From: Macrostomum lignano
Lineage: Eukaryota
Length of the DNA: 64,000 nucleotides
Direction of reading: 5' to 3'
NCBI GenBank assembly: GCA_002269645.1
Contig: NIVC01000658.1
Coordinates: 426,309-490,308, forward strand
Part shown: positions 1 through 64,000 of the stretch, in pieces
How positions within the stretch are numbered: position 1 is the stretch's first letter
How the letters are laid out: the number at the start of each line of letters is the position of its first letter
Program-made: the position numbers and the translations under genes
The notes under the pieces: generated by a model
Told to the model about the DNA's origin: nothing
The model's input: only the letters and a program-made list of their open reading frames with translations
The model's database searches: none

Positions 1-3000
1 AACATTGTCTATTCGCTCGGCCAGCAGCTCCGCGGCATTTCATCAGGGACCGACAGACCCGGTGGAGCTGAGGCGGATCAATTTCCAGACGCCAGGTGAG
101 GCTGGGAATGATTCAAGTGGGAATGATTGAGGTGGGGAATGATTCAGGTTGGGGAATGATTCAGGTGGGGAATGATTCAGGTGGGGAATGATTAAGGTGG
201 GGAATGATTCAGGTGGGGAATGATTCGGGTGGGGAATGATTCAGGTAGGGAATGATTCAGGTGTCGAATAATTCAGGTGTCGAATGATTCAGATTGGGGA
301 TGACTCAGGTGGAAGCCATATGAAAGTATTTTCAATTACATCATACCAGATGAAACCCCGATACGCAATGATAAAATAAAGCTACCAAACTTTCAGCCCC
401 GGAAACTGAAAATCCTGGTTAGTGCCAAAACCGATTTGTTTTAATTTACCTGTTGCAAGCAAAATCTTGGCGTTTCTTGGAATATTAGCTAAGCTCCGTG
501 GTTGCAGTAAAGATGCGCGCCTTTAGAGTTTCGAAAGTGGAATGATTCTAAACTATATACTTATATGACCAAAATGCATGAAGACTGCATGAAAGTTTCA
601 TAGTGCAGCATCAAGCATTTCGGCTGCAGGTGCTAGACTGCTTTCTAAGAAAAATAAGCTGTTTTCACGAGCGGTCAGCATGCCGTGTGATTTAATTTTT
701 TATTAGTGACTCACTTCGGATGATGAACTTTTCACTGATTGGTGAATCACCTCGGAAGGTGAAATTTTCATTGATTGGTGACTCACCTTGGATGAACTTT
801 TCATTGATTGGTGACTCATCTCGGATGATGAACTTTTCATTGATTGGTGACTCATCTCGGATGATGAACTTTTTATTGATTGGTGACTCACCTTGGATGA
901 ACTTTTCATTGATTGGTGACTCATCTCGGATGATGAACTTTTCACTGATTGGTGACTCACCTCGGATGATGAACTTTTCATTGATTGGTGACTCACCTCG
1001 GATGAACTTTTCATTGATTAGTGACTCATCTCGGATGAACTTTTCACTGATTGGTGACTCACCTCGGATGATAAACTTTTCACTGATTGGTAACTCACCT
1101 TGGATGAACTTTTCATTGATTGGTGACTCATCTCGGATGATGAACTTTTCATTGATTGGTGACTCATCTTGGATGATGAACTTTTCATTGATTGGTGAAT
1201 CACCTCGGAAGGTGAAATTTTCATTGATTGGTGACTCACCTTGGATGAACTTTTCATTGATTGGTGACTCATCTCGGATGATGAACTTTTCATTGATTGG
1301 TCACTCATTTCGGATGATGAACTTTTCATTGATTGGTCACTCATTTCGGATGATGAACTTTTCATTGATTGGTGACTCACCTTGGATGATGAACTTTTCA
1401 TTGATTGGTCACTCATTTCGGATAATGAACTTTTCATTGGTTGGTGACTTATCTCGGATGATGAACTTTTCATTGATTGGTCACTCATTTCGGATGATGA
1501 ACTTTTCATTGATTGGTGACTCACCTTGGATGATGAACTTTTCATTGATTGGTCACTCATTTCGGATGATGAACTTTTCATTGATTGGTCACTCATTTCG
1601 GATGATGAACTTTTCATTGATTGGTGACTCACCTTGGATGAACTTTTCATTGATTGGTGACTCACCTCGGATGTTGAACTTTTATTTCAACACCCACAAA
1701 CTTCTATCCAGCTCTCACAGGTCACCCTCCGGTGCCAGTCGCCCAGCTGATCGACCACGTGGCCAGCCTGAAGGCCAGCGATAACCTGAAGTTCTCAGCT
1801 GAATACGAGTCCATCGACCCCGGACAGCAGTTCACCTGGGAAAACTCCAATCTAGACGTCAACAAGCCGAAGAACCGCTACGCCAACGTGATCGCCTACG
1901 ATCACTCCCGGGTGGTGCTGCAGCCGCTGGACGGCCTGCCGGGCAGTGACTACATCAACGCCAACTACATGGACGGCTACAGGCGGCAGAATGCCTACAT
2001 AGCAACCCAGGGCCCCCTGCCAGACACTATCGGAGATTTCTGGCGAATGATCTGGGAGCAGAAGACCAGCACTGTGGTGATGATGACCCGGCTGGAGGAG
2101 CGGTCGCGGGTCAAGTGCGACATGTACTGGCCTAACAAGGGCTCTGAGGTGTTCGACTACATGACAGTCAGCTTGTTGGACACCCTGGAGCTGGCTTATT
2201 ACACTATTCGCACCTTTGCTCTGCATAGAGCGGTGAGCTGCTTGAGTATCATGATACCTGTTAGACAGTTCCGTGATACCTGTTAGACAGTCCCTAAATA
2301 CCTGTTAGACGGTCCCTTGCGGCCTTTGCCCAGAGCCCTGCAATCAGTTAGCCTCAATCCGCTAGAATTTCAGCACCGCACACAATGCAGCATTGATTTC
2401 CCAGCAGCAAATCGATGGCAGAGGGAAAGAAGCGCTGCGATTTCAGTGTCAATTTAATTCTTCTCAGCAGCCGCGATGCCCGAAAGCAGGAAATCCCCCC
2501 CCCAAGAAAAATTCATTTCTCAGCAAAAGCAGACTTGCCCGCCCCGGTAATTTGAGCTGGAAAGCAGCTGCCGATCCATCCCGGATGTAGCCGGTCTGTT
2601 TGGCTACACAGCCTGGCTTCTGGAGGCTGGGAGAAGGGTGAGGGCAGGAGCAGATCCGAAATTAGGGAATTTTTCCTCCCTACGAAAGATCCCAAAAAAA
2701 CCTTTAGCTTCCTCTCGATCTTTCGTCAAGTCTAGCGTCTCATCTTCGAGAGCGCCGATCCTTCCTAGGAGAGAGAGCAGGAGACTTCTCGGAGAGGGAC
2801 TCCTCTTCAAGTCGAGGCACTCGCCCGTTGTCCCTCTGTGCCTGGACAAGAGAGGGGAGGCCAGGGGGCGGGGGTTGGAGACTTGAAACCTAAGCCAAGT
2901 CGGCCGGATAAGACAAAGAGGCTCGCAAGTTCTCAAGCAGCCAGGGTCTTCTAGGGGGCACAAAGCTCCCAAAACTGTAGGCAATTTACTAGCTAATGAC

Positions 3001-6000
3001 CGTCTAGTCCCAACTCGCGCCTGAGCTGGATGGATGATGAGGCAGGTGTGCACTGTAATTGCAGAATCCTCAGAATCCTCATCATTTAAACTACAGAATC
3101 CTCATCCCTAAACTACAGAACTGTCATTCTCAAACTACAGAACTGTCATTCTCAAACTACAGAACTGTCATTCTCAAACTACAGAACTGTCATTCTCAAA
3201 CTACAGAACTGTCATTCTCAAACTACAGAACTGTCATTCTCAAACTACAGAACTGTCATTCTCAAACTACAGAACTGTCATTCTCAAACTACAGAACTGT
3301 CATTCTCAAACTACAGAACTGTCATTCTCAAACTACAGAACTGTCATTCTCAAACTACAGAACTGTCATTCTCAAACTACAGAACTGTCATTCTCAAACT
3401 ACAGAACTGTCATTCTCAAACTACAGAACTGTCATTCTCAAACTACAGAATCCTCATCCTTAAACTACAGAATCTTCATCCTTAAACTACAGAATCCCAA
3501 GCCAAATTACTCAGCATCCTTAATCCCCCGGCTTCATCAAGTTCCTCACCTCAAACCCGCCGCAGGGCGCCACCGAGAAGCGCGAGATCCACCACTTCCA
3601 GTTCACGGCCTGGCCGGACCACGGCGTGCCCGAGCACTGCGCTCCGCTGCTCATGTTCGCCCGCCGGGTGCACGCCTCCAACCCGCCCGACGCCGGGCCC
3701 ATTGTGGCTCACTGCAGCGCCGGCGTCGGCCGCACTGGGGCCTTCATCGTCATCGATGCGATGCTCGAACGGATGAAGCAGGAGAAGACGCTGGACGTGT
3801 ACGGTCACGTGACCTGCCTTCGGGCGCAGCGGAACTACATGGTGCAGACTGAGGACCAGTACATCTTCATTCACGACTGTCTGTTAGAGGCGGTCATTTG
3901 CGGCAATACCGAGGTGAGAAATTAGATTAAACTATGCTACTTATGTTTTCATGTATCAGTAGTCATGAAAAACTGTATAAAACACAACGTCCTAAAAACT
4001 TGTAACCAAAATTCCAACTCGAAAATACTAACTGGACGGCATAAAAAACACAAACTGGACCGCATCAAAAAACACAAACTGGACCGCATCAAAACACACA
4101 AACTGGACCGCATCAAAACATAAAAAACTGGACCGCATCAAAATACACAAACTGGACCGAATCAAAACATAAAAAACTGGACCGCATCAAAGCACACAAA
4201 CTGGACCGCATCAAAAAACACAAACTGGACCGCATCAAAACACACAAACTGGACCGCATCAAAAAACACAAACTGGACCGCATCAAAGCACACAAACTGG
4301 ACCGCATCAAAAAACACAAACTGGACCGCATCAAAACACACAAACTGGACCGCATCAAAAAACACAAACTGGACCGCATCAAAACACACAAACTGGACCG
4401 CATCAAAACACACAAACTGGACCGCATCAAAACACACAAACTGAACCGCATCAAAATGCACAAACTGGACCGCATCAAAAAACACAAACTGGACCGCATC
4501 AAAGCACACAAACTGGACCGCATCAAAAGACACAAACTGGACCGCATCAAAATGCACAAACTGGACCGCATCAAAACACACAAACTGGACCGCATCAAAA
4601 AACACAAACTGGACCGCATCAAAAAACACAAACTGGACCGCATCAAAATGCACAAACTGGACCGCATCAAAACACACAAACTGGACCGCATCAAAACATA
4701 AAAAACTGGACCGCATCAAAATACACAAACTGGACCGAATCAAAACATAAAAAACTGGACCGCATCAAAGCACACAAACTGGACCGCATCAAAAACACAA
4801 ACTGGACCGCATCAAAAAACACAAACTGGACCGCATCAAAACACACAAACTGGACCGCATCAAAACACACAAACTGGACCGCATCAAAACATAAAAAACT
4901 GGACCGCATCAAAATACACAAACTGGACCGAATCAAAACATAAAAAAACTGGACCGCATCAAAGCACACAAACTGGACCGCATCAAAAACACAAACTGGA
5001 CCGCATCAAAAAACACAAACTGGACCGCATCAAAACACACAAACTGGACCGCATCAAAACACACAAACTGGACCGAATCAAAACATAAAAAACTGGACCG
5101 CATCAAAACACACAAACTGGACCGCATCAAAAAACACAAACTGGACCGCATCAAAACACACAAACTGGACCGCATCAAAAAACACAAACTGGACCGCATC
5201 AAAAAAAACAAACTGGACCGCATCAAAACACACAAACTGGACCGCATCAAAACACACAAACTGGACCGCATCAAAAAACACAAACTGGACCGCATCAAAA
5301 AACACAAACTGGACCGCATCAAAAAACACAAACTGGACCGCATCAAAACACACTAACTGGACCGCATAAAAACACAAACTGGACCGCATCAAAAAACACA
5401 AACTGGACCGCATCAAAACACAAACTGGACCGCATCAAAAAACTCAAACTGGACCGCATCAAAATGCACAAACTGGACCGCATCAAAAAAGACAAACTGG
5501 ACCGCATCAAAAAACACAAACTGGACCGCATCAAAATGCACAAACTGGACCGCATCAAAAAACACAAACTGGACCGCATTAAAAAACACAAACTGGACCG
5601 CATCAAAATGCACAAACTGGACCGCATCAAAATGCACAAACTGGACCGCATCAAGACACACAAACTGGACCGCATCAAAATGCACAAACTGGACCGCATC
5701 AAAATGCACAAACTGGACCGCATCAAAATGCACAAACTGGACCGCATCAAAATGCACAAACTGGACCGCATCAAAATGCAGCAGCTCCCCAACCTCTCCC
5801 AACAGGTGCCGGCCCGAGCCCTCGCCGCCCAGGTGCAGCGGCTGAGCATCCCGGAGCCCGCAGCCGGAGGCGCCACCGGCATGGAGCTGGAGTTCCGCAG
5901 CCTGGCGCACACGGTCAAGCCGACCCCGGCGCACAAGTTCACCAGCGCCAGCCTGCCAGCCAACAAGCTGAAGAATCGCCTGGTCAACATTCTGCCATTC

Positions 6001-7866
6001 GAATCCAATCGAGTCTGCCTGCAGCCGATACGCGGCGTCGAAGGCTCTGACTACATCAACGCCTCCTGGATCGACGGCTACAGACAGCGGTCCTGCTACA
6101 TCGCCACCCAGGGACCGCTGCCGGACACCGCCGAGGACTTCTGGCGCATGCTGTGGGAGCACAACTCCACCATTGTGGTGAACCTCACCAAGCTGCGTGA
6201 GCAAGGTCGGGATAAGTGTCACCAGTATTGGCCTGGGGAGCGGTCAGCCCGCTACCAGTACTTTGTGGTTGACCCCATGGCCGAGTACAACATGCCCAAC
6301 TATATTCTTCGAGAGTTCAAGGTCACCGACGCCAGGGACGGCCAGTCCAGAACGGTGCGCCAGTTCCACTGCACCGACTGGCCAGAGCAGGGCGTGCCAA
6401 AGTCCGGGGAAGGCTTCATCGAATTCATCGGCCAGGTGCACAAGACCAAGGAGCAGTTTGGGCAGGATGGGCCGATCACAGTGCACTGCAGGTGAGCTTT
6501 GCGTGCTCTGCTCAGCTTTGTTAGCAAAATTCATTACTCAGTCATCAGCCATTGCAGATTCATCCCCCAGGCACCAAAAATTCGTCCCTCAGTCATTAAA
6601 GATTCAGTCATTTGATGTTTGTCCCTCAGTCCTTGAAGATTCAGTCATTTGAGGTTTGTCCCTCAGTCATTGAAGATTCAGTCATTTGAGGTTTGTCCCT
6701 CAGTCCTTGAAGATTCAGTCATTTGATGTTTGTCCCTCAGTCATTGAAGATTCAGTCATTTGAGGTTTGTCCCTCAGTCATGAAAGATTCAGTCATTTGA
6801 GGTTTGTCCCTCAGTCATGAAAGATTCAGTCATTTGAGGTTTGTCCCTCAGTCATGGAAGATTCAGTCATTTGAGGTTTGTCCCTCAGTCATGGAAGATT
6901 CAGTCATTTGAGGTTTGTCCCTCAGTCATGAAAGATTCAGTCATTTGAGGTTTGTCCCTCAGTCCTTGAAGATTCAGTCATTTGAGGTTTGTCCCTCAGT
7001 CATGGAAGATTCACTCATTTGAGGTTTGTCCCTCAGTCATGGAAGATTCACTCATTTGAGATTTGTCCCTCAGTCATGGAAGATTCAGTCATTTGAGGTT
7101 TGTCCCTCAGTCATGGAAGATTCAGTCATTTGAGGTTTGTCCCTCAGTCATGGAAGATTCACTCATTTGAGATTTGTCCCTCAGTCATGGAAGATTCAGT
7201 CATTTGAGGTTTGTCCCTCAGTCATGGAAGATTCACTCATTTGAGGTTTGTCCCTCAGTCATGGAAGATTCAGTCATTTGAGGTTTGTCCCTCAGTCATG
7301 GAAGATTCAGTCATTTGAGGTTTGTCCCTCAGTCATGGAAGATTCAGTCATTTGATGTTTGTCCCTCAGTCATTGAAGATTCAGTCATTTGAGGTTTGTC
7401 CCTCAGTCCTTGAAGATCCACTCATTTGAGGTTTGTCCCTCAGTCATGGAAGATTCAGTCATTTGAGGTTTGTCCCTCAGTCATGGTAGATTCAGTCATT
7501 TGATGTTTGTCCCTCAGTCATTGAAAATTCAGTCATTTGAGGTTTGTCCCTCAGTCATTGAAGATTCATCAAATATTCGTCCCTCAGTCATCAAAGATTC
7601 ATCCCCTGGTCATCAAAAATTCGGTCCCTCAGTCGTTCAAGATTTGACCCTCCACCCGCAGCGCTGGCGTGGGCCGCACAGGTGTCTTTCTGGCCCTATC
7701 CGTGGTCCTGGAACGAATGCGCTACGAAGGCGTGGTAGACATGTACCAGACTGTGAGGACACTGCGAACACAGCGCTCAGCAATGGTGCAAACTGATGAG
7801 CAATACCAATTCTGCTATGGAGCAGCCTTGGAGTACCTGTCCTCATTTGATCACTATGCTACCTGA
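1..7866 (+). CDS. Lar: LAR-family (type IIa) receptor protein tyrosine phosphatase, 3' part with tandem D1 and D2 domains. Exons <1-95, 1712-2232, 3566-3913, 5806-6491, 7662-7866
   Basis: Juxtamembrane [15 protein letters not shown]; D1 motifs [16 protein letters not shown] and [10 protein letters not shown]; D2 motifs KNRL, WPEQGVP and [10 protein letters not shown]; C-terminus [10 protein letters not shown]. All four introns are GT-AG and their phases (1,0,0,2) join in frame. The 5' part lies before the window. Confidence 0.97.
104..312 (+). repeat. 16-bp minisatellite (GGGGAATGATTCAGGT), ~13 copies, LAR intron
   Basis: Visible tandem repeat directly after the donor at 96. Confidence 0.9.
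705..1680 (+). repeat. 33/36-bp minisatellite (TTGGTGACTCATCTCGGATGATGAACTTTTCATTGA), LAR intron
   Basis: Visible tandem repeat; source of ORFs 720..1784, 703..1014 and 1018..1665. Confidence 0.95.
3108..3492 (+). repeat. 22-bp minisatellite (CTACAGAACTGTCATTCTCAAA), LAR intron
   Basis: Near-perfect tandem repeat ending ~70 nt before the acceptor at 3565. Confidence 0.95.
4030..5780 (+). repeat. ~24-bp minisatellite (CTGGACCGCATCAAAACACACAAA), ~70 copies, LAR intron
   Basis: Visible tandem repeat ending ~25 nt before the acceptor at 5805. Confidence 0.97.
6585..7635 (+). repeat. 37-bp minisatellite (GTCCCTCAGTCATGGAAGATTCAGTCATTTGAGGTTT), LAR intron
   Basis: Visible tandem repeat filling most of intron 6492-7661. 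Confidence 0.96.
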
Positions 7867-8884
7867 GCAGAAACCTATCGTTTAAACAACAAGAAACCGG
7901 CGATGTTTTTGCGATAAGGAAGAGAGTTTTGATAACAGTGAATCAAAACTTTGATTTCAGATTATTTTCCAATATATTATATATTAATTCCAATCAGTGT
8001 TTATCTATATAAAATGTCTATGGTCAAAACTGCTAGACAATAGTAACATAGCTAGTTTATTTATCTGATACTTTAGTAAGCTTTTAGCTAAAAAAATTAG
8101 CCATAGTTGTTAGTGCAGCACAATCGGTAGCATGTACATTGCACAACTTAGTCTAAACTGTATTTATACTCTGTAGGTGCATAACAGCTTACTCAAACAT
8201 TCTGCCTGATCAATTGAATATTCGCGGACACAACAAAATTACCTATTAATATTCTTCAGCATCCATTGTTTCATTTTTACACTACCGATAAATCCGCCTT
8301 TTGAAGGCCTACGGTACCAATACTACTGAAGCTTGAGTAGTATAGTTTAGCTTGCAGAAACTTGAATGCCGTACCCAGTTTCCACTCCTATTTTTGTGTT
8401 TTGTCAGCCGCCATGCATTTTTGTTTTGGGTTCTCAGCCGTTATTGTTTTTGCTTATCACTTTTAGATACCGTAAATACTCCATTTGCGCCGCTGATCTT
8501 GTTAAACCAAGTTATATTAAAACAAATGCTATATTGCTTTGCATATATTGATATTTCTGAGTAGGTTATCGATATAGCTTTTTGATTAATCAAGCTTTAT
8601 TACCTGTACACAGAAACTGATGCTGTCATTAAGTACGCCGCTAATTAATTTTATTTACTAATCAGTCCATTTTCCACCGCTAAAAGTGCATAAGCTAAAA
8701 GTGTGCAACCTTCGACTGTACAAAATATATTAACGTCGTTTGAATCCGTTCTTCTGTCAGTTGCAATCATCGTTTAATTAAAACAAATAATAGAATATTA
8801 ATAATTCGTAACGTTTAGCTGTGCTTTTTGACAGATTTTTCTATTTAAACGAAATTCTCTAGCACAGATCTATCGTTACTTCTC

Positions 8885-9285
8885 CAGCACAGTTTGAGAG
8901 ATACTCTAGCACAGTTTGAGAGATTCTCCAGCACAGTTTGAGAGATACTCTAGCACAGTTTGAGAGATACCCTAGCGCAGTTTGAGAGATACTCTAGCAC
9001 AGTTTGAGAGATACTCTAGCACAGTTTGAGAGATACTCTAGCACCGTTTGAGAGATACCCTAGCGCAGTTTGAGAGATACTCTAGCACAGTTTGAGAGAT
9101 ACTCTAGCACAGTTTGAGAGATACTCTAGCGCAGTTAGAGAGATACTCTAGCACAGTTTGAGAGATCTCTAGCACAGTTTGAGAGATACTCTAGCACAGT
9201 TTGAGAGATACTCTAGCGCAGTTTGAGAGATACTCTAGCACAGTTTGAGAGATACTCTAGCACAGTTTGAGAGATACTCTAGCAC
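8885..9285 (+). repeat. 22-bp minisatellite (GAGAGATACTCTAGCACAGTTT), intergenic
   Basis: Visible tandem repeat between LAR and the kinesin gene. Confidence 0.95.
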
Positions 9286-9710
9286 TCTTTCTTCCCAGCC
9301 ATCGGGGTTGCTGCATATTTCCATCTAAAAATAGCAACATGCAAGACTTTTCAATTGCTTGTCAGTCCAAGTGTCGCGCCAGCCTGCCAGGTCATGGTTC
9401 TTTAAAGTCTGCCTGGACAAGCCAAGGACATAGGAGAAGGACATAGACATGCTTCGGCTGTAGTGCAGAGTTTTTGGCGCCGCTTGCATCTCAGATGAAG
9501 CACATAAATCAGAACTAATTTAGACAGACTCTTATTGGCGATTTAGCTGCCTTATTAAAATTACCAGAATCCCAATACGTGAGGATTCCAACGCATTGTA
9601 AGTTAGACCCACACCTTCGGATTCAATAAGGACATTATTTTTAACTTATTTCAATAATAATTTATTCGCTTAGGGATATTAAGTTAGTGAATTTCATACT
9701 TTACTAAGCA

Positions 9711-11535
9711 ATGCTGAGCACATGCCGGATGGAGCAGAAGAGCCAAGGCTATCCGATGTCGGCTGTCGGAGCAGCTGGCGGCACAAGCAGCAGCAGCAGC
9801 AGCGACACCGGCAAACCAGCGCCCGGCGGCGGCAGGGGTCAGCCAGGCGGCAATCGTCGAGGCCGCAGCGGCGACCGACACCTCGACCGCGGTGATCGCG
9901 GCGGCGGTGGCGGTAGCGGCGGCGGCGGCGGCGGCGGCAGCGGAGTCAAACGACGTCGTTGGCGAAGCGCCAAATCGGCGCTGCTGACGGCGCCAAGCGC
10001 CATTGGAGAATTGACTGGGGACTCTTCATGGCCGGCGGCTGACACCGCGGCAGCCTCGCTAGTGGTCAGCGGCGATGCGTGCAGCGGGAGCAGGTAGACT
10101 GATGGATGGGTCCTCGTGTTTGACCGGTTCTACCCTCAGATACCCTCAGATACCCTCAGATACCCTCAGATACCCTCAGATACCCTCAGATACCCTCAGA
10201 TACCCTCAGATACCCTCAGATACCCTCAGATACACTCAGATTACCCTCAGATACCCTCAGATACCCTCAGATACCCTCAGATACCCTCAGATACCCTCAG
10301 ATACCCTCAGAACCTTCAGATACCCTCAGATACCCTCAGATACACTCAGATACCCTTAGATACCCTCAGATACCTTCAGATACCCTCAGATACCCTCAGA
10401 ACCTTCAGATACCCTCAGATACCCTCAGATACCCTTAGATACCCTTAGATACCCTCAGATACCTTCAGATACCCTCAGATACCCTCAGATACCCTCAGAA
10501 CCTTCAGATACCCTCAGATACCCTCAGATACCCTTAGATACCCTCAGATACCTTCAGATACCCTCAGATGCTGCAGTGAGCTGCTGCTAACTACCCTCAG
10601 ATGCTGCAGTGAGCTGCTGCTAGCTGCCCTCAGATGCTGCAGTGAGCTGCTGCTAGCTGCCCTCAGATGCTGCAGTGAGCTGCTAGCTGCCCTCAGATGC
10701 TGCAGTGAGCTGCTGCTAACTACCCTCAGATGCTGCAGTGAGCTGCTGCTAGCTGCCCTCAGATGCTGCAGTGAGCTGCTGCTAGCTGCCCTCAGATGCT
10801 GCAGTGAGCTGCTAGCTGCCCTCAGATGCTGCAGTGAGCTGCTGCTAACTACCCTCAGATGCTGCAGTGAGCTGCTGCTAGCTGCCCTCAGATGCTGCAG
10901 TGAGCTGCTAGCTACCCTCAGATGCTGCAGTGAGCTGCTGCTAACTACCCTCAGATGCTGCAGTGAGCTGCTGCTAGCTACCCTCAGATGCTGCAGTGAG
11001 CTTGCTGCTAGCTACCCTCAGATGCTGCAGTGAGCTGCTGCTTGCTACCCTCAGATGCTTCACAAATGCACAAACATTCGGGCAGCTCAAACTGAGTAGC
11101 GCATCGATAACGCATCCGACTCTTTCGTCAAAGTCCGTAGGTCTGATTTCGTTTATAGGGCCAACTCACGTGACACAGCGTATGTACACTGCCGGAAAAT
11201 GAGAAGTCAGGGCTGCTGTAGGCCCCTGTATCCTGTTGCCCAAAAATGAATTTAATTTAAATTAACTCTCTCGTCTTTGTCAGGTACTCGCCGTTCCCCC
11301 AGCGCGCCTTCCTAGCTGACAAGGACTGGCAGCAGCTGTCTGCTAGGCGCGACAACGGCAAGCTGGCCAAATGCCGACTGTCAAACGACAAGTACAGCCG
11401 CATGTTGTACAGCTATCACAGACTGTACCAAGAGTACCAGTACATCTGCGCCTGTCTGCTGCCCCAGTCTGCTAAGCAACAGCAGATTGAACAGTTCGAA
11501 ACTGTCGGAGAGTCGCACAATAATTCCGACAAGAT

Positions 11536-11634
<99 letters not shown>

Positions 11635-14600
11635 GCCATCGGGCATTAAAGAATTCGGCGAACTCAATGGCAACGTCATCCTGCCCGACCGGAACTTCCG
11701 GCTTCGTACTTGCCGGAAACGGCGCAGTGTTGTGTGCAATCAGATGCTGACGAGATCGGAGTTCGGCACGGCGGTTTGGCTCAGTGTGCCCATCGTCATT
11801 GAGCTACTGCTGCCTCGGCTGCAGAAACAAATCCAAGCTATTGTGTGCGCCTGCCCTCACATATCCGACCCGCTGGAGGTGATGCAGCTTAAATGCTTGC
11901 TTGCTTTTTCTAAAAGTTCCTAATTGCCTACTGTAGAGCTTTGTCTAGTACTTTCGGAACCTTTTAGTATATAAAAATTATTGTAGAGGGGATCCTAAAT
12001 AAGACAACCAACTGTTTGATGAAGGCTCAACTTACTTTTAGCTTAGCTGCAGGAGTTCCGAGCATCCGTCCGGATACAGCGGATGGGGACGTCGCCACCC
12101 ATTCCGCCAAGCCCTGGCGACCATGGGCAGCTGGTGCTGACGTGTCGCACAGGGAGATCCGGTGGTGCCGGTGTCGACAGCGCGGTCCCCCTCCGGAGAG
12201 TCCAAAAGGTGGATGGTCGCTCGCTCGCGGTAGCCCTTAAGTAGCGGACGAGCTGGCAGAGATTCTCGGGAAACAATCATGACCCGAGAGTGATTTGAGC
12301 AAGCATATTAATGATTAGTTGTAACTTCATTGCCGATTGGTTAGAAAGGATACTAGATAAGATATTTAACTGCTTCATGGCGTCGCAACCAGAAACTCAG
12401 AAGGTTCTCGTACTAGTACACCTCTCCATCCATGGTGACAGAAAATTGCCTAACCGCCATAACATCGTATGTAGTGATATATGGTTATCTTCATTTGCGA
12501 CTTGCATAGTCCACTTTCATTGAAGTAGATGCTGCCGCGACTTTCAGGTGCTGGCGGAGCTTCGCGCCAGCCGCTACGACACTGAGCGCTGCATCGAATA
12601 CCTGCGCCAGACGCTGCCACTGCGGACCGTTGTACGCGACGTCCTGTCTGTACGTTCGGCTCCCGGTAGAGTGAACTTCTCCTCGGGCACTGCTACCACA
12701 GTGACAGCCGAAGGCAACGCCAACAACACCACCACACGGGCTGCGTCGCCAAGAATGGGAGGAGCAGCGACAGCGGCGGCTCCGGGCCTGCCAGCCATGG
12801 CCGCGTCGGGCGACCCAGCTGAAGCGGAAGCCGGCGGTCGTCCGCTGCTGCGGGGCGTACGTCGATTGCGCGCCGATGTGCAGGTGGTGCGCGCCTCCCT
12901 GTCCTCCGTGTCAGCCGCGATGGCCGCAGGGCTGGGGAAGATTCGCTGCCACCTCAGCGCACAGCAGGAGAGGGCCAAGCGGCAGCTCCAGCAGCTGCAG
13001 CAGCCGCAACAGCAGCAGCAGGATCAGTCGGCTGCGCTCAGTCGCATGCAAAAGTGCTTAGACGAGTTGCGTCAAAAGTGTCGCGAAGAAGAGTCCCGAC
13101 GTCGGTTGGCTTTCAACGCTTTGCAGGTGAACTTTCTTAGAAAGCTAAGCAGTGTAGGAGCGCATAGATTTCTGAATGGTTTTGAGTCCTAAGAGTTGTT
13201 TACTATGTCTTATGTCTGTACTATTCTCGATTTACGACTATTACAACTATAGTAATATGCAACGTCCCAAAATTTAACACGTGACACTTCTTGACCCTGC
13301 ATGGTAGCACTCAATAGTTATTCGTACGAGCGTATATTCCTGTATAAAGCCACAGGCAATACGAATCACACGTTAGGAGCAACTCGGCAACATCCGGGTT
13401 TACTGTCGCTGCACTAGAATCGAGGGCGATCAAGCTGTGGAACCGATCACTCAGGAGCAAGTCCGGGTGCGCAGCCAGCTGCAGTCGCAGCAGTTAAGTC
13501 AGCAGAGCCAGCAGCAGGGTCAACAGCAGCCTCAACAGGAGGAGGTGTTCCGTTTCGACCGGGTGTTTGGACCAGACGCACCGCAGGAGACTCTTTTCGA
13601 AGAGCTCCGACCGTTGATTACGTCATTTCTGGACGGTTACAACGTCTGTTTCATTACCTACGGAGGCGAGGCTAGCGGCAAGACGTTCACACTGCTGGGC
13701 AGCTCAAAGCAGAGGGTGAGTTTGATTAGCTCAACGAAAGTCTTGAATTCGAGCATTCAGTTTAAGACACAACCAACCATATTCAACCTATGCTTTGAAG
13801 ATAGTCTTTGTGCCAAAACCGTGTATGCGGAGAGCATTGAATTTAAGACGTCGAGCAGTTGAATCCAGACTTGAGCTCAAAACCAGTTTGGACAATAAGT
13901 TGTTCATTTTTTGACGAACGTAAAAGCGAAGAAGTGAAAAAGTGAAATAGCTTTTTGTGATTGATCCTCATGTGAATGATGCTGATGATAGAGCTGACAT
14001 TAGACTATGATTCGATGTTTTTGTTCTTTCATCAGATTGTGTCTGCGCATGTGGCATAGACAGACAGTGTTTTGACCATAGACGAAAGTAGAAACATTGA
14101 TTGAATATGAGTCAACAATATTAGACGCACGTGCTATAGCTTCCTTTTTGCAAAACTTTTTGCATCCACGATTAAGATTGTTCGCTTTTAGCAATATTTT
14201 CTTGCTACTTTTCAGTTGGCAACCTCTTATAGTAAGGGTTAGGTTAAGAGGATGACCTCCCTCTTGAGGACATGACCGCCCTGAAAATCATGAACTCTTC
14301 ATCACACGAGCTATTAACGCCCGCAGGGTCTGGTCTACCGAGCGCTGCTCGCCGTCCTACACGAGACAGCCAGTCGAGCAGCCGACTGGAGCATGGAGCT
14401 GGACACCGCCTGCCTAGAGATCTATAACGACGCCTGTTTCGACCTGCTGTCTGAAAGGCAGCCGGTCAGCCTGTACAAAGACTGCAGCCTGGCGTCGGCG
14501 TTTAGCGCTCTACGCTTGGCGCCAATTCGAGAGGAGAACGACGTTACTCAACTATTGCGCGCCTGTTCCGCACGGCGCCGAGTAGCTAAAACGGCGCTAA

Positions 14601-15040
14601 ATCCGCGCTCATCCAGATCGCACCTGGTGCACCTGGTCAGACTGCAGGCCCGCTCCAGGGTACACGGGCACACAACCTGTTCCTATCTCGGTATGATGGA
14701 CCTAGCCGGAGCGGAGAACATCATCAAGGCGGACACCTGGCGCGAGCCAGAACGCGCAGCCGAGGCCGGGCACATCAACCGCTCGCTGGCCGCCTTCAAC
14801 CGTCTCTTCCTGACGCTTCGTCGTACACCGCCGGGCGCCGCCTGCTACAGGGAGGCCAGGCTAACGCAGATGCTAAAGCCGTTCCTAGTGAACCATGGCA
14901 AGTGCTGCATCATAGTCACCGTGCGCACGGACTCGAGCTCGGCTAGTGGCAGTCTGAGCACGCTGCGTTTTGGCCGCGACGCGCGACAGGTGGCGCTGGG
15001 CAAAGCGCAACGCCAGCTGCTGGTTGCGAGCGTGGACTAG
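9711..15040 (+). CDS. Kinesin-14-like protein (C-terminal motor, KIFC3/KIF25-like), ~869 aa. Exons 9711-10093, 11284-11878, 12548-13126, 13377-13715, 14327-15040
   Basis: Neck/motor start Q|EQLGNIRVYCR, then FRFDRVF, P-loop YGGEASGKT, switch I NPRSSRSH, switch II DLAGAE, INRSL and LSTLRFG. A coiled coil precedes the motor. Four GT-AG introns join in frame (phases 2,0,0,0). The motor exons are secure; the start codon and exon 1-2 linkage are less certain. Confidence 0.88.
10130..11058 (+). repeat. Composite array: 10-bp TACCCTCAGA (to ~10568), then a 30-33-bp unit CCCTCAGATGCTGCAGTGAGCTGCTGCTAGCTG; kinesin intron 1
   Basis: Two abutting tandem arrays that share the core CCCTCAGAT. Confidence 0.95.
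11537..11635 (+). repeat. Coding (CAG)22(CAA)10CAG tract encoding 33 Gln
   Basis: Read directly from the sequence, in frame within kinesin exon 2. Confidence 0.92.
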
Positions 15041-15284
15041 AGACTAGAGAGACTGATGTAGCAGCTTCGGGTTGGCTACAAGAGGTTGGATGAAGAGAGG
15101 GATGTTTCTGAATCTTAATTCTCCAATGACATCCGACTGCATTTTACAGACCCTCTGCATCCCTCAATAGCTTCATGCATGTACTTTAGATGGTCGTGAC
15201 GGGGCCTGTATAAGAATCGAACTTGCAGATTTTAGGGAAAATTTTGAAAGCTAAAGCAAATTGCGTCTACACAAAGTAGGAACA

Positions 15285-18200
15285 GTCTAGAGAGGGCGGG
15301 TAGTGCCTAGAGTGGGCGGGTAGTGTCTACAGAGGGCGGGTAGTGCCTAGAGTGGGCGGGTAGTGTCTAGAGAGGGCGGGTAGTGTCTACAGAGGGCGGG
15401 TAGTGCCTAGAGTGGGCGGGTAGTGTCTAGAGAGGGCGGGTAGTGTCTAGAGAGGGCGGATAGTGTCTAGAGAGGGCGGGTAGTGCCTAGAGTGGGCGGG
15501 TAGTGTCTAGAGTGGGCGGGTAGTGTCTAGAGTGGGCGGGTAGTGTCTAGAGAGGGCGGGTAGTGTCTACAGAGGGCGGGTAGTGTCTAGAGAGGGCGGA
15601 TAGTGTCTAGAGTGGGCGGATAGTGTCTAGAGAGGGCGGGTAGTGCCTTTAGTGGGCGGGTAGTGCCTTTAGTGGGCGGATAGTGTCTAGAGTGGGCGGA
15701 TAGTGTCTAGAGTGGGCGGATAGTGTCTAGAGAGGGCGGAAAGTGTCTAGAGTGCGCGGGTAGTGCCTAGAGAGGGCGGGTAGTGCCTAGAGAGGGCGGG
15801 TAGTGTCTAGAGTGGGCGGGTAGTGCCTAGTGTGCGGGTAGTGCCTTTAGTGGGCGGATAGTGTCTAGAGTGGGCGGGTAGTGCCTAGAGTGCGCGGGTA
15901 GTGTCTAGAGTGCGCGGGTAGTGTCTAGAGAGGGCGGGTAGTATCTAGAGTGGGCAGATAGTGTCTAGAGAGGGCGGATAGTGTCTAGAGTGGGCGGGTA
16001 GTGTCTAGAGAGGGTGGGTAGAGCCTAGAGTGGGCGGATAGTGTCTAGAGTGGGCGGGTAGTGTCTAGAGAGGGCGGATAGTGTCTAGAGTGGGCGGATA
16101 GTGTCTAGAGAGGGCGGGTAGTGCCTTTAGTGGGCGGATAGTGTCTAGAGTGGGCGGATAGTGTCTAGAGTGGGCGGATAGTGTCTAGAGAGGGCGGATA
16201 GTGTCTAGAGAGGGCGGGTAGTGCCTAGAGTGGGCGGGTAGTGTCTAGAGTGGGCGGGTAGTGTCTAGAGAGGGCGGATAGTGTCTAGAGAGGGCGGATA
16301 GTGTCTAGAGAGGGCGGGTAGTGCCTTTAGTGGGCGGATAGTGTCTAGAGTGGGCGGGTAGTGCCTTTAGTGGGCGGATAGTGTCTAGAGTGGGCGGATA
16401 GTGTCTAGAGTGGGCGGATAGTGTCTAGAGTGGGCGGATAGTGTCTAGAGAGGGCGGATAGTGTCTAGATGGGCGGATAGTGTCTAGAGAGGGCGGGTAG
16501 TGCCTAGAGTGCGCGGGTAGTGTCTAGAGTGGGCGGGTAGTGTCTAGAGAGGGCGGGTAGTGTCTACAGAGGGCGGGTAGTGTCTACAGAGGGCGGATAG
16601 TGTCTAGAGAGGGCGGATAGTGTCTAGAGTGGGCGGATAGTGTCTAGAGAGGGCGGGTAGTGCCTTTAGTGGGCGGATAGTGTCTAGAGTGGGCGGGTAG
16701 TGTCTAGAGTGGGCGGGTAGTGTCTACAGAGGGCGGGTAGTGTCTACAGAGGGCGGGTAGTGTCTAGAGAGGGCGGGTAGTGTCTACAGAGGGCGGGTAG
16801 TGTCTAGAGAGGGCGGGTAGTGTCTAGAGTGTGCGGGTAGTGCCTAGAGAGGGCGGAAAGTGTCTAGAGTGCGCGGTAGTGCCTAGAGAGGGCGGGTAGT
16901 GCCTAGAGAGGGCGGGTAGTGTCTAGAGTGGGCGGGTAGTGCCTAGTGTGCGGGTAGTGCCTTTAGTGGGCGGATAGTGTCTAGAGTGGGCGGGTAGTGC
17001 CTAGAGTGCGCGGGTAGTGTCTAGAGAGGGCTAGTAGTATCTAGAGTGGGCAGATAGTGTCTAGAGAGGGCGGATAGTGTCTAGAGTGGGCGGGTAGTGT
17101 CTAGAGAGGGTGGGTAGAGCCTAGAGTGGGCGGATAGTGTCTAGAGTGGGCGGGTAGTGTCTAGAGAGGGTGGGTAGTGTCTACAGAGGGCGGGTAGTGC
17201 CTAGAGTGGGCGGGTAGTGTCTAGAGAGGGCGGGTAGTGTCTAGAGAGGGCGGATAGTGTCTAGAGAGGGCGGGTAGTGCCTAGAGTGGGCGGGTAGTGT
17301 CTAGAGTGGGCGGGTAGTGTCTAGAGTGGGCGGGTAGTGTCTAGAGAGGGCGGGTAGTGTCTACAGAGGGCGGGTAGTGTCTAGAGAGGGCGGATAGTGT
17401 CTAGAGTGGGCGGATAGTGTCTAGAGAGGGCGGGTAGTGCCTTTAGTGGGCGGATAGTGTCTAGAGTGGGCGGATAGTGTCTAGAGTGGGCGGATAGTGT
17501 CTAGAGTGGGCGGATAGTGTCTAGAGAGGGCGGGTAGTGTCTAGAGTGGGCGGGTAGTGTCTAGAGAGGGCGGATAGTGTCTACAGAGGGCGGATAGTGT
17601 CTAGAGAGGGCGGGTAGTGCCTAGAGTGGGCGGGTAGTGTCTAGAGTGGGCGGGTAGTGTCTAGAGAGGGCGGGTAGTGTCTACAGAGGGCGGGTAGAGT
17701 CTAGAGAGGGCGGGTAGTGTCTAGAGAGGGCGGATAGTGTCTAGAGTGGGCGGATAGTGTCTAGAGAGGGCGGGTAGTGTCTACAGAGGGCGGGTAGTGT
17801 CTAGAGAGGGCGGATAGTGTCTAGAGAGGGCGGATAGTGTCTAGAGTGGGCGGATAGTGTCTAGAGAGGGCGGAAAGTGTCTAGAGTGCGCGGGTAGTGC
17901 CTAGAGAGGGCGGGTAGTGCCTAGAGAGGGCGGGTAGTGTCTAGAGTGGGCGGGTAGTGCCTAGTGTGCGGGTAGTGCCTTTAGTGGGCGGATAGTGTCT
18001 AGAGTGGGCGGGTAGTGCCTAGAGTGCGCGGGTAGTGTCTAGAGTGCGCGGGTAGTGTCTAGAGAGGGCGGGTAGTATCTAGAGTGGGCAGATAGTGTCT
18101 AGAGAGGGCGGATAGTGTCTAGAGTGGGCGGGTAGTGTCTAGAGAGGGTGGGTAGAGCCTAGAGTGGGCGGATAGTGTCTAGAGTGGGCGGGTAGTGTCT

Positions 18201-21200
18201 AGAGAGGGCGGATAGTGTCTAGAGTGGGCGGATAGTGTCTAGAGAGGGCGGGTAGTGCCTTTAGTGGGCGGATAGTGTCTAGAGTGGGCGGATAGTGTCT
18301 AGAGTGGGCGGATAGTGTCTAGAGAGGGCGGATAGTGTCTAGAGAGGGCGGGTAGTGCCTAGAGTGGGCGGGTAGTGTCTAGAGTGGGCGGGTAGTGTCT
18401 AGAGAGGGCGGATAGTGTCTAGAGAGGGCGGATAGTGTCTAGAGAGGGCGGGTAGTGCCTTTAGTGGGCGGATAGTGTCTAGAGTGGGCGGGTAGTGCCT
18501 TTAGTGGGCGGATAGTGTCTAGAGTGGGCGGATAGTGTCTAGAGTGGGCGGATAGTGTCTAGAGTGGGCGGATAGTGTCTAGAGAGGGCGGATAGTGTCT
18601 AGATGGGCGGATAGTGTCTAGAGAGGGCGGGTAGTGCCTAGAGTGCGCGGTAGTGTCTAGAGTGGGCGGGTAGTGTCTAGAGAGGGCGGGTAGTGTCTAC
18701 AGAGGGCGGGTAGTGTCTAGAGAGGGCGGATAGTGTCTAGAGAGGGCGGATAGTGTCTAGAGTGGGCGGATAGTGTCTAGAGAGGGCGGGTAGTGCCTTT
18801 AGTGGGCGGATAGTGTCTAGAGTGGGCGGGTAGTGTCTAGAGTGGGCGGGTAGTGTCTACAGAGGGCGGGTAGTGTCTACAGAGGGCGGGTAGTGTCTAG
18901 AGAGGGCGGGTAGTGTCTACAGAGGGCGGGTAGTGTCTAGAGAGGGCGGGTAGTGTCTAGAGTGTGCGGGTAGTGCCTAGAGAGGGCGGAAAGTGTCTAG
19001 AGTGCGCGGGTAGTGCCTAGAGAGGGCGGGTAGTGCCTAGAGAGGGCGGGTAGTGTCTAGAGTGGGCGGGTAGTGCCTAGTGTGCGGGTAGTGCCTTTAG
19101 TGGGCGGATAGTGTCTAGAGTGGGCGGGTAGTGCCTAGAGTGCGCGGGTAGTGTCTAGAGAGGGCTAGTAGTATCTAGAGTGGGCAGATAGTGTCTAGAG
19201 AGGGCGGATAGTGTCTAGAGTGGGCGGGTAGTGTCTAGAGAGGGTGGGTAGAGCCTAGAGTGGGCGGATAGTGTCTAGAGTGGGCGGGTAGTGTCTAGAG
19301 AGGGTGGGTAGTGTCTACAGAGGGCGGGTAGTGCCTAGAGTGGGCGGGTAGTGTCTAGAGAGGGCGGGTAGTGTCTAGAGAGGGCGGATAGTGTCTAGAG
19401 AGGGCGGGTAGTGCCTAGAGTGGGCGGGTAGTGTCTAGAGTGGGCGGGTAGTGTCTAGAGTGGGCGGGTAGTGTCTAGAGAGGGCGGGTAGTGTCTACAG
19501 AGGGCGGGTAGTGTCTAGAGAGGGCGGATAGTGTCTAGAGTGGGCGGATAGTGTCTAGAGAGGGCGGGTAGTGCCTTTAGTGGGCGGATAGTGTCTAGAG
19601 TGGGCGGATAGTGTCTAGAGTGGGCGGATAGTGTCTAGAGTGGGCGGATAGTGTCTAGAGAGGGCGGGTAGTGTCTAGAGTGGGCGGGTAGTGTCTAGAG
19701 AGGGCGGATAGTGTCTACAGAGGGCGGATAGTGTCTAGAGAGGGCGGGTAGTGCCTAGAGTGGGCGGGTAGTGTCTAGAGTGGGCGGGTAGTGTCTAGAG
19801 AGGGCGGGTAGTGTCTACAGAGGGCGGGTAGAGTCTAGAGAGGGCGGGTAGTGTCTAGAGAGGGCGGATAGTGTCTAGAGTGGGCGGATAGTGTCTAGAG
19901 AGGGCGGGTAGTGTCTACAGAGGGCGGGTAGTGTCTAGAGAGGGCGGGTAGTGTCTACAGAGGGCGGGTAGTGTCTAGAGAGGGCGGGTAGTGTCTAGAG
20001 TGTGCGGGTAGTGCCTAGAGAGGGCGGAAAGTGTCTAGAGTGCGCGGGTAGTGCCTAGAGAGGGCGGGTAGTGCCTAGAGAGGGCGGGTAGTGTCTAGAG
20101 TGGGCGGGTAGTGCCTAGTGTGCGGGTAGTGCCTTTAGTGGGCGGATAGTGTCTAGAGTGGGCGGGTAGTGCCTAGAGTGCGCGGGTAGTGTCTAGAGAG
20201 GGCTAGTAGTATCTAGAGTGGGCAGATAGTGTCTAGAGAGGGCGGATAGTGTCTAGAGTGGGCGGGTAGTGTCTAGAGAGGGTGGGTAGAGCCTAGAGTG
20301 GGCGGATAGTGTCTAGAGTGGGCGGGTAGTGTCTAGAGAGGGTGGGTAGTGTCTACAGAGGGCGGGTAGTGCCTAGAGTGGGCGGGTAGTGTCTAGAGAG
20401 GGCGGGTAGTGTCTAGAGAGGGCGGATAGTGTCTAGAGAGGGCGGGTAGTGCCTAGAGTGGGCGGGTAGTGTCTAGAGTGGGCGGGTAGTGTCTAGAGTG
20501 GGCGGGTAGTGTCTAGAGAGGGCGGGTAGTGTCTACAGAGGGCGGGTAGTGTCTAGAGAGGGCGGATAGTGTCTAGAGTGGGCGGATAGTGTCTAGAGAG
20601 GGCGGGTAGTGCCTTTAGTGGGCGGATAGTGTCTAGAGTGGGCGGATAGTGTCTAGAGTGGGCGGATAGTGTCTAGAGTGGGCGGATAGTGTCTAGAGAG
20701 GGCGGGTAGTGTCTAGAGTGGGCGGGTAGTGTCTAGAGAGGGCGGATAGTGTCTACAGAGGGCGGATAGTGTCTAGAGAGGGCGGGTAGTGCCTAGAGTG
20801 GGCGGGTAGTGTCTAGAGTGGGCGGGTAGTGTCTAGAGAGGGCGGGTAGTGTCTACAGAGGGCGGGTAGAGTCTAGAGAGGGCGGGTAGTGTCTAGAGAG
20901 GGCGGATAGTGTCTAGAGTGGGCGGATAGTGTCTAGAGAGGGCGGGTAGTGTCTACAGAGGGCGGGTAGTGTCTAGAGAGGGCGGATAGTGTCTAGAGAG
21001 GGCGGATAGTGTCTAGAGTGGGCGGATAGTGTCTAGAGAGGGCGGAAAGTGTCTAGAGTGCGCGGGTAGTGCCTAGAGAGGGCGGGTAGTGCCTAGAGAG
21101 GGCGGGTAGTGTCTAGAGTGGGCGGGTAGTGCCTAGTGTGCGGGTAGTGCCTTTAGTGGGCGGATAGTGTCTAGAGTGGGCGGGTAGTGCCTAGAGTGCG

Positions 21201-24200
21201 CGGTAGTGTCTAGAGTGCGCGGTAGTGTCTAGAGAGGGCGGGTAGTATCTAGAGTGGGCAGATAGTGTCTAGAGAGGGCGGATAGTGTCTAGAGTGGGCG
21301 GGTAGTGTCTAGAGAGGGTGGGTAGAGCCTAGAGTGGGCGGATAGTGTCTAGAGTGGGCGGGTAGTGTCTAGAGAGGGCGGATAGTGTCTAGAGTGGGCG
21401 GATAGTGTCTAGAGAGGGCGGGTAGTGCCTTTAGTGGGCGGATAGTGTCTAGAGTGGGCGGATAGTGTCTAGAGTGGGCGGATAGTGTCTAGAGAGGGCG
21501 GATAGTGTCTAGAGAGGGCGGGTAGTGCCTAGAGTGGGCGGGTAGTGTCTAGAGTGGGCGGGTAGTGTCTAGAGAGGGCGGATAGTGTCTAGAGAGGGCG
21601 GATAGTGTCTAGAGAGGGCGGGTAGTGCCTTTAGTGGGCGGATAGTGTCTAGAGTGGGCGGGTAGTGCCTTTAGTGGGCGGATAGTGTCTAGAGTGGGCG
21701 GATAGTGTCTAGAGTGGGCGGATAGTGTCTAGAGTGGGCGGATAGTGTCTAGAGAGGGCGGATAGTGTCTAGATGGGCGGATAGTGTCTAGAGAGGGCGG
21801 GTAGTGCCTAGAGTGCGCGGGTAGTGTCTAGAGTGGGCGGGTAGTGTCTAGAGAGGGCGGGTAGTGTCTACAGAGGGCGGGTAGTGTCTAGAGAGGGCGG
21901 ATAGTGTCTAGAGAGGGCGGATAGTGTCTAGAGTGGGCGGATAGTGTCTAGAGAGGGCGGGTAGTGCCTTTAGTGGGCGGATAGTGTCTAGAGTGGGCGG
22001 GTAGTGTCTAGAGTGGGCGGGTAGTGTCTACAGAGGGCGGGTAGTGTCTACAGAGGGCGGGTAGTGTCTAGAGAGGGCGGGTAGTGTCTACAGAGGGCGG
22101 GTAGTGTCTAGAGAGGGCGGGTAGTGTCTAGAGTGTGCGGGTAGTGCCTAGAGAGGGCGGAAAGTGTCTAGAGTGCGCGGGTAGTGCCTAGAGAGGGCGG
22201 GTAGTGCCTAGAGAGGGCGGGTAGTGTCTAGAGTGGGCGGGTAGTGCCTAGTGTGCGGGTAGTGCCTTTAGTGGGCGGATAGTGTCTAGAGTGGGCGGGT
22301 AGTGCCTAGAGTGCGCGGGTAGTGTCTAGAGAGGGCTAGTAGTATCTAGAGTGGGCAGATAGTGTCTAGAGAGGGCGGATAGTGTCTAGAGTGGGCGGGT
22401 AGTGTCTAGAGAGGGTGGGTAGAGCCTAGAGTGGGCGGATAGTGTCTAGAGTGGGCGGGTAGTGTCTAGAGAGGGTGGGTAGTGTCTACAGAGGGCGGGT
22501 AGTGCCTAGAGTGGGCGGGTAGTGTCTAGAGAGGGCGGGTAGTGTCTAGAGAGGGCGGATAGTGTCTAGAGAGGGCGGGTAGTGCCTAGAGTGGGCGGGT
22601 AGTGTCTAGAGTGGGCGGGTAGTGTCTAGAGTGGGCGGGTAGTGTCTAGAGAGGGCGGGTAGTGTCTACAGAGGGCGGGTAGTGTCTAGAGAGGGCGGAT
22701 AGTGTCTAGAGTGGGCGGATAGTGTCTAGAGAGGGCGGGTAGTGCCTTTAGTGGGCGGATAGTGTCTAGAGTGGGCGGATAGTGTCTAGAGTGGGCGGAT
22801 AGTGTCTAGAGTGGGCGGATAGTGTCTAGAGAGGGCGGGTAGTGTCTAGAGTGGGCGGGTAGTGTCTAGAGAGGGCGGATAGTGTCTACAGAGGGCGGAT
22901 AGTGTCTAGAGAGGGCGGGTAGTGCCTAGAGTGGGCGGGTAGTGTCTAGAGTGGGCGGGTAGTGTCTAGAGAGGGCGGGTAGTGTCTACAGAGGGCGGGT
23001 AGAGTCTAGAGAGGGCGGGTAGTGTCTAGAGAGGGCGGATAGTGTCTAGAGTGGGCGGATAGTGTCTAGAGAGGGCGGGTAGTGTCTACAGAGGGCGGGT
23101 AGTGTCTAGAGAGGGCGGATAGTGTCTAGAGAGGGCGGATAGTGTCTAGAGTGGGCGGATAGTGTCTAGAGAGGGCGGGTAGTGCCTTTAGTGGGCGGAT
23201 AGTGTCTAGAGTGGGCGGATAGTGTCTAGAGTGGGCGGATAGTGTCTAGAGAGGGCGGATAGTGTCTAGAGAGGGCGGGTAGTGCCTAGAGTGGGCGGGT
23301 AGTGTCTAGAGTGGGCGGGTAGTGTCTAGAGAGGGCGGGTAGTGTCTACAGAGGGCGGGTAGTGTCTAGAGAGGGCGGATAGTGTCTAGAGAGGGCGGAT
23401 AGTGTCTAGAGAGGGCGGGTAGTGCCTTTAGTGGGCGGATAGTGTCTAGAGTGGGCGGGTAGTGCCTTTAGTGGGCGGATAGTGTCTAGAGTGGGCGGAT
23501 AGTGTCTAGAGTGGGCGGATAGTGTCTAGAGTGGGCGGATAGTGTCTAGAGAGGGCGGATAGTGTCTAGATGGGCGGATAGTGTCTAGAGAGGGCGGGTA
23601 GTGCCTAGAGTGCGCGGGTAGTGTCTAGAGTGGGCGGGTAGTGTCTAGAGAGGGCGGGTAGTGTCTACAGAGGGCGGGTAGTGTCTAGAGAGGGCGGATA
23701 GTGTCTAGAGAGGGCGGATAGTGTCTAGAGTGGGCGGATAGTGTCTAGAGAGGGCGGGTAGTGCCTTTAGTGGGCGGATAGTGTCTAGAGTGGGCGGGTA
23801 GTGTCTAGAGTGGGCGGGTAGTGTCTACAGAGGGCGGGTAGTGTCTACAGAGGGCGGGTAGTGTCTAGAGAGGGCGGGTAGTGTCTACAGAGGGCGGGTA
23901 GTGTCTAGAGAGGGCGGGTAGTGTCTAGAGTGTGCGTGTAGTGCCTAGAGAGGGCGGAAAGTGTCTAGAGTGCGCGGGTAGTGCCTAGAGAGGGCGGGTA
24001 GTGCCTAGAGAGGGCGGGTAGTGCCTTTAGTGGGCGGATAGTGTCTAGAGTGGGCGGGTAGTGTCTAGAGTGGGCGGGTAGTGTCTACAGAGGGCGGGTA
24101 GTGTCTACAGAGGGCGGGTAGTGTCTAGAGAGGGCGGGTAGTGTCTACAGAGGGCGGGTAGTGTCTAGAGAGGGCGGGTAGTGTCTAGAGTGTGCGGGTA

Positions 24201-27200
24201 GTGCCTAGAGAGGGCGGAAAGTGTCTAGAGTGCGCGGGTAGTGCCTAGAGAGGGCGGGTAGTGCCTAGAGAGGGCGGGTAGTGTCTAGAGTGGGCGGGTA
24301 GTGCCTAGTGTGCGCGGGTAGTGTCTAGAGAGGGCGGGTAGTGCCTTTAGTGGGCGGATAGTGTCTAGAGTGGGCGGGTAGTGCCTTTAGTGGGCGGATA
24401 GTGTCTAGAGTGGGCGGATAGTGTCTAGAGTGGGCGGATAGTGTCTAGAGTGGGCGGATAGTGTCTAGAGAGGGCGGATAGTGTCTAGATGGGCGGATAG
24501 TGTCTAGAGAGGGCGGGTAGTGCCTAGAGTGCGCGGGTAGTGTCTAGAGTGGGCGGGTAGTGTCTAGAGAGGGCGGGTAGTGTCTACAGAGGGCGGGTAG
24601 TGTGTAGAGAGGGCGGATAGTGTCTAGAGAGGGCGGATAGTGTCTAGAGTGGGCGGATAGTGTCTAGAGAGGGCGGGTAGTGCCTAGAGTGGGCGGATAG
24701 TGTCTAGAGTGGGCGGGTAGTGTCTAGAGTGGGCGGGTAGTGTCTACAGAGGGCGGGTAGTGTCTACAGAGGGCGGGTAGTGTCTAGAGAGGGCGGGTAG
24801 TGTCTACAGAGGGCGGGTAGTGTCTAGAGAGGGCGGGTAGTGTCTAGAGTGTGCGTGTAGTGCCTAGAGAGGGCGGAAAGTGTCTAGAGTGCGCGGGTAG
24901 TGCCTAGAGAGGGCGGGTAGTGCCTAGAGAGGGCGGGTAGTGCCTTTAGTGGGCGGATAGTGTCTAGAGTGGGCGGGTAGTGTCTAGAGTGGGCGGGTAG
25001 TGTCTACAGAGGGCGGGTAGTGTCTACAGAGGGCGGGTAGTGTCTACAGAGGGCGGGTAGTGTCTAGAGAGGGCGGGTAGTGTCTACAGAGGGCGGGTAG
25101 TGTCTAGAGAGGGCGGGTAGTGTCTAGAGTGTGCGGGTAGTGTCTACAGAGGGCGGGTAGTGTCTACAGAGGGCGGGTAGTGCCTAGAGAGGGCGGGTAG
25201 TGCCTAGAGAGGGCGGGTAGTGTCTAGAGTGGGCGGGTAGTGCCTAGTGTGCGGGTAGTGCCTTTAGTGGGCGGATAGTGTCTAGAGTGGGCGGGTAGTG
25301 CCTAGAGTGCGCGGGTAGTGTCTAGAGAGGGCGGGTAGTATCTAGAGTGGGCAGATAGTGTCTAGAGAGGGCGGATAGTGTCTAGAGTGGGCGGGTAGTG
25401 TCTAGAGAGGGTGGGTAGAGCCTAGAGTGGGCGGATAGTGTCTAGAGTGGGCGGGTAGTGTCTAGAGAGGGCGGGTAGTGCCTAGAGTGGGCGGATAGTG
25501 TCTAGAGTGGGCGGATAGTGTCTAGAGAGGGCGGGTAGTGCCTAGAGTGGGTGGATAGTGTCTAGAGAGGGCGGGTAGTGCCTAGAGTGGGCGGATAGTG
25601 TCTAGAGTGGGCGGATAGTGTCTACAGAGGGCGGGTAGTGTCTAGAGAGGGCGGGTAGTGTCTAGAGTGTGCGGGTAGTGCCTAGAGAGGGCGGAAAGTG
25701 TCTAGAGTGCGCGGGTAGTGCCTAGAGAGGGCGGGTAGTGCCTAGAGAGGGCGGGTAGTGTCTAGAGTGGGCGGGTAGTGCCTAGTGTGCGGGTAGTGCC
25801 TTTAGTGGGCGGATAGTGTCTAGAGTGGGCGGGTAGTGCCTAGAGTGCGCGGGTAGTGTCTAGAGTGCGCGGGTAGTGTCTAGAGAGGGCGGGTAGTATC
25901 TAGAGTGGGCAGATAGTGTCTAGAGAGGGCGGATAGTGTCTAGAGTGGGCGGATAGTGTCTAGAGAGGGTGGGTAGAGCCTAGAGTGGGCGGATAGTGTC
26001 TAGAGTGGGCGGGTAGTGTCTAGAGAGGGCGGGTAGTGCCTAGAGTGGGCGGATAGTGTCTAGAGTGGGCGGATAGTGTCTAGAGAGGGCGGGTAGTGCC
26101 TAGAGTGGGTGGAGTGTCTAGAGTGGGCGGGTAGTGCCTAGAGTGGGCGGATATTGTCTAGAGTGGGCGGATAGTGTCTAGAGAGGGCGGATAGTGTCTA
26201 GATGGGCGGATAGTGTCTAGAGAGGGCGGGTAGTGCCTAGAGTGCGCGGGTAGTGTCTAGAGTGGGCGGGTAGTGTCTAGAGAGGGCGGGTAGTGTCTAC
26301 AGAGGGCGGGTAGTGTCTAGAGAGGGCGGATAGTGTCTAGAGAGGGCGGATAGTGTCTAGAGTGGGCGGATAGTGTCTAGAGAGGGCGGGTAGTGCCTTT
26401 AGTGGGCGGATAGTGTCTAGAGTGGGCGGGTAGTGTCTAGAGTGGGCGGGTAGTGTCTACAGAGGGCGGGTAGTGTCTACAGAGGGCGGGTAGTGTCTAG
26501 AGAGGGCGGGTAGTGTCTACAGAGGGCGGGTAGTGTCTAGAGAGGGCGGGTAGTGTCTAGAGTGTGCGGGTAGTGCCTAGAGAGGGCTGAAAGTGTCTAG
26601 AGTGCGCGGGTAGTGCCTAGAGAGGGCGGGTAGTGCCTAGAGAGGGCGGGTAGTGTCTAGAGTGGGCGGGTAGTGCCTAGTGTGCGGGTAGTGCCTTTAG
26701 TGGGCGGATAGTGTCTAGAGTGGGCGGGTAGTGCCTAGAGTGCGCGGGTAGTGTCTAGAGAGGGCGGGTAGTATCTAGAGTGGGCAGATAGTGTCTAGAG
26801 AGGGCGGATAGTGTCTAGAGTGGGCGGGTAGTGTCTAGAGAGGGTGGGTAGAGCCTAGAGTGGGCGGATAGTGTCTAGAGTGGGCGGGTAGTGTCTAGAG
26901 AGGGCGGGTAGTGCCTAGAGTGGGCGGGTAGTGCCTAGAGAGGGCGGGTAGTGCCTAGAGAGGGCGGGTAGTGTCTAGAGTGGGCGGGTAGTGCCTAGTG
27001 TGCGGGTAGTGCCTTTAGTGGGCGGATAGTGTCTAGAGAGGGCGGGTAGTGCCTAGAGTGGGTGGAGTGTCTAGAGTGGGCGGGTAGTGCCTAGAGTGGG
27101 CGGATATTGTCTAGAGTGGGCGGATAGTGTCTAGAGAGGGCGGGTAGTGCCTAGAGTGGGTGGAGTGTCTAGAGAGGGCGGGTAGTGCCTAGAGTGGGCG

Positions 27201-27526
27201 GATATTGTCTAGAGTGGGCGGATAGTGTCTAGAGAGGGCGGGTAGTGCCTAGAGTGGGTGGATAGTGTCTAGAGTGGGCGGGTAGAGCCTAGAGTGGGCG
27301 GATAGTGTCTAGAGTGGGCGGGTAGAGCCTAGAGTGGGCGGATAGTGTCTAGAGTGGGCGGATAGTGTCTAGAGTGGGCGGATAGTGTCTAGAGAGGGCG
27401 GGTAGTGCCTAGAGTGGGCGGGTAGAGCCTAGAGTGGGCGGATAGTGTCTAGAGTGGGCGGGTAGTGCCTAGAGTGGGCGGGTAGAGCCTAGAGTGGGCG
27501 GATAGTGTCTAGAGTGGGCGGGTAGT
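15285..27526 (+). repeat. 12.2-kb satellite of 20-bp units (TAGTGTCTAGAGAGGGCGGG and variants), ~610 copies, with higher-order structure
   Basis: Continuous tandem array; rare variants recur at ~1.02 and ~1.12-kb spacing. Confidence 0.98.
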
Positions 27527-28180
27527 TTATAGTTAATTAGTAAGGCAATAGCGGTCTGTTAAAGAGGCGGATTTTACGCAGCAAAAGAGCTCCGCTCAAT
27601 TAAAGTTTGCCCATACAAAATACTATTTATAGATACGCGTACATGCATTCACTTTTATAACATAGTACTACAAGTAATACATTACTTTGACTAGCCCACT
27701 ACTAAATGCAATGATAAAAAAGAAAATCTACATCGGAAATGTAGATTTTGATTTTTCACTTTTTAATCCCACTATACTGTGCTGCCAGTTGTCCTAATCC
27801 CTTACAAATACAGATGCAGCAAAGAACTCGAAAACCGCTGCAAGCACACAGAATTTTCTGTCAATAAAGTTCTGCAAAAATGAGTTGCAGAAGTGACAAA
27901 TGTTTACTGATTAATTATTAGAAATAAAGTTGATAAATGCAGCAACGCGGCAATCTTAGCTAACTATAAGTCTGAACAGACCCGGCGCAGTGTTTAAGCA
28001 ATATAGTATTAATTTAATTCACCAGGTAATACATAATAATTGACGCCAATGAGGCTTCAGCATTGCAAACTGAGTTTGGTGACTCTTACACGATCGACTC
28101 AACAGATGACATTAACAGATTGGTACCTGTTTGCCGATTAAGGTAACCTTTCACAACCCTGCTAGCTAAGCATTGGATTT

Positions 28181-28968
28181 GCCTCTCCGCTCTCTATCAG
28201 TGCTTGAGAATCTGCCTCTCCGCTCTCTATCAGTGCTTGAGAATCTGCCTCTCCGCTCCCCATCAGGGCTTGAGAATCTGCCTCTCCGCTCTCCATCAGT
28301 GCTTGAGAATCTGCCTCTCCGCTCCCCATCAGTGCTTGAGAATCTGCCTCTCCGCTCCCCATCAGTGCTTGAGAATCTGCCTCTCCGCTCTCCCTCAGTG
28401 TTTGAGAATCTGCCTCTCCGCTCCATCAGTGCTTGAGAATCTGCCTCTCCGCTCCCCATCAGTGCTTGAGAATCTGCCTCTCCGCTCCCCATCAGTGCTT
28501 GAGAATCTGCCTCTCCGCTCTCCATCAGTGCTTGAGAATCTGCCTCTCCGCTCCCCATCAGTGCTTGAGAATCTGCCTCTCCGCTCTCCATCAGTGCTTG
28601 AGAATCTGCCTCTCCGCTCCCCATCAGTGCTTGAGAATCTGCCTCTCCGCTCCCCATCAGTGCTTGAGAATCTGCCTCTCCGCTCCCCATCAGTGCTTGA
28701 GAATCTGCCTCTCCGCTCCCCATCAGTGCTTGAGAATCTGCCTCTCCGCTCTTCATCAGTGCTTGAGAATCTGCCTCTCCGCTCTCCATCAGTGCTTGAG
28801 AATCTGCCTCTCCGCTCCCCATCAGTGCTTGAGAATGTGCCTCTCCACTCTCCATCAGTGCTTGAGAATCTGCCTCTCCGCTCTCCATCAGTGCTTGAGA
28901 ATCTGCCTCTCCACTCTCCATCAGTGCTTGAGAATCTGCCTCTCCGCTCCCCCTCAGTGCTTGAGAAT
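28181..28968 (+). repeat. 33-bp minisatellite (TCAGTGCTTGAGAATCTGCCTCTCCGCTCCCCA)
   Basis: Visible tandem repeat ~120 nt downstream of the pICln stop codon. Confidence 0.96.
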
Positions 28969-29087
28969 CTGCATCTCTTACCCCCTCAATCTCAAATCAG
29001 CAAAACAGGACAAACCGACAGCAAATTGAACAAATAAAAAACAAAAAATAACCAAAAAAGCAAAATAAACTAATTGATAAGGTTGAG

Positions 29088-31667
29088 TCAGGCATCCTCA
29101 AACTGCTCATCAGTGTCCATAGGCTGCTGATCGCCGCTACCAGCAGTAGGAAATCCTATGGAGGCTCCGTTTTCGTCGCCATAGTCGAAGCCGTCGCCGT
29201 TGCCGTCGTCAACATCTTCATCGGCTTCCTCGTCGTCCTCTTCATTGGAGTCTGTGTCCTCCGCGTCCGGGTGCAACGCTTGACAGTCGGACACCGCCTG
29301 GAATAAGCCAGGAGAGGCAAATGCGCGACTGGTGAAGCACCTTAGGAGTCACCATAGTCAGTAGAGAGTTGTTGGCGACAACTTTTTTAGCGATTCTTGT
29401 CTCGGAATTGTTTTCAACGGGTCAATTAAGGAGCAAAACCGCAAATATGAAGAGGTAAACCAGCATACTTAGGTAAATCTGGGACCAAAACTAGGGGTGG
29501 AACGATATCTAATTTATGAGATTTTTGAGACTCAAGATCTATACTTTCCAGATAATCAAGATTCGATCGAGATTCGAAATTAAGCCTTATTTGTATCTGT
29601 AGGTCTATTTACACTATTTTATCGATCAAAGTTAATATTGTAACTTGCTAAATGTATACAGTGATGATAATAGAAATAAAAGCAATGATTACTTAATATT
29701 GAGCTTGTTAATAACTTGATGTATATCAAATGTAAGTATGATATTTAATAACATTGGCAAGCTTCCTGTCTGTTTTGCGACATTATTTTCAAGTTTGAAT
29801 CTGTGGTACAACATAGTGCCTCTGAGCACTAGATAGAGCAGTTTATAGATAAGTAAATCGAGCAGTAGCTAAAGTGGTAGATAAAGCAATAGATAGGGCC
29901 GGCGCGTCGCCACCGGGGGGGGGACATGCCCCCCTCCATTAAAAGCTCTGGGGGGACATGCCAATGCTTTGTCGTGAGTCGTTGCGGTAATCAATTAATT
30001 GCGGTAATTTTTCTTCAGCGCGCCAAAATATAGCGCCTTTGGCGCTAAAATGAGAGCCTGTGGCGCTGAAATGAGTGCCTGCAGAGCTAAAATGAGAGCC
30101 TGTGGCGCTGAAATGAGTGCCTGCAGAGCTAAAATGAGTGCCTGCGGTGCGCTAAAATGAGAGCCTGTGGCGCTAAAAGGAATGCCTGCGGAGCTAATAT
30201 GAGTGCCTGCGGCGCTAAAATGAGTGCCTGCGGTGCGCTAAAATGAGAGCCTGTGGCGCTAAAAGGAATGCCTGCGGAGCTAATATGAGTGCCTGCGGCG
30301 CTAAAATGAGTGCCTGTGGTGCTAAAATGAGAGCCTGTGGCGCTAAAAGGAATGCCTGCGGAGCTAATATGAGTGCCTGCGGCGCTAAAATAAGTGCCAA
30401 AACTTAGTCATGTACATGTACATGTTGAATTTTTGGCTTTGTCCACCCCAACATAAAATCCATGGCAACGCCCCTGGATAGGGCAGTAAAAGTAGCAATA
30501 GATGAAGCAGTAGATAGAGTGATAGATAGAGCAGTAGAAAAGAGCTAGAGGCTAGAGCATTTTCTGACACCACTTTCTATCCATTTTGGCCACAGACATT
30601 ATTTTCTACCATGGGCGATGGCACTATGTTGCAGCACCGATTTAAACTTGAAAATATCAGAAAACAAGCTGGAAGATCGCCATAACTGCAGAATATCATA
30701 GTCACTAATAGTAGTATAATCGTAAATCTTGACTTTTTTTCGAGATCTCGAAACCGAGATCGAGATTGAAAAAAGTGCTGTAATCTTGACGATCGAGACG
30801 ATCGGGTAGCCTAGCGGTTAAAGAGTCGGACTTACGACTTGAAGGTCGGGGTTCGATTCCCGATCCCACTGGCTCAATTTGTGTCCTTGAGCAAGACGCT
30901 TAAGACACTCAACCCTGCATTGCTTCAGTTCACCCCGCTGAAAATGGGTGCCAGCATTAGCTGGGATAATTGAGGCTGTGTGTGGCGACCCCCCCCTTCA
31001 GTTCTTGGACTGAACAGCCTTACGCAGCCTTCAGATGCGCGGCGCAATGGCTGCGGCTGAGCTGTCGGTTGCACATCTGGCCCGATTGGGGCAGGTGAAA
31101 TCAATCATTATATTATTATTACATTGTTGACGATCAAGCTCTTGTCCAACCCCTAACCAAAACAGTGTCGCAATCAACCGCAATCACCTGAAACACTGTC
31201 ATCAGTGCGTCGCCGGGTGCGTCTGCTGGCGCATAAAATCTAACCTCCGTATTCGTCTCGGAATCTTCGTTGTCGTCTTGAAAGTCGCCGCAATCGTCGC
31301 CGTCGCCATCTTCCTCGCCGTCCGCACCGTTGCTGCTCTGGCCGGCCTCGCCGAGCAGATCTCCGCGCACCAGCAGGTACAGGTGCGACCGGGCATCCGC
31401 GCCGCCAGATTTGGCCAGGCCGTGCAGACCAATAGCCGGATAATTAAGCGAGAAACCGACACTCTGAGCTGCACCGTCGCCAAACCAGGCTAGGCGGGAC
31501 TCGGCCACGTACAGGCAGCCGGTGCCCAGGCGGCGACTGCCGAGCCAGGCCTCGGCGCCCGGCATGGAGCAGCGCAGGCCTTCAGTTGGCGGCGGAGGCG
31601 GATTAGAGGCCGCGGCGCCGGGAAAACCGCCGCCAGCTGCCGGCTGTTGGCCTGGGGAGAATGACAT
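29088..31667 (-). CDS. CLNS1A: pICln / methylosome subunit (chloride channel nucleotide-sensitive 1A), 229 aa. Exons 31667-31188 and 29297-29088
   Basis: LGTGCLYVAESRLAW, GFSLNYPAIGLHG, HLYLLV, acidic tract, EVRF, the junction TVFQ|AVSDCQALHPD and C-terminal QFEDA* match the pICln pattern. Phase-0 GT-AG intron. Confidence 0.95.
29900..30476. mobile_element. hAT-type MITE with an internal 21-bp tandem repeat, nested in 29492-31155
   Basis: Ends CGGCGCGTCGCC / GGCAACGCCCCTG; exact 8-bp TSD GATAGGGC (29892-29899 and 30477-30484); internal CTAAAATGAGAGCCTGTGGCG repeats at ~30040-30395. Confidence 0.8.
30804..31122 (+). mobile_element. tRNA-derived SINE with a CORE/Meta-like central domain
   Basis: A box TAGCCTAGCGG, B box GGTTCGATTCC (30850), central GTGTCCTTGAGCAAG...TTCAGTTCACCCCGCTGAAAATGGGT resembling CORE-type SINE domains, and an (ATT)n tail. 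Confidence 0.78.
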
Positions 31668-34600
31668 GATGACAGCTGGGCTGCGGGCGATGGGAGAGAT
31701 TTGACAGCTCTAATATAGCGGTCAGCTAGGGTGAAAATAATTACAATAACTAGATTGTGACTAACAAATTGTGACTGCAAAAATCACTGTTAGCAAAAAT
31801 GTAACATAAAATACATGTTTTTGTGTTTTTATTTTCTAAGAAATCACGAGATACCTTTTTTAATGAGCCACCCCTGTGCCACCCCAGATCGGATGCTGCA
31901 GAAATATCTTGAACATTCTCCACTAACTGGGGGTGGCATCCCAGTTTGGTGCACAAAAGTTACACTAAACTACTATCTACAAGTAAGATGACTGACAACC
32001 CCTCTATGGATTTTACAGAGGGAAGCTAAGATAATCATCACATCACTGATTTGGTAGCCACCACCTTGGTGAATGAGGGGTTTCAAAGCCTTCGACTGGA
32101 CTCCAACTACAATGAGCAGTCCTATGGGGCTTGAATATGTGGCTATGGCTCCTACAGGAGTCCCTCTGGTACCAGGCCACTATCTTGTGGTCACTCAACC
32201 TCAACACTCAGTCCTAATGAGGCTAGAACTTCAGCAGCTTGATGAAGCTCTGCTATAATAGCCAATATATTTAAGAGCATTAGGTCAAGGTTTAAAGAGA
32301 GTGGCTCAGGCCATAAGTCCATAATTCCAATTTGGCTCTATACCATACAAGCCAAAGGCACTATCCTAGCTGACAAATGGTAAATATTCAAGTTAATGAT
32401 GCCATGCCATTTCATGTGATCCATGTTGTCTGGCCATGGCTAGAGTTAGCAACAACTGTTACCAGCCATATAGCTAGCTATATAATAGCCATAACTGCAA
32501 TAGTGGCAAGAGTTATAGCTGTAGCTAGAGCCCTAGGATCCATAGAAATAGCAATATGATATGATGAAATAGTCTATCATTCCTGGCTACATGAGGCCAG
32601 CCTATCAAATATATAAGCTGTAAAGTAAGGACTAAAACAATATTTGTAGTGAATAGCTTATCAATTAATTGATAAATTAGACTAATCATTCTATAATCTT
32701 TTTGTATACTATATGCCTACATTAATAACCTAATTTTATAGTTATCTTCTTTATCTATTAGAGATAAAGATAATGGATATCAATTTTTTATTATATAAAA
32801 CATGTGTGGCTTATTCTTAAAAAGTGCATATATTTTTATATTCATGACTTATATTAAATAATAAAATATATTCTCTTAGCCTATAAGAAAATTATTTTAG
32901 TTTGTTTTTATAATAAGGTTTGTTTTACTCAACCTTAGCCAATAATCTAGCTTTAGCCTTTCTCCTTATTTTTTATATTAAATCAGAAATTAGATTAAAA
33001 AACCAATAACATATATTTATTAATATTAATATAAAACAAAAATATCTTTTTCCCTAGACATTATAGCTACTAGGGGTTTCTATAGTAGGCCTATATGAAA
33101 AGCATAACTAAATTAATTAGTATAATGATATTAACTAAAAAAGGAAATGTTCATAATATATAACACTTTTTACTTTTAAAGTAGAATTTTTTCAAACAAA
33201 AGACTACTAGCTAGAAGCCCAAGAAAAGCAATTGTAGACAGCATATTTAATATTATTCTAAGAATGTTCATGCTTAAAATTAAATTAGTTTGTGATATTA
33301 TATAATATTAATAGGCCCTACATAAGTATTAATTTTTTATACTAAAACATACTAGGCCCAAGATTGTGAATATTGTTAGGTCTAAAAACTTTTCAAATGT
33401 GGGCCCTAACAGTGTTTAATATTAGGCTATTTGCCTATTAGATACTATAATAAAGACTCTTAAGGAGTCTTGGCAAAGATAGGCTTAGTCTGGTGCGCGG
33501 TCATTTCGTCTGCCACCTTTTTGTCTGCCGGCAGACGAAACGACTTTTTAAAATAAGTAGCAAAATAAGTTTTATAAATGGCTGAAATTAATTTATAGTT
33601 TATTTTTAATAAGTAGAATTTACCAGTAATTTTCAGATTTAGAATTAGATGTAGTCTATGTATTTTATTTTTGCTTATCGCAATGTTTCCAAGAAATACA
33701 ATTATTCGTATATAAGCTTTTGTGGTAGTGCGGTCTACCACTAAGTTTTCGACTTAATTTTGACATTATTTTTGCGAAACCACCCTTTCCCGTTCCCTCC
33801 TTCTTCGATGACGATTTTTGTCGTCATCGCCTGTCCGTGGCCTGTCCCATCGTTTGTCCCCCCAGTCCTGTCCCTGTTCCCGTGGTTGTTCCCCTCGTTG
33901 CCCCATCCCATGTTTTTCTGTTTTTACCCGTTTTTCTGCGGGAATCCTTGGGTTGACCCCTCCCGTGGGCACCTTTTCCCCCGGTTGTCCCGCCGGTTGC
34001 CCCGCTTGTTGCCCCACTGGTTGCACCAGGTGTCGGCACAGCTCTTTATTATTTATATGGCCTTCCTGGCTGCTTTTCTGTCATGTGCTCTTGCTTGCTT
34101 GCTAGCTCTTGCCCCTGCTCTTGCTCTTGCTCTCACACTCTCTCTCTCTCTATAGCGTCTAAAATTTTAGTTTAAAATTTAATAGCGACCGCCTTAATTT
34201 AATTAATTTTTCTTAATTAGTCTGCACCTCGGCACAGCCGGAATTATTCTCTTTCGTGGTTAAAACATCGTCGGCTAATTAATAAATAAATTGTCAACCT
34301 GCTCCATACTTAATTTCAATAATATATCGAAGCCCTTGATAGTTTATCTTGAGTCATTTGCCCGCGGGGCATTAAACAACCAAATCAGTCTCAACTCCGA
34401 GCGAGTTTTTGAGACCTCAACGTTCCGTAATACGTAAATTATGGTGGTGGCAGCACTACTTTACTAAGAGTAATCGATTTGAAAATCCAGAAAGAAAATT
34501 TGTGGTGTCTAGACCATTGAGTCTACCGTCTGAACAACCATGCCTGCTCAAGACTGCTCGACTACGATTACGACTACCCTCCCCCCGGGATTGAGGACCC

Positions 34601-35109
34601 GGCTGTTGGAGTAAAAGGAGAAGAAATTCGTTGTGATTCGTCCGCGCAATTTTCCGGATTTAATTTGAAGAAACCCAACTTTTCAAACTCGCCAATTTTC
34701 AAAACGACACCTGTTTATTATCAATCCCACACTTTTTCTTTTCTTCTCCGCCCCCACCTCACTTTAATTGAATCTACGTAGTGAGCTGCGAATGGGATTT
34801 ATAATTTGTGCGCGTGTAACTTACTTATAATAAGTAAAATAAATTCTAACTCGACTAATTGCGTTTGAGCTTTGAAGCTTTGAGACAGTTAAGAGATAGT
34901 ATGGCGTCATGCCATATCATGACGAAAATGCATTGAATTCGTCCAATTGCATAGTTTATTAAATATAAACAAAAATATTCAGAAACTACTCGTTTAAGTC
35001 ATTACTACTAAGAAATGATCCCGATATCTTAATCATTGTTATCTCAAATATCTCAAATCTCAAATTAATGACAACAACTGACATATTTACACTTATTAAA
35101 ACTTTACTA

Positions 35110-37910
35110 CCCAGTGAAAAATGATTCAGGGATTCCACGTGGGTTCCACGTGGCCATGTGGAATTTAAATGTTTCTTTAATTTTTGCAAATTAATGACTT
35201 AAAGATGACATAATGGTATGCAAAGTATTTTTTATGCATTATTTTTTTATTTTTACTGTCCTAATGTTGATGTGGATTTTACAAGGAATTCATGAGAAAT
35301 AAGCATATATTGATTCAACATGGAATCCACTTCGATAAAAAACTGTGATACGCCACATTCAGACATTTTTATGAAATTACTTAAATTAATTATTATATTT
35401 ATATGCTTTTAAGTAAAAATTAATATCTTAAAGCTAAATTATAATCAGAAAATAAGACACTGTTTGTTAAAATAGACAAAATAGAAGTGAACAATAAAAA
35501 ATGTTTCGTGCTTTTTAAAATTAAATTAATTTTATTTTATATTTGTCAATGTCTTGGTTCAAGGCCTTGAAAGATAAATTGCCTTGTTTATAGCTATTTA
35601 AGCACCTTAAAAATTTTAGTAGACCTAGCCTATAGGCAATAACTTATAAGGCCATGGCCTCCATGGGATTAGAAATTAGATAAATCAGTATTTTATCATA
35701 GATAGGCCTAATACTTTTGGTAAAATCCATGATAAATTTATTTAGGCCTATCCAATTTCTAGGAATCCCATGGCCATGTCCATAGATTGGCTACTCATTT
35801 TTTTTAAACTTAAATAGGCCTTTAGAAGTTCATAATTTCCTCTTAGTCCTACCTATCTATTTATATGTATGCTTATTAGGCCTATTTTAAGCTAGGCCTA
35901 TAACTATCAATTTAGGTCCTTCTATTTTAATTAAGGTTGGGACTAGCTTGACTTTGTGAATTGTGACTAGTCAATCTAGTTAATATGTTAAAAATCTATT
36001 AATTTATGATTTTATTCAAAAAAGCCTGTTAGCATCTTTTGGACTTGTTGCATTTTTAAAAACAATATTATTAATTATAATAAATAATTCTGCAATTACA
36101 CTTGCAACTTGCTTTTGGCATAGCAAGCCTAGCAGATCCCTAAGGTTGCTATTATTAATAAATAATGATTATCCAGGGGCGTAGCCAGGATTTTTTTTTG
36201 GGGGTATCGGTTAGCTGTTATCAGAAAGCAAGGGCTTGAGATCCACATATCCCCTTAATGTATTTCTAGTGCATAATACATATAATTACTCTATTTGTTT
36301 GTTAATTGTTATTCTTTCGATTTGGATACCTTTCTCTTCCTACCGGTCACAATTGCAACTGAAAAAAGGAAAAAAAATGTTGCTTTGGAAATTTGGGGGT
36401 ATCGGCCGATATACCGATACCCCCCTCGCTATGCCCCTGTGATTATCGTAAATTTGATCTGATTTAGGCCAAGTCTAGAATTTAATAGCCACAGGGCATA
36501 GCTATTTAGGCTTAGGCCTAATGTTTAATCATACTAGACTAGCAAATATAAAAAATGTGCATTGCATTGCCTAAATACTTTATAGTCTAAAATCAATTTT
36601 AAAATAAAAAATTAAATTTATAGAAACATATATTAATTTTTTGTACTTATTATTTCATTGGTAATTTTATTGATTGACTTAGGTAGGGTTTTCTTTTTTG
36701 CTAGAGACAAGACAAGTGGCAAAATCATACCCTATGCTCACTTTCAGGGTTTTATGATTTTAAGGCTTAGAATGCAATTTCTCTTTTTTCTTATATAAAG
36801 GCAGTGCAAATAAGGCTTCAACAGAAAAATAGGTAATGAGATTGCACCTAAACTGTATCCACTTTTTAATTTCAATTTTCAAGGTGCAATTTTAAAATTT
36901 AGGGTACATACACACACTGCGCATAAAAAATAAACCTAGGACTTAGGCCTACTTAATTTTAAAATAAACTTTATTAAGTATTCATCCTTAAATTAGTTTT
37001 ATGAATTATATCAATATAATCTACCAAGCTTAATTGGCAACAATTATTTTTCTATTTCATTTCAGCCTAACATTACATGGCCCATCCTCAAACTTGGATG
37101 TCAACTTGGTCTTGCCTTTGAAGAAGCATGCAAAGCTACTTGGAATTTGAATTTAATATCTAGAATGCTACCTTTTGTGAAGCAATGGTAAGTTTTAGTT
37201 ATAAACTGATTTTTTCCTGTCATCAAAATCTGTTATATGATCAAAATCTATCAAAATCTATAACAAAATCTGTAATCAATCTGTTATAAAATTCTGTTAT
37301 TTAACCCCTTTCTTTTCTAAGGTTGCTCACCTGACCTGAAAAAGCAACATTCTGGCAATTGGCAGCAGCATGTTTCTGACTGTTTTAATTCTGGTGCATT
37401 ATATTATTGTTAATTAATTAATGCTATTGACAATGTCAATTTCAAATTATATATTATATCATATGCGCAGCGCAACTTTAAAGATATCAATATCTACATC
37501 AATGTCTTTATTCTTTGTGTGCCAATGACTCACTACTGTACATAAATACACCTTACTTATTGAGACATCCTTTTTGAATATATTTTTGTGCAGAAATATT
37601 TTTGGCTATAGCTAGTGTTTTTATCTGTGTTTCAGTTTCTTTTATATAGTATTGAGATCTGGGATTCATATGAAATTTTGAGATCTGGTATTATTTTGAG
37701 ATTTAGGATGCAACAATTTATTATGGCAACCAGTATAATGGCTGCTTACTCAATGACAATGTGGATTCTATGTGAAATACATAATTACTTCCATGTGGAT
37801 CTTCTATGTGGAATCCATATCCTGATTCCACATGGATGGATGGAGACAAATGCACATATGGATTTCATATGAAAAATCCACATGGAATCCATATCATTTT
37901 TTTCACTGGG
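35110..37910. mobile_element. CMC/EnSpm-like non-autonomous element nested in 33492-37996
   Basis: Inverted termini CCCAGTGAAAAATGAT / ATCATTTTTTTCACTGGG with subterminal GGATTCCA/TGGAATCC motifs at both ends. The 2-bp flanks (TA and TC) do not match exactly. Confidence 0.6.
36174..36439. mobile_element. hAT-type MITE (266 bp)
   Basis: TIRs CAGGGGCGTAGC / GCTATGCCCCTG; exact 8-bp TSD TGATTATC (36166-36173 and 36440-36447). Confidence 0.9.
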
Positions 37911-38149
37911 TCATTGGCAGACGAAACAACTGTATCATATTCTTGCAGACAAAAGGGTGGCAGACGAACTGGCGGCAGACAAAACAACCATCAACCCTTA
38001 GTCTTTAATGAAAGTCATTAAAATGTTTAATCTATGTTAGCTAGTAAGCTAAGCTTTTATTTTTTTTAAAGTGGGTGCGAGTTAGGTGTAGGCAGTCTTT
38101 TCATAACCTATTTTTAATTTTAAGCCTCATTTTGTCATTTGCACTGCCT

Positions 38150-38813
38150 CCATAGTCAGGAAGGTGGCAATTTGGTCGGAAAATTCCGGCGCACACAAGC
38201 CCTTTTTGGGCACACAACGGCGCACAACGGCGCACAGCAGCGCGCCACAACAGCGCACAGCGGCGCACTGGCGCACAGCGGCGCACAACGGCGCACACCA
38301 GAGGACACCGGCGCATGGCGGCGCGGCGCAGCGGGCGCCGCGCCACATGCAGCGTTACCCTTGTGGCGATCCCATGTAACGATGTAAGTCGTTACTTGTT
38401 ACAGTACACTATTCACTTTTCTATCTAATGTAACACTGCATTCTACCAAAAAATAAAAAATAAAATAAAATATTTTCCTTTTCCTTTTTACCTTTGTTTT
38501 TGCCATTTGCTTACTTTTTATGTTTGTTTTGTTTTAAAAATTAGAAATTTAATTAAAATTTTTTTAAATTTCTATTTTCGGTTTAACGATCTCAATTTTT
38601 CATAATATAATATAGATAGCCCGTAACCGTCCCGTATATTGGCGCACAAAAATTGTTGCTATGTTGTAAAAAAAGGTCTTTTATTGTCGCAAGGCAGGTA
38701 GTGGCGGGCGCACAACGGCGCACACGAGGGTTTTTGTGTCGGCGCACGGCGCACAATTTTGGGAGAGGCCAAAATTTGTTCCGGCGCACACTCTGCCACC
38801 TTCCTGACTATGG
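38150..38813. mobile_element. hAT-type MITE (664 bp)
   Basis: Perfect 20-bp TIR CCATAGTCAGGAAGGTGGCA / TGCCACCTTCCTGACTATGG; exact 8-bp TSD CACTGCCT; subterminal GGCGCAC repeats. Confidence 0.92.
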
Positions 38814-40299
38814 CACTGCCTTAATAGGAAAAAAAGAGAAATTGAACTCTGAGCCTTAAAATTGCACCCTGAAATTGGGCATAGCCGCATACATAGAACA
38901 GAAAGTCAGCCTAGTAGTTATTGCGTTCTAAATACTACAAGTGGCTACTACGACTTGCTTACTTGCGTTGCACTACTTGCATAGGCCCCCTACTCATTAT
39001 TTCTAATGCTTATAACTTTTACAATGAATATGATATAAAAAACAAATGTCTACTTAAAGAAGACACTCAAACAGAAACAGTTAATTCGGCGACAGGTTGA
39101 CTCGGCGACAGGCAATTCGGCGATATATTACGGGGTGGTTAAAACAGGGCAGTAATTTGTTGCATTGCGTTTGAGTTCGCATGTTGATCAAGCAGGTTGC
39201 GGGCGGTGAAAAGAAAATAAATTTTGAAATCGGCCGGTTGCGTTTGCACGAATAAACCCGGAAAATCGCGCAGACGAATCACAACGAAATTCTTTCTCCT
39301 GTTTTACTCCGACTGCCGGGGTCCTCAAATTCCGGAAGGAGGGTAGTTGTAATCGTAGGCGAGCGGTTTTTTAGCGGCACGGTCGTTCAAATGGTAGACA
39401 CCGGAGATTCTGACACCGTGAATTAATGCGTCGATTTGTTAAGCTGATTTTCAGTAGGGTAAAGCTGCCACCACCGTAATTTACGTATTACGGAACGGAT
39501 AAGTCTCAGAGCTTTCTTTGAGATGAGAACTGGGTTGTTTTACGTCCCACGGACAAATAACTCAAGATAGGCTATGGCTTAACGTCAACGAATAAATAAT
39601 TAGCGTAAATTATTAATTATTATTATTGGTTATTAATTGAACTAGTAGGTGACTAAATGTCCGATAATGAGCAGCAGGTAGGTTAGGGTAAATTAAATTT
39701 GTCGACCGAGATTAATTTGCAGCGGCACCGGGGTGCTAATTACAAAGAAAACTAAACTAAATTAATAAAACTTGCAGTTGGCTAAAGAAGCTTGGTTATT
39801 AAACGAAACAGTCACAAATTTAACGCTAAACGAGCGGGAGAAACGTTGAGCGGAGGAGAGGAGGCGGAGGGCAAGAGGAATGAAAAAGACCGGGCTCAGA
39901 ACAGCGGTTTAAATAACACAGAGAAATCGTTCAAACGCTGGGGACATGCACTGGGCTGAGCAATGGGCAACAAAAATTAACGGGGTGGATCGAGGCGCAT
40001 ATACGACGTTAATATACAGCGCGCGGAAAAACAAAAGTTCCAAAGGAGGGATAGCGAAAACCAGCAAAGGGAAGAAAACAGTCCATGGAAAGGAAGGGGA
40101 ATTAAACATTCGGGGGACGAGTGACACTGAATGATGACAGCGAATGGAAAAATGAAAAAAAATCGCATGCAATTAATGAAAAATTTAGTTAAAAGAGAGA
40201 TAGCAGTCATGCAGTGGCATCGCGCCTGCCAAACATGTTTACTCCGATTTTAAACTGTTGTTTTACTATAGTAAAACAAGCAAATGCTTGTTGCTCGCT

Positions 40300-40585
40300 G
40301 CTGTCCGCAGTCTTGTTGCACATGCACAACCTACAGCTGTTGTTATGGATTTCGAGGCCGCAGCTTGGCGAGCTGTCAGACAGCAGTTTCCAGATGCTCA
40401 ACTTGGAGGGCTGCTGTGTTTTTCACTATACACCTGTACGTGCAGGTGTGTATAGTACGATGAAATGGGACCTTGACTGGGTTAGATCGATCGTTGCGGT
40501 GACAACTTCAAAGATACTGTAATATAAGTTTTGCTTTTTGCAGTCCGTGTGCCGCAAATTAATTTCGCTGCCGTTTCTTCCGCGG
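40300..40585 (+). pseudogene. Degraded MULE (Mutator-like) transposase fragment
   Basis: PTAVVMDFEAAAWRAVRQQFPDAQL, then (frameshifted) EGC.FHYT, then CRKLISLPFLP after an acceptor-like TTTTTGCAG. These fit the MULE DDE motifs DFE..A...FP...GC.FH and RKLxALPFLP. Confidence 0.8.
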
Positions 40586-42391
40586 TGTGCATGTAAGTAC
40601 AACACCCAGAAAATTTAGTCTATTTAAAAGTTCTCCGTAGCGGCTACATTTCTGTATTCGGCAATCTGAAAGACGGCAATCACTAGACCGCTTCAGTCAC
40701 GACCACAGCTACCCTAAGTATAGGACGCCTCCTGCAGTAGTCTGATTGGTTCCCCCTGGCGCGCCCAATCGCAATGAAGAGACGCCCGCTGCCGCCCAGC
40801 TCTGGTTAGATGGTGGCTCCTTCAAATGAAGTCACGCCTAGGAGAGAGAAATGTAGGATGAAATGGAATTCTACGTTTTAACTGCAGGGTCATGGAAATA
40901 AGCTAGGAAGTAAATACCATTTCGAATTCGGTACACCGCTTTACCCATTACAGTACATTACATGTAGTGCACATGGAAGCACATAAATGTACATCTAAAG
41001 TATATTATACACATTTAAATGTCTGACAGACACTTGCACAGCTGTACAACTACATGTAGATGCTTATGTAAAATGCACGTACAATTCATATAGATACTAA
41101 ATGATTTGGCATGTTTGTGTATAATTTACACGAATTGCCATGTATACTTCGTTTAATTCGAAACAATGAGAGTCGCGCAGCACAAAGTTTTATTTATACG
41201 TACATGAATTTTTACATGTACATGTACATCATGTACAAGTACAGTTGTACTTCATAACCGTATATGAGTCATGTACCTACCAGTACATGAAAAATGTGCA
41301 CTCCTTTGATGTACAGTTTAAACTAGATTGTACGGTACGAGTTTTAGCAGGATTTTTACAGTATTCAGAGCAGACTGATTTGTGCTTTGCATGTGCTCTG
41401 CACTTGTATGAGCTTCACATGATGGTGTGAGAGATACGTGACTATACTTGAGTAGTATAGAAATACTATAATTCGACTAATACATGTACAATCAGAGCAC
41501 AATTGCTCAAGTTCTGCACTAACTTCCGTTGTATCTTGTATGTCAGTATTTGTATTAAGTAATGACATATATCTCCATCATATACATGTACCTAATTCTC
41601 CCCTAAGATAATAAACTATATACTTTCTAATCGTCGATGTGTACCTAGCTAGCTTCAATATCAAGTTCGCACATAAAAATTAAATGAAAGTAGCCGATTA
41701 ATGCAAATGACAGAAAGCTGCATGTAGCTACATGTACAGGTAGGTTCTCGCGTCTCTATTGAAAAGAAAAGATTGGAGAGAGTACTGGTACATCTACATG
41801 GAGAAAAACGCATGTGACGACACGTCCAGTCAGCAGAAGGCAGGCCTAAATGCTGTTTACTCGTCGCTCATTGGCTGGGCTCCAGCCCCATTCTTCACTC
41901 TCGAAGCCAACCCAACCCCACTCCGTCACCCCCTCTTACCCCAGACAGCAGTTGGGCACGCGTGTGTCGATGGCTACCCCCCCTCCCCAGTGTACACACG
42001 AGTAAACAGCAGCCTACAGCTGCAACCCCCCTTCTGTGCCAGCACCACCAGACAGAGAACTTAAAAAGCTAGCCTGGCTACATGTTCCCAGCTATGCGGC
42101 CTAAGCCCCGATTGAATCGCAGTTGAAAGCAACAGCTTATAGCTACTTCAAATCCCTTTCAAGAAATTCATTCGAAAGCCATAGTCATTTAACAGTCTCC
42201 GATCACGTCTGAGTCTGATCGTCTTTAACAGTGCCTAAAATGTAAGTGCAAATAGGACTGCATATCTATTGAATGTTATTTTTTTTCTGGCTCTGTGAAT
42301 CTTTGAGAAGCAGTCCTGTAGCAAGAGTAATTTTCACGTGACATACACATATTATAGGAGACTTTAGGGACCGCTATTAATTTATTTTGAC

Positions 42392-42540
42392 GGGTTGCCA
42401 TTTTTTTGAATTGGTGCCATTTTTATATGAAGGGGTGCCATCTGCCATGTCATTTGAAGGGGTGCCATTTTATTTAAAGAGGTCATTGGGGTGCCATTTC
42501 ATTTAAAGGAGTGCCATTTTATTTGAGTCAGAACCATTTC
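42392..42540 (+). promoter_or_regulatory. Cluster of ~7 (G)GTGCCATTT motifs upstream of the BEN gene (YY1-like core)
   Basis: Repeated GCCATNTT motif 110-260 nt before the ATG at 42654. Function is inferred only. Confidence 0.35.
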
Positions 42541-42653
42541 ACTCGAGTGGGTATCAATTTATTTGAGTCGAGTGAGCTCGCTGTCGCTTTCACACGTTTC
42601 GCATTGCATCCACACAGAATCGAACTCCGGACCCTTATAAAAAGAATTCTCCA

Positions 42654-45031
42654 ATGTCATCATCTGGTAGGCGCCGCAAGACCAGCAATCCGCAGCGCCT
42701 GACGGCCGCTCCAACCAGCTCCGCCTCAGGCGACCCCACTGTGCCCGAACTTGTTGCTGCACCAGCCGGTGCGGCAGTTCTCTCACCTCGCGATGCTCCG
42801 GGCTCGCCAGTCCCGCAGCATCAGCTGCTGTCCTGCCGACTCAGACTCATGGTCGCCGATCTCAGCCGCCTGACGGCCGACCTGGCGCTGTCAACGTCGC
42901 AAAATTCAACGACAGCGGCGGCGGCAGCTTCGGCTGCATTGGCGTTGGAATTCCTCACCAGCGCGCACACGCAGCTGCTTGGAGGTGTCGGCTGCTGCCT
43001 GCGACAAGTCCCGGATGCTCAAGCTGAGCCGCCGCATCTGGCGGTCCTGAAGCATCCAGCAGCGACTGCAGGCGTCACGCTGCTGAAGTCGCAGGCTGAA
43101 ATCGCGCTGCCAAATTCGGGGACTTCCGATCAAGAAAAGCCAGCCGACCAAACCGGTGGAGCAGCTCCAGGCCAGCCGCCCGTCACTGCAGAGGCAGCTT
43201 CTCGGGCTCGGGTTAGGTGCGGGAAACAGCTGAACGAGCCGGACAAAGTAGATCCGAATTTTCGACCGTGGGTGTCCGAGGATGGGGTAAGTGTTGAGCA
43301 TGTGATCGCATGATGCCATGATTGCTCGAGTGCGACCTTCCAATGTAATCAGTTAACTATCCCTCAACCATCCGCCCCTCAACCATCCGCCCCTCAACCA
43401 TCCGCCCCTCAACCATCCGCCCCTCAACCATCCGCCCCTCAACCATCCGCCCCTCAACCATCCGCCCCTCAACCATCCGCCCCTCAACCATCCGCCCCTC
43501 AACCATCCGCCCCTCAACCATCCGCCCCTCAACCATCCGCCCCTCAACCATCCGCCCATCAACCATCCGCCCCTCAACCATCCGCCCCTCAACCATCTGC
43601 CCCTCAATCATCCGCCCCTCAACCATCGCCTCTTAGCTCGTAATCATCCGCCCCTTAACCATCCACCCTTTTACCATCCGCCTCTCAACAATCCACCCTT
43701 TAACCATCCGCCCCTCAAGCGCAGTGTCACCCTGTCCGCCAAGCACCCGTCAGTCACCCTGACAATCGAGGCGCACCAGCGTTTGCTCTGGTCCGCTCAC
43801 GGCGTAGCAACTCTGCATCTTCGAGGCCTGTTGAAGCACTTCTTCAGCCGTGAGGTGCTGGCTGAATCCTCAGTCACTGGCGTCGGTGCGTACAAACGGC
43901 AGCTGGACAAAGACATCGTCTTGGGCATTTTCGGTGAGTTTTTCATACTGAAGTCCAGAAATGTGATAGATAGCTCGTACGTACCTGAAATCATGCCTTA
44001 TTGGCTAGGCCAAAGGGGTTCCAACCCGAAGGGTTCCAACCCGAAGGGTTCCAACCCGAAGGGTTCCAACCCGAAGGGTTCCAACCCGAAGGGTTCCAAC
44101 CCGAAGGGTTCCAACCCGAAGGGTTCCAACCCGAAGGGTTCCAACCCGAAGGGTTCCAACCCGAAGGGTTCCAACCCGAAGGGTTCCAACCCGAAGGGTT
44201 CCAACCCGAAGGGTTCCAACCCGAAGGGTTCCAACCCGAAGGGTTCCAACCCGAAGGGTTCCAACCCGAAGGGTTCCAACCCGAAGGGTTCCAACCCGAA
44301 GGGTTCCAACCCGAAGGGTTCCAACCCGAAGGGTTCCAACCCGAAGGGTTCCAACCCGAAGGGTTCCAACCCGAAGGGTTCCAACCCGAAGGGTTCCAAC
44401 CCGAAGGGTTCCAACCCGAAGGGTTCCAACCCGAAGGGTTCCAACCCGAAGGGTTCCAACCCGAAGGGTTCCAACCCGAAGGGTTCCAACCCGAAGGGTT
44501 CCAACCCGAAGGGTTCCAACCCGAAGGGTTCCAACCCGAAGGGTTCCAACCCGAAGGGTTCCAACCCGAAGGGTTCCAACCCGAAGGGTTCCAACCCGAA
44601 GGGTTCCAACCCGAAGGGTTCCAACCCGAAGGGTTCCAACCCGAAGGGTTCCAACCCGAAGGGTTCCAACCCGAAGGGTTCCAACCCGAAGGGTTCCAAC
44701 CCGAAGGGTTCCAACCCGAAGGGTTCCAACCGAAATATGTTTAACTGATACGCTAGCGTCGAATCGAATATGATATACATGTATACGCTTGTCAGATTCA
44801 AATCTGGGAAACTGAAACATTGATTAAAACAAAATAAAATTCACAGACTACATCGGCAATCGGTATCCTGGGGCTATGACCGAATCTCGAATGCGCCTGT
44901 GCTGCACTGACGTCTGCGTTCAGGCGCGACGCCGTAGACGAAGCCGCGACGTCATCATGGCCGCCTCTGGAGACGTCGATGCGAGGGTCGGCGATGCACA
45001 GCTCGGTGACGGCGGCGACTCATCGTGTTGA
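42654..45031 (+). CDS. BEN-domain protein, ~343 aa. Exons 42654-43286, 43720-43933, 44847-45031
   Basis: Splicing exons 2 and 3 gives LRGLLKHFFSREVLAESSVTG...RQLDKDIVLGIF|DYIGNRYPG...MRLCCTDVCVQARRR, which fits the BEN domain pattern. Donors are GTAAGT (43287) and GTGAGT (43934); the exon 3 acceptor is TTCACAG (44846). The exon 1-2 join needs an AAG acceptor at 43719. Confidence 0.78.
43357..43719 (+). repeat. 15-bp minisatellite (AACCATCCGCCCCTC), BEN intron 1
   Basis: Visible tandem repeat running up to the predicted acceptor. Confidence 0.95.
44016..44731 (+). repeat. Homogeneous 15-bp array (CCGAAGGGTTCCAAC), ~48 copies, BEN intron 2
   Basis: No variant unit seen until the last copy. 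Confidence 0.97.
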
Positions 45032-45789
45032 TCAGGGATGCCATGACAGTGTTTGAGCAACTGCATTTTATAGCTTTGTTACTCTGGTTTGATTAGCTTG
45101 CATGCACATGTATTCAGTATCTATTATACGCTCGTATGTACTGTACTTTAATTCCCAGCTACATGTACATGTACATCTACATGCGCTAAGTTTGTTTCTT
45201 GACGAATAAAATTTGCCGTTGAAAAAATTCCTCATGAATTTCTTTTCAACTTTGAATGGCTTTAGTTTTCATGTATGTACATGTACATGTATATGAAAAT
45301 TTACGAGATCGTATATGTACTGCCTAGCATGTACATCGATATGTGAAAATAGACTATTATAGCTGTATACAAATTGGTCCCAGTGGATAAAGTTTTTTGT
45401 ACGTTGTGATGGCTAAATGAATGAGTGTGTAAAGGTTCGTTTTTTGTTTAGATAATTCAATTTTACTTGTGGTAAAGATGCTCTTGTAAGTGCCTGTGCC
45501 TTTCATTTATATGGCACAGGTAAGGAGGTAAATATAACATTCTAGAATTCGGGATTCGGGATGTTCGGAAACTGCTTTTTAGAATAAGCGCGCGGATTTA
45601 AAAAACGGATCAGTTTAGAAAGTTCAAAGAAAGTTAAATGTTTAAGAGTTAGGCCTTCTATAGCAACCAAAAATCTGCAGATTCGTATTGTCCAAACAGG
45701 CTGTTCATTCTGAGCCACTATTACTACCAATAAAAAACGGCGGATCTTGAGTTCACGATTACTCATATTCACTATACTAATATACTATT

Positions 45790-46012
45790 CAGGGGCATAG
45801 GGAGGGGGAGAGATAGGGTGGATATATCCCCCCTGAAAGGCCTGACCAAAACTTTTTTGTTGCCCTTTGTTGCTATACATGCTACCATGTGGCTCTGTCA
45901 TAACATAGAATGTTACCTTGTACCTTGTACCTTGTTACCTGATATTACCTTGGTGTATCCCCCCATAGAAAATTCACCTTGGTATATCCCCCCTGTACTG
46001 GCTATGCCCTTG
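45790..46012. mobile_element. Older hAT-type MITE, related in its ends to 36174-36439
   Basis: Ends CAGGGGCATAG / CTATGCCCTTG; flanks ATACTATT and TTAATATT (6/8 match). Confidence 0.6.
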
Positions 46013-46718
46013 TTAATATTGATATAAGATTTTATCTTTTTTATTCTAAAAAATTATTAAAGAATATGTATATAATTCAAATAATTAGGATTATAGGAGT
46101 GACTTCAATATAATATAGCTAAAATAATCATATTTATAAAGCAAGAAAAAATATCTATGTTTGCAAGAAAAAGATTGGGAGCAAGCTTGGTTTAATAAGT
46201 TGGCCCAATGGAAGCACTTTTTAAAGGCTAATAAATCAGTTTATCTACTAAGCAGATAAGTGTTAGTAGTAGACAATATCAATAAAAACAAAATATTGTA
46301 CATTGTCAAGGTCTGTTGAAAACAGCATCATTTGGTATGCCTCTGTCTGGTCGAAGTTGCAAACAAAGGCCATACTACCAACCAAATCTTGAGTGTAGAC
46401 ATTTTGTGGCAGAACTGTATAAATTATTATTATTATTATTATTATTATATTATTATTTTTGTTATTGTATTACAAGTATAACCAGTGCTATGGTATATTA
46501 TAGTAACTGTGCTAGCACAATGAAATTAATAAATGCTCAATGCCATTTTCTAGGCATTTTTGTTGCTAACTTATAGGTGATTATTAGATTGCACCTTTCT
46601 TGTGCCTCGACTTTCTTGTTTTACTATTATCAACTAATAAGATGGCAGGGAATTAAGCAATCAAATACAAGCCATAGTTGCTCAGGCTAATTACCTGTTA
46701 AATCTCACATTGCCATGC

Positions 46719-47114
46719 ATGGCCTTGCAGCTTGAGACATTTCCGGCCAATTTCGCCCTGATTGGGCAGCAGTTCATGCAGGCATTCTATGCCACACTGC
46801 AGACCAACAGGGAGCAGCTGGCCAATTTCTATTATGACCAGGCCATGCTGACATACGAGGGCGCCCAGCTAATGGGCAAGGCTGCCATCATGACCAAGTA
46901 TCGGTCGCTGGGCTTCCAGCACATCAGCATGGCGATCACCAATGCCGACTATCAGCCGGTTGAACGGGGCGTCCTGATTGCTGTCAATGGGCAGCTTCGA
47001 GTTGACGATGCCACGCAGCCGCTGCCCTTTACTGAAACTTTCCTACTGCGCAGCTTCGGCCAGAGCTTCGCCATTGTTAATCACATCTTTCGGCTGGGCG
47101 TGCACAACTATTGA
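46719..47114 (+). CDS. NUTF2: Nuclear transport factor 2 (NTF2), ~131 aa, intronless coding region
   Basis: IGQQFMQAFY, NREQLANFY, MLTYEG, GKAAIMTK, DYQP, VNGQLRVDD, FTETFLL and NHIFRLGVHNY* match the NTF2 family along the whole length. First ATG is at 46719. Confidence 0.93.
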   Translation: MALQLETFPANFALIGQQFMQAFYATLQTNREQLANFYYDQAMLTYEGAQLMGKAAIMTKYRSLGFQHISMAITNADYQPVERGVLIAVNGQLRVDDATQPLPFTETFLLRSFGQSFAIVNHIFRLGVHNY

Positions 47115-47715
47115 GCGACTCGATCATTTCGCCCCACAAAATCGAATCCGTTTTCACAGATACTAGAATAACTAGATGGGCCACTTAGCACATTTGCGTG
47201 TGAACTACTTTCAGTTCAGTAGTAAGTTAAACAGTAGCATTTTAATGCATTTTTAAGGTCAATGCTCGTTTATTGGCTCTTATCCCCAGCTTAAACCTCC
47301 AACCGCCCCCGCCCCACCCAAATTTTTATTGCCTTATCGGAATTCCAGCCTAAATCTGCCATGTACATTTCACTGGACTGGCCAATGTAAATTAAGGCTG
47401 AACCTAAACTTATCAGTCATTTCAGCAGCCTTTATTTTTATAAAATAGCTTATGCACTCTTCTTTGCTACTGAACTGAAAGTAGAAAGCTGTTTTACTAA
47501 GTATATTTGCCTGAGTGGCCCATCTAGTCATTCTAGTATCTGTGTCCGTTTCTTTACCTAGCAGCGCACGGATGTTGAATTGTTTTCATTTTAGAGCTAT
47601 TGTCTGAGTCCTCTATTGAATAATATGGTTTTAGTTATTTGCTATAAGCAGGGGGCGGTGTGCACCCTAGCGCACTTTAAGCGACATTGTCACACAATCG
47701 GCGAGTTAGCGTTAG

Positions 47716-47910
47716 CGTAAATTTATTTATCGTTAAGCATGTACACTTCACTGTGCCTTAGGGGTGGTGGCCCTCAATGGCGTTAATTGCACGAGCAGAG
47801 CCAAGCCGAGATTCCAATTCAGCCCCAAAATCAATGCGACTGCACTTGGAATCGAGCCTGGGCCGCTGGCACATCTGACCACTGGGCCAGACCACTGGGC
47901 TACGGCCCCT
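47716..47910 (-). mobile_element. Probable tRNA-derived SINE
   Basis: The minus strand shows an A box TAGCCCAGTGGT, a B-box-like GGCTCGATTCC and an A-rich 3' end. Confidence 0.5.
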
Positions 47911-48529
47911 CTATTGAATAGGGTTAGTATCTGCTATGTGAGGAATTATTGATGGCATCAAACTGTACTTTCCCTAGCAGCAACAGGATGGTTTTCCCTG
48001 GACATGCGAGTGTATGTAGGAGTTCTAAAATTTCTGAACTTACCACCTGAGATACCGTACCTGATTTGCTCTAATTAAATCAATAGTTTAGATTTCTTCT
48101 TAGTCCTTGTCTGTGAGGCAAAAATCATATTTTTGTTTGTTATTAAGTAGATTTAAAATTGTGTTGATTTGTTTTGTTATTTTAATGCATGCATCGCCTT
48201 TTCCGCTGCTCACAAACTGCACTGTTAGCTCCAGAGACATCTGCTTTTTTACTGCATCGCTTTTCTAATTATATCTTCCCCTCTGTCCGCGGACTTCCCG
48301 TCTCATCTTTGTGTGGTTGTGTGACAGCCAGAGTCAGTTTTATTTCTGTTAATATGCCACTCATTTATAAATATATTCTATCGATATAAATAGGAATATA
48401 ACTATTGATATATATTTTTTCATTATTATCGAATCGATAACGAAATATTTTTATTGGTAAACACCTTGTGTGTGTGTTTATTTACTATCATTAATATTGT
48501 AATATAGTATTGTAATATTTAATACAGTA

Positions 48530-48785
48530 GAGATGGATGGGCACTGCAGAGGTGATGTTAGAAATAGAGATGGATGGGCACTGCAGAGGTGATGGTAGAG
48601 ATAGAGAAGGATGGGCACTGCAGAGGTGATGGTAGAGATAGAGAAGGATGGGCACTGCAGAGGTGATGGTAGAGATAGAGAAGGATGGGCACTGCAGAGG
48701 TGATGGTAGAGATAGAGAAGGATGGGGCACTGCAGAGGTGATGTTAGAGATAGAGATGGATGGGCATGCAGAGGTGATGGTAGAG
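48530..48785 (+). repeat. 37-bp minisatellite (GGGCACTGCAGAGGTGATGGTAGAGATAGAGAAGGAT)
   Basis: Visible tandem repeat, ~7 copies. Confidence 0.9.
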
Positions 48786-49569
48786 AGGAGAATTATTCGT
48801 GAGCCGTTAGATCGACGTTTCAGTTTAAATGCAGTTTTTTCATTTGCAACCTTTAGTGTACACGTAAACGTGCATATGTAGGCTGCAGCTTTATACACTA
48901 TTAAATTGTCCGTATTGGTCGCAGTCAAACAGTTCAAATACTTTAAGTAGTCAGTTTAGTAATATTAAATTAGGCTTGTTTACTACTTGAAGGTTAGTTT
49001 TTCCTGGTGATGAAAGATGAGATCCCAGCAGACTTGATGCAGGCTCGAACTGGGTAAATGTTTGTCCCTGCTGTCAACACGCTTAGCCAAGCAGGTTGTT
49101 TTCCTAGGAAAAGTCGCACTAATCCGATGAAAAAACGTCACAGTCCCTATACGGCTTTTGTGCGAGTATGATCTCTAGCCTTCACCCCTGAGGCATTTTT
49201 CTTGGTTTGGCCGGCTCATATTTACTTACTGATAGCAACTTGGCCTGTTGCTTTTTGTTAATTCGATATGTATTCGTTTCGTATTACTTGTAGATTTCCA
49301 GGGCGGGCCTGTTGCTTGAGAATGGAACTGTTCTCATCGAGCTTTCTAAATCTAGGAAGATAGCTGAGTGTGCAGCTGAATTTTTGGTTTGCCATTAGCT
49401 CGTACTTGACTAGGTAAAATTATGAACTTAGACTTTTTACCCATGTAGCAAGCAATTGTAACAAATATGGACAACTACACCTTTGTGCATTCTATTTCGA
49501 TAAAACTGCATTCAATTTCGGCAAACTCGCTTTCATTTTCGGCATCAGCTACGGCCGCACATCCAAACT

Positions 49570-50050
49570 GTATTCAATTTCGGCAACTCGAGTTTCTATT
49601 TAGACAAACTGATATTCAAATTTCGGCAAACTGCACTCCATTTCGGCATCGTATATTCTTTTTCGGCAGCCAGCGCCTCGTGCCGCAGACTGTCTATGGA
49701 AATAAGCGCATCTAAACCCAAAACTGATTTTCAATTTCGGCAACTCGAGTTTCTATTTAGACAAATGATATTCAAATTCGGCAAACTGCACTCCATTTCG
49801 GCATCGTTTATTCTTTTTCGGCAGCCAGCGCCTCGTGCCACAGACTGTCTATGGAAATAAGCGCATCTAAACCCAAAACTGATTTTCAATTTCGGCAACT
49901 CGAGTTTCTATTTAGACAAATGATATTCAAATTCGGCAAACTGCACTCCATTTCGGCATCGTATATTCTTTTTCGGCAGCCAGCGCCTCGTGCCGCAGAC
50001 TGTCTATGGAAATAAGCGCATCTAAACCCAAAACTGCATTCAATTTCGGC
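49570..50050 (+). repeat. Tandem triplication of a ~155-bp unit upstream of the Tc1-like ORF
   Basis: CGGCAACTCGAG recurs at 49581, 49738 and 49893 with near-identical downstream sequence. Confidence 0.9.
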
Positions 50051-50196
50051 ACAGAAAATATCGATCGAGGAGAGAGGTTACCATAAACTCTCTATGTTAA
50101 AAACCGATGTTGAAATCTGAAATGAGAACCATTTATACAGTCTTGCCAAATCTGAAAGCTCTGTGTAAAAAAAGAGAAAAACAAACAAGCAACGAC

Positions 50197-50685
50197 ATGC
50201 AACGTGGAGGATACCATAAGATATCAACTGAAGACCGAGCCCGACTTTTGGATGCACATGAAGCTGGAGACGATTACATGGCGGGGGCTCGCACGCTCAA
50301 TGTTAAACGCTCAACTGCGCATTCAATCGTCAAATCCGGGCGACGTGACGCTCTGCCGAAAGGAGGAAAAACCCACGGAAAATTTGACGCCCAAATGGCT
50401 GACTTAGGAATCCCGTTCTTGACGCCAGTCGAGAGCGCGATTTCGTCTTGGAAGGCCGGGATCAAGCAGCTCTGCTTTCGCTGCCTGTCAACCGCCACCG
50501 GTTCATCAACCCCACTGCTGAAGACCGACAGGGGCGCACCATTGTGCAATTCCGCCGTGACGAGCTTCGGCTTCAGCTTCAACTTTATGATAAAGTTTAT
50601 CGACCTTCGTGCAGCAGTGAAAGGTCATAACCTCGAGATAAAATATTGCGTGGTTTTTGTCTACATGTATGGTAGATGGACCTGA
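50197..50685 (+). mobile_element. Internally deleted Tc1/IS630-family transposase ORF (N-terminal HTH fused to a C-terminal remnant)
   Basis: YHKISTEDRARLL...ARTLNVKRSTAHSIV...PKGG resembles a Tc1-type HTH. PFLTPVESAISSWKAGIK resembles the SPxLNPIE..W..K catalytic-E motif. The two catalytic Asp regions are missing. Confidence 0.72.
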
Positions 50686-50711
50686 AAAATTCAGCACTTC
50701 AAAGCTGCACC

Positions 50712-51140
50712 CAACTGCTCCACAACCCGGTCTGAAAATCCCCCACAACCCTATCTGAAGAAAATCTCCCACAACCCGGTCTGAAAATCTCCCACAACCC
50801 GGTCTGAAAATCTTGCACAACCCGGTCTAAAAATCTCCCACAATCTTGTCTGAAAATCTCCCACAACCCGGTCTGAAAATCTCCCACAACCCGGTCTAAA
50901 AGTCTCCCACAACCCTATCTGAAGAAAATCTCCCACAACCCGGTCTGAAAATCTCCCACAACCCGGTCTGAAAATCTCCCACAACCCGGTCTGAAAATCT
51001 CCCACAACCCGGTCTGAAAATCTCCCACAACCCGGTCTGAAAATCTCCCACAACCCGGTCTGAAAATCTCCCACAACCCGGTCTAAAAGTCTCCCACAAC
51101 CCTATCTGAAGAAAATCTCCCACAACCCGGTCTGAAAATC
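50712..51140 (+). repeat. 23-bp minisatellite (CGGTCTGAAAATCTCCCACAACC)
   Basis: Visible tandem repeat just after the Tc1-like ORF. Confidence 0.93.
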
Positions 51141-53339
51141 TTACACAAATGGTCTGAGGACCATTTGTGCAAACTGAGGCAAACTGAGGTAGTTTGCCCT
51201 ACCCTTTGAGCAAACTAATTTGGAGAAGATTATAACCTTTTACGTCGGAGTATAAATTAAGGCACGCGACTTCCGGCCAGTCTTAATTATTCGATGTAAA
51301 TCAGAAAATGGCCTTCCGATCAGATCGATCGTGTCTTAAAGATTTCGTGCCGGCAGCTGCTATATGCATCTTAGTAATTACGCATCCGAGGTAATCTAAT
51401 TAGCCTGAGCCTTGTTCCGGAATTTCCGACAATGCCCCACGAATCGATCGATATTAATTATACCGAAGCCGAGTTCAGCCGAGGCAACTGTGACACCAAA
51501 TAAGATTGTTCAAGACTGATCAGTAGACAGAGTCGTCAGTTCTCTTTCAAGTTTGCTGGCTGGTTGCGGTGCGAGAAGGGTGAAGATCGAGATGACAGAC
51601 TTCTATAGCATGACTATCATTTAGTGCCATCATGTATAGTGCCTGACTGCAGCAGTACAGGAGTTTTCCCCGGCTGCCTCAGTGGCGGGACTGTCGTAAC
51701 TACTTATAGAGCACAATTTTTGGTTATGTCGTCATAAGGTAGTTTTCTTAGCAGCAGACAAGACCTTAAGGGTAAAACTGCATAGTCAATAAAATAATTT
51801 ACTGTGGATTTGATTAGATTAAAGCTTCCGCTTTATGTAGTCACGCCAGGTGCACGTGATGGTGACTTATGCGGTAAATTGAAATCGTATTTAGTTATAG
51901 CCGATTACAGAGGGATTATTTTTCGATTTACTAAATTGAAAAATCGTATTGTAAATATCTTGAACTCCCTAAGGCTTAGGTTGGTAAGACAATATATAGC
52001 CGTCCGTGGGTTTACTTTCAGAAGTAATTCAGTATATGGATTTTCTTTACAACTTGAATTTGAATGGGACGATATCTACCTGTACCAGTGCTACAGTAAG
52101 CTACATTCATGTACGTATATCGTTGTGATGAGTCATGAGTCAAGTCATGTGAGTCATGTTTACCCCTCTGGGCAGAATGCGCGGGAAAGCAGGTGATGAG
52201 TCATCGAGTCTACTTTATCCGGCCCTACTACCCTACTTACTATTTAAGAAGCAATACAATTTATTTTTAGCAACAAACTAGCAGTCTAGTGCCTGCGGCG
52301 ACAACTGCCTGCGGCGACAACTGCCTGCGGCGACAACTGCTTTTTTAAGTTAATAACTATGTGAACCAATGTACTGTAGTAGTTGCAAATATAGCTTCTG
52401 TCTATGCAGAATTTCGCATGTGCTGTTAAATAGAAAAATATATAATAACATACTTTTGAATTCATTACATCATCGATCAGTTTACCAAGCAATATTTAGT
52501 ACTATACAGATCCTTCGTTGGATTAGTTCTCTTCGCCAAAAAGGTAACAGAGCAGGTTAATTGCCTAACTTGTACTATGCTGTACCAACTCTCCCCTGAG
52601 CGTGCGATTCTCGGTCGATACAGGCAGAAGAAGCCATGCGGACCATCAATCAGCCAGTAGGGTCCCAAATGTTGTTGGCTTTTAACAAAATGAGCTTGAA
52701 AACCATTAGCTAGCTACAGAGTTGAAGAAAAGCTAAACTTTGACTGACTGATTTTGACTTGTTCACCAGGCTCAACAAGGATTCACTCGGCTGACAGTCA
52801 GTGAACTGAAGGCGATCGTGGCGTCTGAGGTAATTGGGTATGCAAAATTGATTACCCCAGATAGATGCCTCGGGAGGGCCTGTGTGTGGCTAGCAGAGAC
52901 AGAAAAGTGAAAACGCAATGAAGACGGAGTTAATTTCCTAAAAGAAAATGCGAATTCGAGCATATGCAGGCTTCTGTGAGCAGCCATTAGCTGCTGCTGG
53001 CTCAGCTCGCCGTCTCTATGTTGCACTTTTTCTTATTCAGTATGCATGTAACACTCAATTTAATGCTCATAAAAGTTAAATGTGAGCTTTAAACTTTTCG
53101 AGAGAATTTGCTTTAGCGATTATTTATTAATATCGTTGAAACATTAGCTAGAATAAACAAGCGGCAATTAAATTAGGAAAATTGGGCTATGAATAAAAAA
53201 TAATATTTTACTCTCCAAGCATGAGAAAATAGCGACGAAAAAGCTGTTTAGAGTATTTTTAGTAAAGTATAGTTTATGAAAAATCTAAGTGCATGAAATT
53301 GTTAATAAGTGGTGTTAATTCCTTGATGTCAGCATAATC

Positions 53340-54060
53340 CAGCCAATCAAAATGCAAGCAATAAGAATTCAGCCAACTTCAACCAATCAAAATCCATCAA
53401 AATTCAACCAATCAGAACCCAGCCAATCAAAATGCAACCAGTCAGAATCCAGGCAATCAAAATGCAACCAATCAGAATCTAGCTAATCAAAATGCAACCA
53501 ATCAGAATCTAGCTAATCAAAATGCAACCAATCAGAATCTAGCTAATCAAAATGCAACCAATCAGGATCTAGCTAATCAAAATGCAACCAATCAGAATCT
53601 AGCTAATCAAAATGCAACCAATCAGAATCTAGCTAATCAAAATGCAACCAATCAGAATCTAGCTAATCAAAATGCAACCAATCAGAATCTAGCTAATCAA
53701 AATGCAACCAATCAGAATCCAGGCAATCAAAATGCAACCAATCAGAATCTAGCTAATCAAAATGCAACCAATCAGAATCTAGCTAATCAAAATGCAACCA
53801 ATCAGAATCCAGGCAATCAAAATGCAACCAATCAGAATCCAGGCAATCAAAATGCAACCAATCAGAATTCAGCCAATCAAAATGCAACCAATCAGAATCC
53901 AGGCAATCAAAATGCAACCAATCAGAATTCAGCCAATCAAAATGCAACCAATCAGAATCTAGCCAATCAAAATGCAACCAATCAGAATCTAGCCAATCAA
54001 AATGCAACCAATCAGAGTTCAGCCAATCAAAATGCAACAAATCAGAATCCAGACAATCAA
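53340..54060 (+). repeat. 30-bp minisatellite (ATCAAAATGCAACCAATCAGAATCTAGCTA)
   Basis: Visible tandem repeat downstream of the GPCR stop. Confidence 0.95.
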
Positions 54061-54262
54061 TATTCAGCAACTTTCTTGCTAGAGACACAACAATTTAAAA
54101 GAATAGCATTGGTGCAGCTAAACATCTATTGACAATAAGTCATGTAATTAATACAGTAAATAATCTACTCATGTTAGGAAAGTGCATAAAATGTGACGTC
54201 ATTGTAGAGTTGTTAACAGTTTTTTAATCACTGTCTCTGATCAGACTGAGACTCTGAGAACT

Positions 54263-60368
<6,106 letters not shown>

Positions 60369-61399
60369 GTCGGCAGTTGAAGTTGTTTCTTGGAAATCTT
60401 TTTTGTCGTTTTTCTTCTCTTCTTCCTCTTCTTTTTCTTCCACAGAGGCTTCTATTCTTATTTTTATTTGCCAGTCGGCTCTGATTGGCTGGGCAGAACT
60501 AATGGGATACTCGTATGGGTGAGGAACTGGGGATTTTGGTGAGATCTAAGTGAAAAAGAAAACTTCAGTGGCGTGATTTGGGAATGGGGGAATGGATCAG
60601 GGATTTGATTCAGGGGGAATTCTAGTGAGATAATGCGAAGATAAGGGGAATTCTATTGGGATCCTGGCAAGGATCAGGGGGGATTTTAGTGAAATACTGG
60701 CGAGGATCAGAAGGAATTCTACTGGGATCATGGCTAAAATCAAGGAGGATTCTAATGGGATCATGGCGAGAATCAGGGGGATTCTAGCGGGATCATTGTC
60801 AGGGTCAGAGGGTATCTATTCGGGAATGTGAAAGAGCAGAGCTACAAACCGAAGCATTCGCTGGTGCTCCAGCCGTTTTTAATTAAGAAAACTTTCTTTT
60901 TCCTGACTCCACTCCGGCCCCAAAAGAAACTGATGATAATAAAAAGGTGAGCCGCCCCACCTAGATCGAGCGCAGCGGGCTGGGAGGAAGCGAATGAAAT
61001 GACCGAGCAGTGAGGAGGAGCTGTCCCAAACTAATTATATTGGACTCAGGAGGTGCAGCGGAGCTGCTCAGCGGGAGAGCAGATGCTGACAGAGAAAAAG
61101 AAAAATTTTCCCAACCAGCTGAGCCATTATTTATTGTGAGAAGTTCTCTTTCAGCTCGCTGGGTCCATACCGCCCGCTGCAGACAAGGCCGGTTGGGGTC
61201 TCAAAAGAGAATCTGCTTTTGAATAATTTACCTGGCCAGAGCCATCATCGGGGGGGGCGCCTCGAGATTCGGAATTCTGAGCAAGCTGCTTGGGTCAAAT
61301 AGGAAATCTTTCCCCCAACATTTATGCCGAGCCCAAGGACTTTCGCAATGCCTGAGGTATCAGGAGGATCTGAGTGGGATTTGTAAGGATCTGGCGTTG

Positions 61400-61850
61400 G
61401 GATGAGGGATAAGATCTGGTTTGGGATCTAGGGTTGGGATGTAATTTGGATCTAATTTGGGGTCTGGGTTGGGATCTAGGGTTGGGATTTAGTTTGGGAA
61501 ATAAGTTGGGATCTGGGTTGGGTGGGAAGAGGGCTGGGATCTGGGTTGGGGGCTGGGATCTGGGTTGGGATCTGGGATCTGGGTTTAGATCTGGGTTGGG
61601 GGCTGGGATCTGGGTTGGGATCTGGGATCTGGGTTTAGATCTGGGTTGGGGGCTGGGATCTGGGTTGAGATCTGGGATCTGGGTTGAGATCTGGGTTGGG
61701 GGCTGGGATCTGGGTTGAGATCTGGGTTGGGGGGCTGGGATCTGTGTTGGGATCCGGGATCTGGGTTGGGATCTGGGTTGGGATCTGGGATCTGGGTTGA
61801 GATCTGGGTTGGGGGCTGGGATCTGGGTTGGGATCTGGGTTGGGATTGGG
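61400..61850 (+). repeat. G-rich GGGATCT/GGGTT composite minisatellite upstream of the GPCR
   Basis: Visible repeat of GGGATCTGGGTT-type units. Confidence 0.9.
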
Positions 61851-62449
61851 ATGGAGTTATCAAGGCAATCTTGAACCGGCACTGTTTCAAGTAGACTAGT
61901 ACCTCAAGTAGATGTGAAATTGATATAAAAGCAAAGCGAACGTTGTTTAGGATGCTTTCTATCTTGGCGAAAAGTTGTCTTGTTTCTACAAACATTTCAC
62001 ACACAAAACTTTCCTAGCCTTCTCTAGTAGAAATTGGCCCCTTCCTTTCCCTGGCGAGTTACAGTTCCAAACTCTGTCCGACTTCCTATTTGCAAAGTTT
62101 CACTTCCTAATCAAGAGGCTCCCTCTCGCCCGGCCGACCCTCTGCATTGCGTCTTGGGACCTCAGTGAGGTCGGAAAGCATACGGTAATTTTATTTAAGT
62201 CTTCAACTTCTTCTTTTCCTGAATTTTATTTGGAAGAAATTTTATGTGGCTGTACGGTAGATCCGATGTTAAAAGAAGTGTGCTAATGCACTTTTGAGAT
62301 TATTGTGTGTTTATGCTCAATGAAGTATTGAAATTGGCACTTAAGTTGCTGGCGTGAACGTTGCTATCTGTAGTCAGATTTTCAATGTTTGAATGAGATT
62401 TAACCTTCAAGAGGTGGATTGATATTCCTATTATAAGAGTTGCTATTAT

Positions 62450-62630
62450 TGGAGTGAGATTTGAAATCTAGAGATGAGATTTGTAATCTGGAGGTGAGAT
62501 TTGCAATCCGGAGGTGCTATTTGCAATTTGGAGCTGAGATTTGCAACCTGAAGGCGAGATTTGCATTCTGGAAGTAAGATTCGCGATCTGGAGATGAGAT
62601 TTGCAATCTGAAAGTGAGATTTGCAAGCAA
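62450..62630 (+). repeat. Degenerate ~20-bp repeat (GAGATTTGCAATCTGGAGGT)
   Basis: About 8 diverged copies visible. Confidence 0.75.
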
Positions 62631-64000
62631 ACAAGCGAAAAAGAAATTGGGACCAAAAAAACATGTTGATAAAAGGTTCTATTTTAGCTGCTTCTGTTTT
62701 TGATGAAAAAATTCTTTAGAAAACTTTTGCAATAAAAAATTGCACCTCAATCTATCTGCTGGTTGTTTTTGTCAGATCGAGCAGAAATATCAATTGAAAA
62801 TATCAATCAAATTATGGAACTTTCGGAAAATCAGGTTCAGCTCACTATCGCATGACTGAATACCGCTCATGCCGAGTCGGGGTAAAGAACTTTGACGCAA
62901 GGACAAGTCAAAACGGCCATTCTTACACCATTCAGCGTCCCCACTGGCACATTTTTCCAATCTGGCATTACTGCTTTGATTTCATTGAACTAATTAAAAT
63001 TTATGACCAAGTTATAGACTCGGCTATTATCCTATATACTAAAAATTCTTATCTGATTGCCAGTTCAACTCCCCTCGCCACGCGTAATCAATGTACATCA
63101 TACTCTCTGCCCAAGTGACCAATCAGTTCACCCACCCTAGCCGCCCAATAGCCGCCCAAAAGTGTGTTAAAATGACCTGAAATGGTGTTAAATTGATCGG
63201 CGTACTAGGTAAAAATTCTATACAATCTACGTTTGCACCTACTTGTGAACGAATTGCTGATGAAGTACATTGGCCATCAGCACACAACGCTGCGCGTCAG
63301 AGCATGTACGAATGTCCTCAAATTCAAATTTCTGCTGATTCTGCTGAGCGGAATGGTGGAGACTCTCGAGAAATCGGATTTTTCTAGCGCAAATTTGTCT
63401 ATGGCCGAAACCCCATTCAGCGCTGTGCGTTCTCTGGAGCATTAGCGATATGGCAAATATAGGTTTCTTAACGGCCTCCAGCTCATTTCTAAGAAAGTCA
63501 AGTGTAGTGTCCTTGTACTTCGGTTGTCAATGGTGCCTACCTTGACTGCATGCTTCCTTAACAACGCCTTCAAAACTATATTGATGTAACCTCAACTCTC
63601 ATTCTCGAAACTTGAACTTTACATGAATAAAGCAATACATATCTCAACAATCAACATCCTAGCAGACTACTAATTGGGAAAAATTTGGCTTGAAACAAAA
63701 TTCAACTACTTGTTCTATGGTATTACTGTTAGTAGTGAACTTAAAACACAATGTCAAGTATTTTTTCGGCCTGACAGATTTATCTTCTGCAATGTCAGCC
63801 TTGAATTGTCTCGGGCCACCAGATCATGTATCAGTAGCGTATCAGTAGCCTAATTAGCAGCGATCTAACCTTGGCCCACTCTGCTTAACTTGCAGGCGCA
63901 GCTGCAAACTCGAGACCCTGCTTGCATGTTCTGCGCCGCGCCTTAAAAGAACCTTTTAACAACCAACAAAATGTTTCAAAATCCCAAGATAGAATTAAAA

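Follow-up and report, generated by a model that had tools for sequence, protein, structure and literature searches.

The locus analysed here raises the question of whether a single flatworm gene joins a kinesin motor to a tail domain that could recognise ubiquitylated cargo. It lies in a stretch of 64,000 nucleotides of Macrostomum lignano DNA (contig NIVC01000658.1), hereafter the window. A preliminary description had proposed a kinesin-14 encoded by five exons, with a CUE/UBA-like domain in exons 2 and 3.

Gene structure and the fusion of tail and motor

The gene spans positions 9711-15040 and consists of five exons on the + strand with GT-AG borders. All splice junctions are in phase, and the exons give an ORF of 2610 nt (869 aa) ending in TAG. 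The proposed five-exon model, including the exon 2/3 junction, was recovered, with exon 1 standing as a prediction only. The parts of the gene are as follows.

9711..10093, + strand: exon 1 (aa 1-128), predicted; ATG start and Gly/Arg/Ser-rich low-complexity N-terminus
11284..11878, + strand: exon 2 (aa 128-326); block A, 33-Gln tract, beta-meander, alpha0, alpha1 and the start of alpha2, collinear with orthologues
11291..11464, + strand: block A (aa 131-188); two conserved motifs of the tail, PPxxF....DW ... RxxRL..AF..LYxEY
11537..11635, + strand: 33-Gln tract (aa 213-245, exactly 33); CAG then CAA codons, a lineage-specific low-complexity linker
11696..11878, + strand: tail module, part 1 (aa 266-326); three beta strands, alpha0, alpha1 and the loop CPHISDP, from AF2 and alignment A5
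12548..13126, + strand: exon 3 (aa 327-519); module end, Ala/Thr/Gly-rich linker and predicted coiled-coil stalk
12548..12655, + strand: tail module, part 2 (aa 327-362); rest of alpha2 (...VLAELRA), loop SRY and long alpha3 (DTERCIEYLRQTLPLRTVVRDVLSV)
12845-13382, + strand, across the exon 3/4 junction: coiled coil (about aa 426-521), predicted from sequence pattern and kinesin-14 architecture
13377..13715, + strand: exon 4 (aa 520-632); kinesin-14 neck, Gln-rich loop insert and divergent P-loop
14327..15040, + strand: exon 5 (aa 633-869); remainder of the motor and the TAG stop codon (15038-15040)

The exon 2/3 join at aa 326/327 reads ...IQAIVCACPHISDPLE/VLAELRASRYDTERCIEYL, and junctions 2/3, 3/4 and 4/5 each lie inside sequence that is collinear and unbroken in the orthologues (DPLEVAAELR; MQEQLGNVRVY). 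Exon 2 is bordered by the acceptor tctttgtcag/G and the donor GAG/gtgatg. It requires an upstream coding exon because its reading frame has a stop at 11258 and lacks an ATG ahead of the conserved PFPQRAFLADKDW motif. The structure of exons 2-5 is shown, and exon 1 with the start codon is predicted. The putative exon 1 ends in phase 2 with the donor CAG/GTAGAC, and 10093 is the sole phase-compatible consensus donor within its ORF. Its low-complexity Gly/Arg/Ser sequence is not alignable with the orthologues; the N-terminus of the Macrostomum orthologue is likewise basic and of low complexity, and its alignment with the window copy is impossible. Both the Gly/Arg-rich N-terminus and the 33-Gln tract noted earlier are present in the predicted protein; at the position of the tract, orthologues carry other variable linkers. 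Block A has invariant F, R, L, Y and Y residues in 13 orthologues (alignment A4), and neither a Pfam match nor a known family was found for it.

An exhaustive profile search of 1.84 billion protein representatives yielded no more than 16 proteins with the tail module. Of these, 13 come from flatworms (Macrostomum, Fasciola, Paragonimus, Trichobilharzia, cestodes and one monogenean) and are either full kinesins or, where the gene model is split or partial, pieces comprising the tail alone; two others are the distant kinesin-14s P0141 and P0142. The survey of orthologues suggested in the preliminary description thus yielded a flatworm-wide family.

It could be argued that exons 1-3 and the motor exons belong to different transcripts, as the automated annotations of T. 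regenti and Protopolystoma present the orthologue as two proteins, one with the tail and one with the motor. However, in Trichobilharzia szidati (P0126, L002:6001-8883) block A, module, stalk and motor are encoded by one uninterrupted 960-codon ORF, and the tail-motor fusion is therefore real. Uninterrupted sequence from the module through the motor was also found in P0006 (L001) and in P0141, which is encoded by an unbroken ORF of 743 aa on a metagenome contig from long reads. The order of parts is the same in more than 10 annotated orthologues of full length. Together with the in-phase GT-AG junctions, three of which (2/3, 3/4 and 4/5) fall within orthologue-collinear sequence, these observations largely refute an artefact of the gene model for exons 2-5, which we regard as very improbable. 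As judged from the sequences, tail and motor are shown to be fused in one predicted protein, as had been supposed.

Motor domain and phylogenetic position

The motor region contains the following motifs.

13383-13409, + strand: kinesin-14 neck LGNIRVYCR, a sequence motif (EQLGNIRVYCR = aa 520-530)
13662-13685, + strand: divergent P-loop GGEASGKT, a sequence motif
14600-14623, + strand: switch I NPRSSRSH, intact
14699-14716, + strand: switch II DLAGAE, intact
14846-14866, + strand: divergent microtubule-binding motif YREARLT, a sequence motif

The earlier assignment to kinesin-14 with a C-terminal motor agrees with the neck and with two Pfam matches. Kinesin motor (PF00225) was found at aa 550-854 with E=6.7e-69 (232.8 bits against a gathering cut-off of 29.3), and Microtub_bd (PF16796) at aa 505-673, covering the neck and the first part of the motor, with E=3.8e-33 (115 bits, cut-off 27). 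Fifteen residues separate the end of the motor (aa 854 of 869) from the stop, and the tail and stalk are N-terminal to the motor. These data support the predicted protein as a kinesin-14-type motor with the motor domain at its C-terminus.

The P-loop of the window copy keeps the GxxxxGKT pattern but reads GGEASGKT instead of the canonical GQTGSGKT. The alteration is common to all flatworm members (GGEASGKT, with the variants GSEASGKT and GGESSGKT), whereas P0141 has the canonical GQTGSGKT and P0142 reads GQTG as far as the exon edge. The window copy has YREARLT as the microtubule-binding motif of alpha5/L12, against YRDSKLT in the family, and its sequence after the neck is CRCTR, in which the RxRP proline is absent. 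Given the divergent P-loop and YREARLT, normal motility cannot be assumed. These changes might mean that the ATPase is impaired and that the protein acts as a static microtubule binder, a cross-linker or a regulatory subunit and not as a transport motor. We consider this quite unlikely: the Walker A core GxxxxGKT and the NxxSSRSH and DLAGxE motifs are intact and conserved clade-wide, which points to selection for nucleotide handling, and the Pfam Kinesin match of the motor reaches 233 bits.

Phylogenetic analysis was performed by neighbour joining (NJ) only, on a set composed of kinesin-14 sequences alone, and the tree has long branches. In this tree, the window motor groups with the kinesin-14 sequences, and the family forms its own clade apart from the KIFC1-like (14A-like) and KIFC2/3-like (14B-like) groups. 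The flatworm clade received support of 100/100, as did its grouping with P0141, and the addition of P0142 was supported at 94/100. The window copy appears as sister to the Macrostomum copy (100/100). All named motor matches outside the family are KIFC1, CTK2 or KIN14.

Predicted fold of the tail module and its resemblance to UBA and CUE domains

The segment encoded by exons 2 and 3 is conserved in 15 other proteins and is therefore not a product of chance; the proposal that it is a small, conserved helical domain ahead of the coiled coil is supported. AlphaFold (AF2) models of the tail module (pLDDT 80 and 84, helical core >90) predict a fold of about 100 residues in which three beta strands form a meander, followed by a short helix and by a bundle of three helices, the third of them long. 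In the window module (model mdbec4b84e4ce, pLDDT 84) the strands occupy aa 266-272, 278-285 and 291-295, and alpha0 is VPIVIEL. What had been described as a separate unassigned globular segment is actually the beta-meander and short helix of this same module. The bundle is preceded by the meander and by an invariant P-x3-E-x3-P helix. According to the module alignment, four residues of the 48-residue core never vary (P, E, R and Y), and the most conserved residues, including the invariant E, R and Tyr, are those of alpha2 and the alpha2-alpha3 loop. Alpha3 comprises about 25 residues and runs 15-20 residues past its hydrophobic pair.

The models support a UBA-like fold for the predicted three-helix core (alpha1, alpha2 and alpha3). 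The AlphaFold and Foldseek check proposed earlier returned UBA, CUE or UBA-like chains as about 33 of the 50 best PDB matches to the core, i.e., about two thirds. Solved UBA and CUE domains can be overlaid on the core at 1.3-2.2 A across about 40-53 residues (for UBE2K, an rmsd of 1.6 A across 42 residues; for the Tollip CUE, 1.3 A across 40), with target-normalised TM values of 0.6-0.77 (ubiquitin-bound EDD UBA (2qho), 0.76; Mud1, 0.77). However, no match against the PDB was significant (E about 1-6, none <0.5), and the resemblance therefore holds at the level of fold and is no proof of homology. Sec14-like N-terminal bundles were also among the top Foldseek matches. For the whole module, beta-meander and helices together, Foldseek found no PDB counterpart.

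In the Pfam search, even a limit of E<=10 brought no CUE or UBA match for the flatworm members, the window protein included. The sole CUE (PF02845) match among the 17 family members was that of P0142 (E=0.2, 11.8 bits against a cut-off of 21.1). Only P0142 and P0141 gave sub-threshold matches to GIP1_N (PF06972; 20.3 and 19.5 bits, cut-off 26.4, E=6e-4 and 1e-3), which we take to be a UBA-clan family; the GIP1_N and CUE matches fall in the same register. PDB profile searches with the family returned nothing or spurious matches only. The single match of P0142 among PDB sequences was the ASCC2 CUE (2di0, E=0.76), and in this alignment the Cys-Pro of the family sits at the (Phe/Leu)-Pro position of CUE. 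The hhalign probability against the ASCC2 CUE was 6.9%. As a calibration, the real ASCC2 CUE used as a phmmer query also retrieves no other CUE/UBA chain.

The preliminary description had read CP in place of FP, and YL in place of LL, in the CUE pattern. The register of the ASCC2 alignment and the Tyr-Leu spacing agree with this, but the Pro is present in only 9 of the 17 members and helix 3 continues. The Met-Phe-Pro motif at the end of helix 1 is absent from the window copy, which has Ala-Cys-Pro-His. Across the family, Cys takes the Phe position of loop 1 (15/17), and Phe or Tyr follows the Pro position (14/17; His in the window copy), so that the aromatic comes after the Pro and not before it as in the CUE motif. 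At the spacing that corresponds to the di-leucine of CUE, alpha3 has Tyr-Leu in the window copy and Tyr/His/Phe-Phe/Leu across the family. Consequently, the UBA-like part of the earlier assignment was retained on the strength of the predicted fold and the Foldseek matches, while the identity of the module as a CUE domain, with Pfam silent and Met-Phe-Pro missing, is not shown.

Would such a domain nevertheless be a functional CUE/UBA, by which a minus-end motor directly recognises ubiquitylated cargo? The top Foldseek matches to its UBA-like core do include the ubiquitin-bound EDD UBA and the Tollip CUE, but Sec14-like bundles also rank high, and many UBA-like folds bind no ubiquitin (e.g., NXF1 TAP-C, the EF-Ts N-terminus and the Sec14 N-terminal bundle). 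The sole PDB sequence match of P0142 places Cys-Pro in the ASCC2 register, yet hhalign gave only the low probability noted above, Pfam CUE/UBA does not recognise the window protein and the best CUE E-value in the family is 0.2. Similarly, the aromatic after the loop-1 Pro and the hydrophobic Tyr-Phe/Leu pair of alpha3 have to be set against the missing Met-Phe-Pro, the Cys at the Phe position, the inconstant Pro and the His of the window copy. Canonical UBA/CUE domains contact ubiquitin via the alpha1 loop and alpha3, whereas conservation here peaks at alpha2 and the alpha2-alpha3 loop, and in the models the beta-meander and alpha0 packed on the bundle could cover the usual binding face. Even with Leishmania myosin XXI as a precedent for a motor with UBA-like domains (PMC7188243), direct recognition of ubiquitylated cargo seems unlikely.

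It is also conceivable, although somewhat doubtful, that the helical core is convergently UBA-shaped and has an intramolecular or structural role instead of cargo recognition, as a second dimerisation site, an autoinhibitory dock for the motor or an ATP-independent contact with microtubules or tubulin. Three-helix bundles are the simplest of folds, no significant sequence link with any UBA-clan family was detected, and the full beta3-alpha4 module lacks a PDB counterpart. The invariant charged residues E and R, as well as the Tyr, are found in alpha2 and loop 2, the tails of kinesin-14 proteins usually bind microtubules at a second site, and dimerisation occurs in some CUE/UBA domains. However, if a part of the tail binds microtubules independently of nucleotide, the basic low-complexity N-terminus is more likely to do so than the near-neutral folded module, and the sub-threshold UBA-clan Pfam matches of two relatives share one register. 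The long disordered linker between module and stalk is, in addition, expected of a cargo or adaptor head.

Proposed architecture and comparison with known systems

We suggest that the best overall explanation is a flatworm kinesin-14 subfamily in which the tail module is the probable partner-binding end. The protein would start with the basic low-complexity N-terminus, block A and a disordered linker (33 Gln here), followed by the tail module of about 100 residues, a second linker, a coiled coil (about 80-95 residues), the neck and the C-terminal motor. The coiled coil would dimerise the protein, and the motor would probably walk or slide toward microtubule minus ends, since it is C-terminal and the GN neck is conserved. 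The tail module probably attaches the motor to one particular partner, be it a protein cargo, an adaptor or a regulator; the ligand may be ubiquitin or a ubiquitin-like protein, although we would not expect this. The family is not unique to the window, as its orthologues are already public under generic names and uncharacterised. A literature search found no published description of a kinesin with a UBA/CUE-like domain, which accords with the earlier statement that no characterised animal kinesin-14 has such an architecture. Thus, a previously undescribed subfamily of kinesin-14 conserved across flatworms appears probable.

Kinesin-14A proteins (KIFC1/HSET, Drosophila Ncd, Xenopus XCTK2, fungal Kar3/Pkl1) resemble the window protein in the C-terminal motor, the GN(I/V)RV neck after the coiled coil and the N-terminal tail with a basic region, and their motors are the best named matches outside the family (30-33% identity). 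They keep the canonical GQTGSGKT altered in the flatworm family, which branches outside the KIFC1-like group in the NJ tree. To our knowledge, kinesin-14A tails contain no folded UBA-like module and no block A. With kinesin-14B (KIFC2/KIFC3; plant KCBP with MyTH4-FERM, KCH with a CH domain) there is a common principle, a motor and neck joined to a folded tail domain that is specific to the lineage and determines the partner; the KIN14I match, for example, carries MyTH4/FERM Pfam domains. The tail of the window family differs in being a predicted beta-meander with a UBA-like bundle, confined to its own clade, and its motors separate from the sampled KIFC2/3- and plant-like sequences (NJ).

Like the UBA/CUE domains of UBE2K, EDD, HHR23A, Mud1, Tollip and ASCC2, the predicted core packs three helices into a compact bundle of about 40-50 residues. 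Its helices agree with theirs in length and its loops in spacing, and the family has a loop-1 aromatic and a hydrophobic pair in alpha3. In contrast, the family has neither Met-Phe-Pro nor Met-Gly-Phe and no significant sequence or profile match, and it adds the ~25-residue alpha3, the P-x3-E-x3-P helix and the beta-meander, the latter two being absent from canonical domains.

Among cytoskeletal motors, myosin VI has a ubiquitin-binding or UBA-like tail domain. Leishmania myosin XXI has been described with two UBA-like domains (PMC7188243). The window protein would share with both a motor tail bearing a small helical domain of ubiquitin-binding type, as predicted here; those proteins are actin motors, whereas the window protein is a kinesin.

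Gene structure and surroundings of the kinesin-14 gene

The kinesin-14 gene (9711-15040, + strand) is made up of five open exon segments, all with GT-AG borders:

9711-10093, + strand, exon 1 (predicted)
11284-11878, + strand, exon 2
12548-13126, + strand, exon 3
13377-13715, + strand, exon 4
14327-15040, + strand, exon 5

Joined together, the five exons give an unbroken reading frame of 2610 nt, which encodes 869 aa and ends with a TAG stop. The peptide across the exon 2/3 junction given in the preliminary description, …IQAIVCACPHISDPLE followed by VLAELRASRYDTERCIEYL…, was reproduced exactly (aa 326/327), the Gln tract contains exactly the 33 residues reported (aa 213-245), and the C-terminal kinesin motor was recovered by Pfam at aa 550-854 (E = 6.7e-69). 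The Pfam Microtub_bd domain (PF16796, aa 505-673, E = 3.8e-33) covers the neck together with the beginning of the motor. The neck (EQLGNIRVYCR), switch I (NPRSSRSH) and switch II (DLAGAE) are all intact, the P-loop is GGEASGKT and the alpha5/L12 microtubule-binding motif is YREARLT.

Exon 2 starts with the conserved PFPQRAFLADKDW motif, and since an in-frame stop lies nine codons upstream with no ATG between, the coding sequence must begin in a further exon upstream. The sole phase-compatible consensus donor within the Gly/Arg-rich exon-1 ORF is position 10093. This ORF is of low complexity, and no alignment to the similarly basic Macrostomum N-terminus was possible; exon 1 is the only one of the five exons left as a prediction. 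The minus-strand ORFs found in 9.7-13 kb were rejected as genes, being shadows of GC-rich coding and low-complexity sequence.

A Gln-rich insert, SQLQSQQLSQQSQQQGQQQPQQ (13470-13550, exon 4), lies in a surface loop close to where the motor begins; the orthologues carry different variable inserts there. Taken with the 33-Gln tract, it suggests a general CAG/CAA expansion in the kinesin gene.

The window is unusually rich in tandem arrays, which give rise to many long spurious ORFs. About 430 nt separate the predicted ATG from an upstream array (8882-9285) of 18 copies of a 22-bp unit, and intron 1 is nearly filled (10131-11059) by two adjoining arrays, 44 copies of a 10-bp unit (TACCCTCAGA) and 15 copies of a 33-bp unit. 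A 12.2-kb minisatellite (15285-27526) begins 245 nt past the kinesin stop codon; it consists of about 614 copies of the 20-bp unit GTCTAGAGTGGGCGGGTAGT with an 89% match, and its + strand is strongly G-rich (GC skew about +0.6). The following further coding or transposon-related segments were recognized by Pfam:

1732-2286, + strand, Y_phosphatase exon (E = 2.5e-43)
5464-6495, + strand, Y_phosphatase exon (E = 4.5e-56)
31134-31667, - strand, pICln/Voldacs-domain ORF (E = 9e-13)
46710-47114, + strand, NTF2 ORF (E = 1e-25)
50107-50685, + strand, weak remnant of a Sleeping-Beauty-type transposase HTH (E = 5e-6, below the cut-off)
59976-60443, - strand, first part of a rhodopsin-family GPCR (E = 3e-19)

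The first two exons, each with one protein-tyrosine-phosphatase catalytic domain, indicate a receptor-type PTP gene with tandem domains, located shortly before the kinesin gene and on the same strand. Its introns also hold minisatellites.

A conserved tail module fused to the motor

In a word-indexed search, the whole-protein query was dominated by poly-Gln and Gly words and returned only five distant kinesins, so the orthologues were recovered with the motor alone after removal of the low-complexity insert. The best four matches were flatworm or unnamed proteins (44-52% identity), followed by KIFC1, CTK2 and KIN14 of many eukaryotes (about 30-33%). Cluster look-up extended the orthologues to both free-living and parasitic flatworms, in line with the survey proposed earlier: Macrostomum lignano, Paragonimus spp., Fasciola hepatica, F. 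gigantica, Trichobilharzia regenti, T. szidati, Mesocestoides corti, Spirometra, Sparganum, Schistocephalus and Protopolystoma xenopodis. These proteins are already public and uncharacterised, sometimes as two gene models, and their database names go no further than "Kinesin motor domain-containing protein", "Kinesin protein", "uncharacterized", "hypothetical" or "unnamed".

To follow the tail, a 74-column profile of the module was built from two orthologue segments and the exact exon-2 and exon-3 pieces. A three-sequence module profile gave no match in the word-indexed search. An exhaustive HMMER search of 1.84 billion representative proteins with the module profile (E ≤ 0.001) yielded only 16 proteins: 13 from flatworms (down to E = 4e-34), which are complete kinesins or, where gene models are split or partial, fragments with the tail alone; one repeat artefact; and two distant kinesin-14 relatives. 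The latter are P0141, from a Tara Pacific coral long-read metagenome run (L004, Logan ERR14224706), and P0142, from ENA assembly ERZ25071792 (L003:7983-12864). The module was detected in no vertebrate protein of the library searched, and in recognizable form the module is limited to this kinesin clade. P0141 and P0142 carry the same tail module, so the architecture may be older or wider than flatworms.

In a neighbour-joining tree of motor domains (100 bootstraps), the flatworm sequences formed one clade (100/100), with Macrostomum as sister to the window protein (100/100). P0141 joined the flatworm clade with 100/100 and P0142 with 94/100, and the family was separate from the sampled KIFC1-like and KIFC2/3- and plant-like sequences. 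By this placement, the most likely source of the window is a flatworm related to the macrostomorphs.

The tail and the motor are fused in one protein. In T. szidati, the 960-aa orthologue P0126 is encoded by one uninterrupted ORF of a chromosome-scale assembly (L002:6001-8883), which carries everything from the N-terminal motif pair through the exon 2-3 module and the stalk to the motor. The orthologue P0006 runs unbroken from module through motor on a 2.6-kb contig, and P0141 reads through 743 codons without interruption on a contig from a long-read metagenome. The order of parts is identical in more than ten annotated orthologues, and the window junctions 2/3, 3/4 and 4/5 fall inside sequence that is collinear in them. 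On the P0006 contig, which belongs to GCA_046766455.1, the sequence HALYQEYCYVCDKLLP… of block A, the motif pair N-terminal to the variable linker, is found at L001:3-206, just 5′ of a module-to-motor ORF (L001:341-2230), in a different frame and with a stop between; this break could reflect a short intron, a shift of frame or faulty assembly.

Two annotations would speak for separate genes. In T. regenti, an "uncharacterized" tail (P0127, CAH8876379.1) and a motor (P0008, CAH8876380.1) have consecutive accessions, and in Protopolystoma the tail (P0132) is likewise split from the motor (P0009). The T. szidati gene, being a single ORF, shows each pair to be one gene, and the two public annotations are hereby corrected. 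Separate transcription of exons 1-3 and the motor exons had been named as a finding that would overturn the proposed fusion; the single-ORF orthologues support exons 2-5, for which a gene-model artefact is essentially excluded. The kinesin-14-type gene is real, with a conserved, clade-restricted tail module fused on.

Conservation and predicted fold of the tail module

Four positions of the 48-residue module core never vary: a Pro preceding helix 1, the Glu and Arg of helix 2, and a Tyr in the loop that joins helices 2 and 3. Almost as constant are Cys (15/17), Asp-Pro-Leu and Ala-Glu-Leu. A second conserved element, block A (PPxxF…DW … RL..AF..LYxEY, aa 131-188), lies N-terminal to the variable linker and gave no match to a known family.

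The fold was predicted in two AlphaFold2 runs on family alignments headed by the window protein. For a 103-residue slice, pLDDT was 80 and exceeded 90 in the core; a 118-residue slice gave pLDDT 84 and pTM 0.72. The modelled elements are:

aa 266-272, beta strand 1
aa 278-285, beta strand 2
aa 291-295, beta strand 3
aa 298-301, alpha0, in the invariant P-x3-E-x3-P segment
aa 305-317, alpha1
aa 324-333, alpha2
aa 338-362, alpha3 (long)

Because these elements form one module in the model, the globular segment previously left unassigned is part of it. A Foldseek search of the shorter model against PDB gave no significant match (best E about 1), and about two thirds of the top 50 were UBA, CUE or UBA-like domains, the rest being mostly Sec14-type N-terminal bundles. 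The UBA, CUE and UBA-like matches included the UBA of UBE2K (rmsd 1.6 Å over 42 residues, probability 0.89), the EDD UBA bound to ubiquitin (target-normalised TM 0.76), the Tollip CUE (1.3 Å over 40), the UBAs of HHR23A, Mud1, TNK1, Dcn1 and USP5, and NAC and HBS1-like domains. The whole 118-residue beta-plus-helix module had no credible whole-domain counterpart. Of the CUE/UBA fold expected earlier, a UBA-like three-helix core is retained as a prediction, placed inside a larger, novel module, and a statistically significant structural match is not.

Support for CUE or UBA in the sequence itself is negative or sub-threshold. The window protein matched no CUE, UBA or other tail domain in Pfam even at E ≤ 10, and no flatworm member matched any UBA-clan Pfam model. 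P0142 and P0141 scored 20.3 and 19.5 bits against GIP1_N, which we take to be a UBA-clan family (cut-off 26.4), and one distant relative matched Pfam CUE at E = 0.2, all in the same register. The only PDB sequence match of the P0142 core was the CUE domain of ASCC2. In this alignment the Cys-Pro that had been equated with the Phe-Pro of CUE does fall on the (Phe/Leu)-Pro position. The match has E = 0.76; hhalign of the family core against the same domain gave a probability of 6.9%. A PDB search with alignment A1 returned nothing, and one with A3 only noise (CHCHD7, inturned). Designed consensus TPR repeats, found in PDB with the core profile A6, were rejected, as each of the summed 15-residue stretches scored below 5 bits and the modelled fold does not form an array of TPRs. 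These null searches are weak evidence, since phmmer with the real ASCC2 CUE (2di0) also matches no other CUE/UBA chain. Of the defining motifs, Met-Phe-Pro is absent. The family loop has Cys, then Pro (9/17), then Phe/Tyr (14/17), with His at the aromatic position in the window copy, and resembles the UBA Met-Gly-Phe/Tyr loop as much as CUE.

Possible function and comparison with known motors

By inference, the stalk of roughly 80-95 residues would serve dimerisation, the tail module would dock a partner, and the basic N-terminus may bind microtubules. Movement would be minus-end directed, as suggested by the kinesin class, the position of the motor at the C-terminus and the conservation of the GN neck.

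In canonical UBA and CUE domains, ubiquitin is contacted by loop 1 and the helix-3 face. The best-conserved surface positions of the family are in helix 2 and the following loop. Direct binding of ubiquitin or a ubiquitin-like protein by the module is, in our opinion, rather doubtful; alternatively, the module may bind a non-ubiquitin partner or have a structural or autoinhibitory role. It also seems unlikely that the whole proposal holds, i.e., that the module is a divergent, functional reader of ubiquitin or ubiquitin-like proteins, in which case no earlier kinesin would be known to link direct recognition of ubiquitylated proteins with minus-end-directed microtubule transport; this would be conserved in free-living and parasitic flatworms and in two or more further lineages, along with an ATP-binding P-loop re-wired specifically in the clade. 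If true, such a kinesin could serve, for example, the clearance or positioning of ubiquitylated material.

The P-loop change itself is fixed and clade-specific in flatworm members. All of them, across the orthologues P0006-P0009 and P0126-P0139, have YGGEASGKT (13662-13685 in the window) or the variants GSEASGKT and GGESSGKT, whereas P0141 retains the canonical YGQTGSGKT, and the P0142 ORF agrees with the canonical motif (YGQTG) as far as the exon edge. To our knowledge, this motif is otherwise near-invariant in kinesins. The protein may alternatively be an ATPase-impaired cross-linker.

A whole animal phylum retains a kinesin-14 with a folded, strongly conserved, otherwise unseen tail module, with a predicted UBA-like core, and with a P-loop fixed in a non-canonical form. 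Should the module bind ubiquitin or some specific adaptor, this would be a new route of cargo selection for minus-end transport. Irrespective of its ligand, the family provides a clean marker restricted to its lineage (Fasciola, Paragonimus, schistosomatids, tapeworms), and Macrostomum lignano can serve as a free-living model that is amenable to experiment. The finding is of moderate interest as it stands and would be of high interest if ubiquitin binding were shown.

The usual picture of kinesin-14s is that they cross-link the spindle, with tails that do no more than hold on to a second microtubule. Full-text literature searches turned up no paper that describes a CUE- or UBA-bearing kinesin, nor any on the kinesin-14s of flatworms, which agrees with the earlier remark that no characterised animal kinesin-14 of this architecture was known. 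The closest precedent is Leishmania myosin XXI, which has UBA-like domains (PMC7188243); it is an actin motor, whereas the members of the present family are kinesins.
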